From an uncultured Chloroflexia bacterium (GTDB lineage: Bacteria; Chloroflexota; Limnocylindria; Limnocylindrales; CSP1-4), in assembly GCA_963746075.1 (NCBI GenBank), contig CAVUZY010000004.1, positions 663,848 to 727,847 of the forward strand: a DNA stretch of 64,000 bases, given 5' to 3'. The notes under the pieces are model-generated. The model had not been told where the DNA came from, did no database searches, and was given only the letters and a program-made list of their open reading frames with translations. This document shows positions 1 through 64,000 of this stretch, piece after piece. The translations under genes and the position numbers were made by a program. Positions within the stretch are counted from its first letter, which is position 1, and each line of letters opens with the position of its first letter.

Positions 1-225
1 AACGATCGTCCTGATCGGCTCCTCGGGCCGTATCTCCCAGCGCTGGAAGCGCCCGGTGGGCGCAGACTTCGCGTCCAGAAGCCGTCTGCGAAACCGATCG
101 AGAATGCTTGGAGCCGTAGCGTCTAGGAAATCGTGCGAGATTCCTCCAAACGAAGTGAGTTCCTCATCGCATTCGTTGAACGAAAAAACGAGACGCCCAT
201 CGGGAACGATAGGAGCTGCGGTCAT
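1..225 (-). CDS. hypothetical protein, 5' end only (continues beyond the window start); start ATG at 225-223 overlaps the upstream gene's stop as ATGA
   Basis: Reverse-complement reading from 225 gives MTAAPIVPDGRLVFSFNECDEELTSFGGISHDFLDATAPSILDRFRRRLLDAKSAPTGRFQRWEIRPEEPIRTIV with no stop to position 1. The ATGA overlap with the stop of 222..1325 suggests translational coupling. It is missing from the ORF track because it has no in-window stop. It lies in the low-GC block. Confidence 0.4.
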   Translation of the reverse strand, partial: MTAAPIVPDGRLVFSFNECDEELTSFGGISHDFLDATAPSILDRFRRRLLDAKSAPTGRFQRWEIRPEEPIRTIV

Positions 226-1325
226 AGAAGGTACAGATCTTGCTCGAGGGTTATGGCCCGTAGGAGTTCAGACTCTCGAACCGCAGTCTTCAGGCCCCAC
301 GCCTGGTCGGCATACGGCGGCCAGTCGTCGGGCTGCAGCCGAACGCAGTCGTCCGCTGGCACCAAGGATTTGCCGCGCGCGAAGTCCTCGCCGATAACCT
401 CTACGGGATTGGCGACACCGACCGCCACCAAAGGCGTCCCCAGCGTCGAGGAGGCAAAGTTCTGGACGATCACAGGGTCATCCGACATGCCGTCCGTGCT
501 TGTGAAAAGCACGGACTCGATTCCTGCGCGCCACCAGCGGCGCCCCAGAAATTCGGCCAGGATCCCTTCGTACGACGCCTCCGTGAACGCACCTTGCCGA
601 ACGGCCAAGGCGCCTTGAAGGGAATCTGGGTCGACGCGTAGCCGGGCGGCCAGTTGCATATCGTCCAAGAGAAAGCACGGATACGGAAGGATCCGATGAA
701 GCAGCCAGCGGACGAACGACAACCCGTGTGATCCGGCTGCCAGCTCGTGGATTGGAGCACGACATTCCTGAACGTCGCGCCAAGCGCGCTCCAACCAAGA
801 TTGGTCGCCGAGGCCCAGAAGAGCTTTAGCTTCGGTCTCGGATGCTGCCTCTGTCCAGATCTCGGGCAAGCGAGCGACCGCGCGGGCCAGGCTAGATATC
901 GCGATGACCAACTCTTCGACTGGCCGGCCAACCTTGGGGAATACCCACTCCAGGTCCAGTCCGCGGGCTAGAGCATGTTCCCGAATCTCCCGCGGGATCT
1001 CCTCACCGAGATCACCGATGTGGCCCGTGTGTATCGCGACGGCCAACGGCCTGGTTCGTGCTGTGAGCCGGCTCCGGGATCTCAATGCTGAGGCAAGCGC
1101 CACTCCGTTTGCGGGCAAGAAGGTCGGCTGCGTCTCCATTCCGACAAGCCAAGAGTCAAGCCGGTAGTCCACAAGCATGAGGTCCGCGGACTCAAGATCG
1201 GCCGTCGACACTTCGTCCGGGGCTCGGACCTCGGCTGCGCCATCGACGCCAAGGAGGGCCCCTAGGGTCTCAACTTGGTCGCGCTCGTCATCCACGACCA
1301 AGACTGCATAGTTCAAGTCCGCCAT
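222..1325 (-). CDS. response-regulator receiver (REC) domain protein with an uncharacterised ~250-aa C-terminal domain
   Basis: The N-terminus reads VLVVDDERDQVETLGALL...LMLVDYRLDS, a CheY-like acidic pocket with the phospho-acceptor Asp in LVDYRL. The C-terminal 250 aa has no motif I recognise. The start overlaps the upstream GHKL/HK gene by 13 bp and the stop overlaps the next gene as ATGA. Local GC is lower. Confidence 0.7.
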   Translation of the reverse strand: MADLNYAVLVVDDERDQVETLGALLGVDGAAEVRAPDEVSTADLESADLMLVDYRLDSWLVGMETQPTFLPANGVALASALRSRSRLTARTRPLAVAIHTGHIGDLGEEIPREIREHALARGLDLEWVFPKVGRPVEELVIAISSLARAVARLPEIWTEAASETEAKALLGLGDQSWLERAWRDVQECRAPIHELAAGSHGLSFVRWLLHRILPYPCFLLDDMQLAARLRVDPDSLQGALAVRQGAFTEASYEGILAEFLGRRWWRAGIESVLFTSTDGMSDDPVIVQNFASSTLGTPLVAVGVANPVEVIGEDFARGKSLVPADDCVRLQPDDWPPYADQAWGLKTAVRESELLRAITLEQDLYLL

Positions 1326-3532
1326 CGGACTTCGATTGCGGTCGACATACCCTGAGAGGGGGCCACAAACTCAATCGTTCCGCCGTAGTCGAGGACTATC
1401 CGTCTGCTGATGGGCAGCCCCATCCCCATTCCTTGCCCCAGAACCGGATCTGCGTCGTTTGAAGACGACTCGAACGGACGAAACCAACGCTCAGAGTCTT
1501 GAAGGTCGACTGCGTCGCCGCTGTTTTCGACCCGCAACACTAGCGGCTGGCCAGAGCCGCGGATGGAGATCCGGCCGCCGCTGCCCGCAGCTTTGACGGC
1601 GTTTGAGAGCAAATTCACGAGTAGAGCCACGAATTCTGCACGGAAGATCGGTGGCGTTGTCGCATCATCGGAAATGTCAGATGAGACGGTGATTCCTCGG
1701 GCACCGATCGATGGCGAAAGCAGGTCCATGACCGATTCGACGCGCTCTCGAACAGGCTGCCGCGACCTACGCCGCCGAGCATCCGTCGCCAGAACGTCAA
1801 CGAGGTATGACGCTTGGCGATCGAGGCCTTGACGCAGCGAGGTAACTGTTCGGTGAAGAGCCTGCAATTGACGGCGTACAGCGAGGTCTTCCGTCGTCCG
1901 AAGCGTAAGTGCATCGAGGGCCGCCTCTGCCGCCTCGGCAGCCGCTACCAATCCGCGAACCTCGTGAACGAATGCGGCCATTTGGGTGCCGACCGATGCT
2001 AGTACGCGGAGCATGCTCGTCTCCGTCATAAGGCCACTAAGTTGAGTGTCCGCCTCGATCAATAGTCCGCTCGCGCGCCCAACACCCCCCCGTGCCTCAA
2101 CGGTGGCGCCGCGCGACAGAAGCGATCCCACAGAGTCGACTTCTGCCCGCGCCGCATCAATGGTCCGCCGCAGTTTGGCCGCGGAAGTCAGCTCCGGCGC
2201 GGGTTTCTCAGGCTTCTCCGGTCGCGGCGCTGCTGAGCGCACTCGAACGGAGAGAGATACAGCGCGACGCATAGCCTCCGCTAAACCATGAAAGACAGCA
2301 TCGGGGACAAACCCCTCACGATTCACAAGCATTCGTAGGGAGCTCGAGCGATTCTCCGTCAGGAACACGGCTCCGAAGTACCCGGCATTCGGCAGATTTC
2401 GGAGCGCAGCATCTTCGTCCACGGCCTCCTCTTCCACGCCCTCACCGAACTCGAACACTCGGCTTCGGCGGGCGTAGTCAGAGTCAAGCGAAAGCCAGTC
2501 GTTGCTTCGTTCTCCGTACGGCAGCACACGAAAGCCTTCGAGGAACACGCGCACCCCTGCGACGCGTGATGCCCATTGCGCTATCGCCGCCGGTACGGCA
2601 AGCCGGCCTTCGCGGATCAGGACTCGCGCTTGGAATTGGGGTCCCACCCACTCCAAATCATTCTCGAATTCGATAATTCGCCGTTCGGCGCCAGGCCTTC
2701 GCTCGCTTGTCAGGACGGTCGGTGCAATCCCAACCGTGGTTGAGGTTCGAGTCGCGTCGACCTCTACTACCCAGCTACTGGCTTCGGCGACGGTTTGCCA
2801 GTAGTCCTCGCCCGGAGTCAAGTCGCCTTCAAGATGCACCGCGAACCCAGGGTCTGTGACGGAACTGTCCCTAACAGTTGGCTCGTCAAATAGGAGAGGC
2901 CGAGCAAGCACGGATCTTGGGAGCCCCTTCATCAGCACCGGCGGTGGCGAGAACGTCTCCACCTCTGCGAGGAATCGTGCGCGTTCGGCCCCTGTCCAGG
3001 CTTTTCTCAGACGTCGAAGCGTGATGGTCGTCCCGTGGTCTGAATTCGACTGGAGGGCGCGAACAGAGATTGAGTCCGATCCCGAAACGTCGTCAAGCGT
3101 TTCGAATCTCTCAATTGCGTCCCAGTCAATGGATGCAAGCACGCCGATGTCGTCCGCACGCCCTTCCAAGTCCGGCGTCGACTGAACCTCAAGAAGGGCA
3201 GCAAGCTTGTGGGCCGCCAAGCGACCTATTCCCTTCGCGCCCGTATATCGGCGCTCAAACTTCTTCGATCGCCTCGTGCCGCTTTCTTTGGTGCGCGAGG
3301 CGATTCGGAGAAACCCCTCTTCGAATTGCAGCTCCGTCATGCCAGTGCCGTCATCTGTGAGGCGCACGAATCCATGCCCCACATCCTGGAGCTGGTCCGC
3401 GTATACGACGACTCGGGTAGCGTCGGCGTCGTAGGCGTTCTTGATCAGCTCGACGAGCGCGGTGGAATCACGTCCGACCAAGAGCTCGCCGAGTTCGCGG
3501 AAGAGGTGCGTGTCGACTGAGAACTTGGGCAT
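1313..3532 (-). CDS. dual-ATPase sensor kinase-like protein: N-terminal GHKL/MORC-type (HATPase_c_3-like) ATPase plus C-terminal histidine-kinase core (HisKA-like H-box plus HATPase_c)
   Basis: N-terminal Bergerat motifs: ELIKNAYDADATRV (N-box), DDGTGM (G1), GAKGIGRL (G2). C-terminal H-box FVHEVRGLV, N-box LLVNLLSNAVKAAG, G1 VENSGDAVD, G2 GQGMGMGL. It is a single 739-aa ORF with no frameshift. GC here is ~58% against ~72% elsewhere. Confidence 0.7.
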   Translation of the reverse strand: MPKFSVDTHLFRELGELLVGRDSTALVELIKNAYDADATRVVVYADQLQDVGHGFVRLTDDGTGMTELQFEEGFLRIASRTKESGTRRSKKFERRYTGAKGIGRLAAHKLAALLEVQSTPDLEGRADDIGVLASIDWDAIERFETLDDVSGSDSISVRALQSNSDHGTTITLRRLRKAWTGAERARFLAEVETFSPPPVLMKGLPRSVLARPLLFDEPTVRDSSVTDPGFAVHLEGDLTPGEDYWQTVAEASSWVVEVDATRTSTTVGIAPTVLTSERRPGAERRIIEFENDLEWVGPQFQARVLIREGRLAVPAAIAQWASRVAGVRVFLEGFRVLPYGERSNDWLSLDSDYARRSRVFEFGEGVEEEAVDEDAALRNLPNAGYFGAVFLTENRSSSLRMLVNREGFVPDAVFHGLAEAMRRAVSLSVRVRSAAPRPEKPEKPAPELTSAAKLRRTIDAARAEVDSVGSLLSRGATVEARGGVGRASGLLIEADTQLSGLMTETSMLRVLASVGTQMAAFVHEVRGLVAAAEAAEAALDALTLRTTEDLAVRRQLQALHRTVTSLRQGLDRQASYLVDVLATDARRRRSRQPVRERVESVMDLLSPSIGARGITVSSDISDDATTPPIFRAEFVALLVNLLSNAVKAAGSGGRISIRGSGQPLVLRVENSGDAVDLQDSERWFRPFESSSNDADPVLGQGMGMGLPISRRIVLDYGGTIEFVAPSQGMSTAIEVRWRT

Positions 3533-3614
3533 GGGACCCCACGTTCGCGAAAGTCGAGTCCAAAGTCAACGAACCGGCCTCGCAGCCGGCTCGTTGCTTG
3601 TCTCTAACGTCGGG

Positions 3615-6600
3615 TCAGCTGCAGCCGCTCGTGGAGCCGCAGTTCAGGCACTTGTAGCAAGAGCCGTTGCGGACCATGATCGAGCCGCATTCGGCGCAGC
3701 TCGGGGCGTCCTCCTGGATCTTGAAGGCGACGTTCGCCTTGCCGAGCGACAGCGTCACCGTCGACCCGTTCCCATTCGACGCCTTCGCCGGCGCCGCGTG
3801 CCCATTGGTCGCAATGACCGCCAGCTCCCACTGGTCGCACCGACGTTGGCGTGGCCGCGGGCACGGCCGGAGAGCTGGCAGCGGCCGTCGCCGCGTCCTT
3901 CACAGCGGTAGCCGTGTCCACGGCGACGCTCGCCTTGGGAGCGTCACTTGGTTGCCGAGTGCCGTCCCGCGGTTCGGCCGTAGGCCGGTCGGGCTGAGTG
4001 GTCGATTGGACCTGAGCCGCAGCGAGAGGTCCGCCCGACCCGAAGCCCGAACCGGCCGAGAGGCCGAACGCGGGACTCTCGGAGCTCGAGGCACGCTCCT
4101 GCAGACCGAGCGCCGCCTTGTCGTCGGGACCGAGGAACCTGGACCCGAGCCACCGGAAGATGTAGTCGATGATCGACTTGGCGATCGGGATTTCCTGGTT
4201 GCCCGTGAACCCACTCGGCTCGAACCGAACGTGGGCGAACTTGTTCACGAGGTCGCGCAGCGGCACGCCGTACTGGAGCGCCACCGACACGGTCGTCGCG
4301 AAGCGAGTCCATCAGCCCCGAGACCGTCGAGCCTTCCTTCGCCATCTTCAGGAAGATCTCGCCGGGCTGGCCGTCCGGGTAGAGCCCGACGGTGATGTAG
4401 CCCTCGTGCCCCGCGATGTCGAACTTGTGGGTGACCGCGGTCCGCTCCGACGGGAGCCGCCGGCGATGGGGGAGGGCAGCCTCGGCCTGGGCCTTCTGAA
4501 GGTCCTTCTTCAGCTTCGCGACGACCTCGCTGTCGACGATGTCGCCGTCCTTCTTCTTGCCGGTCGAGAGCGGCTGCGAGCGCTTGGAGTTGTCGCGGTA
4601 GACCGCGATCGCCTTCAGGCCGAGCTTCCAGCCCTCGAGGTAGACCTTCTCGATCTCCTCGGCGGTGGCCGCCTCGGGCATGTTGACGGTCTTGCTGATC
4701 GCGCCCGAGATGAACGGCTGGATCGCGCCCATCATCCGGACGTGGCCCATGTAGTGGATCGAGCGCTCGCCGTTGACCGGCTTGAACGCGCAGTCGAAGA
4801 CCGACAGGTGCTGCGGCTTGACGTGCGGCGCGCCCTCGATCGTCTCGCGATCGTTGATGTAGGCGAGGATCTCCTCGACCTGCGTGGCGTCGTAGCCGAG
4901 CTTGCGGAGGGCTGACGGGACCGTCTGGTTGACGATCTTCAGGAAGCCCTCGCCGACGAGCTTCTTGTACTTGATCAGGGCGATGTCCGGCTCGACCCCG
5001 GTCGTGTCGCAATCCATCATGAACGCGATCGTGCCGGTCGGCGCCAGGACGGTGACCTGGGCGTTGCGGTAGCCGTGGACCTCGCCGAGCTCGAGCGCCT
5101 CGTCGTAGACGGCGCGCGCGGCCGCGATCATGTCCTTGGGCACGGCCTGGTCGGCCGGGATCTTGTAGGCCGCGTCGCGGTGCTTGTTGATCACCCGCAG
5201 GAACGGGGTCCGGTTCTCGTCATAGGCGAAGAACGGGCCGCCGTGATCGCGGGCGATGATGCTCGACTGCTTGTACGCCTCGCCGTGCATGATCGCGGTC
5301 AGGGCGGCGGCGTAGTTCCGGCCCTCGTCCGAGTCGTACGCGAGGCCACGGCTCATCAGCAGCGCGCCGAGGTTGGCGTAGCCGAGGCCGAGCGGGCGGA
5401 ACTTGTGCGAGTTCTCCTCGATCCGCGGCGTCGGGTACGACGCGTTGTCGACGAGGATCTCCTGGGCGGTGAGCGTCACCTTGGCGGCGAAGCGATACGA
5501 CTCGACGTCGAACTCGCCGTCCGCGTCGACGAACTTCATCAGGTTGAGCGACGCCAGGTTGCACGCGGTGTCGTTCAGGAACATGTACTCGGAGCACGGG
5601 TTCGACGCGTGGATCCGGTCCGTGTTCGCGGACGTGTGCCAGTCGTTGATCGTCGTGTCGTACTGGATGCCGGGGTCGCCGCAGACGTGGGCCGCCTCGG
5701 CCATCTTGCGGAACAGGTCGCGAGCCTTGTAGGTGTCCATCGGCTTGCCATCGACGACGGCGTGGGTGGTCCACTCCTTGTCGTCGACGACGGCCTGCAT
5801 GAACGCGTCGGTCACGCGGACGCTGTGGTTGGCGTTCTGGAAGGCGACCGAGCCGTAGGCCTCGCCGGTGAAGCTCGGGTCGTAGCCGGCCTCGATCAGG
5901 GCCCAGGCCTTCTTCTCCTCGTTGAGCTTCGAGTCGATGAAGTCGACGACGTCCGGATGGCCGGCATCGAGGATGACCATCTTGGCCGCGCGGCGGGTCT
6001 TGCCGCCCGACTTCACGACGCCGGCGAAGGCGTCGTAGCCGCGCATGAAGGAGACGGGGCCGCGAGGCGGTGCCGCCGCCGGTCATCTTCTCGCGCGAGC
6101 TCCGGATGGTGCTCAGGTTGCTGCCGGCGCCCGAGCCGAACTTGAACAGCATCGCCTCGGTCTTGGCGAGGTCCATGATCGAGGACATCGTGTCCTGGAC
6201 GCTGTTGATGAAGCAGGCGCTGCACTGCGGGCGCGCCTCGATGCCGACGTTGAACCAGACCGGCGAGTTGAAGCTCATCTTCTGGTGGACGAGAAGATGG
6301 GTCAGCTCGGCCTGGAACGTCTGGAGGTCCGCGTCGGTCGCGAAGTAGTGCTGCGTCTCGGCCCAGCCGGCGATCGTGAGGACGACCCGATCGATCAGCT
6401 GGCGGACGCTCGTCTCGCGCTCCGGCGTGCCGAGGTGGCCGCGGAAGTACTTGCTGACGACGACGTTCGTCGCGAGCTGCGACCAGAAGTTCGGGACCTC
6501 GACGTCCTTCTGCTCGAAGACGAGCTTGCCCGACTCGTTGCCGATGGCGGCGGTCCGCTGCTCCCAGGTGATCTCGTCGTAGGGATGGACGCCGGGCGTG

Positions 6601-6779
6601 GTCCAGCGGCGCTCGAAGGTGAGGCCGGTGGCCTGGTGGCCGTGACCGTCGGTTCCGTCGAAGCTGGCGCCGTACGGGCCGCTCAGCTGGCGGAGCGCGG
6701 TCGCCGCGGCCTTCTTCGCCTTGGTCGTCCCTGTGTCGCGGTCCATCACCGGGGTCGCGTCGCCGCTCTGTCGGGCCAT
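3615..6779 (-). CDS. nrdJ: vitamin B12-dependent (class II) ribonucleotide reductase NrdJ, reading frame broken by at least 3 single-base frameshifts (likely assembly indels)
   Basis: The N-terminal piece (ORF 5220..6779) reads GLTFERRWTTPGVHPYDEITWEQR...FGSGAGSNLSTIRSSREKMTGGG and then turns to nonsense. The middle piece (ORF 3944..6046) reads MRGYDAFAGVVKSGGKTRRAAKMVILDAGHPDVVDF...NPCSEYMFLNDTACNLASLNL...MAKEGSTVSGLMDS. The third piece (ORF 3604..4290) reads SVALQYGVPLRDLVNKFAHVRFEPSGFTG. The true C-terminus in a third frame ends SCAECGSIMVRNGSCYKCLNCGSTSGCS with stop TGA at 3615-3617, a typical NrdJ zinc-ribbon tail. Confidence 0.85.
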
Positions 6780-7025
6780 CGTGTCGGTTCCTCCACCGTG
6801 TCACCGAGCGGTCCGGGTTCTCCGTCCGGATCGCTCGTTCTCAGGCCGCTTGCCCCGCCGCTGCGGTAGCTGCGACCACCTCCCTGTTGCGATCGCTTCG
6901 GAGGGCCGTTCCTGGGTCCATCGAGGCCGGCGGGCATGGCCGGCGGACGGTCCTGAGGGGCGGCGCGGAGCGATCAGCGCGAGGCTCCAGCGTACGCCTG
7001 GGGGAGGGGGCAGTCAAGCCCCAAA

Positions 7026-7073
7026 CCACAAGATGTAGTGGTTGCTCGCTCGTGCGCACCGCAACATGTGGTG
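7026..7073 (-). promoter_or_regulatory. two NrdR-box-like imperfect palindromes in the nrdJ upstream region, centres ~31.5 bp apart
   Basis: ccacaagatgtagtgg (7026-7041) and caccgcaacatgtggtg (7057-7073). On the nrdJ strand these read ccACtAcATcTtGtgg and caccAcATgTtGcggtg, compared with the NrdR consensus acaCwAtATaTwGtgt. They sit 250-300 bp upstream of the nrdJ start. Confidence 0.4.
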
Positions 7074-7121
7074 ACGAGCGTCGATTGCCGTCATCCACGC
7101 TCAGTGCACGATCGGGGGGTG

Positions 7122-7197
7122 GGTTGCCCACGGTGGCGGGGTGGTTGTCCACGGTCGTTGGGTAGGTTGTCCACCGGCTCGGTGGCGGTTGTCCACG
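7122..7197. repeat. four direct repeats of GGTTG(C/T)CCAC at 21-23 bp spacing (iteron or operator-like array)
   Basis: ggttgcccac 7122-7131, ggttgtccac 7143-7152, ggttgtccac 7165-7174, ggttgtccac 7188-7197. The array lies in the non-coding region between nrdJ and the XRE-family regulator gene. Confidence 0.6.
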
Positions 7198-7204
7198 CCA
7201 TGAT

Positions 7205-7224
7205 AACCGAACATGTGTTCGGTT
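7205..7224. promoter_or_regulatory. perfect 8-bp inverted repeat AACCGAAC-ATGT-GTTCGGTT (candidate dimeric-regulator operator)
   Basis: Read directly: aaccgaac atgt gttcggtt. It sits 7 bp after the last GGTTGTCCAC repeat and ~350 bp upstream of the HTH regulator gene. Confidence 0.5.
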
Positions 7225-7273
7225 GCGGCGCTGCGGCCAGGGCCGCTGCCCGAGGCAACCGGCCAGGCAGTCA

Positions 7274-7540
7274 CCCCGGGACTCGGCGGCGCAGTCGCGC
7301 GCGGGGATCGCGCCAATACGCCGCCGGCGCCGCTCGGGACCGCGCCACGCAGTCCCCAGGTGAATGCCTGGCCGGATCGTGTCGCCGAGCGGGCGCGGCG
7401 CCGGCTCCGAGCCTGTCCAACTGGCCACATCGTCCCCCCGGGACTCCGTGGCGCGGTCGCGTGCGCGCCCAGGGACGAGAGCGACGCCGATGGAGCGTGC
7501 GACCGCGCCCCGCAGTCCTCGCCCGCGTGAATGGCCAGAT
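7274..7540. repeat. two degenerate ~95-105 bp direct repeats, ~70% identical, 173 bp apart
   Basis: Copy 1 (7274-7376) and copy 2 (7447-7540) both begin ccccgggactc(g/c)g(c/t)ggcgc(a/g)gtcgcg(c/t)gcg and share gaccgcgcc(a/c)cgcagtcc and gtgaatg(c)c. They lie in the non-coding leader of the XRE regulator gene. Confidence 0.5.
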
Positions 7541-7578
7541 ATGCCCGGGTGAAGCGGCGTGGTCCAGGCTTCTGGCCC

Positions 7579-8289
7579 ATGGACGATCAGCGACTCGGCG
7601 CAGTGATCCGTCGCGTTCGCCTCCGGGCCGGTCGCACCCAGGCCGGCGTCGCTCAGGCAGCGGGCGTGTCGCAGTCGACGGTGTCGAGGGTCGAGCGCGG
7701 GCATCTCGGTCCGCTCCAGCTCGAGACGATCCGCTCCATCGGCGCTGCGGTGGAGGTCCGCATCGACCTGATTCCTCGATGGCGCGGCGCCGATCTCGAT
7801 CGCCTGCTCGGTGCGGCCCACGCTGCACTGCACCGCTCGGTGGCTGAGTCCCTAGCGGGACACCGCGATTGGACGTTCCGGCCGGAGGTCTCGTTCTCGA
7901 TCTGGGGCGAACGCGGCATCATCGACATCCTCGCCTGGCACGCCAAGCGCAAGGTGCTGCTCGTGATCGAACTCAAGACCGAGGTCGTCGACCTGAACGA
8001 GCTGCTCGGCACGCTCGACCGGAAGGTTCGGCTCGGACCGGAGATCGCGCGAGCACAGGGATGGGCCGTGCCGCCCGGTGCGCGTGTCTCGGCCTGGGTG
8101 ATCGTCAGCGACGGACGGACGAACCGACGACGGATCCATGCCCACGCGGCCATGATCCGCGCCGCCCTGCCGGACGACGGCCGAGCCATTGCGGGTTGGC
8201 TGGGGCGACCCCGACGGAACCTGCGCTGCCTGAGCTTCTGGTCAGCGATGCCGCCCCGGCATCAGCGGCCAGGTCGTACGCGGGCGTAG
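7579..8289 (+). CDS. XRE-family helix-turn-helix transcriptional regulator with a C-terminal uncharacterised domain
   Basis: HTH segment RLRAGRTQAGVAQAAGVSQSTVSRVERG. ORF 7531..8289; the probable start is MDDQRLG at 7579. The C-terminal domain (WTFRPEVSFSIWGERGIIDILAWHAKRKVLLVIELKTEVVDLNELLGTLDRK) is unrecognised. Confidence 0.6.
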   Translation: MDDQRLGAVIRRVRLRAGRTQAGVAQAAGVSQSTVSRVERGHLGPLQLETIRSIGAAVEVRIDLIPRWRGADLDRLLGAAHAALHRSVAESLAGHRDWTFRPEVSFSIWGERGIIDILAWHAKRKVLLVIELKTEVVDLNELLGTLDRKVRLGPEIARAQGWAVPPGARVSAWVIVSDGRTNRRRIHAHAAMIRAALPDDGRAIAGWLGRPRRNLRCLSFWSAMPPRHQRPGRTRA

Positions 8290-8433
8290 GCCGGGATCCC
8301 GAGTCGACCACGCTCACGATTGGGCCCAGCAGTCCCCGGGAGGGTCGGTGGCCTGGTTGCCATGGACGCCGGGAGCGAGGTCGCGGCGGGACCGACCGCC
8401 GCCGCGATCGAGGAACGCCGGGACCGCCGCGCT

Positions 8434-9386
8434 ACAGCCCGCTGTACGAGTGCAGCCCGTTGAACCAGAGCGAGCCGGAGTAGGTGACGAGCACCATCCC
8501 GAACGCCACGACCAGGAGCAGCGCCGCCGGCCGGCCCGCCCACGACTTCTGGTTGCGAGCGTGGAGGTAGACCGCGTAGGACAGCCAGGTGATCAGCGCC
8601 GCCGTCTCCTTCGGGATCCCAGCCCCAGTAGCGCGACCAGGCGATCGAGGCCCACCACGAGCCGAGGATGATCATCGTCGCGAAGATCGGGAAGCCGATG
8701 ATCACCGACCGGTAGGCCACCTCGTCCAGGACCTTGTGGCCGGGCAGCCAGGCGAAGCGGTCCTCGGTGCCCTGGATCAGGAACGCGACCCCGGCCGCGA
8801 AGCTCGTCGCGAAGATCCCGTAGCTGAGCACCGCCAGCCCGACATGGATCGTGATCAGCGGCGGGTTCTGGAGGGCCGGCACGAGCTGGCTGATCTGCGA
8901 CGGCAGGCTCGCGGCGTAGAGCAGCAGGGCCAGCGCCACGCCGGTCGGGATGAAGCCGATCGAGCGGATCGGGTAGCGCCGCGACAGCCACAGGTAGCCG
9001 CCGACGATCGACGTCGCGAAGGCGACGGTGAACTCGAACATGTTGCCCCACGGCCCGCGCCCGACCACGAGCCCGCGCGCCAGGAGATAGCCGGCCAGCG
9101 AGGCAAACCCGACCAGCGCGATCACCCCGGCTGCCCGGCCGAGCGGCGTCGGGGCCAGCCCGAGCGGGGTGGCGGCCGGGTCAGCGCCGGCGGAGGCAAG
9201 GCGGGCGTCGGCGAACGAGCCGCTGACCGCGCCGGCCCAGGCCGGCGCCGCGTTCGATCGGTTGAAGGCAAGGGCCAGCGGCCGCCGACCGTTGGCCAGG
9301 AGGACCGCGTGCCCGACATGGGCGGCGAACGCGATCGCGATCGCGACGACGCCGATCGGGAAGAGGATGGTGGCGATGACGTTCAT
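8434..9386 (-). CDS. ccsA: cytochrome c-type biogenesis protein CcsA/ResC (heme exporter); one single-base frameshift near 8594
   Basis: Polytopic membrane protein ending ...SRYWGWDP in the ORF frame. It then continues as KETAALITWLSYAVYLHARNQKSWAGRPAALLLVVAFGMVLVTYSGSLWFNGLHSYSGL* in the +1 frame, with the junction at the C run in gatcccgaagg. This gives the WGWDPKET tryptophan-rich WWD signature. Confidence 0.8.
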
Positions 9387-9446
9387 GGTTGCCTCAGCGA
9401 CGGTTCGCGCGGATCGAGGGTTCCGGCCGGCTCAGCGAAGCGGGCT

Positions 9447-9926
9447 CACGCGAGCGCCGCGCCGCCGGGTGGCGGGCCGTCGGTCGAGACGATCATCGTC
9501 CTTGGCCGCAGATCGAGCGTCAGGCCGCAGTTGCCGCACTCGGGGATGCCGGCCGACCGGACGACCTCGCACTTCGGGCAGCGCAGGAGCAGGTCGGACT
9601 TGTCGAGGTCGCAGCGGACCGCGCCGGCCGCGATAGATCAGGCCGTCGCGCGGGCAGTACGGCTCGCCCGCGGGGATGATCGGTCGCCCGAGATGGTCGA
9701 GCGGCGCGACCTTGGTGCCCTCGTTGTAGCGAACCTTCACGCGCGGCTTCGTGACCCCGTAGCCGAGCCAGGCGAGCGCCGCGAGGCTCAGCAACGGCCC
9801 GACGACGCCGACCAGCACGAACAGCGGCAGGAGGGCGATCAGGCCCGCCCAGTCGGGGATGACGAGCGTCGACAGGAAGCTCAGGAAGTCCGACCAGAGC
9901 TGCGAGATTCGGTCGAGGACGGTCAC
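9447..9926 (-). CDS. small membrane protein with a C-terminal four-Cys-pair zinc ribbon (one frameshift near 9600)
   Basis: N-terminal hydrophobic helices (LVIPDWAGLIALLPLFVLVGVVGPLLSLAALAWL), then ...PYCPRDGLIY. It continues in another frame as AAGAVRCDLDKSDLLLRCPKCEVVRSAGIPECGNCGLTLDLRPRTMIVSTDGPPPGGAALA*. It lies immediately upstream of ccsA on the same strand. Confidence 0.5.
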
Positions 9927-9964
9927 TGCCGCATTCTAGCCGGGTCGGGCGCGACGGCGGCGCC

Positions 9965-10549
9965 TCAGCGCTTCGCGGCGCGCTTGCCGTTGCCCTTCTT
10001 CGACGTCGCGCCGCGACCGGGCGACCAGCCCCGGCCGGCGTCGTCGGCGGCCGTCTCCTGGACCGAGCCGGGGGCTGGCTGCTGCAGCCGCGGCGGCACC
10101 GGCGGCCTTCGATTCCCGACCGACGGCGACGACAGCGTCGAGCGGGCCATCCGCTGGACGAGCCACGACGCGCCGGCCGTCCGCGCGCCGCGGTGCTGGA
10201 TCGCGAAGCGCAGGGCGCGGTCGTCGGTGACGACGAGGATCGACTCGGTCGCCAGCGAGCCGCCACCGGCCGGGGCGCCCGCGGCCATCGCGACGTCCTC
10301 GACCAGGGTCACGAGGATCGTGTCGGCCGTGTGCCGCCCGCCATACCGGACCGAGACGCCGTGGGCGATCCGCTCGCCGCGCAGGCCGCGCTCGGCCGGG
10401 CCGTCGAAGACGAGCTCGATCGCGACGTCCGGCGGGATCGCGGCCCGGAGCCGGCCGATGAGGGCGGCCGGCGGCTGGCGCTCGGGGCCCGACGACAGCT
10501 GGTGGAGCAGGTTCGTGCCGTCGACGAGCAGCCGGGTCGTGCCGGTCAT
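9965..10549 (-). CDS. NYN-domain (YacP/Rae1-like) predicted ribonuclease
   Basis: Probable start MTGTTRLLVDGTNLLHQL...VFDG (a PIN-like NYN signature), with a K/R-rich C-terminus. The 5' part of ORF 9965..10774 is an implausible Arg/Ser-rich stretch. Confidence 0.6.
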   Translation of the reverse strand: MTGTTRLLVDGTNLLHQLSSGPERQPPAALIGRLRAAIPPDVAIELVFDGPAERGLRGERIAHGVSVRYGGRHTADTILVTLVEDVAMAAGAPAGGGSLATESILVVTDDRALRFAIQHRGARTAGASWLVQRMARSTLSSPSVGNRRPPVPPRLQQPAPGSVQETAADDAGRGWSPGRGATSKKGNGKRAAKR

Positions 10550-10616
10550 CGGGTCGTTGCGGGGCGAGAGGCGGGTCACCGGCCAAGCGTAGTCGCTCCG
10601 GTAGCATTCGCCGCTG

Positions 10617-11514
10617 ATGTCTGCCCTTCGGCCCGCCGATGCCCCGACCGGCCTGCTCCTGCTCGTCGACCTCGACGGCGTCCTGTACCGCGGCGCGGAT
10701 CCGGTGCCGGGGGTCGGCGCGCTGCTCACGGCGCGGGCGGCCCTGGGCGATGACGTCGTGTACGTCACGAACAACTCGATGTGGTATCGCGCCGAGTACG
10801 TGGACCGGATCAGGGGGATGGGCGCGCCCGCGACGCGCGGACCGGATCGTCTCGTCGCCGCGCGCGACGGCGCTCTACCTGCGCGACCACGAGCCGTCGA
10901 TCCGGCACGTGCTGACGCTCGGGGCGAGCGGGATGGACCGCGAGCTCGAGGATGCCGGGTTCCGCGTCACCCGGGCCGGCGATGTCGCCGAGCTGATCCG
11001 CGGCGAGGGCATCGAGGGCACCGACGGCGGCAACGGCTGGGAAGCGGCCGGCCGGCCCGACGCGGTCGTGGTCGGGCTCGACCCGAAGATCGACTACCTG
11101 CGCCTGACGGTCGCGACCGACTGCATCCGGGCCGGTGCCCGCTTCATCGCGACGAATCGCGACCCGGTCTACCCGACGGAGCGGGCGCTGCGGCCGGGCG
11201 CGGGCTCGATCGTGGCGGCGGTCGAAGCGGCCAGCGGCGTGACGCCGGTCTCGATCGGGAAGCCCGAGCGCTACCTGCTCGAGGAGGCGGCGCGAGCCGT
11301 CGGCCGCGAGCCGACCGAGGCGATCATGATCGGCGACGGCCTGACGACGGACATCGCGGCGGCCCGGGCGGTCGGGGCCCGGAGCATCCTGATGCTGACC
11401 GGCGTCACGAGCCGAGCGGACGTCGAGGCGGCACCGACCGGCGAGCGCCCGACCGCCGTGGCGGCTGATGCTGCCGAGCTGGCCACGATCCTGGAGCGCC
11501 TCGCCGGCGTCTGA
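10617..11514 (+). CDS. HAD-superfamily subfamily IIA hydrolase (NagD-like); frameshift near 10840-10860
   Basis: LLLVDLDGVLYRGADPVPGVGALLTARAALGDDVVYVTNNS (ORF 10617..) continues in ORF 10639..11514 as IVSSPRATALYLRDHEPSIRHVLTLGASG...IGKPERYLLEEAARAVG...IMIGDGLTTDI. Confidence 0.75.
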
Positions 11515-11656
11515 CGGCGGTCGGACGTCGGACGATCACGCGTCATCGCCGCCGCCGGCGCGAGTACGGGGCGCGCTTCAACGACCCGGCGCTGGCCCAC
11601 CTCCGCATCCACCGTTTCCGCTCGACCGCGGACGCCCACGCCTGGCTGGCGACGCT

Positions 11657-12740
11657 TCAGGCCTGATCCGGCTCGGACCAGGCGTCGAACTCGGCCCGCA
11701 GGCGGCCGAGCGTCGCGTCGTCGGCGAAGGCGACGTCGAGGGCGCGGCGGTCGATCGTCCAGAGCTCGTCGGGCGTGAGCCCGATCTCGTCGACGGCGCG
11801 CTCGTACTCGTCGGTCAGCGAGAGATCCGACACGGTCGTGTCGTCGGTCGACAGGGTGACGGACACGCCGAGGCGGTGGAGGCGGGCCAGCGGGTGGGCG
11901 GCGATCGAGGGGACGATGCCGGCCTGCCAGTTCGAGCTCGGTGCCAGGTCGAGGGTCACGCCGCGGGCGATGAGCTCGCGGCAGAGGTCGGGGTCGTCGA
12001 TCGCGCCGGGGCCATGGGCGATCCGCTCCGGTTCCATCTCGAGCGCCCGGCGGACCTGGGCCGCGCCGCCCCACTCGCCGGCGTGGAGCGTGATCCGGAG
12101 GCCACCGGCGCGCGCCGCGTCGAACGCCGCCGGCGTGGAGGGCGGGGTCCGGGAACCGCTCCTCGGGTCCGGCCAGGTCCCAGCCGGTCAGCCCGTCGTC
12201 GCGAAACCGAGCGGCGACCTCGGCAAGCTCCCGGTTCTCGGCGGGATCGTGCGACCGGAGCGCTGTGCAGATGAGGCGAACCTCCGTCCCGGTGCGAGCG
12301 GCGGCGTCACGGGCTCCGCGCGCCACCGCCGCGATGCCATCCGCGAGGGAGAGCCCGCGCGCGACGTGGAGGAGCGGTCCCCACCGGATCTCGACATAGC
12401 GGACGTGCTCGGCGGCCTTCGTCTCGACGAGCTCCGCGGCGATCCGTTCGAGCGCCTCGGCGTCCTGCATGAGCGCGATCGGCAGGTCGAAGGCGCGCAG
12501 GAGCTCCGCCTGGGAGGTGCAGGGCATCGGGGCGACGAGCGCGGCCCGCATCCCCGCGAGGTCCCGCGGCGCGTCGACGTCCCGTGTCCGGGCCAGCTCC
12601 AACGCGGTCTCGATCCGGAGCGAGCCATCGAGATGGAGGTGGAGCTCGGCCTTGGGCATCGCCACCAGGCGCCGGCGACGTGCCGCGCGCGCGGCGCGGC
12701 CGCTGCCGTCGGCGGGATCGGGGCCGGTCGGAACAGCCAT
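11657..12740 (-). CDS. add: adenosine deaminase; frameshift near 12040-12130 (start may be 12659)
   Basis: N-terminus PKAELHLHLDGSLR...; C-terminal piece (ORF 11657..12037) IAHGPGAIDDPDLCRELIARGVTLDLAPSSNWQAG...SVTLSTDDTTVSDLSLTDEY. Confidence 0.8.
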
Positions 12741-12754
12741 GACCCGATGCTACG

Positions 12755-13766
12755 ATGCCGGCGATGACCCGGTCCCCCCAGCGCGTCGCGCTCGCCGTCG
12801 TCTGGCTGGCGATCGTGGCGGTCGTGTCGATCGGCGGCGCCGGACTGGTCGCGGCGATGGCGAACCAGCCGGGGACCGCCGCCCGGGCCGAGCTCACCAA
12901 CGACACCGACGCCGCGGCGATGGCCGCCCTCGACGACGCCCGCGCCGAGCTGGCCGAGCTGACCACCGAGGTCGATCGCCTGGGGGAGCTCGGTCGCGGC
13001 GCGCTGACCGCCCTCGTCTCGAGCGATTTTGCGACCCTGGATGCCGCGGTCACCGAGGGCGAGACGCTGGCCCGCACGATCGACAGCCACGCCGCCCGGA
13101 TCCGCGAGGACCTGCTCCTGCTGCCCGGCAGTGGCCCGAACGAGGCCCTGCTCTGGTCGCCCGAGATCGGCCGGCGGCGCGACCTGGCGCTGGCCGCGGT
13201 CCGGGCAACCGGCGGCCTCGAGGTTGGCTGGTCGCGGTTCGCGGCCGGCTCGACCGTCGCCAACCGGCTGACGACGCTCCTTGACCGACCACGACGTCCG
13301 GGCGGGCAAGGCGGCCGCGACGGGGCGCGACCGCAAGTACGCGGCCGCGCTCAAGACGCTCGCCGAGGCGCAGGCGATGCTCACCGAGGCGAAGAGCCTC
13401 CGGGATCGGCTCGCCAACACGGTCGACGTCACGACCCTGACCCAGTGGATCGGTCGCAACGAGGAGTACGACACGGCCCTCGCCCGCCTGTACCGCGCGA
13501 CGATCGACGCCAAGGGCAAGATCACGCAGGAGCTTCTGGACGCGGCCACGGCCGAACGCCGGGCGCATGGCTTCCTGCCGTCGAACACGAGCGGGCTGGT
13601 GATCATCCTCGCCGAGATCGGACGGGGCGGGCTCAATCAGGCGGTCATCGGCATCGAGGAGACGCGGGCGACCCTCCAGGCGGCAGTCGATCGATTGAGC
13701 GCGCCGGCGGCCGGCGAGTCGGGTGCGCCGGACGACGGTCTCGAGGCATCGCCGGGTCCCGGCTGA
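12755..13766 (+). CDS. hypothetical membrane-anchored protein (N-terminal TM helix then an extended Ala/Leu-rich domain); frameshift near 13280
   Basis: ORF 12755..13858 is plausible for ~175 aa and then turns to Arg/Gly-rich nonsense. ORF 13281..13766 continues plausibly (...LKTLAEAQAMLTEAKSLRDRLANTV...). It is divergent from add. Confidence 0.45.
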
Positions 13767-13953
13767 CGCCTCGGCGACGCCCGGCGTCGCGTCGGACGGC
13801 GCCCGCCCCGCCGCGCGCCGTCACCCTTGGCTATCGCCCGGCGCTCCGCGCACGCTGACCCGTCGGCAGCGCCCACCGCGGGTACACTGGCCCGACTGTC
13901 CGCCATCCGCGCTCGACCTCTGAGCGCGACCTCGCAACGAGGAGTGCCCATCC

Positions 13954-15468
13954 GTGCAGCTGCGCGTCGTCACCGATCAGCCATGGGACGTCAAGGCCGA
14001 CGTCCTCGCCATTCCGATCGTCGGCGAGCCGGCGTTCGACGGGCCCCTCGGCGAGCTCAACAAGCGGACCGGCGGCGAGCTGGCATCGCTCGCCGAGTTC
14101 GGTGAGCTGCGCGCGAAGCGCTACACCTCGACCGTCGCGGCCTCCGGCGAGCTGGCGGCAGGCCGCGTCCTGACGGTCAGCGCCGGCGACGCCGAGGAGC
14201 TCGATCGCGAGACCGTTCTCCATGTCGGCGCGGCGGCCGAGCACCGGCTGGGCGGCCGTCATGCCCGCTCCCTCGCGGTCTGGCTGACGCCCCTGGCCGA
14301 CGTCCTCGATGGCGGCGTCGAGGCCGTCGCGGAGCTCGTCGCCCGCGGGGTCGTCGAGGGCAGCTTCGACCCCAAGACCCTCTACCGCGACCACGACGAC
14401 GTGGCGACCGCGCCGCCGGTGATCGAGGAGCTGATCCTCGTCGCCCCGGGCGCGGACGCGGCTGCCGCCCAGAAGGCCGCCGAGCGCGGCGTGATCATCG
14501 GCGAGGGCGCCAACCACGCCAAGTCGCTCTCGAACCGCTCCGCCAACGACATCAGCCCCGAGGTCCTCGCCCAGGAAGCCCGCGACGTCGCCCAGAAGCA
14601 CGGCCTGTGGATCGACGTCATCGAGCCCGACCGTGCCCGCGAGCTCGGGATGGGGATGTTCCTCGCCGTCGGCCAGGGCAGCGACAACCCGCCGCGGATG
14701 ATCGTCATGCGCTCCGGCGGGGAAGGGGAGAAGGACGCCCTCGACCGCCACCTCGCGATCGTCGGCAAGGGCGTCTGCTTCGACTCCGGCGGCATCTCGA
14801 TCAAGCCATCCGAGCGGATGGAAGAGATGAAGATGGACAAGATCGGGGCGTGCACCGTGATCGCCGCGATCGCGACCGTCGCCCGCCTCGCACCCGGCAC
14901 GCCGTTGCTGGCGGTCGCGCCGGCCGTCGAGAACATGCCCGGCTCGCACTCGACCCGGCCCGGTGACGTCGTCAAGGCGCTCAACGGCAAGTGGGTCGAC
15001 ATCACGAACACCGACGCCGAGGGCCGCCTGATCCTGGGCGACGCGATGACGTATGCCGAGACGCTCGGCGCGACCCACATCGTCGACGTCGCCACGTTGA
15101 CTGGCGCGGTCTCGCGCGCGTTCGGGCATCTGATCACGGGCGCGTTCGGGACGCCGCAGGGCTGGTACGACGACGTCATGACGGCCGCCGACAAGGGCGC
15201 CGAGCGCTACTGGCAGATCCCGCTCGTCGACGACTACGTCCCGGACATGGAGAGCTGGTACGGCGATCTCCAGAACTCGAGCTCGGCCGAGGGCTCGCTG
15301 ATCAAGAGCGGCCTCTTCCTGCGCGAGTTCCGGACGGTGCCGTGGGCCCACCTCGACATCGGCGGCACGGGCTACTTCCGCAAGACCCTGCCGTACGCGG
15401 CGCGTGGCGCGACCGGCGTGACCCACGCGACGCTCGTCGAGCTGGCCCTGGCCGGGGCGAAGCGCTGA
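13954..15468 (+). CDS. pepA: leucyl aminopeptidase (M17 family)
   Basis: NTDAEGRL motif and VGKGVCFDSGGISIKP. Intact 504-aa ORF with a GTG start and GGAG 9 bp upstream. Confidence 0.9.
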   Translation: MQLRVVTDQPWDVKADVLAIPIVGEPAFDGPLGELNKRTGGELASLAEFGELRAKRYTSTVAASGELAAGRVLTVSAGDAEELDRETVLHVGAAAEHRLGGRHARSLAVWLTPLADVLDGGVEAVAELVARGVVEGSFDPKTLYRDHDDVATAPPVIEELILVAPGADAAAAQKAAERGVIIGEGANHAKSLSNRSANDISPEVLAQEARDVAQKHGLWIDVIEPDRARELGMGMFLAVGQGSDNPPRMIVMRSGGEGEKDALDRHLAIVGKGVCFDSGGISIKPSERMEEMKMDKIGACTVIAAIATVARLAPGTPLLAVAPAVENMPGSHSTRPGDVVKALNGKWVDITNTDAEGRLILGDAMTYAETLGATHIVDVATLTGAVSRAFGHLITGAFGTPQGWYDDVMTAADKGAERYWQIPLVDDYVPDMESWYGDLQNSSSAEGSLIKSGLFLREFRTVPWAHLDIGGTGYFRKTLPYAARGATGVTHATLVELALAGAKR

Positions 15469-15535
15469 CGATCCGGCCGAGCCGGGTCATCACCAGCCGC
15501 CGCACGATCATCAGCCGCCGGCTCGTCGACCGACC

Positions 15536-16180
15536 GTGAACGGCGTCGCGCTCGCGTTCGCGATCGGAGGGGCGCTGTTCGGCGCCCTCGCCGACCGGTT
15601 CGCCGTCCGCTGGCCCGAGCACGACGAGGAGCATCCGGCCGGCCGCGCGGTCGGTTGGCGGACCGTCGCCAGCGCCGGGATCGGGGCGTTCGCGTTCTGG
15701 CTCCTGGTCGATCGGCTGGGAACGGCCGAGCCGATCGTGCAGGTGCTGTTCGGCCTGTGGTTCGCGGCCCTCGTCGTCGGGTTCGCGATCGATCTCGATC
15801 AGCGGCTCCTGCCCGACGAGCTGACCCTGCCGTTCATCGGGCTCGGGCTGATCCTCGACGTCGTCGGGAAGAACCCGTTCGTCGGCGACAGCCTGCTGAT
15901 CACGGCCGTGCTCGCGGTCGCCGTGCCGGGGATCATCTATGTCGCCTCGATCCCGTTCGGCGCCGGGGCGTTCGGCTGGGGCGACGTGAAGCTGCTGGTC
16001 GGGGTCGGGCTGATGACCGGCTTCGTCCGCGCGTTCACCGGGCTGCTCGCGGGGTTGTTCGCCGCCGGCCTCGTGCTGGTGATCCTGCTCGCGATCCGAC
16101 GGATCGACCGGCATTCGTTCATCCCGTTCGGGCCGTTCCTGATCTTCGGCGCGCTGTGGGGGATCTTCGTCCGGTATTGA
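15536..16180 (+). CDS. prepilin (type IV leader) peptidase, A24 family
   Basis: Polytopic membrane protein containing the GAGAFGWGDVKLLVGVGL motif. Confidence 0.8.
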   Translation: MNGVALAFAIGGALFGALADRFAVRWPEHDEEHPAGRAVGWRTVASAGIGAFAFWLLVDRLGTAEPIVQVLFGLWFAALVVGFAIDLDQRLLPDELTLPFIGLGLILDVVGKNPFVGDSLLITAVLAVAVPGIIYVASIPFGAGAFGWGDVKLLVGVGLMTGFVRAFTGLLAGLFAAGLVLVILLAIRRIDRHSFIPFGPFLIFGALWGIFVRY

Positions 16181-16229
16181 GCGCCGCCATCGAGGGCGGC
16201 GAATGTTTCCGGTGCGGTGCGGCATCGCT

Positions 16230-16440
16230 TCTGGGCTGATAGGACGATCGTCAGGCTCGTTGCGGTGTTACAAGTTGGCTACAGTCGACAGCCCGGGTAT
16301 GATCGTGCTCAGCCGGTCGTCGCCTTGAGGGTGCCCGTCGGGGCGATCGAAACGGCGGGCGTAGCCGCCACCCGCGCCAAGCGCGCAACTGTTGCGCACC
16401 AGACGCGACCAACGGAGTTTGCTCGCACGATGACATCGCC
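16230..16440 (+). ncRNA. candidate structured 5' leader, possibly a ydaO-type c-di-AMP riboswitch, upstream of the M23 peptidase gene
   Basis: Long non-coding leader containing cccgucggggcgauc, compared with ydaO CCGUCGGGGAGCC as I recall it, plus a stem gcgcaa-cug-uugcgc. ydaO elements commonly precede cell-wall hydrolase genes in Actinobacteria. This is a match from memory only. Confidence 0.2.
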
Positions 16441-16443
16441 CCT

Positions 16444-17874
16444 GTGATGCGCCCCAGCGCGCACACGGACAAGAACCCGTCACGCAGCGCTCGGTCCCGC
16501 AGGACCGGCGAGCCGCCGCGCCCTCTCGCGCCGCGACCCCTCGCAGCGCTGGGCACGCCGCGCCGCCAGCGGCGCGGGCTCGCGCGTCTGCCGCTTCTTG
16601 TCCTGATCCCGCTCCTGGTCGCCCTGTTCGGCGGCCCGACCTCGCCGGTCGGCGCCGACGAGCTCAGCGACGCCAAGGCGCGCCAGGCGGCCCTCGCGAA
16701 GCAGCTCCGCGACCAGAAGCAGCAGGTCGCCCAGATCAACGCGCTCCAGACCGACCTCAGCTCCGAGATCTCCGCGACCCGCCGCCAGCTGAGCGGCATC
16801 AACGCCGACCTCACGGCGGTCAAGAAGTCGATCGGCTCGATGGTCGTGAAGATCAACGTCGTCCGCCGGAACTATCTCGCCCAGGTCGGCAAGCTCCAGC
16901 AGCTCGACATCCAGCTCGACCGGATCACGGTCGAGGAATCGGTCATGACGATCAACCTCCGCGAACGCAAGGCGCTGCTCGCCGAGCGGCTCCGCCAGGC
17001 GTACGACACCGACCGGACGTCGATGCTCGAGACCTTCCTGTCGGCCGGCTCGTTCACCGACGTCCTGTCGCAGGTCAGCTACACGATCGACGTCGGCGAG
17101 CAGGACAAGGCGCTGGCCGAGCAGATCGTCAGCGACCAGGAAGCGCTCAACGCGATGCGCCAGTCGGTCGCCGAGACCCGGACCGCCACCGACGAGCTGC
17201 GGATCGCGACCGCCGCCCAGAAGGTCAAGCTCGACGCCGCGCTCAAGGAGCTGAAGGCCGCCCAGAAGGAGCTCCGCAAGCTCGAGGTCGCCACGGCTCG
17301 CGCCCTCGCGATCCAGAAGGCGGCCTACCGCAAGCTCGCGGCCAACAAGACGAATCTCGCCAAGGCGATGAAGATCACGGCCAAGGCCAAGGCTGCGCTC
17401 GCCCGCCAGATCAGCGACCTCGTCGCGCAGCAGTACGCCCAGGGCAACATCCCGTCGCAGTACAACGGCACGCTCAAGTGGCCGATGGTCGGACAGGTCA
17501 CCCAGGACTACGGCTGCACCGGCTTCAGCTGGGAGCCGCCGCTCGGGTCATGCGCCCACTTCCACCAGGGCATCGACATCGTCGCCCCGAACGGGACCCC
17601 GGTGAAGTCGTCGGGCGCCGGCAAGGTCGTCTACTGCGGCTGGAACTACGCCGATGGCGCCGATCCGGCCTGGATCGTGATCATCGCCCACAGCCAGGCG
17701 CTCGAGACCTGGTACGCCCACCTCCAGCCGAGCTGCCCGGTGAACGCCGGCGGCAGCGTCCGCGCCGGGCAGACGATCGGCCACGAGGGCAACACGGGTC
17801 ACTCGACCGGCGCCCACCTCCACTGGGCGGTTCGGTTCAACAACGAGTTCGCCAACCCGCGGCTGTTCCTCTAG
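16444..17874 (+). CDS. M23-family peptidoglycan metalloendopeptidase with an N-terminal coiled-coil (EnvC-like); true start probably internal
   Basis: C-terminal HFHQGIDIVAPNGTPVKSSGAGKVVY...GHEGNTGHSTGAHLHWAV (LytM/M23 zinc ligands). The central region is Ala/Gln/Lys-rich coiled coil. The first ~50 aa of the ORF are Arg/Pro-rich and implausible. Confidence 0.85.
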   Translation: MMRPSAHTDKNPSRSARSRRTGEPPRPLAPRPLAALGTPRRQRRGLARLPLLVLIPLLVALFGGPTSPVGADELSDAKARQAALAKQLRDQKQQVAQINALQTDLSSEISATRRQLSGINADLTAVKKSIGSMVVKINVVRRNYLAQVGKLQQLDIQLDRITVEESVMTINLRERKALLAERLRQAYDTDRTSMLETFLSAGSFTDVLSQVSYTIDVGEQDKALAEQIVSDQEALNAMRQSVAETRTATDELRIATAAQKVKLDAALKELKAAQKELRKLEVATARALAIQKAAYRKLAANKTNLAKAMKITAKAKAALARQISDLVAQQYAQGNIPSQYNGTLKWPMVGQVTQDYGCTGFSWEPPLGSCAHFHQGIDIVAPNGTPVKSSGAGKVVYCGWNYADGADPAWIVIIAHSQALETWYAHLQPSCPVNAGGSVRAGQTIGHEGNTGHSTGAHLHWAVRFNNEFANPRLFL

Positions 17875-18031
17875 GCGCCGGCCCGCCCGGACGCCGGGCC
17901 ACCACGGCACGCGGGCCCGCAACCGGGGCCCTCCGCCGACCCGCGAATGGCGCTCGTCGACCACGAGAACGCAACGCGTTTCGTCATCGTCCGATGACGA
18001 GGCCGAATCCCGGCGGTGCTAGCATCACTCC

Positions 18032-19442
18032 ATGAAACGGACGATGGCTGTGATCCTCGCCGGCGGTGAAGGCGAGCGCCTGTCCATCCTGTCCGGGGTC
18101 CGCGCCAAGCCGGCGGTCCCGTTCGGCGGCAAGTACCGGATCATCGACTTCACGCTCTCGAACTGCGTGAACTCCGACGTCTCGAACGTCGTCGTGCTGA
18201 CCCAGTACAACCCCCGCTCGCTCAACGACCACATCGGGCTCGGCCGGCCGTGGGACCTCGACCGGAACAACGGCGGCGTGAAGCTGCTCCAGCCGTACAT
18301 CGCCCGCGGTCGCGTGGCGGAGTGGTACCGCGGGACGGCCGACGCGGTCCTCCAGAACTTCAACGTGATCGAGCACGACGCGGGCGACGTCATCCTCGTC
18401 CTCGCCGGCGACCACATCTACAAGATGGACTACCAGCCGTTCATCGCCGCCCACAAGCGCAAGCGCGCCGACGTGACGATCGCTGTCCGCCAGGTGCCAC
18501 TGGCCGAGGCGTCGCGGATGGGCATCCTCGCCCTCGACGAGATCGGATCGCGTCGTGGAGTGGCAGGAGAAGCCCAAGCATCCCAAGAGCGACCTCGCCT
18601 CGATGGGCGTCTACGTCTTCTCGAAGCGCGCCCTCCGGAAGTGGCTGAGCGAGGACCGGATCGATTTCGGCCGGGACGTCATCCCGGCGATGCTCGACGG
18701 CGGCGCCCGCGTGTTCGGCTACCACTTCGACGGCTACTGGCAGGATGTCGGCACGATCCAGTCCTACTGGGAGGCGAACCTCGCCCTCCTCGAGGATCAC
18801 GCCGCGCTCGACCTGTACGACCGCGACTGGCTGATCCACACCCGGTCCGAGGAGCGGGCGCCGGCCCAGGTCGGCCCGACCGCCCAGGTTCACCGCAGCC
18901 TGATCAGCCACGGCTGCGTGATCAACGGGACCGTCGTGAACTCGGTGCTGTCGCCGGGGGTGCGGGTCGATGTCGGCGCCGTCGTTCGCGACTCGATCGT
19001 CATGTTCGACTCGGTGATCCGCTCGGGCGCGGTCGTCGATCGCGCGATCCTCGACAAGGAGGTCGTCGTCGGGCCGGGCGCCATCGTCGGCGACGGGCCC
19101 GATTTCGACACGCCGAACAAGCAGGAGCCGGGCCGCCTGAACACGGGCATCACCGTCGTCGGCAAGCGGGCGATCATCCCTCGCGGCGTCCGGATCGGGC
19201 GCAACGTGAAGGTCGCCGGCGACACCAAGGCGACGGACTTCCCGAGCCGGAACGTGAAGAGCGGTGCCTCGATCGAATCGGCCCGGCCGAAGACAGCCGC
19301 CGCGCGGCTCGCCGCCGCGCAGCGGGCCGCCGAGCAGCGGATCGCCGTCCGGTTGGAGCCGTCGTCCAACGGCCAGCACGAGGTCGTGGCGGCGGTCACG
19401 AGCGCCCGAACCGTCGCCGGCCGAGCCGCCAAGGAGCGCTGA
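18032..19442 (+). CDS. glgC: glucose-1-phosphate adenylyltransferase; frameshift near 18541; unusual ~60-aa C-terminal extension
   Basis: [44 protein letters not shown]..., then after the shift ...[27 protein letters not shown]...[17 protein letters not shown] (ORF 18555..19442). Confidence 0.85.
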
Positions 19443-19506
19443 GCCCGCTCGCTCGGCCGATCACGAGCGACGGCCCGGATCGGGCGCTGACGGTAGACTC
19501 CCCGCC

Positions 19507-20100
19507 ATGTCTCCTTCGCAGCCGGGCACCCTCGAGGCCCGGCTTCGCGCCGACGTCGAGCGCTGGCTCGACGAGCTGGGCCTGGTGCCCCTCGCGCGGG
19601 CCGATCGCGACGGCGTCACGTCCTGGGACCTCCGGCTCGACGGCCGGCGGCGCTTCGACCTGCCCGTCACCCTGATCCTCGACCCGTCGCTGGCCCTGAT
19701 CTGCTGGGTCCACTTCGCGCCGCCGATCGGCGACGCCTTCCGCAAGTCGTATCGCAAGCTGCTGCGCTGGAACGACGAGTTTCCGTTCGTGAAGTTCTCG
19801 CTGGCCGAGGACGACCGGCCGGTCCTCGCCACCGAGCTGCCGCTCCGGACCCTCGACCGCGACGAGCTCGGGCTGGCGATCGCCCGCTCGCTGCTCATCG
19901 CCGACCAGCTCCTCGAGGAGTCGGCCGGCTGGCTGTGGATCGGCGGCCGGATCCCCGATCAAGCCGGGCGCGTGAGCCGCCAGGGCGACCTGATCGCCCG
20001 TTACGCCGACCGCCTGACCGAGCTCGTGGCGGGGGCTGGCGAGGGCGCGCCCGGCGAGCCCGACGAGGCCGCGGCGGCAGTCGCCGGGACGTCCTCGTGA
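19507..20100 (+). CDS. YbjN-like domain protein (putative sensory-transduction or chaperone-like)
   Basis: [73 protein letters not shown]. The stop overlaps the GTG start of the next gene (GTGA). Confidence 0.45.
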
Positions 20101-22205
20101 TCGCCTCGAGCGCCCGGTCAGGCCACCGTCCGACCGCGCGTCGGGTCATCGTCCTCGGGCTCGCCCTGCTGGCCGCCCTCGTCGCGACGCCGGGCCTGGC
20201 GCTCATTCCGGCCGATGCCCCGCTTGTCGGCCCGCTCGGCGCGCCGCCGGCCGCCGCTGCCACGACCGGCCTGACGATGACCGCCGACGCCCGCTACGTC
20301 GTCGACCCCGCGAAGCGGCGGGTCCACGTCGCGGTCGCCCTCGCCGCAACCAACCATCGGAAGGACACGAAGACCCGCCGCTATTTCTTCGATCGCGTGT
20401 TCCTGGCCGTCCAGCCGGGCACGACCGCGTTCAAGATCGCCAGCGCCGGCACCAACCCGACCGTCCGTGTCGAGCGCAAGGCGAAGACCTACACGCTGCT
20501 CCGGATCGACTTCGGCAAGCAGCTCGGGGCCGGCGGGACGCGCCGCTTCAAGCTCGCCTTCGACATCGCCGATCCGGGTGGCGCGGCGACCCGGACGACC
20601 CGGATCGGGACCACGCTCGCGTCGTTCGCCGCCTGGGGCTTCGGGACGAGCGGAACGCCCGGCGGCACGGTCACGGTCGTGTTCCCGAAGGGCTTCTCGG
20701 TCGACGTCGACGCGCCGGAGCTCGGCAAGCCCACGACCGACGCCGCCGGCAACGTGACCTTCGCGACCGGCCGGCTGGCCACGCCCCTCGAGTTCTTCGC
20801 CTACTTCGTCGCCGACCGGCCCGGGGCGTACAAGGAGACGACCCTCCAGGTCGCGATCGGCGCCCGGACGATCCCGATCGTGCTGCGGGCCTGGCCCGAC
20901 GACCCGGCCTGGGCGAAGCGGGTCGGCAGCCTCCTCAAGCGCGGCCTGCCGGCGCTCGCCAAGGACATCGGGCTGCCGTGGACGGTCGAGGAGCCGCTCG
21001 TCGTGTCGGAGGCCCTGAGCCGCAGCACGACGGGATTCTCGGGCCGCTACAACCCGCCCGCCGGCCAGATCGAGATCGCGTACTACGCGACGTCGTTCGT
21101 GATCCTCCACGAGGCGGCCCACGCCTGGTTCGACGGCGCGTTGCTCGCCGACCGCTGGGCGAGCGAGGGGTTCGCCTCGTACTACGCGCTGCGAGCCGCG
21201 ACGGCCATCGGCGAGAAGAACGTCAGGGGAGACGTCCTGACGCCGGCTCTCGAGAAGGCGCGCATCCCGCTCAACGCCTGGGCGGCACCGGGCGAGGACC
21301 CGGCCGCGGTCGAGAACGCCGAATACGCGGCGGCCCTCGCGCTCGCGACCGAGATCGGCAAGCGGGCGGGCGCCGACGGGCTCGCCCCGGTCTGGCAGGC
21401 GATCCACGAGCGCCGGGCCGCCTACCAGCCGAGCGGGTCGCGGGCGAGCCTCGAGACGAGCGAGGCACCGCCCGATTGGCGCGGCTTCCTCGACCTGCTC
21501 GAGGAGCGGACCGGCGGCACGTTCGACGACCTCTGGACGAAGTGGGTCGTCCGACCCGGCGATGCCGCGCTGCTCGCCGACCGGGCCGCGATCCGCGGCC
21601 GCTACGAAGCGCTGACGCAACGCGCGGACCCCTGGCTTCTGCCGCGCGTGGTGCGCGACTCGCTTCGCGCCTGGCAGTACGACCAGACGACCGAGCTGCT
21701 CGACAGCGCGACCCTGGCGCTCGACGATCGCGACGCCGTCCTCGACGCGGCCGCCGGCGCCGGATTGACGCCGCCGTCGACGATGCAGACCGCGTTCGAG
21801 GGCCCGCGCGGGTTCGCGGCCGCGTCGGCCGAGGCCGAGGCCCAGCTGGCCGCGATCGGGGCGTATCGGTCGGCCGCGGCGACGCAATCGGACGAGTCCG
21901 ATCCGATCGCGAAGATCGGCCTCTGGAACAGCGACCCGAACGGAGCGATGGGCCGGGCGGCCGCAGCCTTCCAGGCCGGCGAGCTCGAGGCGAGCGTCAC
22001 CTCGTCCGCCTACGCCCGGACGATCTGGACGTCGGCGGCGGAGATCGGCCGCAACCGGCTGCTCGCGATCGGCGGCCTGCTGACGGCCCTCCTCCTGGCG
22101 GCGTGGCTGCTGTTCCGGGCGGTCCGCGATCGGAAGGTGCGGCGTCGCCGCCGGCTGGTCATGGCCCATCGCAGCCGGACCGGCCCACGCGTCGGTCAGG
22201 GCTGA
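20097..22205 (+). CDS. membrane-anchored gluzincin-like protein (HEAAH...E), paralog 1: signal peptide, ~640-aa ectodomain, one C-terminal TM helix, short basic cytoplasmic tail
   Basis: Signal VIVLGLALLAALVATPGLA. Motif FVILHEAAHAWFDGALLADRWASEGFASYY. C-terminal TM LLAIGGLLTALLLAAWLLF, then RAVRDRKVRRRRR. It has a paralog immediately downstream. Confidence 0.6.
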   Translation: MIASSARSGHRPTARRVIVLGLALLAALVATPGLALIPADAPLVGPLGAPPAAAATTGLTMTADARYVVDPAKRRVHVAVALAATNHRKDTKTRRYFFDRVFLAVQPGTTAFKIASAGTNPTVRVERKAKTYTLLRIDFGKQLGAGGTRRFKLAFDIADPGGAATRTTRIGTTLASFAAWGFGTSGTPGGTVTVVFPKGFSVDVDAPELGKPTTDAAGNVTFATGRLATPLEFFAYFVADRPGAYKETTLQVAIGARTIPIVLRAWPDDPAWAKRVGSLLKRGLPALAKDIGLPWTVEEPLVVSEALSRSTTGFSGRYNPPAGQIEIAYYATSFVILHEAAHAWFDGALLADRWASEGFASYYALRAATAIGEKNVRGDVLTPALEKARIPLNAWAAPGEDPAAVENAEYAAALALATEIGKRAGADGLAPVWQAIHERRAAYQPSGSRASLETSEAPPDWRGFLDLLEERTGGTFDDLWTKWVVRPGDAALLADRAAIRGRYEALTQRADPWLLPRVVRDSLRAWQYDQTTELLDSATLALDDRDAVLDAAAGAGLTPPSTMQTAFEGPRGFAAASAEAEAQLAAIGAYRSAAATQSDESDPIAKIGLWNSDPNGAMGRAAAAFQAGELEASVTSSAYARTIWTSAAEIGRNRLLAIGGLLTALLLAAWLLFRAVRDRKVRRRRRLVMAHRSRTGPRVGQG

Positions 22206-22210
22206 CCCGG

Positions 22211-24667
22211 ATGGGGGGCGGGACGAGCCGAGCCAGCGTGACGGGCCGAGCCGGCAGCACCGGCCGAGCCGGCGGGACGGACCGGTCCGCTGGCCACGGA
22301 GTCGGGCAGCGCCGGCTGCTCCTCGCCCTCGCGGCGACCGTCCTTGCCCTCACCGGGACCCTCGCCCCGGCCCGGGCGCCGATCGCCCGGGCCGCGACCG
22401 ACGGGCTCACGCTCAGCACCGCGGTGACCTACACGCTCGTCCCGGCGCGTCACGTCGTTCGCGTTCGCCTCGACATCACGGCCCGCAACAACAAGCCGAA
22501 CGTGACCGCCGGCGGGATCGTCACGAGGTACTTCTACGAAGGCGCCCGGTTCGCGATCCAGAGCGAGGCCAGCGCGGTCCAGGCGACAAGCGACGGCGTC
22601 GCGCTGACCACCACGACGAAGGCCGACGACGGCTTCCGGATCCTCGAGATCCGGTTCCGGAGCGCCCTCTTCTTCCATCAGACGGCCCGGGTCCGGGTGA
22701 CGTTCGACCTGCCCGGCGGCGCGCCGCGTTCGGCCAGCGACATCCGGGTCGGGACCGCGTTCGCGACCTTCGTCGCGTGGGCGTTCGGTGACACCGCCAG
22801 CGTCCGGATCGTCGTCCCGGCCGGCTTCGAGGCCGAGGCGACCGGCTCGACGGTCGCGAAGTCGACGAGCAACGGCGCGACGATCTTCCGCGCGACCCGG
22901 ATCACCGACGTCGGCGCCTGGTACCTCGTGGTCAACGCCGATCGCAAGAGCGCCCTGACCAGCGAGCGGATCGACCTGAGCGGCGGCGAGCACGTCGTGA
23001 TCCGCGGCTGGCCCGAGGACGACGAGTGGCGCAAGCAGGTCCGCGAGCTGATGACGAAGGGTCTGCCCGAGCTGGTCGAGGCAACCGGGCTCGACTGGCC
23101 GGTCGCCGCCGACCTGTCGGTGTTCGAGGTCCACACGCCGCTTCTCGAGGGCTACGCCGGGGTCTTCTTCGTCGGCCAGGACCGGATCGAGATCAGCGAG
23201 GACCTCGACGACCTCACGATCCTCCACGAGGCATCCCACGCCTGGTTCAACCGGGCGTTGTTCGATGGCCGCTGGATCAACGAGGGATTCGCCGACACGT
23301 ATGCCGCCAAGGTGCTGACCGGCATCGCCACCGGGAGCTGGACCCCGAAGCCGGTGAGCCCGACCGACAAGGCCGCGGTCCGCCTGGTCGACTGGGTCCA
23401 TCCGGGCCGGATCACCGACGACGCGACCCGCGCCCGCGAGCGCTATGGCTACGACGCGTCGTGGACGGTCATCCGCTCGCTCGTGCTCGAGGTCGGCGAC
23501 GACCGGATGCGGGACGTCTTCGACGCGGCCCAGGATCGCCGGATCGCGTACGTCGGCGGCGGCACGCCGGAGACGGTGACGGACCGGAACGACTGGAAGC
23601 GGTTCCTCGATCTCCTCGAGGAGGTCGGCGGGTCGACGTCCGCGGACGAGGCCTTCCGCCGCTGGGTCGTGACCGACGCCCAGACCGAGCTGCTCGACGC
23701 GCGGGCGGCCGCGCGCTCGGCGTACGGGGCGCTGGTCACCGCCGGCGCGGGCTGGCAGGCGCCGTTCTTCGTGCGGCGCGCGATGAGCGACTGGAGCTTC
23801 GTCGCCGCCACGAACCGGATCGCCGAGGCGACGGCGCTCCTTGCCCGGCGCGACGCGATCGCCGCTTCGGCCGCCGCGCTCGGCGTCGCGATCCCGGACA
23901 CGCTCCGGACGGCGTACGAGGCGGCCCGCGACAGCTTCGCCGACGCGAACCAGGCCGCGGACGCCCAGGAGGCCGCGATCCGGGCCCTGACCACCGCCGT
24001 CGCGGCGGTCGCCGCCGAGCGGGCCCCGCTGGTCACGCTCGGGCTGGCCGGGACGACCCCGGAGCTGGATCTCGCGGCGGCGCGCGACGCGCTCAGTGCC
24101 GGCCGGCCCGACGCGGAGGTTCGGGCGGCGGCCGTCACGGCCCTGATCGACGGGGCGGTCGAGGTGGGACGGGACCGGATGACGGCCGCGATCGTCGGCC
24201 TGGTCGGCGTCGCCGTGCTCTTGCTGGTGGCGATCCTCCTGCTCCGGCGCAGGCGCCGCCGGCGACGAGCGCTGGAGGCGGCGACGGCGATGTTCGGCTC
24301 GGGCGGGGTACGAGCGCGCGATCAGGCTCACCCGATCGCCGAGCCGCCCCAGGTCGCCGTCGCTGCGGCCGACGACGCCGACCCTGCCGCCGGCGACGCC
24401 GTCGCTGCCGCCGGCGACGCTGCGGCGGACGCTCCCGCCGGCGACGCTGCGGCGGACGCTCCCGGGGACCCGGCCGCGGCTCCGCCGTACGCTACACTCG
24501 CCGACCAGTCGAGTCGCCCACTCGACGGCGACCCGGTCCTCGACGACGGCGAGCCGCCCACCGATCCCGGCGACGCGACGACCGACACCGCCGAGGCCAA
24601 CGCCGACGCCACCGAGACCACGGACGGGACCGAGCCGGCACCCGCCGACAGGGGAGACGCATCGTGA
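22211..24667 (+). CDS. membrane-anchored gluzincin-like protein (HEASH...E), paralog 2, with a long acidic Asp/Ala/Pro-rich cytoplasmic tail
   Basis: Signal RRLLLALAATVLALTGTLAPARA. Motif LTILHEASHAWFNRALFDGRWINEGFADTY. TM AAIVGLVGVAVLLLVAILLL plus RRRRRRRR, then a ~130-aa D/A/P/T-rich tail. Domain order is collinear with paralog 1. Confidence 0.6.
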   Translation: MGGGTSRASVTGRAGSTGRAGGTDRSAGHGVGQRRLLLALAATVLALTGTLAPARAPIARAATDGLTLSTAVTYTLVPARHVVRVRLDITARNNKPNVTAGGIVTRYFYEGARFAIQSEASAVQATSDGVALTTTTKADDGFRILEIRFRSALFFHQTARVRVTFDLPGGAPRSASDIRVGTAFATFVAWAFGDTASVRIVVPAGFEAEATGSTVAKSTSNGATIFRATRITDVGAWYLVVNADRKSALTSERIDLSGGEHVVIRGWPEDDEWRKQVRELMTKGLPELVEATGLDWPVAADLSVFEVHTPLLEGYAGVFFVGQDRIEISEDLDDLTILHEASHAWFNRALFDGRWINEGFADTYAAKVLTGIATGSWTPKPVSPTDKAAVRLVDWVHPGRITDDATRARERYGYDASWTVIRSLVLEVGDDRMRDVFDAAQDRRIAYVGGGTPETVTDRNDWKRFLDLLEEVGGSTSADEAFRRWVVTDAQTELLDARAAARSAYGALVTAGAGWQAPFFVRRAMSDWSFVAATNRIAEATALLARRDAIAASAAALGVAIPDTLRTAYEAARDSFADANQAADAQEAAIRALTTAVAAVAAERAPLVTLGLAGTTPELDLAAARDALSAGRPDAEVRAAAVTALIDGAVEVGRDRMTAAIVGLVGVAVLLLVAILLLRRRRRRRRALEAATAMFGSGGVRARDQAHPIAEPPQVAVAAADDADPAAGDAVAAAGDAAADAPAGDAAADAPGDPAAAPPYATLADQSSRPLDGDPVLDDGEPPTDPGDATTDTAEANADATETTDGTEPAPADRGDAS

Positions 24668-24680
24668 GCGAGCAGCGCTG

Positions 24681-25715
24681 ATGGGCCTCGTCCGCACTCG
24701 ACCCTCGCGCGAGATCCTGTCCGGCGACTCGGCCGACGTCTACTTCGCCCGCGCCGAGAGCGTCCTCGAGCGCGAGGGCCTCGACCCGATCGTCACGATG
24801 GAGGTCTTCGCCCGCCAGGACGCCGTCCTGTGCGGGATCGACGAAGCGAAGAATCTGATCGGCCACGCCCTGTCCGGCGCCGACCTTGACGAGACCCGCG
24901 TCGAGGCGCTGTCGGATGGCGACCGGATCGCGCCCAAGGAGGTCGTCCTCCGGATCCACGCCCGGTACCGCCAGTTCGGGCTGTACGAGACCGCGATCCT
25001 CGGGATGATGTCGCAGTCGACCGGCTGGGCGACCGCCGCCCGCGAGTGCGTCGACGTGGCGGCCCCGGAGCCGGTCGTGTCGTTCGGGGCGCGTCATGTC
25101 CACCCCGACATCACCGACGTCCTGGACTACGCGGCGATCGTCGGCGGCTGCGTCGGCGCGTCGACGCCGGCCGGGGCACGGCTGGCCGGCCTCAACCCGA
25201 CGGGAACGATGCCCCACTCGCTGGTCCTGATCTTCGGCGACACGGTCGAGGCGGCCGTGGCCTTCGACCGCAACCTCGACGCCGACGTCCCCCGAATCGT
25301 CCTCGTCGACACGTTCAAGGACGAGGCCGAGGAGGCGCTTCGCGTCGCCCACGCGCTTGGCGACCGGCTGTACGGGATCCGCCTCGACACGCCCTCGGAG
25401 CGGGGCCGCGTCACGGCCGATCTCGTCAAGGAGGTCCGCGCCCGGCTCGACCAGGAGGGCTACGGCCACGTCAAGATCGTCGTCTCCGGCGGGATGACCC
25501 CCGAGCGGATCACCTACTTCAAGGAGCAGGGCGCCCAGGTCGACTCGTTCGCGGTCGGCTCCTACATCAGCGGCGCGACGCCGATCGACTTCACCGGCGA
25601 CATCAAGGAAATCGACGGCAAGCCGATCGCCAAGCGCGGCCGGATCCCCGGCACGACGCCGTCGCCGCGACTCCAGCCGATCGACCTCGCCAGCTGGCGC
25701 GACGGCGGCGGCTGA
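24681..25715 (+). CDS. nicotinate phosphoribosyltransferase family protein (NAPRTase-like)
   Basis: Type II PRTase family; 344 aa with the NAPRTase fold suggested by ...GIRLDTPSERGRVTADLV...VKIVVSGGMTPERI. Confidence 0.7.
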   Translation: MGLVRTRPSREILSGDSADVYFARAESVLEREGLDPIVTMEVFARQDAVLCGIDEAKNLIGHALSGADLDETRVEALSDGDRIAPKEVVLRIHARYRQFGLYETAILGMMSQSTGWATAARECVDVAAPEPVVSFGARHVHPDITDVLDYAAIVGGCVGASTPAGARLAGLNPTGTMPHSLVLIFGDTVEAAVAFDRNLDADVPRIVLVDTFKDEAEEALRVAHALGDRLYGIRLDTPSERGRVTADLVKEVRARLDQEGYGHVKIVVSGGMTPERITYFKEQGAQVDSFAVGSYISGATPIDFTGDIKEIDGKPIAKRGRIPGTTPSPRLQPIDLASWRDGGG

Positions 25716-25812
25716 GGCTCCGCTCTCTCGACCGCGCGTCGCCGCGCGTGGCCGGTGCGGCGTCTCGACTGCCGACGCTGACGTCCGGCGCTGCCCGTGC
25801 CACCATTCGGGC

Positions 25813-26301
25813 GTGAGCGAGCAGGATCACGGTGCCGCGGAGCCCGCCCCAGACGACGGCCCGGACGACGCCGACCGCGAATCGGCGTACGAGCTGCTCC
25901 AGCGCGGCCAGGACCTGCTGACCCAGCGCCACTTCGCCCAGGCCGCGGTCGTCCTCGAGCGGGCCGATCGGGAGGAGCCGGCCAAGGCATCGATCCTCGA
26001 GGCGCTCGGCCGGGCGTACTACAACTCCGGCCAGCACGAGCGCTCGCGGGCGACCTTCCAGCAGCTGCTCGAGATCGACCCGTCGGCCCACTACGCCCAC
26101 TTCGCCCTCGGCCAGAGCCTCAAGCAGCTCGGCCGGCGGGACGCGGCCCGGACCCACCTCCGCCTGGCCGTCGCCCTGAGCCCGAGCTCGAAGCTCTACG
26201 CCGGCGCCCTGGCCCGGCTCGGTCCGGCGGACGCGCGGGCAGGGCCGGCGGCGGACGACGCCGACGAGGATCGGCCGGACGCGTCCGCGACGGGCGATTA
26301 G
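25813..26301 (+). CDS. TPR-repeat protein
   Basis: Tandem TPR-like helices (AYELLQRGQDLLTQRHFAQAAVVLERA...LEALGRAYYNSGQHERSRATFQQLLEIDPSAHYAHFALGQSL). Confidence 0.6.
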   Translation: MSEQDHGAAEPAPDDGPDDADRESAYELLQRGQDLLTQRHFAQAAVVLERADREEPAKASILEALGRAYYNSGQHERSRATFQQLLEIDPSAHYAHFALGQSLKQLGRRDAARTHLRLAVALSPSSKLYAGALARLGPADARAGPAADDADEDRPDASATGD

Positions 26302-26314
26302 GCGAGCGTCGGCG

Positions 26315-27214
26315 TCAGGCGCCCGTCGACAGAGCGTAGTGAGGCCACTCGACCTCGGCCGTGAAACCCGTCGCCCGATAGAGCGCCAGCGCTCGATCGT
26401 TGGCTGCCTCGACGTTGAGCTCGATGACGCCGGCGCCGCCGTCCCGGTTGAAGGCGATCGCCCAGTGGAGCAGCTCCCGCCCGAGGCCCCGCCCGCGCCA
26501 GGCCGGCAGGACGCCGAGGAACGACACGAAACCGCGTCGCTCGTCGGTGCCCTCGCGCGCCTCGTGCTCGGCCTTCGCCCAGCCGATCGGCGTCTCCGGA
26601 TCGTCAGCCGCGAACACCAGGAGCGTTCCTGCCGGATCGAAGTCGGGCAGGCTGTTGGCGTGGCCGACACCGGCCTCCGTGAAGCGGAGTGGCGTCGGAT
26701 GGTCGACGAAGGACGCGTTGGCGACGGCGACGAACCGGGCGAGGTCGTCGTCGCGGTAGGTCCGGACCGTGACGGACTCGGGGAATCGCGGGGGCGCCAC
26801 CTCGACCTCGGGCGCGAGCTCGAACAGCCACAGGCTCGATCGACGGACGAAGCCGAGCGCCGCGATGAATGCGAGAGCGGCCGGCCGATCCGGGCCGTGG
26901 AGGACCAGGTCGGGCTCGCCCTGCTCCCGTTTGCGGTCCAGCCAGGCCGCGACGAGCCGCCGCCCGTGGCCGCGCCGGCGACGATCGGGGTGGATCGTCA
27001 GGTCGTCCATCCGCGGCGCACAGTAGCCGACGATCGCGCCATCCTCGGTCGCGACGAGCGTCCCGGCCGGGTTGCCGCGAATCCGGTCGACACCGTGGAG
27101 CAGGTCCTGGCGGGTGATCCCGGGCAGGCGATCGACCGGCAGCGCGGCGTCGATGACGGCGATGATCGCGGGCTCGTCGCCGGGCTCGAACTCGCGGACG
27201 GCGTCGAGGGTCAT
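26315..27214 (-). CDS. tandem-GNAT acetyltransferase, mycothiol synthase MshD-like
   Basis: Two GNAT acetyl-CoA motifs (RRRGHGRRLVAAW; WRGRGLGRELLHWA). The ~300-aa two-domain architecture is typical of MshD. Probable start MTLDAVREF at 27214. Confidence 0.6.
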   Translation of the reverse strand: MTLDAVREFEPGDEPAIIAVIDAALPVDRLPGITRQDLLHGVDRIRGNPAGTLVATEDGAIVGYCAPRMDDLTIHPDRRRRGHGRRLVAAWLDRKREQGEPDLVLHGPDRPAALAFIAALGFVRRSSLWLFELAPEVEVAPPRFPESVTVRTYRDDDLARFVAVANASFVDHPTPLRFTEAGVGHANSLPDFDPAGTLLVFAADDPETPIGWAKAEHEAREGTDERRGFVSFLGVLPAWRGRGLGRELLHWAIAFNRDGGAGVIELNVEAANDRALALYRATGFTAEVEWPHYALSTGA

Positions 27215-27227
27215 CCGAATGGCGACG

Positions 27228-28470
27228 TCATGGGGGTCCACCCGACGACCGGACGGGCCGCCCATCGGGCCCGAACCCGTGCTCCGCGGCAAAGCGTCGG
27301 ATCTGGCCGATCTCGTCGGCGTTGAAGATCCGGACCGGCACGAAGAACGTCTGCGGAGGGAGATCGAACCAGAGGAACCGGCCGGACTCGCGGATCCGGG
27401 CGAAGTCCTCCCAGCGATTCGTCGTGCTCGCCGACGCGGAACGGTAGTCGATGCCGGATGGTCGGATCGTGACCGTGACCTCGGGGAGCACCCGCGACCG
27501 GTACCGCCAGACGGCGAACAGGGTGAAGGGAACGAGCAGCAGGCCGCTCAGCATCGCGACCCCGATGACCAGGGCGGGCAGCCCTCCAAGGCTCGAGTCC
27601 GTGACGAGCGGAAGGATGCCGATCACCGTGAGGATGATGCCGAATGCCTGCGTGAACCGTGATCGCTGGGAGAGCAGGACCGTCGCCGTCACGATCTCGC
27701 GGACCGTTGTCTGGTAGGTCCGTTGGATCGCGATCGGGTCGTCCGCGTCGCGACCGGACGGCACCGCGTCCCGGCGTTCCTCCGCCGCCCCTGCGGCCAT
27801 GCCCCGCGATCGCGCGACCCAGAGGAGGCCGACGATCGACTTCGCGTCGGCGATCTCGCCGCCCTCGACGGCGGCGAGCGCGTCCGCGAGGGAGCGCCGC
27901 TCGAGTCGCAGGTGCTCGTCCTCGTCAGGCCCGAGCCGCTCGTCGGGATGGGCCGGCAGCAGGTCCGTCGCGAGGTAGAGCGTCATGTGCTCGCTCGTGA
28001 AGCCCGGGGCGGTGAAGAACGAGGTCAGGCGCTCCCAACGGCCCGCCCGGTAGCCGGTCTCCTCCTCGAGCTCGCGCCGGGCGGCCAGGTCGGGGTCCTC
28101 GATCGCTCCGGTGGCCGCGTCGACGTCGAGCGTGCCGGCCGGGATCTCGAGGAGGACTCTGGCGGCCGGCGTTCGCCATTGGCGAACGAGGAGGATCTGG
28201 CCGTCGGGATCGATCGCGACGACGGCGACCGCGCCGGGATGACCGGCGATGTCCCGCTCGGAGCGGGTGCCGTCGGCCCGCTCGATCGTGTCGACCCGGA
28301 ACTCGAGGTAGCGGCCGCGGTGGAGGACGCGCGAGTCGACGACGCGCTCGACGAGCTCGGCGTCGGCCGGGCCGGGATCGGTCGCCGCCGCGGCTGGCGG
28401 GTCCAGGTGGCGACCCGAAGCGACGTCGGGCGCGGTCGCCGGATCCGGCGCCGCGCCCGTGGCGGGGGTG
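27228..28470 (-). CDS. NUDIX hydrolase (ADP-ribose pyrophosphatase-like) continuous in one frame with a C-terminal YcxB-like membrane-hairpin domain; start codon unresolved
   Basis: NUDIX box GHPGAVAVVAIDPDGQILLVRQWRTPAARVLLEIPAGTLD...AARRELEEETGY. Then TM segments FGIILTVIGILPLV...LVIGVAMLSGLLLVPFTLFAVW and a ~90-aa tail. There is no in-frame ATG/GTG/TTG between the msiK stop and the NUDIX core. Confidence 0.5.
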
Positions 28471-28510
28471 GGGATCGGACCGGTCGAGCCGGTCCGATCG
28501 ATCGGATCCG

Positions 28511-29629
28511 TCAGGCGGCGACCGCCTCGCGGTCCGAGGTCAGGCTCACGCCCGACTCGGCATCGAAGAGGTGGAGCTTGCTGAGCGGCAGGATCAGCTT
28601 GAGCACGTCGCCCGGCTTGACCCGGTGGTCGGAGTCGACGATCGCGACGATGTCCTTGCCGGCCGCCGTGACGTGGAGGAGCTCCTCGTTGCCGAGGTAC
28701 TCGACGACGTCGGCGTTGCCCGGGAAGCTGACCGTATCGCCCTCGACGCCTTGGAGCTCGAGATGCTCGGGCCGGAAGCCCGCCACGAGCTTGCGGCCGC
28801 TGGTCGCGCCGACCGACTGGGCGAAGCGGGTGGGAAGCGCCGCCGACCAGTCGCCGGGGCCAACCAGCCGCGGCGTGCCGCCGGACGAGTCGAACGTCAC
28901 GTCGAGGAAGTTCATCGACGGGCTGCCGATGAAACCCGCGACGAAGCGGTTGGCGGGCTGGTCGTACAGGACCTGCGGCGTGCCGACCTGCATCAGCAGG
29001 CCGTCGCTCATGACCGCGATCCGGGTGCCCATCGTCATCGCCTCGACCTGGTCGTGGGTGACGTACACGAACGTCGTGCCCATCCGCTGGTGGAGGCGGG
29101 CGATCTCGGCCCGGGTCTGGACGCGGAGCTTTGCGTCGAGGTTCGAGAGGGGCTCGTCCATCAGGAACACCGAGGGCTCGCGGACGATCGCCCGGCCGAG
29201 CGCGACGCGCTGGCGCTGGCCGCCGGACAGCTCCTTCGGCTTGCGGTCGAGGAGCTTCTCGAGGCTGAGGATCCCGGCCGCCTCGTTGACCCGCTTCTCG
29301 ATGTCGGCCTTGGGCAGCTTGCGCAACTTCAGCCCGAACGCCATGTTGTCGCGGACGGTCATGTGCGGATAGAGCGCATAGCTCTGGAAGACCATCGCGA
29401 TGTCGCGATCCTTGGGCGGGACGTCGTTCACGACGCGGTCGCCGATCCTCAGGGTGCCGGAGGTGATCTCCTCGAGACCGGCGATCATCCGGAGGCTGGT
29501 GGTCTTGCCGCAGCCCGACGGCCCGACCAGGACCATGAACTCGCCGTCGTTGATCGCGAGATCCATGTCCTTGACGACGTGGACGTCGCCGTAGCTCTTG
29601 TTGACCTTCTCGAACGTGACCGTAGACAC
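28511..29629 (-). CDS. msiK: multiple-sugar ABC transporter ATP-binding protein (MalK/MsiK family), standalone
   Basis: Walker A GPSGCGKTT, signature LSGGQRQRVALGRA, Walker B VFLMDEPLSNLD, C-terminal TOBE domain. Near-collinear with actinobacterial MsiK. Confidence 0.9.
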   Translation of the reverse strand: MSTVTFEKVNKSYGDVHVVKDMDLAINDGEFMVLVGPSGCGKTTSLRMIAGLEEITSGTLRIGDRVVNDVPPKDRDIAMVFQSYALYPHMTVRDNMAFGLKLRKLPKADIEKRVNEAAGILSLEKLLDRKPKELSGGQRQRVALGRAIVREPSVFLMDEPLSNLDAKLRVQTRAEIARLHQRMGTTFVYVTHDQVEAMTMGTRIAVMSDGLLMQVGTPQVLYDQPANRFVAGFIGSPSMNFLDVTFDSSGGTPRLVGPGDWSAALPTRFAQSVGATSGRKLVAGFRPEHLELQGVEGDTVSFPGNADVVEYLGNEELLHVTAAGKDIVAIVDSDHRVKPGDVLKLILPLSKLHLFDAESGVSLTSDREAVAA

Positions 29630-29917
29630 GGGCGCACCTCACTCCACCGGGGCATCGCGGGTCCTTGCATCCAGCCGCCGTTTGGCGTCGTGGACGGACC
29701 CCGTACGAGGAGCCGGCTCGAGTGGGAACGATGCTAACACCACGGCTGTCGCGCCTGGACGACGCTGGGCGCGTTGGCGGCTGCGGTGCTCGCTCACGAT
29801 CGTCCGAGGTCGCTCGCTCCGCTCCTCGCCACCGCTTTCCCAGCCTCGCTGATCCGCGACGAATGCGGTCGCCGGCGGGCCGCTGCGCCGGATGGCAACC
29901 ACCGATAGCATCAGTCG

Positions 29918-31252
29918 GTGATTCCGAGCCCACGGACCGAACGTTCCTACCGCGCCCTGCTCACGGTTCCGGGCCTGCCGCGGATCCTCGTGTCAATGCA
30001 GCTGAGCCGCATCGCCCAGTCGATGGTCGGCGTCGCCCTCGTGCTCTTCACCCTCGCCGAGTACGACTCGCCGGCCCTGACCGGGATCGTGACCTTCGCC
30101 AGCGTCTTCCCGGGCCTCGTCGTTGCCCCGATCGCCGGTGCGCTCCTCGATCGCCACGGCCGGACCCGGCTCGTCATCCTCGACTACGCCGTCGCGCTCC
30201 TGGCCCTCGTCCTGATGGGTGCGCTTGCCCTGGCCCACGCCCTGCCCGTGCCGCTCCTGCTCGCGATCGCGGTCGTCAGCTCGCTCACGTCGATCCTGTC
30301 GCACACCGGCCTGCGGAGCCTGTTCCCGCTGCTTGTCCCGGAGCGCCTCTGGGAGCGCGTCAACGCGGTCGACTCAAATGGCTATCTCATCGCGACGATC
30401 CTCGGCCCGCCGCTGGCGGCGGCGCTGGTGACGATCGTCGGTGGCGCGACCACCCTGATCCTGATCGGGATCGTGTACGGCGCCGCGACGATCGCGATGC
30501 TCGGCGCGCCCGATCCGATGTCGACGACGTCGTCCACGGGCAATCTCCTCCGCGACGCCTGGGACGGCGTGAAATACACGGTCCGGAACCCGACGCTGCG
30601 CGGGCTGGGAATCTCGATCTCGCTCCTCAACCTGTCGGGCGGGATGGTCACGATCGTCGTCCCGCTGATCGTGATCGACCGGCTGCATGCGGCGGAGGTC
30701 GTGGTCGGGCTCGTCTTCGCGGTGTCCGGCGTGGCGGGGATGGTGGCCGCCCTGATCGCCGGTCGCCTGGACAGTCGAGGTCGCGAGTGGCATCTCCTCG
30801 TCCTGCCGATGGCCGGGATCGCGGTCGCCGATCTGTTCCTGCTGGCAGGGGCGGGTGCCGCCACCGCCCTGACCGGCGTGCTGTTCGTGGGGCTCGGGCT
30901 GGCCCTCGGCGGGGCACTCAACGGGCCGATGGACGTCGGGCTGTTCACGATCCGCCAGCGCCGGACGGACCAGGCGTGGATGGGCCGTGCGTTCGCCGTC
31001 TCGATGGCATTCAACTTCACGGGCTATCCGGTCGGGGCAGCGCTGGCCGGTCTCCTGGCGGCGTCGTCGATCGAGGCCGCGATCATCGTCGGGGCGGCCG
31101 CCTGCATCGCGGCCGGCGTGGCGGCGGCGGTCTTGATCCCGCGCCAGGCGCCGTCGCTCAGCGGGACGGCGGACGCGGCTCGCAGGGCACGGGCCGCGGC
31201 TGCCGCCGAGGCGGCGTCCTTGCCGGACGGCGGGCCGACGCGGCCCGCCTGA
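29918..31252 (+). CDS. MFS transporter
   Basis: About 12 predicted TM helices; intact 444-aa ORF. Confidence 0.8.
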   Translation: MIPSPRTERSYRALLTVPGLPRILVSMQLSRIAQSMVGVALVLFTLAEYDSPALTGIVTFASVFPGLVVAPIAGALLDRHGRTRLVILDYAVALLALVLMGALALAHALPVPLLLAIAVVSSLTSILSHTGLRSLFPLLVPERLWERVNAVDSNGYLIATILGPPLAAALVTIVGGATTLILIGIVYGAATIAMLGAPDPMSTTSSTGNLLRDAWDGVKYTVRNPTLRGLGISISLLNLSGGMVTIVVPLIVIDRLHAAEVVVGLVFAVSGVAGMVAALIAGRLDSRGREWHLLVLPMAGIAVADLFLLAGAGAATALTGVLFVGLGLALGGALNGPMDVGLFTIRQRRTDQAWMGRAFAVSMAFNFTGYPVGAALAGLLAASSIEAAIIVGAAACIAAGVAAAVLIPRQAPSLSGTADAARRARAAAAAEAASLPDGGPTRPA

Positions 31253-31301
31253 CCTCGGGCGGGCCACCAGCCCGCCGGACGCCCGCTGTCCGCCGCCAGT
31301 C

Positions 31302-31901
31302 CTAGCTTCCCGCGGGCACCAGCGTGACCGTGCTGGCCGGACCAACGGTCCGGCCCGGCGCACCGCTTGCCGTCGGTCCGCCGCCCTGGCCGCCGTTGCC
31401 GTTGCCGTTGAATGCGCCTCGTCCGGCCTGGAGCTGGACGATGACGGTGCTGCCCGCGGTCACGTCGGTGGCCGTGGCGCCCTCCCGCTGGTACCACGTC
31501 GTCTGGGCGTCGGTGGGGATCGTCAGCGACTGGCCGCTCGGAAGCTCGACCGTGATGGAGTCGGCCGTCACCGCGGTCACGACGCCCTGCAGCGAGACGC
31601 CACCCGCGGCCCCACCCGGACCGCCCGTGAACCCTCCGGGAGCGCCACTGGCCGTCGGCCCGCCGACGAACCCACCCGTGCGCGGAGCGGCGGTCGGCGG
31701 CACGGTGACGCGGCCGACGGCGAATGCCACGCCACCCACGGCAACCACGAGGGCCACGCCGAGGAGCACGTTGACGAGCATGCCCATGGCGCCTCGCTGT
31801 CGGGCCGTCGGAACCTCGAGCGGCGGCAGCGGCATCTGGGCCGCGGGCGCCGCTTCGGGCGCGGCGGGCAGGAACGGGTCGCGAGAACGGTCGTGGGACA
31901 T
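31302..31901 (-). CDS. exported or anchored Gly/Thr/Ala-rich hypothetical protein
   Basis: Probable start MSHDRS..., TM/signal segment MGMLVNVLLGVALVVAVGGVAFAV, then GGFVGGPTASGAPGGFTGGPGGAAGG repeats. Immediately downstream of the efflux operon on the same strand. Confidence 0.45.
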   Translation of the reverse strand: MSHDRSRDPFLPAAPEAAPAAQMPLPPLEVPTARQRGAMGMLVNVLLGVALVVAVGGVAFAVGRVTVPPTAAPRTGGFVGGPTASGAPGGFTGGPGGAAGGVSLQGVVTAVTADSITVELPSGQSLTIPTDAQTTWYQREGATATDVTAGSTVIVQLQAGRGAFNGNGNGGQGGGPTASGAPGRTVGPASTVTLVPAGS

Positions 31902-31911
31902 GAGGCTTCTC

Positions 31912-33089
31912 CTACTCGTAGCGGAGGGCGGTGATCGGGTCGAGGCGAGCGGCCTGGCGAGCCGGCCAGACGCCGAACACGACGCCGACCGCAAGGCTGA
32001 ACACGACGGCGGCGGCGACCGTCGTCGGGTTGAACTGGAAGCCCCAGCCGGCGAGCTGGCCGATCAGGGCGGAGAAACCGAGCCCGACGGCGATCCCGAT
32101 CAGCCCGCCGAGCAGCGACAGGGTCAGCGCCTCGATCAGGAACTGGGCGAGGATGTCGCGGCCGCGCGCCCCGACGGCCTTGCGAATGCCGATCTCGCGG
32201 GTCCGCTCGCGGACCGACACGAGCATGATGTTCATGATCCCGATGCCGCCGACGACGAGCGAGATCGACGCGATCCCGCCGAGCAGCAGGGTCAGCGTCG
32301 CGCTGATCGACGACGCCGCGTCGAGGAGCTGGGTCTGGTTGAACACCGAGAAGTCCGCGGCGTCGGTCGCGGCCAGCTCGTGGCGCTCGCGGAGCAGGGC
32401 GGTGATCGCCGTCGTCAGCGCGGTCATCCGGTCATCGGAGACGACGCTCACCCCGATCGTCCGGACGGTGTCGCCGGCAACAAAGTACTTGCTGACCGTC
32501 GCGAGCGGGACGAGCACCTGGTCGTCCGGGTTCTGGAACCCCGTGCCGCCTTTCGGCTGGAGAATCCCGATGACCTGGAACGGCAGCCCGCCGATCGTGA
32601 CCGTCGAACCGATCGACGCGGCGTCGAGGCCGAGATCGGACGCCGTCGTCGCTCCGAGGACCGCGACGCGCAGCCCGCGCTCGACGGTCGTCGCGGTCAG
32701 GAACGATCCCTGCCACATGTCGTACGCCCGGACGAGGGCGTAGTCGGCGCTCGTCCCGACGACCGACGAGGTGGTCGTCTTCGTCCCGACGGCGATCGTC
32801 GCCGAGGTCTGGAGCTCCGGCGCCACGGCCGCGACGCCCTCGACCTTCGCGATCGCGGCCGCGTCGTCGAGGGTGAGCGAGGCATCGGCCCCGCCGGTCG
32901 GGCTGACGGTCAGGAGGTTCGTCCCGAGGCTCGCCAGCCGGGAGGTGATGTTGGCGGTCGTGCCCTGGCCGACGCCGACGAGGGCGACGACCGACGCCAC
33001 GCCGATCACGACCCCAAGCATGGTCAGCGCCGCCCGAAGCCGGCTCGTCCGGAGCCGCGACAGGGCCAGGCGAAGGAGCTCGATCGCGT

Positions 33090-33093
<4 letters not shown>
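31912..33093 (-). CDS. ABC efflux permease, FtsX/MacB family
   Basis: GTG start overlaps the ATPase stop (GTGA). N-terminal TM, large periplasmic domain, then three C-terminal TM helices (FtsX fold). Confidence 0.8.
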
Positions 33094-33763
<670 letters not shown>

Positions 33764-33769
<6 letters not shown>

Positions 33770-34933
33770 GTTCGTGACGAAGCCGCGCGGGCCGCCGCCA
33801 CCACCCGGAACGGCGATCCCACCGGCGCCTCCGCCGGTCCCGGTCGTCGATCGCTGGGTGCTGCTCGTCCCGGTGACGACGACGTCGCCGGCGGTCAGCC
33901 CCGAGGTGATCTCGACGAGCGAGCTCGTCACGAGGCCGACCGTGACCGGCCGAGCCTCCGCCGTACCGGACGCCGGGACGACGAGGACGGTGTGGTTGTC
34001 CGCGGTCCCGCGGAGCGCCGCGGCCGGGATGGCCAGGACACCCGTCGCCGACGCGGTGGTGATCGTGACATCCGCGGTCATGCCGGCCCGGAGAGTCGTG
34101 GGCGGATCGGTCAGCGCGACCGTGACGGCGTAGGACACGACGCCACCGGACGAGTCGGTCGACGCGATCGGCGCGATCGCCGTCACCGTCCCTGCGACCT
34201 CGGCACCGATGGCCGACACCGAGACGGTGGCGGCCTGCTGGAGCTTCATCGACGCGATGTCGCTCTCGACGACGTCGGCCGTCACCACGTACTCCGTCGA
34301 GGCGATCGAGATGGCTGCGCCGGACGGGGCGTCGGCGCCGGCCGCGATGTTGATCGCCGTCACAATCCCCGCCGCAGGCGCGGTGAGCCGGTTGCGAGTG
34401 GCGGTCGCCTTGAGGTCGAGGAGCTTCTGATGGGCGGCGGCGGCCACGTTGCGGGCATTGAGCAGCGAGCTCCGCGCCTGGCGGATCGCGCTCGTGCTGC
34501 CCGAATCGACGGCATCGTCGTAGCTCGCCGACGCCTGCTGCCGCTGGAGCTCGGTTGCCGTCCAGTCGTTCTTCGCCGCCGTGAGGTCGGCCGCGAGCGT
34601 GGCGTTCGCGGCGCTGGCCAGAACCTGGTCCTTGGCAACGACATCGCCGACCTTGACCGCGACCGTCGCGACCGTCCAGGTTCCGTCCTGGCTGGCGGTC
34701 GTGTCGGACGGGTCCGCCGTCGTCGGTGGGACGCCGAAGGTGAGGCTCCAGGTGGTCGACGAGGCGATCGATCCGGTGGCAGCGACATCGTCGCGAACGT
34801 CCGTGACGGCCGCCGTGCCCGTGAGGAACGAGGTCGCGCCTGCGGCACTGGTCGGCAGACCGCCGACGGCCATGAAAACGGCAGCGCCGCCGACGACGAG
34901 AAGAACCGCGATCGCGACGAGCTTCAGTCTCAT
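33764..34933 (-). CDS. HlyD-family periplasmic adaptor (membrane fusion protein)
   Basis: N-terminal TM, coiled-coil/lipoyl region, β-barrel region, Gly-rich C-terminus. First gene of the three-gene efflux operon. Confidence 0.8.
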
Positions 34934-35089
34934 GCAACGGCCACCGAGCGGGGCGCGGAGGTGGTGCGCCCGATCGCCGGAAGGCTCAACTGGCCGGGTG
35001 AGAAGTCCGTGAGAGCCGAGGCGCCGCGTCGGACGGGCTGATGAGGGAGCAGGCGGCCGGCGGCGGGCTGAGCTCGCGCCGGCGTCGGG

Positions 35090-35506
35090 TCAGCGGCTCC
35101 TGGCGGCGGCCTCGTGGGCGCGTCGATATTCCTCGCGGAGCCGGTCGACCAGGGCGTTGGCCTCGGCAGCCTCGGCCGAGCCGGCGTCAGCCGCCAGCGC
35201 GCGACGCTCGGCGTCGCGCCAGTCGGCGAGGACCGCCTGGATCGGGCGAACGGTGTTCTCGATCGAGGTGTCGGGTGCGTTCGGCGACCCGGCCTCCACC
35301 TGGCCGTTGACGATCCTGGACAGGTCGTGCTGGCGCGTCGTGGCAGCGAGGATGCGCCCGGCGATCTCCTCGATCCGGGCCGCCAGCTCCACCAGGCGCG
35401 GGTCGCCCGGCTCGAGCGAGCGCTTCTCCTCCTCGATCGTGACGAGCACCTCGAGGTCGCGGAGGAGTCCGTCCGACGTCTCGCGTAGCGCGGTTCCAGT
35501 TTCCAC
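35090..35506 (-). CDS. hypothetical small protein
   Basis: C-terminal ~139 aa of ORF 35090..36136 is plausible (coiled-coil-like LRDLEVLVTIEEEKRSLEPGDPRLVELAARIEEIAG). A GTG start near 35506 is inferred. Confidence 0.3.
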   Translation of the reverse strand: METGTALRETSDGLLRDLEVLVTIEEEKRSLEPGDPRLVELAARIEEIAGRILAATTRQHDLSRIVNGQVEAGSPNAPDTSIENTVRPIQAVLADWRDAERRALAADAGSAEAAEANALVDRLREEYRRAHEAAARSR

Positions 35507-35619
35507 AGCGTCCCCTCGGGCGCCCCGGCAGCCCCCTCGATGCCGACCGTCCGATCGACGGTCGGGGGCGAGCATACCCGCCACCGGCGGACTGGTCGAA
35601 CGCCGCCGATGCCGTCCGC

Positions 35620-36252
35620 TCAGCGTTCTCCGGCCAGGTAGGCGTGCCAGAGCAGCCGCGCCGCGACCGCCCGCCACGGACGCCAGGCCTCCGCGACCGC
35701 CCGCTGCGTCGCCGCGTCCGGGATCGCTTCCAGGTGCTTGGCGCGACGCATCGCCGCAGCCAGTGCGAGATCGCCGTCCGGGTAGACGTCGGGCCGGCCG
35801 AGGGCCATGAGCAGGTAGATGTCGGCCGTCCAGCGCCCGACGCCGAGCAGCCCGGTCAGCTGCTCGCGGGCGGCATCGTCGTCGGCGCGGGCCAGGGCCG
35901 CCGGGTCGAACCGTCCATCGAGCGTCGCGTCCGCGAGCGCGACCACGTAGCGCGCCTTCTGGCGGGTCTGACCGGCTGCCCGGGCGCCGTCCTCGCCGAG
36001 GGCCGCGATCGCCGCCGGATCGAGGGATCCCGCCGCCCGGCGGAGCCGATCGAGGGCGGCCACGCCCGAGGCGAGCGAGACCTGCTGCTCGAGGATGATC
36101 GCGGCCAACGTCGCGAACCCCGCCGGGCGGTCCCACAACGGCGGCGGTCCGATGCGATCGACGATCGCGGCGAGGTCCGGGTCGCGCTCGGCGAGGACCG
36201 CCACCGCGGCGTGGAGCGTCGCGAGATCGAGCGGCACGGTCGTGGTGGGCAT
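35620..36252 (-). CDS. HhH-GPD DNA glycosylase, AlkA/DNA-3-methyladenine glycosylase II-like
   Basis: HhH-GPD core ...ILEQQVSLASGVAALDRL...GVGRWTADIYLLMALGRPDV....D. Probable start MPTTTVPL at 36252. Confidence 0.7.
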   Translation of the reverse strand: MPTTTVPLDLATLHAAVAVLAERDPDLAAIVDRIGPPPLWDRPAGFATLAAIILEQQVSLASGVAALDRLRRAAGSLDPAAIAALGEDGARAAGQTRQKARYVVALADATLDGRFDPAALARADDDAAREQLTGLLGVGRWTADIYLLMALGRPDVYPDGDLALAAAMRRAKHLEAIPDAATQRAVAEAWRPWRAVAARLLWHAYLAGER

Positions 36253-36398
36253 CCCACGGACGGTAACCCGGTCGCGGGCCGGTCGGTTGCGCCCGCCCGC
36301 GCTTTTCATGTCGCTCTCATGCGGGCCCTCGAGCCTTCGGTCCAACGGTCCGGTCCAACCGAGGGAGGTTCGCCACCAGACCATCAGCCATCTCGCCC

Positions 36399-37577
36399 GT
36401 GCCCACGGGTGCGGAGACCCACGTGAACGAGCCGTTCCGCGACGAGCCGCCGGTCCGCGACCTGGCCGCCTCGACCCCCGACGCGATCGACAGCGCGATC
36501 GATGCCCGCCGCACCGCCGAAGCCGTGCTCTACGAGATCCGGCGCGTGATCGTCGGCCAGGACGCGATGCTCGAGCGGGTCCTCGTGGCGCTCCTGGCCG
36601 GCGGCCACCTGCTCCTCGAGGGCGTTCCGGGTCTTGCCAAGACGTTGACGATCAAGACCCTCGCCGACGTCCTTCACGCATCGTTCCGACGGATCCAGTT
36701 CACCCCGGACCTCGTCCCGGGCGACCTCGTCGGGACCCGGATCTACCGCCCCGACCGCGGCACGTTCGACACGGAGCTCGGGCCGGTCTTCTGCAACTTC
36801 CTGCTCGCCGACGAGATCAACCGTGCCCCGGCCAAGGTCCAGAGCGCGCTGCTCGAGGTCATGCAGGAGCGCCAGGTCACGATCGGCCCGGAGAGCCACG
36901 CCGTCCCCCGGCCGTTCCTCGTCATGGCGACCCAGAACCCGATCGAGTCGGAGGGCACGTACCCGCTGCCCGAGGCCCAGGTCGACCGCTTCATGATGAA
37001 GGTCGTCGTCGGCTACCCGAGCGGCGAGGAGGAGGCGCTCGTCGTCGAGCGGTCGCTCCGGCCCGCCGCCATCGTGACCCCGATCCTGACCGCCGACGCG
37101 CTCGGCGCCCTCCAGGCGATGACCGCCGACGTCTATGTCGACCGCCCGATCGTCGACTACGCCGTCGCCCTGACGGCCGCCACGCGCCACCCGGAGCAGG
37201 TCGGACTCCCGGCGATCAAGCCGTACATCGCCTTCGGGGCGAGCCCGCGCGGCTCGATCAACCTGATCCACGCCGCCCGTGCCCTCGCCCTCGTGCGCGG
37301 CCGGCGCTACGTGATCCCGGGCGATGTCGTCGACCTCGCGCGCGACGTGCTGCGTCATCGGATCGTGCCGAGCTTCACCTCCCTCGCCGAGGAGGTCACC
37401 GCCGACATGATCCTCGACCGTCTGGTCGAGGCCGTGCCGGTGCCACGGGTCGCCCACGACGGTCTCCTTGCCCGGTCCGAAGCGGCCGAGCGGGGTGGTC
37501 CGGTCGGACGGGCTCGCCTCAATCCGTCGGCCGAGCCATTCGGTGCCGCCGCGCAGCCCGAGGAGCGCTCCGCATGA
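36399..37577 (+). CDS. MoxR-family AAA+ ATPase (Bat-like module 1)
   Basis: GQDAMLERVLVALLAGGHLLLEGVPGLAKT...LLADEINRAPAKVQSALLEVMQERQVT. Stop overlaps the next gene's start (ATGA). Confidence 0.9.
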   Translation: MPTGAETHVNEPFRDEPPVRDLAASTPDAIDSAIDARRTAEAVLYEIRRVIVGQDAMLERVLVALLAGGHLLLEGVPGLAKTLTIKTLADVLHASFRRIQFTPDLVPGDLVGTRIYRPDRGTFDTELGPVFCNFLLADEINRAPAKVQSALLEVMQERQVTIGPESHAVPRPFLVMATQNPIESEGTYPLPEAQVDRFMMKVVVGYPSGEEEALVVERSLRPAAIVTPILTADALGALQAMTADVYVDRPIVDYAVALTAATRHPEQVGLPAIKPYIAFGASPRGSINLIHAARALALVRGRRYVIPGDVVDLARDVLRHRIVPSFTSLAEEVTADMILDRLVEAVPVPRVAHDGLLARSEAAERGGPVGRARLNPSAEPFGAAAQPEERSA

Positions 37578-38514
37578 CCGGCTGGAACAACGCCATCGCA
37601 GGCGCCCAGCGGACCCCGGCTCGACCGGGGCCCGGCCCGACGCCCGAGGCGCTCCTCCGCGCCCTCGACCTGACGATCGGACGGCGGATCCGCGGCCTGC
37701 TCCCCGGGGAGTACCGGGCCCACGACCTCGGCGGCGGCACCGAGCTCGCCCAGGTCCGGCCGTACGAGCCGGGCGACGACATCCGCCGGATGGACTGGAA
37801 TGTCACGGCCCGGACCGCGGTGCCGCACGTCCGGGTCCACGTTCCGGAGCGGGCCCTCACGGCGTGGCTCCTGCTCGACGTCTCGCCATCGATGACGTTC
37901 GGGACCGCCGACCGACGCAAGGCCGACGTCGCGGACGGTGTCGCCGTCGCGATCGGCCATCTCGCAACCCAACGCGGGAACCGACTCGGGATCGTGACGT
38001 TCGGTGGCTCGCGCGATCGGCGCCTGCCGCCGGCCGCGGGCCGGGCCGGGCTGCTCGGCCTGCTCCTCGCGAGCCAGGTCGAGACGGTCGAGGAGGGCGT
38101 CGGGGCGACCTCGCCGGTTGATGCCCTTCGACTCGCCAGCGCCGCTGCGCCACGAGGCGGCCTGGTCGTCCTCGTCTCCGACTTCCGGGGGCCGCGGAAC
38201 TGGCGCCAGCCCGCTCGCCGCGTTGGCCGCCCGCCACCACGTCCTGGCCGTCGAGATCGACGATCCACGCGAGTCCGCGCTGACCGACGTCGGCGAGCTG
38301 ACCCTCGTCGACGCCGAGACCGGCCGCGAGGTCCGCGTGGACACCTCGTCGTCGCGGCTCCGCGAGCGGTTCGCCGAGGCCGCCGCTGCCGAGCGGGCGT
38401 CCGTCGCGACCGACGCTCCGACGGATCGGCGTCGACCACATCGTCCTGTCGACCGCCGGCGACTGGCTGCGGACGCTCGCCGGCGAGCTCCACCTCCGGG
38501 GGCTGCGGTCATGA
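37574..38514 (+). CDS. DUF58 protein (Bat-like module 1); two frameshifts (~38200 and ~38440)
   Basis: MDWNVTARTAVPHVRVHVPERALTAWLLLDVSPSM...LVVLVSDFRGP. It continues in a second frame as LAALAARHHVLAVEIDDPRESALTDVGELTLVDAETGREVRV and ends in a third frame as GVDHIVLSTAGDWLRTLAGELHLRGLRS* overlapping the next ATG. Confidence 0.75.
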
Positions 38515-39581
38515 CCTTCACCGATCCGCTCCTGCTCCTCGGGCTGCTCATCGTGCCCGCCGCGCTCATCGCCTACGGCCTCATCCAGCGCCGGCGCAGC
38601 CGCTACGCGGTCCGGTTCACGAACGTCGACCTGCTCGGCAACCTCGTGCCCCGGACGCCGGCCTGGCGGCGCCACGTGCCGCCGGCCCTGTACCTCGTCG
38701 CCATGGCCGCCCTCGTCCTCGCCCTGGCCCGGCCGTCCATGGCGATCCAGGTCCCGCGCGAGGAGGCCACGATCATCCTGACGATGGACGTCTCGGGGTC
38801 GATGATGGCCACCGACGTCTCGCCGACCCGGCTCGCCGCCGCCCAGCGGGCCGCCAACGACTTCGTCGACCAGCTGCCGGCCGGCGTCAAGGTCGGGCTC
38901 GTGGCCTTCTCGACGGCGCCGCGTGTCGTCGTCGCCGCGACCACCGACCGGGCCGCCCTGCACGAGGGCATCGCCAACCTCCGGGCCCGCGGCGGGACGG
39001 CGCTCGGCGACGCGATCATCACGTCGCTCGAGGCAGCCGGGCTCGATCCGGCCGGGACGCCGGGCGATCCGGCAGCCACACCGCCGGGCGACCCGTCCGC
39101 CTCGGACGATCCGCCGGCGGAGCCCAGCGCGGGGCCGTCCGCCTCGGCCTCGGGCGAGCCGGGAGCCGCGGAGGCGCCGGTCATCGCGACCGTGCTGCTG
39201 TCCGATGGCGCCAATTCGACCGGCGAGATGGAGCCGCTGCCGGCCGCCGAGCAGGCCGCCGTCCTCGGCGTGCCGATCTACACGATCGCGCTCGGGACGG
39301 CGGACGGCGTCGTCACCGTCCCCGACGACGAAGGAGAGCTGCATACCCTCAACGTTCCTCCCGACACGGAGACCCTGGCCGCGATCGCCGAGACGACCGG
39401 GGGACGCGCCTTCGAGGCGCCGACCGCGACCGATCTCGCCCAGATCTACGAGAGCCTCGGCTCGCGGATCGGCTACACGACCGAGGAGCGCGAGGTCACG
39501 CAGTGGTTCGCCGCTGCCGGCCTGCTCCTCGTGGTGACCGGCGCCGGGCTCGCCGCCCACTGGTTCAACCGCTTCCCATGA
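38511..39581 (+). CDS. von Willebrand factor A (VWA) domain membrane protein, BatA-like (module 1)
   Basis: N-terminal TM, MIDAS motif ILTMDVSGSMMATDVSPTRL, C-terminal TM AAAGLLLVVTGAGLAAHW. Confidence 0.8.
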   Translation: MTFTDPLLLLGLLIVPAALIAYGLIQRRRSRYAVRFTNVDLLGNLVPRTPAWRRHVPPALYLVAMAALVLALARPSMAIQVPREEATIILTMDVSGSMMATDVSPTRLAAAQRAANDFVDQLPAGVKVGLVAFSTAPRVVVAATTDRAALHEGIANLRARGGTALGDAIITSLEAAGLDPAGTPGDPAATPPGDPSASDDPPAEPSAGPSASASGEPGAAEAPVIATVLLSDGANSTGEMEPLPAAEQAAVLGVPIYTIALGTADGVVTVPDDEGELHTLNVPPDTETLAAIAETTGGRAFEAPTATDLAQIYESLGSRIGYTTEEREVTQWFAAAGLLLVVTGAGLAAHWFNRFP

Positions 39582-39724
39582 CCAGCACTGGGGCTCGCCG
39601 CCCGACCCGCTCGGCGTCGCGGGGGCTTCGCCGGCCGGGACCGCCGGGGGCGGTCCCCGCTCCCTCCCGTGGCCGACCCGGCCGCGGTCCACACCCGCTG
39701 GCTGGAGGTGCCGATGCACGACCG

Positions 39725-40237
39725 ATGAGCCGCGACGACCCGTTCGCCCACCTTCTAGGAGAACTCATGACCTGGTCCGATCAGCCGGCCAACCAGCCGG
39801 CCCACTCCCCGCCCGCAAGCTCGCCGTTCGCGGCGCCCGACCCGGCAGCCAACGACCCGGCGGTCCCCGCATCGTTCTCGCCCGCCCCGACGCCGGCCTC
39901 GGCCGAGCGCCGCGGACGGCCGTTCCTCGGCGGTGCCCGTCGGACGATCGCCACCGCCCTCCTCGCCGTCGGCCTGCTGACGGTCGGTGGCGTGGCGGTC
40001 GTCTTCGCGGCCGATCCGTCCGCGTCGCCGGCACCGAGCGGCGCGGCCGCGCCGGCCACGGACGGCAACGGCACCGCTCCGAGCAGCGGGACGAACCGCG
40101 CCCAGCGCGGAGCGGCCGGGACCGACGGCGTCGACTGCCCGGACAAGGGGACCGGCGGCGGTGGGTCCACGACCCCCGACGCGTCGCAGGCTCCATCGAC
40201 CGACGAGCCGACGACGGATCCGTCCGCCGAGCTCTAG
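39725..40237 (+). CDS. hypothetical Pro/Ala-rich exported protein
   Basis: TM segment TIATALLAVGLLTVGGVAVVFAA followed by low-complexity P/A/S/G sequence. Confidence 0.4.
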   Translation: MSRDDPFAHLLGELMTWSDQPANQPAHSPPASSPFAAPDPAANDPAVPASFSPAPTPASAERRGRPFLGGARRTIATALLAVGLLTVGGVAVVFAADPSASPAPSGAAAPATDGNGTAPSSGTNRAQRGAAGTDGVDCPDKGTGGGGSTTPDASQAPSTDEPTTDPSAEL

Positions 40238-40334
40238 CAACCACCGCGGACCGGCGGCTCGCTTCGGCGGGCTGCCGGTTCGCCGATTCCGGTGGCCCGC
40301 CCCGGGCGCGGCTCGCGGGCCCTCAGGTGGCCGC

Positions 40335-41144
40335 TCAGCCGCGGGCGGCGCGCACCAGGGCGGATCGGTGGGTCGCGATCCACGCGTCGTCGGCGGCGGC
40401 CCGCTCGTCGCCGCCGGCCGACGCCCAGTTGCGGATCCACGACTCGTTGCCGGCGGCAATCTCGGCGCGGATGTTGGCGACGGTATGGACTCGTTGCTCG
40501 ACCAGGACGTCGACGAGCTCCTCGGCGGCGTCCCGCGCGAGGCCGTAGCCCCGGGCCAGGACGCCGACCCGGGCGATCCCGTCCAGGTCGAGCGGGTGCT
40601 GGTCGCGCCGGACCGGATCGCCGAGCGGGCCCCACATCTCGGCGGCGATCGCGACGTCCCACAGCGGCCGGCCCGGGGCGGCCATCGCGAAGTCGATCAA
40701 CGCGACGACGCGCCCGTCGCGGAAGACGACGTTCTCGGGAAAGAGGTCGTCGTGGCAGATCGTGGCCGACGGGTCGCCGGCGCCGGCCGTGGGATCGGCC
40801 CAGTCGGGCGCCCACTCGGCGTCCGCAGGCGGGAGGAACGTGGCCGCCGCCTCGTGGAAGCGCCGCACGAGTCCCCCGAGGTCGGCCAGCGCACGATCGG
40901 TCATCGACCAGGCCGGGTAGGGCGGCAGCGGGACGTCGCCGTCGATCCAGGACAGGACCTCGCGGCCCTGCTCGTCGGTCCCGAGGTGGCGCGGTGCGCC
41001 GTCGAAGCCGACCGCCTCGAGATGGAGCAGCAGCTCGCGGACGGCGTTGCCGGACTCCCCGGCATGGCGCCGCACGGTGTCGCCGACCCGGACCGGCGCC
41101 CAGCGCGGATCCATGCCGCCGACGAGGGGCACCTCGTCGGTCAT
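40335..41144 (-). CDS. aminoglycoside/phosphotransferase (APH) family kinase
   Basis: Catalytic loop ICHDDLFPENVVF and DFAMAAPG (APH Brenner motif plus DFG-like). Confidence 0.8.
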   Translation of the reverse strand: MTDEVPLVGGMDPRWAPVRVGDTVRRHAGESGNAVRELLLHLEAVGFDGAPRHLGTDEQGREVLSWIDGDVPLPPYPAWSMTDRALADLGGLVRRFHEAAATFLPPADAEWAPDWADPTAGAGDPSATICHDDLFPENVVFRDGRVVALIDFAMAAPGRPLWDVAIAAEMWGPLGDPVRRDQHPLDLDGIARVGVLARGYGLARDAAEELVDVLVEQRVHTVANIRAEIAAGNESWIRNWASAGGDERAAADDAWIATHRSALVRAARG

Positions 41145-41151
41145 CGCGCGG

Positions 41152-41568
41152 TCATCGCGCGGTCGCGGCCTTGCGCTGGCTGATCTCGAACAGGTGACCG
41201 TCTGGATCGCGGAAGAACGCCCGGATCTCCCACGGATACTCGACCGGATCGGCGAGGAACGTGGCGCCGCGGGCGACGAGCTCGGCGTGAGCCGCTCGGC
41301 AGTCCGGCACGGCGACGATGAGCTCCGCGCTGGCCGTGTCGGGGTCGGACGGCGCGGCCATCGTCACGGTGGGCTTGTCCGCGGTCGGCCCGCCGCCCGT
41401 CACGAGGAGCAGCCAGCAATCGACGAAGCGGAGCACCGCCGACGTCCCGCCGTACTCGCCGACGACCTCGGCGCCCAGGACGTCGCGATACCAGGCCACG
41501 GAACGGCCGAGGTCGGTGATGACGAGCAGCCGGGTCAGGTCGGTCGCGTCGGCGGGGAAGACGGGCAT
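41152..41568 (-). CDS. VOC/glyoxalase-bleomycin resistance family protein
   Basis: 138 aa with paired βαβββ modules (FRDPDGHLFEI C-terminus). Probable start MPVFPADA at 41568. Confidence 0.65.
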   Translation of the reverse strand: MPVFPADATDLTRLLVITDLGRSVAWYRDVLGAEVVGEYGGTSAVLRFVDCWLLLVTGGGPTADKPTVTMAAPSDPDTASAELIVAVPDCRAAHAELVARGATFLADPVEYPWEIRAFFRDPDGHLFEISQRKAATAR

Positions 41569-41800
41569 CGGGCACCTCCTGGCACGATCATCGCGGAACG
41601 GAGGGCGATCCGCGCGCCGGGTCCCGGCGGGCCGGCGGTCGCAGGGCCCGGGTTGCGTCAGTCCCGAGGCGAGGCGGACGCGGCCAGGGCCGCGATCGCA
41701 TCCGCGGCGGCAGCGATCAGGAGGATCGCCATCCCGCCTGGACGCCAGGCGTCTCGATTGGCGGAAACCGGTGTCCGGGCTCCAGTCGTAGAATCGATCG

Positions 41801-42632
41801 ATGGAGGCTCCGCCGCTGTCGCGCCGCCTGTTCCTCGCCGACCTCGGCCGCGGCGCGTTCGCCGTCGCGGTCATCGGAATTGCTGGCTGCGGGCCGGCCG
41901 CCGCGACGGCCCGTCCCTCGGGCTCGGCCTCAGCGCCCGGCACATCGGCATCGCCTGCCGGCTCGGGTGCTCCCGGTGCGTCCACCCCGGCGGGCTCGGT
42001 CGCGCCGCCCGCGTCGGCCGGCGCGCCGGCATCCGGGAGCGACCGGCGCCGTCACGTGGACCCGGGTCAACCTCGGCTTCGTGTCGGCGTATCTGCTCGT
42101 CCGCGGCGGCGAGGCGGCGATCGTCGATACCGGGGTCGCCGGTAGCGAGGACGAGATCGCGGCCGGGCTGACCGGGATCGGGCTCGACTGGTCCGCCGTC
42201 GCCCATGTGATCCTGACCCACAAGCACGGCGACCACGCCGGGAGCGCCAGCGCGATCCTCAGCGCGGCCCCGGCGGCGACCGGCTACATCGGCGCTGCGG
42301 ATCTTGCCTCGGTCCCGACGCCGCGGGCGCTCACCGCCGTGAACGATGGCGACACGGTGTTCGGCCTGCGGATCATCGGGACACCTGGTCACACGGCCGG
42401 CCACGTCGCGGTCCTCGACGAGGCTGGCGGAGTCCTCCTCGCCGGCGATGCGCTGCGGACGCAGGGCGGGACCCTGGCGGGATCGAGCCCGCAGAACACC
42501 GAGGACGCGACGCAGGCCCAGGCATCGGTCGTGAAGATGGGCAATCTCACGTTCGAGACGCTCCTCGTCGGCCACGGCGAGCCGATCCTGACGGGCGCGG
42601 CGGCACAGGTGAAGGCGCTCGGCGGCGGCTGA
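41801..42632 (+). CDS. MBL-fold metallo-hydrolase, Tat-signal lipoprotein; frameshift near 42045
   Basis: Tat motif SRRLFLADLGRGAFAVAVIGIAGC (lipobox), then after the frameshift ...VILTHKHGDHAG...GTPGHTAGH...LLVGHGE (metallo-β-lactamase His/Asp ligands). Confidence 0.7.
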
Positions 42633-42650
42633 TCGCGGTACCCTCGGCAG

Positions 42651-44333
<1,683 letters not shown>

Positions 44334-44352
44334 CGCGTCCGGGACGCCGCGG

Positions 44353-45417
44353 CTAGGGGAGCGGCCGCCAGAGACGCCCGAGCAGCAGCCCGAACGCAGC
44401 CAGCAGGCCGCCGATCGCGACGAACCCGGCGCTGACCTCGACGGCCTCGCTCCGCAGGATCAGGCTCGTCGGCAGCTCGGCGAAGACCCGCTCGAGCTCC
44501 ACGGCGCTCGTCGCCGGGTAGTACGCACCGTCGGTGACCTCGGCGACCTCGCGCAGCGTCGGCTCGTCGATGCCGCGCGGGAACCGGCCGCCTCCGCCGC
44601 CGCCGAACCCGCCCCCGAACCCGCCGCCGGGCTCGTTGCCGATGAACTGGCGGCGGCAGACCGGATCGATCTGCCCCCCGTCGACCGACCCGAACCCGAT
44701 CGTGTAGACGCGCAGCCCGCGGTCGGCCGCCTGGCGGGCCGCTTCGACCGGCTCCGGCCCGCTGTTGCTGGCGCCATCGGTGAGCACGACGATGATGCTC
44801 GGCGAGTACTCGCCCTCGGCGACCGGCGGTGGCGCAGCCCCGGCCCGGCCCGGGACGACGCTCCTGGCGACCGTCGGGTCGACCTCGGCGATCGCGTCGA
44901 TCGCCGACAGGATCCCGCTGCCGATGGCCGTCCGGCGGGCCGTCGTGAGGCTCCGGATCGCGTCGATGAGCAGCGTCTCGTCGGAGGTGGGAGCCTGGAC
45001 GATCGCCCCGAAGCCGCTGAACGCCACGATCCCGATCTGGGTCCGCGACTTCTGACTGGTGACGAACGCGATCGCGGCCGATTCGGCCGCCTCGAGCCGC
45101 GTCGGCTCGATGTCGGTCGAGCACATGCTGCCCGACACGTCCATCGTCAGGATGATCGTGGTCTGGTTGGCCGGCACGCTCAGGACGACCGCGGGTCGGG
45201 CGACCGCAAGCACGATGGCCCCGGCCGCCGCGGCGAGGAGGGCGAACGGCAGGTGCCGCCGGAGCCGTCCACCGCCGGGCTGGGCAGCGCGGATGAGGGC
45301 GAGGCTCGAGTACCGCGCTGCCTGCGGCCGATGGCGACCGAGGCTCCAGACGTACAGGGCGACCAGCGCCGGGACGATCCCGAGGAGGAGGAGCAGGCCA
45401 AGCCACTGGAAGGTCAT
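44353..45417 (-). CDS. VWA-domain membrane protein (Bat-like module 2, distal copy)
   Basis: N-terminal TM, MIDAS ILTMDVSGSMCSTDIEPTRL, Gly-rich GGGFGGGFGGGGGG segment, C-terminal TM. Confidence 0.8.
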   Translation of the reverse strand: MTFQWLGLLLLLGIVPALVALYVWSLGRHRPQAARYSSLALIRAAQPGGGRLRRHLPFALLAAAAGAIVLAVARPAVVLSVPANQTTIILTMDVSGSMCSTDIEPTRLEAAESAAIAFVTSQKSRTQIGIVAFSGFGAIVQAPTSDETLLIDAIRSLTTARRTAIGSGILSAIDAIAEVDPTVARSVVPGRAGAAPPPVAEGEYSPSIIVVLTDGASNSGPEPVEAARQAADRGLRVYTIGFGSVDGGQIDPVCRRQFIGNEPGGGFGGGFGGGGGGRFPRGIDEPTLREVAEVTDGAYYPATSAVELERVFAELPTSLILRSEAVEVSAGFVAIGGLLAAFGLLLGRLWRPLP

Positions 45418-45445
45418 GGCGTCCTCCGCCTGTTGCGGTCCAGGC

Positions 45446-46501
45446 TCATGGCAGCCGGCCGGACCGGGCCAGCGACCCGGCCGCTCCGACGATGAGGAGC
45501 ACCAGCCCGAGCGCGGCGACGAGCGCGGTCAGCTCGAGGCCCTCGTCGCGGCCGACGAGGTTGCGGGCGAGCCCGTCGTAGACCGTGGCGGGATCCAGCT
45601 CGGCGGCGGGCTGGTACGTCCCCGCGGTCAGGTCGGCGACTTCGCGCAGGGCGTCCTCCTCGAGCCGGGTCTGGACCCGGAAGCCGTCCAGCTCGAGGGT
45701 CGTCCCGGCCGCCGTGCCGACCCCGACGGTGACGATCCGGATCCCGCGGTCCGCCGCGGCCTGGGCGGCGGCCAGCGGATCGGGACGCTCGTTGTTCTCG
45801 CCGTCGCTGAACAGGACGATCGCCGCGGCCTCGTGACTGCCCGGGGCCACCGGCACCGCCGCCGCGCTCGGTTCGGCCGAGCGGTTGCTGTAGTAGCTGG
45901 CGGGCGTGTCGGTCTCGGCTCGTTCGATCGCCCCGATCGTGGCCAGGATGCCCTGGCCGACGGACGTCCCGCGGCTCGGCGCCAGCCGGTCGATCGCCTG
46001 CATGACCCGGGCCGTCTCGTTCGTTGGCGTCTGGACGGCGAGGCCGCCGTCGCTGAACGCCACCACGCCGATGACGACGCCGTCGGGGCGACGCTCGACG
46101 AGGGCCTTGGCGGCGGTCTTGGCGGCCTCCATCCGGGTCGGTGCGACGTCGTCGGCGGCCATGCTGCCCGAGACGTCGAACGTCAGGACGAGCGTGCCCT
46201 CGATCCGGGGCACGGAGACGGTCGCCTGCGGCCGGGCCAGGGCCACCGCGAACACGACGAAGGCGGCAACGATGGCGGCGGCCGCCAACCGGTCCGCCAG
46301 CCGCCGCCCGGCCCGGCCGGCTCCGACCGCCCCGACCGCCCCGCCCGAGCCGCCCGAGCCGCCGGCTCCGTTGGCGTCGCGCCCGAGCCCGCCGAGACCC
46401 GCCAGCCGGGCTCGTCGTCGCCGGTCGATCCGGCGCGCCGCCAACAGCCCGAGCGGGACCAGCCCGATCGCGAGCAGGGCCGGCGGCCAGAGGAACGTCA
46501 T
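45446..46501 (-). CDS. VWA-domain membrane protein (Bat-like module 2, proximal copy)
   Basis: MIDAS VLTFDVSGSMAADDVAPTRM. N- and C-terminal TM helices. Stop/start overlap with the DUF58 gene (ATGA). Confidence 0.8.
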   Translation of the reverse strand: MTFLWPPALLAIGLVPLGLLAARRIDRRRRARLAGLGGLGRDANGAGGSGGSGGAVGAVGAGRAGRRLADRLAAAAIVAAFVVFAVALARPQATVSVPRIEGTLVLTFDVSGSMAADDVAPTRMEAAKTAAKALVERRPDGVVIGVVAFSDGGLAVQTPTNETARVMQAIDRLAPSRGTSVGQGILATIGAIERAETDTPASYYSNRSAEPSAAAVPVAPGSHEAAAIVLFSDGENNERPDPLAAAQAAADRGIRIVTVGVGTAAGTTLELDGFRVQTRLEEDALREVADLTAGTYQPAAELDPATVYDGLARNLVGRDEGLELTALVAALGLVLLIVGAAGSLARSGRLP

Positions 46502-47403
46502 GCCGGAACCCGCCGGCGAAGCTTGTGGCCGGCCGCCATCCGGACGATCGCCCGGACGAGGTCGTCCTCGGTGGACAGCGTTGCCGCCTCGACCCGGGCC
46601 CGGCGCAGCGCCGCCGTCACCTCCGCCTCGCGGGCGTCGGCGGCCGCCCGGAAGCGCTTGCGGAACCCGGCGTCGGCGGTGTCCACGTAGAGCTGCTCGC
46701 CGGTCTCCGCGTCCTGCATCACGAGCGGGCCGACGTCCGGCAGCTCGATCTCGCGGGGGTCGACGAGCCGGACGGCCAGCAGCTCATGGCGCCGGTTCAG
46801 GAGCTCGAGCGGGCGGTCCCAGCCCGGGACACCGATGAAGTCCGAGACGAGGATCAGCAGCGACCGGCGCCGGATCCGGCGATGGGCAGCCTGGAGCAGC
46901 GGCCCCAGGTCCGTCACCGGCGCGACGGCGAGACGCGGCTGGCGCAGGAGGTCCTCGATCAGGCGCAGGACGTGGACCCGGCCCGAACCGGCCGGCAGGA
47001 CGTGGTCCTCGTTGCCGGCCCACGCGATCGCCCCGACCCGATTGCCGCGCCGGGTCAGGAGCCGGGCCATCGTCGCCACGAAGTCGATCAGGACCGTCCG
47101 CTTCTCGCGCTCCGTCTCGACCGTTCCGAAGTCGACGGACGGGCTGAGGTCGAGCAGGAACCAGGCCGTGATCTCGCGATCCTCGTGGTACTCGCGAACC
47201 CATGGCGCGTCCATCCGGGCGGTCACGTTCCAGTCGATCGCGCGAACGTCGTCGCCGAACTCGTACTCGCGGAGGGCGGCGAAGTCGAGCCCGGTGCCGT
47301 GGAACAGGCTCCGGTCGTCGCCCTGGAGCAGGCCGTCCAGGCGCCGGACGACCTGCCAGTCGAGTCGCTGGAGGATGCGCTCAGGCGCCGACGCGAACGC
47401 CAT
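46498..47403 (-). CDS. DUF58 protein (module 2)
   Basis: IDWNVTARMDAPWVREYHEDREITAWFLLDLSPS...LLILVSDFIG. Intact. Confidence 0.85.
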   Translation of the reverse strand: MAFASAPERILQRLDWQVVRRLDGLLQGDDRSLFHGTGLDFAALREYEFGDDVRAIDWNVTARMDAPWVREYHEDREITAWFLLDLSPSVDFGTVETEREKRTVLIDFVATMARLLTRRGNRVGAIAWAGNEDHVLPAGSGRVHVLRLIEDLLRQPRLAVAPVTDLGPLLQAAHRRIRRRSLLILVSDFIGVPGWDRPLELLNRRHELLAVRLVDPREIELPDVGPLVMQDAETGEQLYVDTADAGFRKRFRAAADAREAEVTAALRRARVEAATLSTEDDLVRAIVRMAAGHKLRRRVPA

Positions 47404-48415
47404 CTCGCTCCTGGAGGGGGACGACCGGCATCGGGACGCGGCCCAGGATCGACGCCAGGATCCGGTCGGCCGAGATGTCGTCGGAGAGGGCCTCGAACGA
47501 CAGGACGAGGCGGTGGCGCATCACGTCCATCGCCATGTCCCGGACGTCCTGTGGCAGCGCGTACTCGCGGCCTCGGACGTGGGCCAGGGCGCGGGCGGTG
47601 AGGATCAGGTTGATCGAGGCTCGCGGGCTCGCGCCGTACGTCAGGTAGCGGCGAAGCTCGGGCATCCCGTGGGCCTCCGGCTCGCGGGTCGCCGTCGTGA
47701 GCCGGACGGCGTAATCGATGAGCGCCGGGTCGACATACACCGCGTCCACGACGGTCTGGAGCCGAACCAGCTCCTTCGTCGTCAGGACCTCGTTGATCGT
47801 GTCGCGCCGGCCGGTCATCCGCTCCACGACCGCGAACTCCTCCGTGGGCGACGGATACCCGACGAGGACCTTGAGCATGAACCGGTCGACCTGGGCCTCG
47901 GGCAGGGCGTAGGTGCCCTCGGTCTCGATCGGGTTCTGTGTCGCGAGCACCAGGAACGGGTTGGGCACCGGATGCGATTCGTGGGCGATCGTGACCTGCC
48001 GCTCCTGCATGACCTCGAGGAGGGCGCTCTGGACCTTGGCCGGGGCGCGGTTGATCTCGTCCGCCAGGAGCAGGTTCGTGAAGACGGGCCCGAACGACGT
48101 GGTGAACTCGGCCGTCTTCTGGTTGTAGATCCGGGTCCCGATCAGGTCGGCCGGGACGAGGTCCGGGGTGAACTGGATCCGCTTGAAGTCACCGCCGATG
48201 GCCTCGGCCAGCGACTTGATCGCCATCGTCTTGGCGAGGCCCGGCACGCCCTCGACGAGGAGATGGCCGCGAGCCAGGAGGGCGACCGCCATCCGCTCGA
48301 GCAGATGGTCCTGGCCGACGATGACCTTCTTGACCTCGAACAGCAGGCGCTCCATCGGCGCGGCCGGGCGGGTGGTCTGGGCGGGGTCCAACGGGGTCAC
48401 CTCCTGCAAGGTCAA
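47381..48415 (-). CDS. MoxR-family AAA+ ATPase (module 2)
   Basis: GQDHLLERMAVALLARGHLLVEGVPGLAKT...LLADEINRAPAKVQSALLEVMQERQVT. The start overlaps the upstream protease gene's stop (ATGA). Confidence 0.9.
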   Translation of the reverse strand: MTLQEVTPLDPAQTTRPAAPMERLLFEVKKVIVGQDHLLERMAVALLARGHLLVEGVPGLAKTMAIKSLAEAIGGDFKRIQFTPDLVPADLIGTRIYNQKTAEFTTSFGPVFTNLLLADEINRAPAKVQSALLEVMQERQVTIAHESHPVPNPFLVLATQNPIETEGTYALPEAQVDRFMLKVLVGYPSPTEEFAVVERMTGRRDTINEVLTTKELVRLQTVVDAVYVDPALIDYAVRLTTATREPEAHGMPELRRYLTYGASPRASINLILTARALAHVRGREYALPQDVRDMAMDVMRHRLVLSFEALSDDISADRILASILGRVPMPVVPLQERDGVRVGA

Positions 48416-49308
48416 TACGGCGGCAGGCCGGCGGCGCCGCCGGCGACGTCGATCGGCACGGCCAGGCCGATCCCGATGAAGACGTCCTGCTTGGTCGGGT
48501 TCACGAGCGCGGTCACGATCCCGACGACCCGGCCGTTGCGATCGAGGAGCGGTCCGCCGGAGTTGCCCGGGTTGATGGCCGCATCGACCTGGATCAGGCC
48601 GCTGATCGTCTGGTCCGTGCCGGGCTGCTCGTACGAGCGGTCGAGGGCGGAGACGACGCCCGTGCTCAGCGAGCCGGCGAGGCCGAAGGGATTCCCGACG
48701 ACGTACGCCTCGCTCCCGATCCGCATCGCGGCCGGGTTGCCGAGCGTCGCCGGCAGGAGGCCTGCGGGCGGCTCGTCCGGCTCGAGCACGGCGATGTCCG
48801 ACTCGGGCGTGCTCGACGCGATCGTCGCACTCGAGCTGGAGCCGTTCGCGTAGGTGATCTTGATCGTCGTCGCGCCGGCGACGACGTGGAGCGCGGTCAG
48901 CACGAGGCCGGCGTCGTTGACGACGACCCCGCTCCCCAGCCCGTGGCCATCGTCGGCGCCGTCGTTCGCGCGGTCGGTCTCGATGATGACGAGCGACGGC
49001 CGGACGACGGCATAGACGAGCTCGGATCGTGGCGCGGCGGGGGTCTGCGAGGCGAGGGCGCTGGCGACCGCGATGTTGACGTCGCGCAGGGTGATCGGCG
49101 GCCGGCCCGGGTTGACGATGCCGAAGGCGGCGATCGCGAGGAAGGCGGCGGCGATCCCGGCCACGAACGGCGTGGCGCGTCGAACGCCGGCGGCGGCGCG
49201 CCTCCTCGCCCGCGGTGGCGGTGCCGTCTCCGCGACCGCAGGACGGCGCGGGACGGGAGCCTCCGTTCGAGGCCCGAGGCGGCGTTGCTCGTCCGGCTCG
49301 TCGAACAT
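48412..49308 (-). CDS. membrane-anchored S1/trypsin-like (HtrA/DegP-type) serine protease, first gene of module 2
   Basis: TM FVAGIAAAFLAIAAFGIV. Catalytic triad context TALHVVAG (His), ESDIAVL (Asp), GNSGGPLLD (Ser). No PDZ domain is evident. Start placed at MFDEPDEQ (49308) to avoid overlap with the divergent gene. Confidence 0.75.
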   Translation of the reverse strand: MFDEPDEQRRLGPRTEAPVPRRPAVAETAPPPRARRRAAAGVRRATPFVAGIAAAFLAIAAFGIVNPGRPPITLRDVNIAVASALASQTPAAPRSELVYAVVRPSLVIIETDRANDGADDGHGLGSGVVVNDAGLVLTALHVVAGATTIKITYANGSSSSATIASSTPESDIAVLEPDEPPAGLLPATLGNPAAMRIGSEAYVVGNPFGLAGSLSTGVVSALDRSYEQPGTDQTISGLIQVDAAINPGNSGGPLLDRNGRVVGIVTALVNPTKQDVFIGIGLAVPIDVAGGAAGLPPY

Positions 49309-49526
49309 CGACAGCGGGGACTCCGTGTCATCCTCGGCGGGAGTGTCTCTCCCGTGAGCGAGCCTTCCGGCGGAGCGTCGGCGGCGTTTCTGAGAGTTGC
49401 CTGAGACCGTTCCGACGGAAGTCGCCGGTGGCGATGGTGCACCGACGCCCCACAAGTCTAGGCCCGTGCTCAACAACGTGGCCAAGAATGGCTCGACGAG
49501 CGCCGTCTGCGTCGTAGACTCCGCCC

Positions 49527-50150
49527 ATGACCGGTCCCCGCGCCAACCTCCGGATCCCGCTCCTCGGACTGCTGATCGTCGCGCTCCTGGTGGCGGTCGC
49601 GATCCCCGCCCTGGCGGCGGGTCCGTCGGCGTCGCCGGACGCGGCCAATGCCGCCGCATCGGGCAAGCCGGACAAGCCGGGCAAGGGGCCGAAGGCCTCC
49701 AAGGAGCCCGAGGTCGCTGTCACCCTTAGCGGGGTCGTCACGGCGACGACCGATGCCGACGGCACGACCGGCTACGCGATGACGGTCGCCGGCAAGACCG
49801 TCCGGCTGGAAGCGGGCCCATCCTGGTTCTTCGGCGACAAGCATCCGCTCAAGGCGTTCGTCGGCAAGACCGTGACGATCGTCGGCGGCCAGCGCGGCGA
49901 CGAGGTCGACGTCGAGACGGTGGACGGAGTCCGGCTCCGAGAGGCGGGCAGGCCGCCGTGGGCGGGCGGCTGGAAGGCCGTCGGCTCGGCCCATCCCGGC
50001 TGGACCCAGGAGAAGTGGGACAAGTGGCAGGCGAAGCAGGCCGGCAAGGGTGACAAGCGCGGCGCGGCGGCCGGTGCCGGCTGCTGGCCACCCGGTCACT
50101 GCAAGGGCCCGAAGGCGTCGGCCGAGGCGCCCGACCCGAACGGCGGCTGA
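49527..50150 (+). CDS. hypothetical secreted protein
   Basis: Signal peptide LLGLLIVALLVAVAIPALAAGPSA, Lys/Pro/Gly-rich linker, then a ~120-aa domain. No motif recognised. Confidence 0.5.
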   Translation: MTGPRANLRIPLLGLLIVALLVAVAIPALAAGPSASPDAANAAASGKPDKPGKGPKASKEPEVAVTLSGVVTATTDADGTTGYAMTVAGKTVRLEAGPSWFFGDKHPLKAFVGKTVTIVGGQRGDEVDVETVDGVRLREAGRPPWAGGWKAVGSAHPGWTQEKWDKWQAKQAGKGDKRGAAAGAGCWPPGHCKGPKASAEAPDPNGG

Positions 50151-50222
50151 CCGCCCGACGCCGCGCCGGATATCGTTGACGCCGTCCAGCCCGATCCCGG
50201 GCGGGCGCAGCGGAGCGGCCCG

Positions 50223-51494
50223 ATGACCCTCGTCGACGACTACCTCGCCCGGACGCCGCGGTCGCGCGCCCTCTTCGAACGTGCGACCACGTCGCTGCCC
50301 GGGGGCTCGACCCGGACGACGGTCTACAGCGCGCCCTATCCGCCGTACGCCGATCACGGCTCGGGCCTGGCCCTGACCGATGTCGACGGCAACGTCTATC
50401 GCGACTTCCTCGGCAACTACACGTCGCTGATCCTGGGCCACGCCCATCCGGCCGTCGTCGCGGCCGTCGAGTCACAGGTCCGGCGCGGCTCGGCGTTCGC
50501 GGCGCCGACCGAGACCGAGGTCGAGCTGGCCGAGGAGCTCCGGCGCCGGGTTCCCTCGATCGAGCACCTCCGATTCACCTCGTCGGGCACGGAGGCGACG
50601 ATGTTCGCGATCCGGGCGGCCCGCGCCCACACCGGGCGGCCGCTGATCGCCAAGTTCGATCACTCGTACCACGGCACCCACGACCAGGTCATGGCGGGCA
50701 CGCCGGGCGTGCCCGACGCGATCGGCGGCCTGATCATCGAGCTCCCGTGGGGCGATCCGGCCGGGATCGAGGCCGCGCTGCGCGGGCGCGAGGGCGAGCT
50801 GGCGGCGATCATCCTCGAGCCGGTCCAGGGCGCCGGCGGGGTCCGCCCGCCCGAGCCCGGGTTCCTCGAGCTCCTCCGGTCGCTGTGCGACCGCGTCGGT
50901 GCGCTCCTGATCTTCGACGAGATCATCTCGTTCCGGATCGCGTCCGGCGGGGCGCAGGAGATCCACGGCGTCCGGCCGGACCTGACGACCCTCGGCAAGA
51001 TCATTGCCGGCGGCTACCCGCTGGCGGCATTCGGCGGCCGGGCCGATGTCATGGCGATCTTCGACGCCCGGCGCGATCGGGCGGTGAGCCACGGCGGCAC
51101 GTTCAACGGCAATCCGGTGGCGGCCGCGGCCGGCCTGGCCACGCTCCGGGAGCTCACGCCCGGCGCCTACGAGCGGCTGTCGGCGCTGGGCGACCGGCTG
51201 ACGGCCAGGCTGACGGACCGGATCGCCGGCGCCGGACTGGACGCCCGGGTGGTCAACGTCGGGTCGCTGTTCCAGGTGTTCCGGGGCGAAGCCGGGGCCG
51301 CCTACGCCGCCGGCGCCGGCAAGCCGTCGGAGCTGTACCTGCGTCTGCTGCTCGCCGGATTCCTGATCGCGCCGCGCGGCATGGGTGCCATCCCGACCGT
51401 CGCGACGGAGCAGGACGTCGACGACCTCGCGGACGCGATCGGGCAGGCCCTGGTCGAGATGGAGCGGGCAGGGGAGCCGGCCCTCGCGCGCTGA
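50223..51494 (+). CDS. class III PLP aminotransferase (glutamate-1-semialdehyde 2,1-aminomutase-like)
   Basis: SFRIASGGAQE...TTLGKIIAGGYPLAAFGG (PLP-Lys context), N-terminus LPGGSTRTTVY. 423-aa intact ORF. Confidence 0.8.
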   Translation: MTLVDDYLARTPRSRALFERATTSLPGGSTRTTVYSAPYPPYADHGSGLALTDVDGNVYRDFLGNYTSLILGHAHPAVVAAVESQVRRGSAFAAPTETEVELAEELRRRVPSIEHLRFTSSGTEATMFAIRAARAHTGRPLIAKFDHSYHGTHDQVMAGTPGVPDAIGGLIIELPWGDPAGIEAALRGREGELAAIILEPVQGAGGVRPPEPGFLELLRSLCDRVGALLIFDEIISFRIASGGAQEIHGVRPDLTTLGKIIAGGYPLAAFGGRADVMAIFDARRDRAVSHGGTFNGNPVAAAAGLATLRELTPGAYERLSALGDRLTARLTDRIAGAGLDARVVNVGSLFQVFRGEAGAAYAAGAGKPSELYLRLLLAGFLIAPRGMGAIPTVATEQDVDDLADAIGQALVEMERAGEPALAR

Positions 51495-51589
51495 CAGGAC
51501 GCCACGAAGGCGGCGGCCGGGCACATTCCGGCGATCGCGTGCACCATGGACGAACGCGTTCGCCTCGCCCAGCCACGGAGATCGATGTC

Positions 51590-52153
51590 ATGAGTCTCTT
51601 CGGCCGTCCGTCTGACGCCGGCTCGACGTCCACCGACACGGATGCTCAGGCGCTGGCTCGATATCGGTACATGCTCGCGACGGCGCCGCCCGAGGACATC
51701 GAGCGGGCCCACGAGGAGGCGTTCGCGCGCCTGACACCCGAGCAACGCAAGCAGGCGATCCAGGCGCTCGCCCAGCATGTCCCCGAGGGCGAGATCCGTG
51801 GCGACGACCCGGCGTCTCTCGCGCGGGCGGCGACCCGGGCCGAGATCCGACAGCCGGGCACGATCGAACGCGCGTGGGGCAGCGGCGGGGCCGGATTCGG
51901 GCTGGGCAGCTGGTTCCTCGCGACCCTGGCGGGGAGCTTCATCGGAACGGCGATCGCGCAGTCGTTCTTCGACAACGATCCGGGACCGGCGCCCGATGGC
52001 GACGCGACGGGCGATGCGAATGGGAGCGGCGACGCCGGCCAGGGCGACCTTGCCTCCGGCGACGGCGACCTTGCCTCCGGCGACGGCGACTTCGGCGGCG
52101 ACGTGGGCGGCGATGTCGGTGGCGGCGACTTCGGGGACTTCGGCGGCTTCTGA
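51590..52153 (+). CDS. hypothetical protein with a Gly/Asp-repeat C-terminus
   Basis: ATG at 51590. Helical N-domain, TM-like GSWFLATLAGSFIGTAIA, then GDLASGDGDLASGDGDFGGDVGGDVGGGDFGDFGGF. Confidence 0.45.
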   Translation: MSLFGRPSDAGSTSTDTDAQALARYRYMLATAPPEDIERAHEEAFARLTPEQRKQAIQALAQHVPEGEIRGDDPASLARAATRAEIRQPGTIERAWGSGGAGFGLGSWFLATLAGSFIGTAIAQSFFDNDPGPAPDGDATGDANGSGDAGQGDLASGDGDLASGDGDFGGDVGGDVGGGDFGDFGGF

Positions 52154-52191
52154 CCGGCGGCGCCATCGCCGGGAGGCGGCGGCCGGTCAGG

Positions 52192-53304
52192 TCAGCGCGG
52201 CGGCGCGGCCTCGGAGACGTACGCGTTCACGCTCCCGCCCCAATCGGACGCGAACAGCACCCGCTTGCCGTCTCGCGAGGCCACCGCATGCGGTTGCCCC
52301 GCGTAGTCGGCGCGCGTGAGGTGGGCGAACCCGAACGGGACCACCATACCGTCCCGCTTGACGGCGACGATCTGGTCATGGCCCGGACGGCCGGCGGTGA
52401 GCGCGGTGTCGTAGTTGGACAGGATCGGGAGCGGACCGCGCCCACTGACATGCCCGTACTCGAACGCCGATCCGGTCAGCAGCGTCGTTCCGGCGCCCGT
52501 GGCGAGGTCGAACGAGACGACGTTCGGGGCGTTGTTGGCGACGAACGCCTCACGCCCGCCGACGATCGCGTTGTCGCCGTGGTTGGCAAACGGATACAGG
52601 ACGCGGCTCGACGAGAGATCACGCGGATAGACCCGGGTGTCGCCCCCGACCACGACGACGAAGTTGCCCAGGCGACTGATCTGGGCGCTGTCCATCGGCG
52701 GAGCCGCGATGTCGCCCGCCGGGGCGTTGGCGACGAGGTCCCACACGATCAGCCGGCCGCCCGCGGTCAGGCAGACGTAGCGGTCGTCGTCGGAGATGCC
52801 GCCCTCGTAGTTGCCGATGCTCACCGGGCCGGCGAAGGCGTGGACCGTCGTCACGGCACCGGTCGTCGCGTCCTGCCGGACGAGGTCGTTGCCCCGGGCA
52901 CCGAAGATCAGGTTCGGGTCCGTGTTCGACCACATGGCAAATGGCACTGGCACGAACGGACCGAGGTCCGCGTAGGTCCGCCCGTCCAGCATCCTGCCAT
53001 CGACCGGTGTGAACGAGAGCAGGAGGCGCGAGCCGTCGCTGTTCCACGGTTGGATGCGGGCGTAGGAGTGGCGCGCGCCGGTGCTGATGCGGGTGATCCT
53101 GACCCCGGCTTCGACGAGCGACTCGAGGTAGCCGGGTGGCGAGCTCGCCGGGGTCGGAGCGAAGGCGAGGGTCGTCGTCGGGATGTGCGTCGCCCCGCGG
53201 AACGTCCGGCTGTCCACCCCGATGAGGCTGAGGCCGAGGAAGAGGACGACGAGACCGATCACGCCGACGCTGCGCGACTGGACGATCGACCGCTGGGGAG
53301 GCAA
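52192..53304 (-). CDS. hypothetical exported β-propeller-like protein
   Basis: N-terminal TM/signal VIGLVVLFLGLSLIG, then repeated β-strand-rich sequence. No family motif recognised. Confidence 0.5.
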   Translation of the reverse strand: MPPQRSIVQSRSVGVIGLVVLFLGLSLIGVDSRTFRGATHIPTTTLAFAPTPASSPPGYLESLVEAGVRITRISTGARHSYARIQPWNSDGSRLLLSFTPVDGRMLDGRTYADLGPFVPVPFAMWSNTDPNLIFGARGNDLVRQDATTGAVTTVHAFAGPVSIGNYEGGISDDDRYVCLTAGGRLIVWDLVANAPAGDIAAPPMDSAQISRLGNFVVVVGGDTRVYPRDLSSSRVLYPFANHGDNAIVGGREAFVANNAPNVVSFDLATGAGTTLLTGSAFEYGHVSGRGPLPILSNYDTALTAGRPGHDQIVAVKRDGMVVPFGFAHLTRADYAGQPHAVASRDGKRVLFASDWGGSVNAYVSEAAPPR

Positions 53305-53390
53305 GGCGTCAGGCTCGGATCACGGGGAGTGCAGCGGCCAATGCCGCCATCGTCGTTCGGGCGCGACGGCCGTCCCGCCACGGGTTCTGA

Positions 53391-53466
53391 TGGGGTGGCC
53401 TACGGGGGTCGAACCCGTAACCGCTGGAGCCACAATCCAGTGCTCTACCATTGAGCTAAGGCCACC
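53391..53466 (-). tRNA. tRNA-His (anticodon GTG) with genomically encoded G-1 and 3' CCA
   Basis: On the minus strand: G GTGGCCT TA GCTCAATGGTAGAGC A CTGGA TTGTGGC TCCAG CGGTT ACGGG TTCGACC CCCGT AGGCCAC C CCA. The cloverleaf pairs correctly, the anticodon loop is UUGUGGC, and G-1 pairs with discriminator C73. Confidence 0.85.
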
Positions 53467-53616
53467 ATGCACGCACGCCGGCGGCGAGGCCGGCGTGGGC
53501 CACGGGAGTCTACCGGATTCGGCGTTCGCGTCGACATCCCGAGGAGCGTCTGTACAGCGCGCGCGTCACCTGCCATGATCCGCGTCCGCCGGCCCAAGGT
53601 GGGGAGGACCGCGATG

Positions 53617-55104
53617 ACTGATCGCCGCCGCGTCACCCGGCTCGTCGTGCTCGTCGTCGCCGGTCTGGCCGTCGCCGGCACGAGCGCTCCGACGCCCCCG
53701 CCCGGCCCGACCCAGCCGCTCAACAGCGGCGGAACCCTCCACATGACGGCCGATCAGCCGGTCGCGGTCCAGCCGCTGGTCTTCGTCGTCGAGCACGGCC
53801 AGCTCGCGTCGATCGCCATCACGCCCACGATCTCCGGCGCTCCCGATCAGGGATCGATCCTGACGTCGATCGTCCGGACGGATCAGGTCGGATCCGGATC
53901 CGACCCCGCGATCAGCAGCCCGTCGGGGCCGCCCACCCGGACCTGGTCCGCCGGCTGCCAATCGAACCCATGCGTCGTTCGCTACGCCCTCGTCGTCACG
54001 TGGTTCGACGCGCCTCCGCGCGGCGAGGTGGACGTGACGTGGGCCGTCGACGCAACGGCGACGTATGCGGGCTCGGCGCCGGCCGGCGCCACGCCCGGTC
54101 GGGTGACGCTGGCCGCTCCGGCGGCCGAACCCGGGGCGCGGGCGACGCTGAGCCACGAGACGAGTGGCAAGCCCGTCCACCTGACGGAGGGCGACCGCTT
54201 CCGCTCGTGGACGATCACCCTCACCCGAGACAGCTCGGCCGAGCCGGCGACGAGCTCCGCGCCGACCACCCTCGCTCGACTCGACCTCACCGCGGCCCAG
54301 GTCGCCGGTCCGGCTGTCGTCCTGGGCGAGGACGGCCAGCCCGAGGATCGCCGAGCCCGGAACCGGCCGGACCCGCCGGTCCAGCTCCGCCTCGATACCT
54401 CCGACAGGCGGCAGACCACGAGCTGGGCACCCGACCGACCGATCGAGTTCGATCCGTTCGTGTCGTGTCGGGTGGACCTGCCGTGCGAGACGACGCTGAC
54501 CATCCAGGTCGTCTGGGCCGACGGCCGGCCGGACACGGCGTTCGACGCCGGCTGGACGCTCGACCTCGCGTCGATCCACGCCTCCGAGCCACCTCCGGCG
54601 ATCGAGGCCACGGTCGAGGCGGTTCCGCCGATCCATCTCGCGTCGGCATCGGCCGGCGGCACCTTCGACGAGCCGGGTTCGTTCAACCAGCCGGCGGTGC
54701 ACTTCGTGGTGAACGCGCCACCCTTCCGGGACCAGCCGTCGGACGCGGGCCGGACCGTGCCGGCTCGGGCGTTGGCGACGGTCATGGTCACCTCTGTCGG
54801 CGCCGTACCGCTGCCGGCCGACGCCGAGATCTCGATCTTCGCCGGTGCCTACGGCGTCATCGTGCATCCCGGCGAATCGGCGACGTTCGCCTTCGAGCCG
54901 CGGGGGCTGTGCCGGGCGGACGTCCTGGGCACCTGTTCCGCCGAGGGAGCGCTCGGCGCCGCCATCGTCAAGCCCAATCGCAACCAGACCAAGATCGACG
55001 GCATGGTCGCCCGGATCGAGTGGACGATCGAGGCCGCCGTCGGGACGGTCGACAAGGGCACGGCGGTCTTCCTCGTGGAGCCACAGCCGACGAGGCGCCC
55101 ATGA
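53617..55104 (+). CDS. hypothetical secreted protein
   Basis: Start MTDRRRVTRLVVLVVAGLAVAGTSAPT (signal/anchor), then a ~470-aa domain with no recognised motif. Stop overlaps the next ATG (ATGA). Confidence 0.5.
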   Translation, partial: TDRRRVTRLVVLVVAGLAVAGTSAPTPPPGPTQPLNSGGTLHMTADQPVAVQPLVFVVEHGQLASIAITPTISGAPDQGSILTSIVRTDQVGSGSDPAISSPSGPPTRTWSAGCQSNPCVVRYALVVTWFDAPPRGEVDVTWAVDATATYAGSAPAGATPGRVTLAAPAAEPGARATLSHETSGKPVHLTEGDRFRSWTITLTRDSSAEPATSSAPTTLARLDLTAAQVAGPAVVLGEDGQPEDRRARNRPDPPVQLRLDTSDRRQTTSWAPDRPIEFDPFVSCRVDLPCETTLTIQVVWADGRPDTAFDAGWTLDLASIHASEPPPAIEATVEAVPPIHLASASAGGTFDEPGSFNQPAVHFVVNAPPFRDQPSDAGRTVPARALATVMVTSVGAVPLPADAEISIFAGAYGVIVHPGESATFAFEPRGLCRADVLGTCSAEGALGAAIVKPNRNQTKIDGMVARIEWTIEAAVGTVDKGTAVFLVEPQPTRRP

Positions 55105-56679
55105 CCGACGGCCTGTCGGCGGCGGGCGGGACCAACCGGCCGGTGACCCTCGATGGCGTCGAGCCGCGAGGGCGCGTGATCGCCGGCGACGGCCTGCTCC
55201 ACCCGGTCGTGATCGGCGGCGATCCTCGTCCTCCTGGTCAACGACCAGGTCCTCAAGCGGGCGTGGCCGGGGGTCGTGACGGGCAAGCTGTCGGACATCG
55301 CCGGGCTCGTCTTCGCACCGCTCCTCCTCGTCGCCGCCGCGGAGCTGCTGACGAGCGTTGCCGGTCGCTGGGACGCCCCGAGCCGGCGCTGGCTGACCGC
55401 GGCGGTTGCGGCGATCGGGCTCGGGTTCGCCGCCGTGAAGCTCATCCCCGAGGCGGAGGCGCTCTGGGAGGCGGGCCTCGGCGCCGTTCAATGGCCGGTC
55501 TCGGCCCTCGGCGACTTGGCCGCAGGACGCGGGCTGCCCCCGATCCGCCCGATCGCGTCGACGCCGGACGCGACGGACCTCGTCGCGATCCCGGCGGTCT
55601 GGCTGGCGCATGCGATCGGCCTCCGGCGGGTGGCTCGCGGCTCCGCCGAGCAGGCGGCGACCGTCGACCGGGCGGTGACACGAACGGGGAACTGGTGGTA
55701 CGAGCTTGCGGTCGCGACCCTCGCGGTGGCGATGCTCGCGGGCGCCACGATCGACGGCTGGGCCCACACCCACGACCCGACGTCGCTCGAGACGATCCTC
55801 ACGCCGTGGCACGCCGTCGTCTACCTGTCGTTCGCCCTGGTCGCGTTCCTCGTCTTCGCGCCGCTGCTCGCGGCGCGCCTGGAGGGCCGCGACACGGTCC
55901 GGGCGATCCCGCCCGGGTTCGGCTGGTCGGTCGCCGGCGTCGTCGCCTTCGCCGTCGTCGGGCTGCTCGATCTCGGGTGGCACCTCGTGTTCGGGCTCGA
56001 GGCCGACACCGAGGCCCTGCTCAGCCCGACCCATCTGGGACTCGGCGTGACCTCGGCCATGATCGCGAGCGGTCCGCTCCGCGCGGCCTGGATCCGCCGC
56101 GACGATCGGCCCGGCGAGGCAATCTGGCCGTCCTTCCTGCCCGCCGTCCTCGCCGTCGTGGCGATCGTCGGCGTTGCCGCCTTCGCCCTCCACCCGGTCA
56201 ACCTGTTTGTCGATGCGTGGCCGCGCTGGCCGTACGGCCGGTTCGACGCGACGTGGTACGCCCCGAACCTCGGCATCGCGGGAGCGATCATCCCGACCCT
56301 GCTCGTCGTCGTGCCGCTCCTCGAGCTGCTCCGGCGCTGGCCGGTCCTGCCGGCCGGCACCGCGACGATCCTCGTCGGTGCGACGATGGCCGGCCTCACG
56401 TTCCTCCACGACGGCTGGGTGCTGGTCGGCGCCCCGATCCTCGGCGGCCTCCTGATCGACCTCGTCCTGCTCGCGGTGCCCCGCGGACCCCTTCGGCCGT
56501 GGCTCGTTGCGGGCGTCGGACCAGCGCTCCTGTTTGTCGCCTACTTCGTCGTCGTCGCTCGGACCGGGCCCGTCACGTGGACCGCCCACCTGATCGGCGG
56601 AACCGTCGCGATCGCCGCGTTGACCGGTCTCGCGCTGGCGCTCCTGGCGCGACAGCCACGCACGATCCAGTCCGCCTGA
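55101..56679 (+). CDS. polytopic integral membrane protein, unknown function; frameshift near 55215
   Basis: At least 12 hydrophobic helices (ORF 55276..56679). In-frame upstream continuation AILVLLVNDQVLKRAWPGVVTGKLSDIAG joins the ATG at 55101 only after a 1-nt shift. Confidence 0.5.
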
Positions 56680-56724
56680 TTGACCGCGCCGCCAACCCGG
56701 CCTACCATCCGCCCACAACTGAAG

Positions 56725-56875
56725 ACGCTTATCAAGAGTGGTGGAGGGACCGGCCCTGTGAAGCCCGACAACCGACCGGCGGCGACGCCGGCACGGTGCC
56801 AAATCCGGGCAGGTCCTCCTGCGAGATAAGGTCCTTCAGACGGCCCTTCCTCACAGGAAGGGTCGCTTGGTTTCT
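56725..56875 (+). ncRNA. SAM-I (S-box) riboswitch with a terminator-type expression platform upstream of the thrC-like gene
   Basis: gcUUAUCAAGAGuGGuGGAGGGAccGGCCCuguGAAGCCCgaCAACCgaccggcg...GGUGCCAAAUCCgggCAGgu...GAGAUAAG matches the S-box consensus blocks. Downstream hairpin cccuucc-ucaca-ggaaggg followed by ucgcuugguuucu. Confidence 0.8.
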
Positions 56876-56905
56876 CGGGCTCGATGACGGCGGCGGTCCT
56901 CCACG

Positions 56906-58228
56906 ATGGAGACGACCACGATGACGCTCGAGACCCCGATCCGGCCGGCCGAGCCGGCCGACACGCCGCCGACGACCCCATCCCATGTCCGCGGGCTGCG
57001 CTGTCGCGCGTGCGGCCGGCCCGACGAGCTCGGCCCCAGCTTCGTCTGCGTCGCCTGTTTCGGGCCGCTCGAGGTCGTCTACGACCACGACGTGGCTCGG
57101 GCACGCTTGACCAAGGAGTCCATCGCCGCGCGTGCGCCGGGGATCTGGCGCTACCTGGAGCTGCTGCCGGTCGCCGCCGCGCCGGAGCGCGGCCTCGCGG
57201 TCGGCTCGACCGCCCTCGTCCGGGCCGATCGACTCGGCCGCGACCTGGACCTCGGCACCGGCACGACCCTCCGCCTGAAGGACGACACCCGCAATCCCAC
57301 CCTCTCGTTCAAGGACCGGGTCGTGGCCGTCGCCACCGCCCGAGCCGTCGAGTTCGGCTTCGACACCCTCGCCTGCGCCTCGACCGGCAACCTGGCCGGC
57401 GCGACCGCGGCGGCGGCCGCCGCGACCGGCCTCCGGGCGTTCGTGTTCGTCCCGGCCGACCTCGAGCCGGCCAAGGTCGAGCACGCCCTGAGCTACGGCG
57501 CGACGGTCGTCCGGGTCGACGGCACGTACGACGACATCAACCGCCTCAGCCTCGAGATCGCCGATGAGGAGGGCTGGGCTTTCGTCAACGTCAACCTCCG
57601 GCCGTTCTACGCCGAGGGCAGCAAGACGATCGCGTTCGAGATCGCCGAGCAGCTCGACTGGCGCCTGCCGGATGTCCTGGTGGGGCCGATCGCATCCGGC
57701 TCGATGTTCACGAAGATCGCCAAGGGCTTCGACGAGCTGGCGGACATCGGCCTGGTCGAGCGCAAGGACGTCCGGTTCGTCGGTGGCCAGCCGGAGGGGT
57801 GCGCGCCCGTCGCGACCGCGTTCGCCGAGGGCGTCGACGAGATCCGGCCGGTCCGGACGCCCGACACGATCGTCCGGTCGCTCGCGATCGGCTCGCCGGC
57901 CGACGGCGGCTACGCGCTGGAGCTGGCGCGCCGGACCGGCGGCTCGATCGAGTCGATCCCGGACGCTGCGACGGCGTCGGCCATCCGGAGGACCGCCGCG
58001 AACGAGGGGATCTTCGTCGAGACGGCCGGCGGTGTGACCGTGGCCGCGGTGGAGGCAGCCCGCGCTCGTGGCGTGATCCACGACGGCGACGAGGTCGTGG
58101 CGATCCTCTCCGGCAACGGGGTCAAGACGCCGGACGCGCGCCGGTTCGGGCTCGATGGCGAGGCTGAAGGGTTCGCCGATCCGATCGCCGCGACGTACGC
58201 GGCGTTTTCGGAGCGCCATTCCGTCTGA
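56906..58228 (+). CDS. threonine synthase-family PLP enzyme with an N-terminal Cys4 zinc ribbon (ThrC-like; possibly a MetM-type methionine-biosynthesis enzyme given the SAM riboswitch)
   Basis: CRACGRPDELGPSFVCVACFG ribbon. PLP-Lys motif TLSFKDRVVAVATARA. Fold-type II PLP enzyme. 440 aa, intact. Confidence 0.8.
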   Translation: METTTMTLETPIRPAEPADTPPTTPSHVRGLRCRACGRPDELGPSFVCVACFGPLEVVYDHDVARARLTKESIAARAPGIWRYLELLPVAAAPERGLAVGSTALVRADRLGRDLDLGTGTTLRLKDDTRNPTLSFKDRVVAVATARAVEFGFDTLACASTGNLAGATAAAAAATGLRAFVFVPADLEPAKVEHALSYGATVVRVDGTYDDINRLSLEIADEEGWAFVNVNLRPFYAEGSKTIAFEIAEQLDWRLPDVLVGPIASGSMFTKIAKGFDELADIGLVERKDVRFVGGQPEGCAPVATAFAEGVDEIRPVRTPDTIVRSLAIGSPADGGYALELARRTGGSIESIPDAATASAIRRTAANEGIFVETAGGVTVAAVEAARARGVIHDGDEVVAILSGNGVKTPDARRFGLDGEAEGFADPIAATYAAFSERHSV

Positions 58229-58521
58229 GGCTAGACGACACCCAATCGCAACCGTCCCACGGGTTGCATCATCCACTCCGACGATGCAAGGTATGCACAT
58301 GCACCGCATCTTCTTGACCGACGAGGCGAAGAAGAAGCTCTGGCGGCCCTGCCGGGAGGCACGGGCCCTGGGGCTCTGACGGCGCGCAAGCGAACACCGA
58401 CAGGAGTCTCCGGGCACGGAGGCTCCAGGGGCCGCGGCACCACGAGGTGACCGCGGCGTTCTGATTCCTGGCCTCCCTCGACCGCCCGGCGGCTCCTCGA
58501 CAGCGACGAGGAGACACGCGG

Positions 58522-59274
58522 ATGACCACCACGATCGTTCTTGGTCGGGGCCCGCTCGGCCGGGCGGTGGCCGAGGCGCTCGGCGACCGCGGCGAAGCGG
58601 TCGAGGTCGTTGGCCGGCCCGCCGACGGCCGGCACGCGCCTGCCACGTTCCTCGGCACCGACGTCGTCGTCGACGCCTCGCGGGCCGAGGCCGTCGCCGG
58701 CAACGTCGAGGCGGCGCTCGACGCCGGATGCCGCGCCTTGGTCATCGCGACGACCGGTTGGCAGACCGACCTTGACCGCGTCGGGGCAGCGCTGCGGCGG
58801 GCGGGCGCGGCTGCGGTCGTCGCGCCGAACCTGGCCCTCGGCGCGGCGCTCTTCCTGCGCCTGGTCGACGAGGCCGCCCGACTGGCCGGGGCGATCGGCG
58901 GCTTCGAGCCGTCCGTCCTCGAGTGGCATCGCCGGTCCAAGGCGGATCGGCCGTCGGGGACCGCCCGCGAGATCGTCCGTCGCCTTGCGGCCGCCGACCA
59001 CCGGATCGACAGCGACGAGGTCGCGGTGCTCCGGTCCGGCTCGATGCCCGGGATGCACGTCGTCGGCTTCGACGGCACCAGCGAGACGATCGAGCTCCGG
59101 CTGACCGCCCGCGACCGGTCGGGCTACGCGACGGGGGCGCTTGCCGCGATCGACTGGCTGCGGGCGATGCCCCGTACTCCGGGGATCCACGCGTTCGACG
59201 AGGTCGTCGACGAGCGGATCGCCGCCGCTCGCGGCGGATCGCGAGAGCTCGAACCGGTCGGCGCCACCGCCTGA
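58522..59274 (+). CDS. dapB: 4-hydroxy-tetrahydrodipicolinate reductase
   Basis: EWHRRSKADRPSGTAREI (the E-x-H-H-x-x-K-x-D-x-PSGTA signature) and an N-terminal Rossmann fold. Confidence 0.8.
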   Translation: MTTTIVLGRGPLGRAVAEALGDRGEAVEVVGRPADGRHAPATFLGTDVVVDASRAEAVAGNVEAALDAGCRALVIATTGWQTDLDRVGAALRRAGAAAVVAPNLALGAALFLRLVDEAARLAGAIGGFEPSVLEWHRRSKADRPSGTAREIVRRLAAADHRIDSDEVAVLRSGSMPGMHVVGFDGTSETIELRLTARDRSGYATGALAAIDWLRAMPRTPGIHAFDEVVDERIAAARGGSRELEPVGATA

Positions 59275-59318
59275 CCGAACCCACCAACGATTTCGCCACG
59301 TTCGACTGGAGAATCCCA

Positions 59319-60307
59319 TGACCCCGCTCTTTCGCGACAACACCACTGCAGCCGCCACCCACCCACCCTTGAGAGGTGCGCTGACCGCCTTGGTCACGCC
59401 CTTTGCCGCCGACAACTCGGTCGACGAGGATGCCCTCCGCCGTCTCGTCCGCTGGCAGGTCCTCGCCGGCATCGACGGCATCGTCCCCGTCGGCACCACC
59501 GGCGAGGCCCCGACGCTGACGCCGGCCGAGCGCGATCGGGTGATCGCGATCACGGTCGAGACCGTCGCCGAGCGGGCATCGCGCGGACGGGTGCCGGTCG
59601 TCGCCGGCACCGGCACGAACGACACGGCGGCGACGATCGCCGCCACCCGCCGGGCCGCGGAGCTCGGTGCGGACGCCGCCCTCGTCGTCGCCCCGTACTA
59701 CAACCGGCCCGACGGCCGGATGCTCGACGCCCATTTCCGGGCCGTCGCCGACGACGGCGACCTGCCGATCGTGGTCTACAACGTCCCGTCGCGGACCGGC
59801 ACCAACGTCCCGCTGGACGTGTTCCTGCGGCTCGCCGAGCACCCGCGGGTCATCGGGATCAAGGAGGCGAGCGGCAACCTCGAACAGATCGCCCGGATCT
59901 GTCGCGATCGGCCGCGTGGCGTCGCGGTCCTGGCCGGCGACGACGCCTGGACGCTGCCGATCCTGGCCATGGGCGGCGACGGCGTCGTCTCGGTCGCGAG
60001 CAATGAGATCCCGGGCGAGCTCGTCGCGCTGTGCGACGCGGCGCTGGCCGGCGACTGGGACGGCGCACGCCGGATCCACGAGCGATGGCTGCCGCTGTTC
60101 TTCGCCAACTTCGCCGGCGGGCCGAATCCCGTGCCGGTGAAGGCGGCGCTCGAGCTGATGGGCCTGCTCGAGGCGGACGTCGTCCGACAGCCCCTCCTGG
60201 CGCTCGCGCCGGAAGCCCGGATCGACCTCGCCGCGACCCTCCGCGGTCTCGGCCTCGTCGAGGCGGCCGGTGGACGGATGCGGACCCTGGTGGAGGTGCC
60301 GGCATGA
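59319..60307 (+). CDS. dapA: 4-hydroxy-tetrahydrodipicolinate synthase
   Basis: ALVTPF...GIVPVGTTGE...VVYNVPSRTG...IGIKEASGN (Schiff-base Lys context). Stop overlaps the dapD start (ATGA). Confidence 0.85.
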
Positions 60308-61164
60308 GAGGGCTCGTGGCCGATCGCCGTCCGCCGCCCGCGCCGCCCGCGCCGGCCGACCTCGCGGACCTCGCCGACCTGGCGGACCTCGCGCCGGCCG
60401 ACCTGTCGACAGCCGACCTGCTGGCGACGCTCACCGCGGGCCGGCTCCGTGCCGCCGAGCCCGATTCGACCGCGCCCGATGGCTGGCGCGTTCGTCCGGA
60501 CGTGAAGGAGGCGATCGTCGCCTGCTTCGCGGACCGGACGATGACGTCGTGGCAGGTCGGGCCGCTGGCGTTCCACGATCGGGCTGCGCTGCCGCCGATC
60601 GACCCGGGCGCGGATCGCCGGATCGTGCCCGGTGGCACGGCGATCCGGGCCGGCGCGTGCCTCGCCCCGGGCGTGATCGTGATGCCGCCGTCGTACGTCA
60701 ACGTCGGCGCCTGGATCGGCGCCGGCACGATGGTCGACTCGCATGTCCTGGTCGGGTCGTGCGCCCAGATCGGGGAGCGCGTCCATCTCGCCGCCGGGGT
60801 CACGATCGGCGGCGTCCTCGAGCCGGCCGGCGCGCGGCCGGTGATCGTCGAGGACGACGCGTTCGTCGGCGCCGGGAGCCGCCTGCTCGAGGGCGTGCTC
60901 GTCGGGGCCGGCGCGGTCATCGGGGCGGGCGTGGTGCTGACCGGGTCCTCGCGTCTCTACGACCTGGTCGACGAGCGGGAGCTCGTCGGGACGGCGGAGC
61001 GACCGCTGGTCGTGCCGCCCGGCGCGGTGGTCGTGCCCGGCAGCCGCCCAGCGAGCGGCGCGTGGGCCGAGGCGCGCGGTCTCGCGATCACGACGGCGAT
61101 GATCATCAAGCGGCGCGATCCGGGGACGGATGCGCGGGTCGCGTTGGAAGCCGCGCTGCGCTGA
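60304..61164 (+). CDS. dapD: 2,3,4,5-tetrahydropyridine-2,6-dicarboxylate N-succinyltransferase (actinobacterial type)
   Basis: Left-handed β-helix hexapeptide repeats SYVNVGAWIGAGTMVDSHVLVGSCAQIGERVHLAAGVTIGGVLEP. Collinear with mycobacterial DapD as I recall it. Forms a dapB-dapA-dapD cluster. Confidence 0.75.
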   Translation: MRGLVADRRPPPAPPAPADLADLADLADLAPADLSTADLLATLTAGRLRAAEPDSTAPDGWRVRPDVKEAIVACFADRTMTSWQVGPLAFHDRAALPPIDPGADRRIVPGGTAIRAGACLAPGVIVMPPSYVNVGAWIGAGTMVDSHVLVGSCAQIGERVHLAAGVTIGGVLEPAGARPVIVEDDAFVGAGSRLLEGVLVGAGAVIGAGVVLTGSSRLYDLVDERELVGTAERPLVVPPGAVVVPGSRPASGAWAEARGLAITTAMIIKRRDPGTDARVALEAALR

Positions 61165-61386
61165 TCGCGGGATCGCCCGGCCGCGGCTGGTGCGGTCAGG
61201 TGCGGACGCGTGCGGTCAGGCACGGTGCGGACCACTCCGGGGTGATCCGCCACGTTGCGGAGTGGCGACTGGTACCCGTGCCCGGTGCGTTCGGGACCAT
61301 CGCGTCGCGGTTGGCACCACCCGCGCGGCCTAGGGTCGAAGCACGCCCGACTCCCCACCAAACGACCGCACGAGACCAGACCGCTG

Positions 61387-62328
61387 ATGACCGTCCGCAC
61401 CGCCCGCCGCCCAGACCTCGACCTCCGCGCGCTCCTCGCCGATCCGCGGCGGTTCGCCGTCCTGACCCTCGTGGCGTTCACGCTGACGGCGGTCGGCGTG
61501 CTCGCGACCCCGCGCTCGACCCTGGCCTGGAGCGACAGCACCTTCAGCTCGGCGTCGGAATCGAAGCTCGTCAGCCTGACCAACCAGTCGCGCGCGGCGG
61601 CCGGCATGAAGTCGCTCAAGGTCGACTCCCGGCTGTCGGCGATCGCCCGCTCGCGCAGCAAGGACATGATCGTCCGCGACTACTTCAGCCACACGATCCT
61701 GGGCAAGGGCTACCAGGTCTTCCGCGTCCTCGACATGAAGGGCTATTGCTACAAGATCGCCGGCGAGAACATCGGCTGGAACAACTACCCGGACGACGTG
61801 GCGACGACCCAGGTCCATCACCAGTTCATGAACTCGGCCGGGCATCGAAAGAACATCATGGGCAAGGCCTGGGACGTGATCGGGATCGGTGCCTACAAGG
61901 GTACGGACGGCAAGAAGATGTGGACCGTCCTCTTCGCCGACAAGTGCGGCAGCTCGTCGGCCCCGAAGGCGACCCCGAAGCCCGCCCCGCGGGCGACGCC
62001 CAAGCCGCGCCCGGCAGCCACCCCGCGACCGACCGCCAGGCCCACGCCACGGCCGACGCCGAAGCCGACGCCGACGCCGGTCCGCGTCTTCATCCTCCCG
62101 TCCGATCCGCCCGAGGACACCGGGCTCGGGCTCGGGCCGGGCGGCCCGCACGACGGGATCGCCGGCGACGAGACCGGCGAGGGGATCGACCTGGCGGCGC
62201 TCGGCCAGGTCCGCGGCGCCGACCCGGCAACGTCCGAGGGCAGCCTGCGGGTAACCGACCCGACCACGCCGCCCGGCCTGTTCGAGGCCGTCGTCGGCGG
62301 CGTGGCCGGCTTCTTCTTCGGCGGCTGA
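61387..62328 (+). CDS. CAP/SCP/PR-1 domain secreted protein with a Pro/Thr/Lys-rich repetitive linker
   Basis: CAP motifs HTILGKGYQ...GENIGWN...HHQFMNSAGHRKNIMGKAWDVIGIGAY, signal/anchor helix, then ATPKPAPRATPKPRPAATPRPTARPTPRPTPKPTPTP. Confidence 0.65.
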   Translation: MTVRTARRPDLDLRALLADPRRFAVLTLVAFTLTAVGVLATPRSTLAWSDSTFSSASESKLVSLTNQSRAAAGMKSLKVDSRLSAIARSRSKDMIVRDYFSHTILGKGYQVFRVLDMKGYCYKIAGENIGWNNYPDDVATTQVHHQFMNSAGHRKNIMGKAWDVIGIGAYKGTDGKKMWTVLFADKCGSSSAPKATPKPAPRATPKPRPAATPRPTARPTPRPTPKPTPTPVRVFILPSDPPEDTGLGLGPGGPHDGIAGDETGEGIDLAALGQVRGADPATSEGSLRVTDPTTPPGLFEAVVGGVAGFFFGG

Positions 62329-62422
62329 CGACCGCCGGGCCGACGCCCCCGGCACGTCCCGACGCGCGGGCGACGCCGCGCGACCCGGACGACCGCCCGA
62401 CCCCGCGGGCTACACTCCCGGC

Positions 62423-63176
62423 GATGGCCGCGATCCTCGAGGCGCACGATCTCGCCAAGCGCTACCGCCTCGGCGCCACCACCGTCGACGCGCTGCGCGG
62501 CGTCTCCCTGACCGTCGACGCGGGCGAGTTCGTCGCCCTGATGGGCCCGTCCGGATCGGGCAAGTCGACCCTCCTCCAGCTCCTCGGCGGCCTCGACCGG
62601 CCGACCTCCGGCGAGGTGATCCTGCAGGGCGAGACGATCAGCCAGCTGTCCGACGACGCGGCGACGAAGCTCCGCCGCGACCGGACCGGCTTCGTCTTCC
62701 AGTCGTTCAACCTCATCCCGCTCCTCGACGTGACCGAGAACGTGGCCCTGCCGTTCACGATCTCCGGCGCCGACACCGGCAAGGGCGAGATCGCCGAGCG
62801 GATCCGCGACGTGATCGCCCTCGTCGAGCTCGCCGGCAAGGAGCGCCACAAGCCCGACCAGCTGTCGGCCGGCGAGCAGCAGCGCGTCGCGATCGCGCGT
62901 GCCCTCGTGACGAGGCCCGCCCTCCTGTTCGCCGACGAGCCGACCGGCAACCTCGACTACACGACCGGGACCGAGATCCTCGAGGCGCTCTGGCGGTCAT
63001 GCGTCGAACGCCACCAGACGGTCGTCCTCGTCACCCACGACTCGAAGGCCGCCGCCTACGCCGATCGGGTCCTCGTGATCAGCGATGGCCGGATCCGCGA
63101 CGAGATCGTCCTCGGCCGGCGCGACGAGCACGACACCGGCCCGTTGGTGAGCCGTCTCGCCGAGCTCGGTCTCTGA
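62423..63176 (+). CDS. ABC transporter ATP-binding protein (LolD/MacB-type)
   Basis: [45 protein letters not shown]. Confidence 0.85.
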
Positions 63177-63204
63177 CGGTGGACGAGCGGCGGCGGAGCG
63201 CGGC

Positions 63205-64000
63205 GTGATCTCGCTCGCGATCCGGAGCCTGCGAGCCCGTCGCGGCAGGACGGGCCTGTCGATCATCGGGATCGCCCTCGGCATCGCGGTCCTCTACGCA
63301 TCGCTCGCCACCGACGCCGGGATCAGCGCCTCGATCGGCCGAACCGTCCGCGACCTGGTCGGTCGGGCGGATCTCCGGGTCGAGGCGTTCGGACCGACCG
63401 GCCTCGCACCGGCCAGCCTGGCGGCCATCGAGGACGCCCCGGGGGTTGCCCTCGCGGCACCTGCCCTGGAGCGCCGGACCTATCTCTTCCCGTCCCTCAC
63501 GGACCCGTCGCCATCGGACCCGGTCACGGCCCTCGGCGTCGATCCTGCGAAGGAGTCGGCCGTACGTACTCTCGTCCTCGAATCGGGCGCCACCCTCAGC
63601 GGACCCGACGCGTTCGAGGCGCTCGTCAGCCAGACGCTGGCGACGGCGATCGGCACGACCGTCGGTGGTTCCGTGACCTTCCAGGCCGGCGACGGGACGC
63701 CGGTCGAGCTCCGGGTGGTCGGGATCGCCGTCGGTGACGGCCCGCTCGTCGGCTCGTCGGGCCGGACGGTCGTGCTGCCCCTCCGGACGATGCAGCGGAT
63801 CTTCGGCGACGACACGGTCAGCCGGGTCGATGTCATCGCGGGCGAGGGCGCGACGCCGGCGGAGGTCGCGACGGCCATCGGCGTCGCCCTGACGAGCGGC
63901 CCGTACGTCCTGTCGTCGCCGGCCGACGTCGCGAGCTCCCTGCGCAGCTCGACCGCCGACTTCCGCTCGACCACGGCGTTGATCGCGGCGGTGGCGCTCT
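63205..64000 (+). CDS. FtsX-family ABC permease, 5' portion (continues past the window end)
   Basis: GTG start; N-terminal TM LSIIGIALGIAVLYASLATDA followed by a periplasmic domain. Paired with the upstream ATPase. Confidence 0.65.
   Translation, partial: MISLAIRSLRARRGRTGLSIIGIALGIAVLYASLATDAGISASIGRTVRDLVGRADLRVEAFGPTGLAPASLAAIEDAPGVALAAPALERRTYLFPSLTDPSPSDPVTALGVDPAKESAVRTLVLESGATLSGPDAFEALVSQTLATAIGTTVGGSVTFQAGDGTPVELRVVGIAVGDGPLVGSSGRTVVLPLRTMQRIFGDDTVSRVDVIAGEGATPAEVATAIGVALTSGPYVLSSPADVASSLRSSTADFRSTTALIAAVAL

Follow-up and report, generated by a model that had tools for sequence, protein, structure and literature searches.

Positions 1-3532 of the window (the whole 64,000-nucleotide stretch of Chloroflexia DNA analyzed here) are occupied by three minus-strand genes that overlap and whose composition is foreign, and the question they raise is what a kinase (g1), a receiver protein (g2), and a third protein (g3) encoded in this arrangement do for the cell. 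The preliminary description had read the genes as one tightly coupled operon, and the overlaps and junctions are as it stated, with g1 and g2 sharing 13 bp (ATGGCGGACTTGA) and g2 and g3 meeting at an ATGA. Table 1 gives the positions of the genes and of the domains within them.

Table 1. Coordinates of genes, domains, and sites in the low-GC segment of the window
Feature	Position	Strand	Description	Basis
g1	1313..3532	-	739 aa; soluble paraMORC-like GHKL ATPase fused to a histidine-kinase core	ORF, Pfam, PDB sequence matches
HATPase_c_3 (MORC/MutL-type Bergerat fold)	3104..3463	-	g1 residues 24-143	Pfam E 1.8e-17
Conserved middle region, then variable linker	2033..3103	-	g1 residues ~144-500; motifs GxRVxxEGFRVxPYG...DWL and LVNREGF	
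His523 (FVHEVRG)	1964..1966	-	Predicted phospho-accepting histidine of the DHp	Codon checked
HATPase_c kinase catalytic domain	1340..1627	-	g1 residues 636-731	Pfam E 1.8e-20
g2	222..1325	-	367 aa; receiver plus C-terminal half with no match; marker protein of the family	ORF
Receiver (REC) domain	921..1307	-	g2 residues ~7-135; D12, D13, D53 (codon 1167-1169), T100, K131	
Putative winged-helix-like element	540..731	-	g2 residues 199-262; helix, strand, helix, helix, hairpin	Model's secondary structure
Alpha/beta C-terminal domain	225..539	-	g2 residues 263-367; conserved RWWR and PDDWPPYAD motifs	
g3	1..225	-	5′ 75 codons of the gene for a ~255-aa protein; fold unknown; window edge cuts the remainder	
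Spacer	3533..3614	.	82 bp from nrdJ stop to g1 start; right-hand boundary of the low-GC segment	

Base composition and relatives of the gene set

The GC content of positions 1-3532 is 61.1%, compared with 72.4% for the rest of the window, which puts this segment ~4 SD below the mean and makes it the lowest of any 3.5-kb span in the 64 kb. Third-position GC (GC3) is likewise reduced, with values of 0.645 for g1, 0.70 for g2, and 0.63 for g3, where host-type ORFs average 0.88. The neighboring nrdJ gene, whose stop codon lies at 3615-3617, has a total GC of 67% and a host-like GC3 of 0.90, and the composition break therefore falls at the nrdJ 3′ end (250-bp resolution), where it had been placed at the outset. 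The contrast first described, ~58% against ~72%, is thus real and foreign composition is upheld by both measures, but the figure for the island was 3 points too low. The spacer between nrdJ and g1 contains no promoter-like or convincing terminator-like site and has no Rfam match.

We collected 67 loci with related genes. They represent at least 12 phyla and include two plasmids, and ~65 of them were assessable for a methylase. In essentially all 67, g1, g2, and g3 are co-linear and tightly packed. An Eco57I/TaqI-type N6-adenine DNA methyltransferase gene adjoins this triad in 58 of the ~65 evaluable loci (downstream in 34, upstream in 16, and on the opposite strand in 8), while no Eco57I-type methylase was present within 10 kb in the other ~7. 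In the closest relatives, L002 and L065, the order nrdJ-g1-g2-g3-MTase is found at the same site as in the window, with the methylase directly after g3; the L002 proteins are 63% (g1) and 55% (g2) identical to those of the window. By analogy with these two loci, the window's own methylase gene is expected to lie just beyond position 1. The tight coupling of the three-gene operon therefore stands, but the unit in relatives is a four-gene cassette of ~5.6 kb, and only three genes are visible here because the window edge removes most of g3 and the whole methyltransferase gene. The cassette methylases of the relatives match the Pfam models Eco57I and M_Eco57I_C and the PADLOC model MTase_II, the L002 enzyme carries NPPY, and the relatives' operons lack any helicase or nuclease partner. 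Between the downstream class of methylases and the other two classes, identity is only ~26%, whereas g2 identity is ~35% whether loci are compared across classes or within one, and in an actinobacterial subclade the g3 slot is filled by a different, PIN-like-looking protein. This divergence of methylase classes and swapping at slot 3 amount to the modularity typical of defense cassettes.

The cassette is widespread and horizontally mobile. A mobile, defense-type context had been suspected, and relatives indeed occur on plasmids and beside integrases and Tn7-like genes; homologues often co-localize with known defense genes, their neighbors including TIR, PDC-S14, PDC-M30/M41, AAA_15, and DUF1156-type genes. 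No g2 homologue was found in phage genomes. These data bear directly on whether the genes could simply be an ordinary chromosomal housekeeping two-component system of unusual composition. The shared nrdJ-adjacent site in two relatives is what such a system would show. However, GC3 lies ~0.2-0.25 below that of host genes in the window, total GC is ~8-9 points below the flanks in both nrdJ-adjacent relatives, and cassette GC and GC3 are below host values in L001 as well as in L002 and L065. Moreover, the distribution over the phyla is patchy, with differing neighbors and plasmid copies, and the proteins, which RefSeq labels only "ATP-binding protein" and "hypothetical protein," contain no known sensor or output domain. 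We therefore consider a housekeeping role highly improbable, the distribution and composition data effectively refuting it.

Domain architecture of g1 and g2

The g1 protein is full length relative to 49 homologues, and each of the motifs quoted in the preliminary description (ELIKNAYDADATRV, DDGTGM, GAKGIGRL, and FVHEVRG) is located in it. Within the N-terminal GHKL module, E28, N32, D60-G62-G64, and G98-G103 are at least 95% conserved among 50 sequences. In searches of PDB sequences this end of g1 matches MORC2 (E 3e-5), while the C terminus matches the KdpD, ThkA, and PhoQ kinases. Residues 4-184 also align to NF050001 (BbrUII/HgiDII restriction enzymes), but the match is limited to ~180 N-terminal residues and, at 81.8 bits, is below the curated cut-off of 550. 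Of the PADLOC models, none but REase_II matches, and it covers the N-terminal GHKL of g1 only. Similarity to plasmid-borne HATPase_c_3 kinases (24-31% identity) extends up to residue ~356-420. The middle region, which no Pfam model matches, may possibly correspond to the S5/transducer-like part of a paraMORC.

In the kinase core, His523 is followed by the acidic E524, lies upstream of the CA domain, and is at least 95% conserved among the 50 sequences; neither HisKA nor HEF_HK gives a Pfam match. The HATPase_c domain contains an N box (N640/N644), F684, and a G2 box (G699-G705), all conserved in the homologue alignment. HATPase_c_3 and HATPase_c also occur together in 10 g1 homologues (Pfam). 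The proposal that g1 carries a MORC-type GHKL module in the usual position of a kinase sensor domain is thus supported. The combination, which the preliminary description did not recognize, is not novel, having been published in 2021 along with the idea of HATPase_c_3 as sensor (PMC8011034).

The g2 family has at least 415 homologues and 734 cluster representatives (E<=1e-3, 1.84 billion proteins), nearly all of 340-400 aa, and belongs to no Pfam, NCBIfam, or PADLOC family. Its receiver domain is divergent with a complete set of catalytic residues, comprising the acidic pair, phospho-Asp, Thr, and Lys. Together, the conserved GHKL motifs, His523, and N/G2 boxes of g1 and D12/D13/D53/K131 of g2 predict a catalytically competent pair. 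Residues 199-262 of g2, which carry HGLxFxRWLLHRILPYPCFL...LAARLR...Y.G, would form a wHTH, a reading taken from modeled topology, and align weakly (hhalign E 3e-4, probability 40%) to the receiver-like partner of a distant plasmid cassette from Paraburkholderia. A plain transcription factor fits this winged-helix reading equally well. For residues 263-367, a profile search of PDB sequences returned no relative, and fold searches were swamped by receiver-domain matches. The early view of g2 as a receiver fused to a C-terminal part lacking a recognizable motif is supported by the empty Pfam, NCBIfam, PADLOC, and PDB-sequence searches.

Comparison with signaling and defense systems

The nearest described proteins are the HATPase_c_3-DHp-HATPase_c kinases and receiver-like proteins that were tied in 2021 to restriction-modification (R-M) systems and paraMORCs (Bellieny-Rabelo, Pretorius & Moleleki; PMC8011034), a purely computational study in which the "group 1" architecture accounted for 174 of 222 sequences, HATPase_c_3 was proposed as sensor, and the signaling was proposed to control R-M systems. 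These HEF_HK/Response_reg_2 modules (PF19191, PF19192) and the cassette share a soluble kinase in which a His-Glu DHp lies between HATPase_c_3 at the N terminus and HATPase_c at the C terminus; an adjoining receiver-like protein that has DD, D, T, K and long insertions in its loops but lacks any known output domain; a tight DNA methyltransferase linkage; and a sporadic distribution. The plasmid kinases to which the g1 N-terminal half is 24-31% identical are broadly of this kind. They differ in that the cassette methylase is of the Eco57I/TaqI-type N6-adenine class rather than the predominant C5 class and the cassette operon includes the conserved g3. PF19191 matches neither g1 (E<=1) nor 10 homologues (E<=0.1), with a sub-threshold match (E 0.008) in the kinase of the distant intermediate L073, and PF19192 matches not g2 but one of 32 homologues, at E 0.07. 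The domain combination is thus already known, and this branch is a further variant, set apart by its type of methylase and by a third gene that is conserved.

MORC/paraMORC GHKL ATPases likewise have an N-terminal Bergerat-fold ATPase with motifs I-IV intact, thought to gate a C-terminal output, and an R-M or defense context; paraMORCs are R-M components by gene context (Iyer, Abhiman & Aravind 2008, PMC2292703), and VcSduA, a Shedu type I-D paraMORC3-nuclease fusion, was shown experimentally to be an anti-phage protein (PMC12137116). In contrast, the output of g1 is a histidine-kinase core and not a nuclease, TIR, or helicase partner. A classical Type II R-M system resembles the cassette in its methyltransferase with catalytic motif and target-recognition domain, features seen here in the relatives only, whereas no recognizable restriction endonuclease is present in g1, g2, or g3.

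BREX type 2/Pgl, with PglW and PglX, is a methylation-based defense that includes a protein kinase. It and MADS (Maestri et al., bioRxiv 10.1101/2023.03.30.534895) combine, as the cassette does, an Eco57I-family or related adenine methylase with a kinase, proteins of unknown role, and no obvious nuclease, and the cassette methylases give secondary PADLOC matches to mad2. However, their kinases are of the Ser/Thr type and they comprise 6-8 genes over ~14-22 kb, which include PglZ, ATPase, or specificity subunits, whereas the four-gene cassette combines a MORC-like ATPase with a His-Asp relay.

Detocs (DtcABC), in which His-to-Asp phosphotransfer drives defense (Rousset et al. 2023, bioRxiv 10.1101/2023.01.24.525353), had supplied the original framing. 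Both are mobile three-gene operons with a cytoplasmic kinase-to-receiver relay, conserved His and Asp, and one component swapped modularly. On such a model of abortive infection, the kinase would sense a phage protein, phospho-g2 or g3 would be toxic and kill or arrest the cell, and the methylase would be an unrelated island neighbor. The gene content of the operon, its mobile context, the loci that lack a methylase, and a principle shown to work in Detocs all speak for it. However, g1 has HATPase_c_3 in place of the DtcA TPR sensor, a DNA-clamp-type ATPase typical of R-M systems; no stand-alone buffer receiver gene (DtcB) occurs in the window or the 67 loci; no DtcC-type PNP, TIR, or other known toxic domain is present; and no Detocs model matches, in PADLOC or otherwise. 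Methylase adjacency in 58 of ~65 loci, in three gene orders, is also far beyond island co-occurrence. The Detocs framing thus fails and abortive infection of this kind appears improbable; the constant methylase partner moves the best analogy from Detocs to R-M-like systems.

A proposed phosphotransfer model for the cassette

The window contains the 5′ three-quarters of a mobile four-gene cassette that, by analogy with those systems, would act in R-M-like defense against phages or plasmids through phosphotransfer signaling, a reading to which we give an even chance. In its favor are the methylase linkage, the conserved catalytic residues, the mobile and defense-type context, the modularity, the resemblance of the g1 N terminus to BbrUII/HgiDII enzymes, the paraMORC and VcSduA precedents, and the phosphotransfer-driven defense of Detocs. 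Searches of g1, g2, and g3 identified neither a nuclease nor any other known effector fold, which counts against this reading and is why we infer the mechanism. Also against it are the absence of the methylase from the window itself, the ~7 evaluable loci without an Eco57I-type methylase, the lack of g2 homologues in phage genomes, and the equally good fit of the winged-helix reading to a plain transcription factor. In the R-M-like model, the methylase would mark host DNA, and dimeric g1, as an ATP-driven MORC-like clamp, would be a cytoplasmic sensor of DNA state, for example of unmodified or invading DNA. Sensing would trigger autophosphorylation at His523 and transfer of the phosphoryl group to Asp53 of g2. 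Phospho-g2, alone or with g3, might then bind DNA with its winged-helix part and so act on the target, with the slot-3 protein a likely effector or adaptor.

The same components could instead constitute a regulatory two-component system, in which g1 responds to a signal inside the cell (e.g., nucleotide or DNA state) and phospho-g2, as a winged-helix transcription factor, tunes expression of the adjacent methylase, with no restriction activity of its own. The system would then serve as an epigenetic switch or control the timing of methylation after transfer, essentially the speculation of PMC8011034, whose authors proposed R-M-controlling signaling. The modeled winged-helix-like topology of g2 and the small HTH regulator upstream of the methylase in the distant L073 cassette are consistent with such a role, as is the lack of a detected nuclease anywhere in the cassette. 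However, regulation leaves unexplained the strictly conserved third protein, a MORC-type ATPase with fully conserved motifs, the swapping of the slot-3 gene, and the persistence of the triad at some loci without the methylase. In addition, plasmids, integrative elements, and defense islands would be unexpected carriers of an orphan methylase that has a three-protein regulator. We regard the regulatory reading as rather unlikely, though not negligible.

Returning to R-M-like defense, its boldest form is a new class of immunity based on methylation, with a MORC-like, ATP-driven DNA clamp as sensor and restriction licensed through a His-to-Asp phosphorelay. Both g3 and the C-terminal domain of g2 would then be effector or reader folds without known relatives, and other effectors could take the place of slot 3 (e.g., the PIN-like protein of actinobacteria). 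We advance this only tentatively. If true, no earlier R-M-type system would have relied on two-component signaling.

A low-GC segment beside nrdJ

The first 3,532 nucleotides of the window hold three minus-strand ORFs (see the table), encoding a MORC-like ATPase joined to a histidine-kinase core (g1), a receiver protein (g2) and a third protein cut by the window edge (g3). The genes are coupled as an operon: g2 and g3 share an ATGA, and g1 and g2 overlap by 13 bp, an exact figure to be taken with caution because of likely assembly errors in the adjacent nrdJ. The preliminary description had this arrangement right. The segment has a GC content of 61.1%, against 72.4% in the remaining window, and is the minimum-GC 3.5-kb stretch of the 64 kb, ~4 SD under the mean; the low-GC island is real, and the 58% first reported for it was ~3 points too low. 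Its foreign origin is seen more clearly in third-position GC than in total GC. Indeed, GC3 is 0.645 in g1, 0.70 in g2 and 0.63 in g3, compared with a mean of 0.88 over the host-type ORFs of the window (n = 37). The total GC of nrdJ, which encodes a B12-dependent ribonucleotide reductase, is just 67%, yet its GC3 of 0.90 is host-like, and the composition break therefore falls at the nrdJ stop (3615-3617), where the end of the GC shift had initially been placed.

A scan found no promoter or terminator signal, and no Rfam family was found in positions 1-9000. The integration marks proposed for checking did not emerge: no convincing direct repeats flank the cassette in L065, one of its two closest relatives, and the sole tRNA of the window, tRNA-His (GTG), is ~50 kb from the island and thus not its integration site.

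In nrdJ itself, the coding sequence is distributed among several frames. Its otherwise well-conserved frame is broken by two or more single-base insertions, each an extra C following CTCG, one between GGGTAS and GPVSFMRGYDAFAG (~6060) and one between GLMDS and FATTVSVALQYG (~4300), and near 4490 the frame changes a third time. These breaks resemble systematic long-read basecalling or assembly errors more than a genuine pseudogene. Compared with their homologues, g1 and g2 are of full length. Beyond nrdJ, a 252-aa ORF carries an N-terminal Xre-type HTH (HTH_31, E 1e-10) and, in its C-terminal part, faint PDDEXK-nuclease-like matches (YhcG_C, E 0.07) with a D...ELK pattern.

Coordinates of features in the window and in related loci (prefixed L)
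Feature	Location	Strand	Description
g1	1313-3532	minus	ORF, 739 aa
g1 RRRR	1766-1777		residues 586-589
g2	222-1325	minus	ORF, 367 aa
g3	1-225	minus	75-codon start, continues past window edge
nrdJ	3615-6779	minus	ribonucleotide reductase
Xre-type HTH ORF	7531-8289	plus	252 aa
tRNA-His (GTG)	53391-53465	minus
Slot-3 protein	L050:11197-11832		candidate PIN-like
Slot-3 protein	L051:11144-11869		candidate PIN-like
Slot-3 protein	L056:11209-11838		candidate PIN-like
Slot-3 protein	L057:11152-11826		candidate PIN-like
Slot-3 protein	L059:11245-11883		candidate PIN-like
Slot-3 protein	L061:11064-11759		candidate PIN-like
Slot-3 protein	L067:10100-10714		candidate PIN-like
Orphan g2 homologue	L046:9956-11098		Longimicrobiales MAG
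TIR gene	L065:12455-13276		CAP12/PCTIR-type
Defence island	L070:827-20581		contains cassette
Five-gene version	L073:4316-9948		Paraburkholderia plasmid
Kinase-receiver-dcm set	L074:4974-9404		Campylobacter coli pTet

Active sites of the kinase and the receiver

Pfam places HATPase_c_3 at residues 24-143 of g1 and HATPase_c at residues 636-731, and among PDB sequences the N terminus matches MORC2 and the C terminus KdpD, ThkA, KinB and PhoQ. When g1 is aligned with 49 full-length homologues, the GHKL residues E28, N32, D60-G62-G64 and G98-G103, His523 of the FVHEVRG motif, and the N, F and G2 boxes of the kinase are all at least 95% conserved, as are the middle-region motifs GxRVxxEGFRVxPYG...DWL and LVNREGF. 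Both ATP-binding modules of g1 are intact, and its histidine is conserved. An RRRR run between the DHp and kinase catalytic domains is conserved family-wide at the same level (at least 95%). The first ~180 residues of g1 also resemble the N terminus of the BbrUII/HgiDII restriction enzymes, but with 81.8 bits, where the family requires 550, g1 does not qualify as a member.

Pfam Response_reg matches g2 with an E value of only 0.05. Its receiver active site is nonetheless complete, with D12, D13, D53 and K131 invariant and the beta-4 Thr/Ser retained in the homologue alignment, and g2 is therefore a receiver with all its catalytic residues and not a pseudo-receiver. In a structure model, residues 199-262 run helix-strand-helix-helix-hairpin, an order that appears winged-helix-like, and an alpha/beta domain bearing the motifs RWWR and PDDWPPYAD follows at residues 263-367. 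The PDDW motif was considered as part of a PD-(D/E)xK nuclease and rejected, the downstream (D/E)xK not being conserved. A profile of 50 g2 C-terminal halves found no match among PDB sequences. When 1.84 billion representatives were searched with a profile, 734 clusters of the g2 family were retrieved, nearly all with lengths of 340-400 aa; it is a family of moderate size that varies little in architecture. No members of it were found among 50,697 phage records.

The cassette in related genomes

Contexts of g2 homologues were compared at 62 loci from species-representative genomes, on two plasmids and on several metagenome contigs. Around these homologues lies a compact four-gene cassette of ~5.6 kb, in which g1, g2 and g3 are collinear and tightly packed in nearly all loci (n = 67) and an Eco57I/TaqI-type N6-adenine DNA methyltransferase adjoins them in 58 of the 67 (34 downstream, 16 upstream and 8 on the opposite strand). 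Of the nine loci without a methylase, one is truncated where its contig ends and another is an orphan g2; at the orphan locus, L046, g1, g3 and the methylase are absent nearby. One Haliangium MAG has two identical-looking triad copies on different contigs (L052 and L053), with no Eco57I-type methylase within 10 kb of either. The cassette methylases match Pfam Eco57I and M_Eco57I_C, some of them N6_Mtase too, and score as MTase_II in PADLOC. The preliminary description had recognized the mobile signalling part of this system and missed the adjoining methylase.

In the two closest relatives, L002 and L065, the order is nrdJ-g1-g2-g3-methylase, at a site identical to that in the window, with a 4-bp g3/methylase overlap, DUF1697 past the methylase and a cassette GC 8-9 points under the flanks. 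Identity of L002 to the window is 63% for g1 and 55% for g2, and its methylase has an NPPY motif. The g3 fragment shares 49% identity with the beginning of the closest relative's 255-aa protein; searches gave no family match for g3. By far most likely, the window edge cuts off the remaining ~180 codons of g3 together with a ~1.5-kb methylase gene. In L065, a TIR gene is inserted between the cassette methylase and the DUF1697 gene, suggesting a small hot spot for defence genes downstream of nrdJ in this lineage.

The family spans Acidobacteriota, Chloroflexota, Planctomycetota, Armatimonadota, Latescibacterota, Gemmatimonadota, Myxococcota, Verrucomicrobiota, Poribacteria, Binatia, Pseudomonadota and Actinomycetota, and the cassette is mobile: it is carried by a mobilizable Clavibacter plasmid and a Rhizobium plasmid, where RefSeq labels its proteins "ATP-binding protein" or "hypothetical protein," and neighbours two integrases and FtsK in L071 and Tn7-like tnsABC in L069. 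Cultured organisms that carry it in full are Clavibacter californiensis (pCCa), Rhizobium sp. TH2 (pTH2c), Variovorax sp. DXTD-1, Kribbella sp. NPDC056861, Pseudonocardia xinjiangensis and Streptomyces parvus JCM 4069. In L070 it sits within a dense defence island, together with a 1249-aa HTH-SNF2/helicase-NOV_C protein, two AAA_15/AAA_21 ATPases, a DUF1156 methylase-like 1093-aa protein and a 1114-aa protein of unknown function. A GIY-YIG neighbour in L068 matches PADLOC PDC-S14 and so counts solely as island context, as does a DUF5131/TcmP-like pair in L032, which was considered as a methylase substitute and rejected because PADLOC assigns it to an independent candidate system (PDC-M30/M41). 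Given these plasmids, integrases, Tn7-like genes and defence neighbours, the initial interpretation is supported in part: its view of a mobile signalling module of the defence type, with a MORC-like sensor, stands, and we regard an ordinary housekeeping two-component system as highly improbable.

Downstream-class methylases are ~39% identical to one another and ~26% identical to the upstream and opposite-strand classes, whereas g2 is ~35% identical both inside and across classes; the triad has therefore remained functional in combination with two or more methylase lineages. One actinobacterial subclade (L050, L051, L056, L057, L059, L061 and the Clavibacter plasmid) has an unrelated ~200-aa protein after g2 in place of g3. 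Its invariant D-TGPL, GEAE and DxDA..VA motifs are ordered as in a PIN domain, and the sole match of its profile to PDB sequences is a PIN protein, at a non-significant E of 0.95. We treat the PIN-like assignment as a lead; if upheld, it would make slot 3 an exchangeable effector position. The main rival to a defence function, a purely regulatory system controlling the methylase, would be compatible with the finding that no nuclease was detected in the cassette but leaves the conservation of the ATPase, the presence of g3 and the exchange at slot 3 poorly explained, and we consider it rather unlikely.

Known systems and a possible mechanism

Soluble HATPase_c_3 + HEF_HK + HATPase_c kinases, a combination initially thought unrecognized, have already been published (Bellieny-Rabelo et al. 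2021, PMC8011034), and the general kind of cassette has been known in silico since then. In that study, the kinases were derived from paraMORCs, 91.6% adjoined receiver-like proteins (Response_reg_2), the modules were enriched beside type II restriction-modification (R-M) genes, C5 methylases above all, and HATPase_c_3 was suggested to occupy the sensor position. However, PF19191 and PF19192 match neither g1, g2 nor their homologues, the methylase here is an N6-adenine rather than mostly a C5 enzyme, and the conserved third gene is the cassette's own feature. The N-terminal half of g1 is 24-31% identical to plasmid kinases of this general kind (E 7e-18 to the Campylobacter pTet kinase). The C. 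coli pTet set (L074) consists of a HATPase_c_3/HATPase_c kinase, a 331-aa receiver protein and a convergent dcm methylase, and a related set is on 26 other Campylobacter plasmids (conjugative, pTet-type). The Campylobacter kinase-receiver pair gave no match to PF19191 or PF19192 at E ≤ 0.01, and these models thus cover just part of a larger superfamily. A distant Paraburkholderia version (L073) comprises a small HTH regulator, an Eco57I-type methylase, a kinase with a sub-threshold HEF_HK match, a receiver-like 355-aa protein, which aligns weakly with the winged-helix-like segment of g2 (hhalign E 3e-4, probability 40%), and a 225-aa protein whose FHAQ motif recalls the conserved FHxQ of g3, in a non-significant alignment.

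ParaMORCs were assigned to R-M systems via gene context (Iyer et al. 2008, PMC2292703), and anti-phage protection by VcSduA, a paraMORC3-nuclease fusion, has been demonstrated experimentally (PMC12137116). Detocs demonstrates that His-Asp relays are able to drive defence (bioRxiv 10.1101/2023.01.24.525353). However, its defining parts, the TPR kinase, buffer receiver and PNP effector, are all missing from the cassette, and the "Detocs variant" first proposed is not upheld; a Detocs-like abortive system acting independently of methylation is improbable. MADS also combines a methylase with a kinase, but it is an 8-gene, ~22-kb operon with another kinase type. BREX type 2 likewise has both, is much larger and uses a different kinase type. 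The only PADLOC match of g1 is REase_II, and identities with MADS and with Tiamat-type systems were dropped.

We give the reading of the cassette as a defence system about an even chance, and each single step of the following scheme considerably less. The methylase would label host DNA, while g1 dimers, formed via DHp and, upon ATP binding, the MORC-like heads, might sample DNA. Contact with unmodified or incoming DNA could turn on the g1 kinase, leading to phosphoryl transfer from His523 of g1 to Asp53 of g2, and phospho-g2 may then bind DNA by its winged-helix part and, with g3, carry out or license restriction.

Because this kind of module has been described in silico since 2021 and the function proposed here is a prediction, the value of the cassette is that of a well-delimited candidate and not of a discovery. 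The g2 family amounts to several hundred 50%-identity clusters with no matching Pfam, NCBIfam or PADLOC model, and is therefore invisible to current defence-finding pipelines. If the proposed function is right, the cassette would join two-component phosphotransfer and methylation-based self/non-self discrimination, which are normally separate, and its four genes would provide a compact system in which to study what prokaryotic MORC-type ATPases sense, a question that arises for eukaryotic MORCs as well.

Follow-up and report, generated by a model that had tools for sequence, protein, structure and literature searches.

A SAM-I riboswitch upstream of a probable metM gene lacking a nearby metO in Limnocylindrales (Chloroflexota)

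MetM and MetO are known from the work of Hasebe et al. 2024 (Appl Environ Microbiol 90:e01247-24; cited by both PMC12172450 and bioRxiv 10.1101/2024.10.14.618325). As these two citing papers summarise it, MetM of Streptomyces albulus acts on O-phospho-L-homoserine, which is also the substrate of threonine synthase (ThrC), and exchanges its phosphate for sulfur, yielding homocysteine; the sulfur is said there to be delivered by MetO, a small carrier protein that bears it at a thiocarboxylated C-terminus. A SAM riboswitch precedes metM in S. albulus and none precedes the Microcystis homologue, and a cyanobacterial homologue is reported to have threonine synthase and deaminase side activities but did not clearly act as MetM in vivo (PMC12172450).

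Here we describe a threonine synthase-like gene of a Limnocylindrales genome and its leader (Table 1), found in a window that comprises the whole 64-kb stretch of DNA analysed. In our assessment this is probably a SAM-repressed methionine-pathway gene, i.e., a MetM orthologue behind a SAM-I leader, with metM separated from metO. The system is of a known kind, as the combination of SAM riboswitch and metM has already been described for S. albulus (PMC12172450), and is unusual only in that metO is not nearby; the finding is incremental, as both the pathway and its riboswitch have been in the literature since 2024. The first-pass annotation of this DNA, which proposed a MetM-type enzyme, credited MetM to Bastard et al. 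2017; this attribution was wrong, the source being the 2024 report of Hasebe et al.

The locus resembles that of S. albulus in that a SAM riboswitch lies directly upstream of a ThrC-like PLP enzyme, which falls into the same clade as homologues followed by a GG-ending carrier of the ThiS/MoaD type. It differs in belonging to Chloroflexota rather than Actinomycetota (the protein is about 52-55% identical to actinobacterial members), in having no metO, mec or moeZ in view, and in its linkage to dapB-dapA-dapD. The CysM/CysO system (with Mec) of Mycobacterium tuberculosis, in which O-phosphoserine and CysO-thiocarboxylate give cysteine, follows a comparable logic, with a ubiquitin-like thiocarboxylate as the sulfur donor and a fold-type II PLP enzyme that acts on a phosphorylated hydroxy-amino acid, but CysM belongs to the CysK/CysM subfamily, has another substrate and product, and is not known to involve a riboswitch. 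A further parallel is the plant branch point, where the branches to threonine and methionine likewise draw on O-phosphohomoserine and their shares of it are set by SAM. Plant threonine synthase is activated allosterically by SAM, which raises threonine synthesis (PDB 2c2b); whereas in plants SAM acts on the protein, here it would act on mRNA, the predicted effect being a reduced methionine branch.

Table 1. Features of the leader and of the MetM-family gene (window coordinates)
Feature	Position	Strand	Basis or remark
Promoter-like site TTGACC-17 nt-TACCAT	56680..56708	+	consensus scan; 18 nt 5' of aptamer
SAM-I (S-box) riboswitch aptamer	56726..56832	+	RF00162 covariance match
Expression platform, predicted intrinsic terminator	56841..56875	+	11-bp GC-rich hairpin CGGCCCUUCC-UCA-CAGGAAGGGUCG, then CUUGGUUUCU
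MetM-family (ThrC-like, fold-type II PLP) gene	56906..58228	+	440 aa from ATG 56906
N-terminal Cys4 zinc-ribbon motif, C33-x2-C36 ... C48-x2-C51	57002..57058	+	family alignment A1
PLP-binding lysine K136 codon, motif NPTLSFKDRV	57311..57313	+	invariant in A1

The leader matches RF00162 over the full length of the model (positions 1-108) and scores 62.9 bits against a gathering score of 44.4 (Infernal cmscan; E = 3.1e-12, calculated for a comparison of the 64-kb window with 4227 families), which bears out the S-box element recognised in the first-pass annotation. Stems P1, P2 and P4 are paired in the cmscan alignment, and the base of P3 is paired with some mismatches. Of 30 hand-drawn aptamer pairs, 29 are standard pairs in the window, and 22-29 are in eight homologous leaders. 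The score, the four-helix junction and the conserved core together predict a genuine SAM sensor. The site upstream of the aptamer, whose TTGAC is invariant across six aligned leaders of related loci, may act as its promoter.

A hairpin at 56841-56865, with the tail CTTGGTTTCT, was picked up by a terminator scan, which found two terminator-like sites in the region, compared to 0.3 expected from shuffled sequences. The hairpin is present in every predicted fold, and its arms, CCCTTCC...GGAAGGG, are conserved in three related loci (L001, L002 and L004); its tail is U-rich, and the terminator hairpin that had been proposed from inspection is found at this place. Before the 3' strand of the hairpin is transcribed, the 5' strand is free to pair with GGAGGGACCGGCC, a segment of the aptamer (56744-56756), and this pairing is a candidate antiterminator. 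Since thermodynamic folding gives the terminator in all states, it is solely a fold of the partial transcript that points to such an antiterminator; a classical, P1-based one is not evident in full-length MFE folds of the leader.

The mechanism suggested by these elements is as follows. Transcription from a promoter at about 56680-56708 would produce a leader that folds into the SAM-I aptamer. With SAM plentiful, the aptamer would be locked, the hairpin 56841-56865 would form, and transcription would stop before the ORF. With SAM scarce, the conserved aptamer strand GGAGGGA(CCGGCC) would instead pair with the 5' arm of the terminator hairpin, allowing readthrough. The MetM orthologue would then use O-phospho-L-homoserine and replace its phosphate by sulfur, giving homocysteine. 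As metM stands apart from metO in this Limnocylindrales genome, the sulfur donor would be encoded elsewhere, or be something else.

The ORF at 56906-58228 has a strong coding signal and a PALP domain (E = 1e-67). Its true start is probably ATG 56921, which gives a protein of 435 aa: a GGAG at 56908-56911 lies 9 nt upstream of this codon, and the N-terminus MT[LT]ET that it would begin is conserved in L001 and L002. Among the matches listed, at least 120 homologues are full-length at 81-94% identity, and all homologues listed bear the database name 'threonine synthase'. The N-terminal ribbon, in which alignment A1 shows C33 and C48 to be invariant and C36 and C51 to be conserved to 90% or more, is modelled with confidence as a beta-ribbon (strands 28-33 and 54-59 at pLDDT ~95), and may bind metal. 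With the PALP domain present and the four cysteines conserved, the description of this gene as a zinc-ribbon member of the ThrC family has held up. The AlphaFold model (pLDDT 90.2) finds threonine synthases as its top PDB matches, at target-normalised TM of 0.90-0.92 and 31-34% identity. K136 aligns with the SFKDR lysine of solved threonine synthases, its counterpart in Thermus thermophilus being residue 61, as counted from the alignment.

Thus, the protein is like canonical class II ThrC in its fold, in the SFKDR motif of the PLP lysine, and in many other invariant residues, and O-phosphohomoserine is presumably the substrate of both. It is unlike ThrC in having the extra Cys4 ribbon (solved ThrC chains are without this motif, and their alignment starts only at query residue ~76-82), in 24 fixed differences, in the predicted SAM control, and in overall sequence: identity is 33-37% to four solved ThrC (PDB 2zsj, 1uim, 6cgq and 2d1f), as opposed to 51-55% to proteins encoded next to metO. 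The fixed differences, i.e., positions separating the metO-linked group from ThrC, include T88, S155, N157, R160, Q164 and the GNAG loop (T. thermophilus numbering), and at 23 of the 24 the window protein has the metO-linked residue. T88, S155, R160 and N188 of T. thermophilus ThrC, which we take to be the phosphate-binding set needed for threonine formation, are invariant across the four solved chains; L163, N230, Y235 and S264 of the window protein align with them.

In a neighbor-joining tree the window protein groups with those of L001 and L002, and the sister group consists of L003 and L005, both of which have a riboswitch as well as metO; the whole metO-linked clade sits on a long branch apart from solved ThrC. 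Clustering with canonical ThrC, which the first-pass annotation had itself raised against its MetM proposal, was looked for and not seen, and the protein lies inside the carrier-linked clade with the signature residues of that clade and not those of ThrC. The identities found for the window protein parallel the published values of 51.6% between a cyanobacterial homologue and MetM (PMC12172450) and of 33% between B. subtilis ThrC and MetM (bioRxiv 10.64898/2026.09.15.751699). The tie to the characterised S. albulus enzyme runs through these published identities and through the gene order shared with two actinobacterial loci, L076 (Streptosporangium) and L085 (Nonomuraea). The placement as a MetM orthologue, in the metO-linked clade and apart from canonical ThrC, appears from the alignments to be largely right.

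A true zinc-ribbon threonine synthase, repressed by SAM and adjusting how much O-phosphohomoserine goes to threonine and how much to methionine, is in our opinion quite unlikely. Such an enzyme would agree with the ThrC fold of the model, with the names of the listed matches, with the dapB, dapA and dapD-like neighbours, with the lack of another thrC in the window, and with the weak threonine synthase activity of the cyanobacterial homologue (PMC12172450). It would also agree with the score of 253.8 bits against TIGR00260 (thrC), which is above the cut-off of 167.1; this model probably does not separate MetM from ThrC, and the best-scoring model, PRK08197, reaches 276.3 bits, which is below its own cut-off of 303. 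Against a threonine synthase stand the lower identity to solved ThrC and the residues L, N, Y and S at the presumed phosphate-binding sites. A ThrC switched off by SAM would, moreover, cut threonine at times of abundant methionine, which is the reverse of what plants do, and MetM is often misannotated as threonine synthase, according to the GapMind authors (10.1101/2024.10.14.618325).

We surveyed genome loci encoding homologues of this protein, 81 in the first scan (49-75% identical) and 85 in all. An ORF of about 91 aa ending in ...PA[VI]AGG was found in 67 of the 81, nearly always directly 3' of the gene; its close homologues have the PF02597 domain (ThiS family) and are annotated as sulfur-carrier protein or MoaD/ThiS. 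Of the 81 loci, 37 have a SAM-I riboswitch directly 5' of the orthologous gene, and of the 85, 41 do, including all four of L082-L085. The riboswitch-bearing loci span Chloroflexota, Actinomycetota, Verrucomicrobiota, Acidobacteriota and Dormibacterota, so that the survey extends the unit of SAM-I riboswitch and metM to at least five phyla. No riboswitch was seen upstream of cyanobacterial homologues among the 81 loci scanned, a distribution that matches what PMC12172450 reports for S. albulus and Microcystis; upstream of L019, a homologue without a SAM-I element, a search for other riboswitch classes gave nothing credible. Riboswitch, metM and metO occur together in the actinobacterial loci L076 and L085; in Nonomuraea gerenzanensis this unit is located at 11.81 Mb, and a separate canonical thrC at 2.50 Mb.

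In the window, no metO lies in the 57 kb upstream of the gene or in the 6 kb that follow it. A MetO profile built from 24 examples had no match in the window, L001, L002, L004 or L019 even at E <= 10, which agrees with the earlier remark that metO is not adjacent, and no metO-like ORF was found in L082-L084 at E <= 1. A Pfam scan of gene candidates in the 64-kb window gave no JAMM (mec) or ThiF (moeZ) domain, and no second thrC is present within it. Five related Limnocylindrales loci are likewise without metO, mec, moeZ or a second thrC in the flanks covered, which extend to about 10 kb in L001, L082, L083 and L084, and less far in L002. In a search with the MetO of L003, the best 120 matches were all at least 82% identical, except for one match of 148 aa (68%), and none had a Limnocylindrales name.

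Orphan metM genes with a riboswitch were found in 10 of the 37 riboswitch-bearing loci of the first scan, to which the window and the Limnocylindrales loci L082-L084 are to be added. They occur in at least five lineages that have kept the riboswitch, namely Limnocylindrales with L004, Anaerolineae/Ardenticatenales (L007, L072, L031), Verrucomicrobiia (L034), Dormibacterota (L066) and Acidimicrobiales (L047). The neighbours of orphan loci elsewhere are genes for aspartokinase, for a GHMP (homoserine-kinase-like) kinase or for ThiF-family proteins. With metM apart from metO in roughly a quarter of riboswitch-bearing loci, the sulfur donor becomes a testable question.

One answer would be that the orphan enzyme no longer uses MetO, taking free sulfide or the sulfur of another carrier encoded elsewhere (of CysO, ThiS or MoaD type), or that it catalyses another SAM-regulated gamma-replacement on O-phosphohomoserine. 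We consider this unlikely, though it is the likeliest of the alternatives. The failure to find a metO-like ORF in the window, L001, L002, L004 and L082-L084, and the recurrence of riboswitch-keeping orphans in several lineages, speak for it, as do three replacements, P103A, T402S and C215S, that are restricted to the window subclade at sites conserved elsewhere. On the other hand, all 24 signature positions of metO-linked proteins are kept among the orphans, and the window protein deviates at 14 conserved sites, about as many as the metO-linked sisters L003 and L005 (11). Such similar counts indicate a lineage effect and not a consequence of metO loss, and a relaxed constraint or neofunctionalisation of the orphan clade is unsupported. 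The carrier gene may also sit in trans, as is common among sulfur-carrier systems. A broader version of the same idea, also doubtful at present, is that Limnocylindrales and the other riboswitch-bearing orphans make up a MetO-independent branch of MetM, which would form homocysteine from O-phosphohomoserine with free sulfide or an unrelated carrier. If true, bacteria would have one more route of direct sulfhydrylation, of a third kind, and its gene would lie together with DAP/lysine genes, which belong to the same aspartate-derived network. The preferred reading, a MetM orthologue separated from metO, is itself of interest for pathway reconstructions, in which it fills a likely gap, and alters what is predicted of methionine and threonine metabolism in Limnocylindria, a lineage abundant in soil and freshwater.

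Decay of a former metM-metO operon into a non-functional remnant is highly improbable. The missing metO and the 293-nt spacer after the gene, which comes close to metO (273 nt) in length, would be in line with it; but the ORF is intact with its coding signal, close homologues keep their full length, and the catalytic lysine, the family-invariant residues and the riboswitch are all kept. The spacer itself, which we examined as a decayed metO and rejected as such, shows no similarity to metO in any frame, and is occupied by the conserved leader described below.

The gene adjoins dapB, dapA and a dapD-like gene, all of the aspartate family, and lies on one or the other side of the dapB-dapA-dapD cluster, depending on the genome. 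The first-pass annotation had placed a non-coding spacer and then dapB downstream; the spacer and dapB (58522-59274) are indeed there, but the spacer is not featureless. It holds a conserved dapB leader, composed of a short ORF with Lys codons and a terminator. Simple attenuation of the trp type is unsupported for this leader: when sequences were folded with a ribosome footprint over the Lys codons, 92 of 95 still formed the terminator, and with the footprint over the stop codon 85 of 95 did. The dapB leader is a more novel item than the MetM gene.

The thrC-like open reading frame has a strong codon-usage signal and encodes a PALP domain (Pfam, E = 1e-67). Its true start is probably the ATG at 56921, favored by a GGAG 9 nt upstream and by relatives that begin with MT[LT]ET at the equivalent place. 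The Cys4 motif (C33, C36, C48 and C51) is conserved throughout the family and is confidently modeled by AlphaFold as a β-ribbon. Within the PDB, the complete model (mean pLDDT 90.2, pTM 0.87, first 24 residues disordered) is structurally closest to threonine synthases of class II (target-normalised TM 0.90-0.92), and no solved MetM is found among the PDB matches listed. The protein exceeds the cut-off of TIGR00260 (253.8 bits versus 167), yet it falls short of the cut-off of the best model, PRK08197 (276 bits versus 303), and the solved threonine synthases, although they are the best PDB sequence matches, are only 31-34% identical (E ~1e-48).

This mixture of ThrC-like sequence and distance from ThrC proper is explained by the published MetM system. 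In Streptomyces albulus, a thiocarboxylate route from O-phosphohomoserine to homocysteine, described by Hasebe et al. 2024 as cited in PMC12172450, is said there to consist of the ThrC-like MetM, the sulfur carrier MetO, Mec and MoeZ. S. albulus metM has a SAM riboswitch upstream, and a Microcystis homolog, 51.6% identical to MetM, adjoins a metO-like gene without a riboswitch (PMC12172450); B. subtilis ThrC and MetM share 33% identity (bioRxiv 10.64898/2026.09.15.751699). The first-pass annotation had named this system correctly, with the source misattributed to Bastard et al. 2017.

A profile built from the window protein and 19 diverse representatives retrieved 80 loci, 49-75% identical, from species-representative genomes; a related Limnocylindrales locus (L001) was added to make a set of 81. 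In 67 of these there is an ORF of about 91 amino acids ending in ...PA[VI]AGG, in nearly all cases just downstream of the gene. Close homologs of this ORF belong to PF02597, with names such as sulfur-carrier or MoaD/ThiS protein; the ORF is metO. Rfam SAM-I was found upstream of the gene in eight of nine loci tested, and a covariance model made from the aptamers of these positive loci places an aptamer directly upstream in 37/81, representing Chloroflexota, Actinomycetota, Verrucomicrobiota, Acidobacteriota and Dormibacterota; in cyanobacteria, Nitrospirota and Aquificaceae of the same set, the model found none. In a neighbor-joining tree rooted with two solved ThrC sequences, the window protein, L001 and another Limnocylindrales relative, L002, are sister to L003 and L005, both of which have riboswitch and metO, so that the proposed MetM-type identity agrees with the phylogeny; next out are L004 (riboswitch only) and the Chloroflexia locus L019 (neither). 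With metO-linked proteins of actinobacteria and cyanobacteria the window protein shares 52-55% identity; with the four solved bacterial ThrC enzymes the figure is 33-37%. The two types can coexist in one genome: the 11.85-Mb record of Nonomuraea gerenzanensis has riboswitch-metM-metO at 11.81 Mb and, at a separate locus (2.50 Mb), a canonical thrC whose product shares 65% identity with M. tuberculosis ThrC.

We defined signature positions as those where one residue is invariant across the four ThrC structures and a different one is conserved in at least 90% of the 67 metO-linked proteins. The alignment contains 24 such positions; at 23 of them the window protein agrees with the metO-linked group, and at the remaining one it shows a conservative change, R in place of K. 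In T. thermophilus ThrC numbering, taken from the alignment with the window protein, T88, S155, N157, R160, Q164 and G187-N188-A189-G190 correspond to L163, N230, R232, Y235, S239 and A263-S264-G265-S266. In the Thermus structures, T88, S155, R160 and N188 hold the phosphate of the substrate, and this phosphate helps threonine to form; their replacement would fit a different reaction on the same substrate. Our preferred reading of the gene is a homocysteine synthase of the MetM family, repressed by SAM. With the MetM system already known, the window case is a member from a new phylum, in which the orphan arrangement is unusual and the dap link lineage-specific.

The riboswitch is real. Three matches exceed gathering scores in an Rfam scan of the whole window, and one of them is SAM-I, as the first-pass annotation had proposed, matched over the full model. 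Terminator-like sites in the region number two, against 0.3 expected from shuffles, and the terminator hairpin is present in all full-length folds of the leader. In partial-transcript folds, with the 3' terminator strand excluded, the 5' strand GGCCCUUCCUC (56843-56853) forms pairs with GGAGGGACCGGCC (56744-56756), a segment of the aptamer, disrupting P1 and P2; it follows that the 3' strand, GGAAGGG, mimics the conserved aptamer core. The hairpin CCCUUCC...GGAAGGG is kept in L001, L002 and L004. By the mechanism we infer, the SAM-bound aptamer would retain its conserved core, releasing the terminator 5' strand so that the terminator forms, i.e., an OFF switch.

Coordinates of the thrC-like gene, its leader and the dapB leader
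Feature	Location	Strand	Remarks
Sigma-70-like site	56680-56708		TTGACC-17-TACCAT, sequence scan
SAM-I riboswitch (RF00162)	56726-56832	+	62.9 bits (threshold 44.4), E = 3.1e-12, all 108 model positions
Terminator-like hairpin	56841-56875		11 bp, GC-rich, then CTTGGTTTCT
thrC-like (metM) ORF	56906-58228	+	
dapB leader	58262-58475	+	between thrC-like gene and dapB
Leader ORF	ATG 58299 to TGA 58377-58379	+	M-H-R-I-F-L-T-D-E-A-K-K-K-L-W-R-P-C-R-E-A-R-A-L-G-L
dapB leader in relatives	L001:11326-11600, L084:5672-5946, L082:6960-7234, L083:6910-7184, L019:9775-10049		also about 90 metagenome loci (L086-L201)

The partner gene metO, earlier noted as not adjacent, has no profile match anywhere in the 64-kb window, nor in L001, L002, L004 and L019, even at E ≤ 10; the Limnocylindrales loci L082-L084 have none at E ≤ 1. 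Pfam scans of essentially all predicted window genes detected no ThiS, JAMM or ThiF, no thrB, hom, metX or metY, and no second thrC. The 293-nt spacer downstream of the gene is ruled out as a decayed metO: it shows no similarity to metO in any frame. Several unrelated lineages have loci with the riboswitch and no metO, and the genes beside them suggest the aspartate pathway or sulfur activation: in Dormibacterota (L066) these are an aspartokinase and then a GHMP kinase. In two Anaerolineae MAGs (L007:9718-11151 and L072:5899-6960), the riboswitch-bearing metM is followed by a ThiF-family (MoeZ-like) gene, and in L007 then by an aspartokinase; the L007 protein has an N-terminal extension of 146 residues, and the module for sulfur activation may here take a carrier-less or fused form. 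The window subclade may use a sulfur source independent of MetO. Its change at conserved sites is not above that of the metO-linked sisters. On the simplest interpretation, metO is encoded at another place in the genome.

The closest homologs of the window protein, more than 120 clusters at 81-94% identity, are from metagenomes of soil and freshwater; those named, among the matches listed, are from Candidatus Limnocylindrales or Chloroflexota, and all are called "threonine synthase". The gene is followed by the spacer, dapB, dapA and a hexapeptide-repeat (dapD-like) gene. L001, on a contig of 1.2 Mb and with a protein 94% identical to that of the window, has the same order of leader, gene, dapB, dapA and hexapeptide-repeat gene, as does L084; in L082 and L083 the order is dapB-dapA-dapD-leader-gene, and the riboswitch is present in all three of L082-L084. 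In the Limnocylindrales examined, the riboswitch-metM unit always adjoins dapB-dapA-dapD-like genes (56680-61164 in the window): the window, L001 and L084 have it upstream of them, L082 and L083 downstream. Two aspartate-derived pathways are linked in this lineage-specific way, and their linkage has outlasted a rearrangement. A 58%-identical homolog at L019:7875-9242 (Chloroflexia MAG CAWIPU010000001.1) has the same dapB-dapA neighbors and dapB leader and keeps most MetM-type signature residues, with no SAM riboswitch or other Rfam match upstream and no metO.

The first-pass annotation described the spacer as 290 bp of non-coding DNA before dapB; dapB does follow, and the spacer is a conserved dapB leader with a short ORF. 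The leader consists, in this order, of a promoter-like TTGCA-N17-TAnGGT site, the ORF, a pair of hairpins and GGGGCCGCGGCACC...GGUGACCGCGGC, a strong hairpin that resembles a terminator and has a U-rich tail. It tracks dapB wherever dapB sits, including L082 and L083, where metM is not upstream, and the distant L019. An exact-pattern metagenome scan gave at least 120 matches, from which 95 unique full-length copies were compared. A dapB-like gene lies about 180 nt downstream in 84 of the 87 copies with enough downstream sequence, and an in-frame ORF of 17-30 codons is kept in 95/95. Its N-terminal residues are variable; three consecutive AAG lysine codons stand at a fixed place of the ORF (xKKKLWRPCREARALGL-stop) and are kept in 79/95, and the remaining copies have two lysine codons there, K-x-K or x-K-K. 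Judged from sequence, a lysine-codon run and terminator before lysine-pathway genes looks like ribosome-mediated attenuation, which makes the leader a candidate lysine-codon attenuator of the DAP/lysine operon. Folding with ribosome footprints neither removed the terminator nor revealed an antiterminator. The leader has no Rfam match, and searching the literature for a dapB leader with lysine codons gave no relevant publication.

Elsewhere in the window, the large overlapping ORFs at about 53.5-56.9 kb arise artefactually from a G+C content of 72%; the real genes there are likely 53575-55104 and 55276-56679, both without a Pfam match. A tRNA-His (GTG) gene is found at 53391-53465 (-). MoxR-type AAA ATPase and VWA/BatA-domain genes form two separate clusters, at 36399-39581 (+) and 44353-48409 (-), the latter also with a DUF58 gene and, beside it, a trypsin-like protease gene (48412-49164). 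The gene for a MalK-type ABC ATPase at 28511-29629 (-) has a malK-III RNA motif immediately upstream (RF03009, 29627-29720 (-), 78 bits versus a gathering score of 50).
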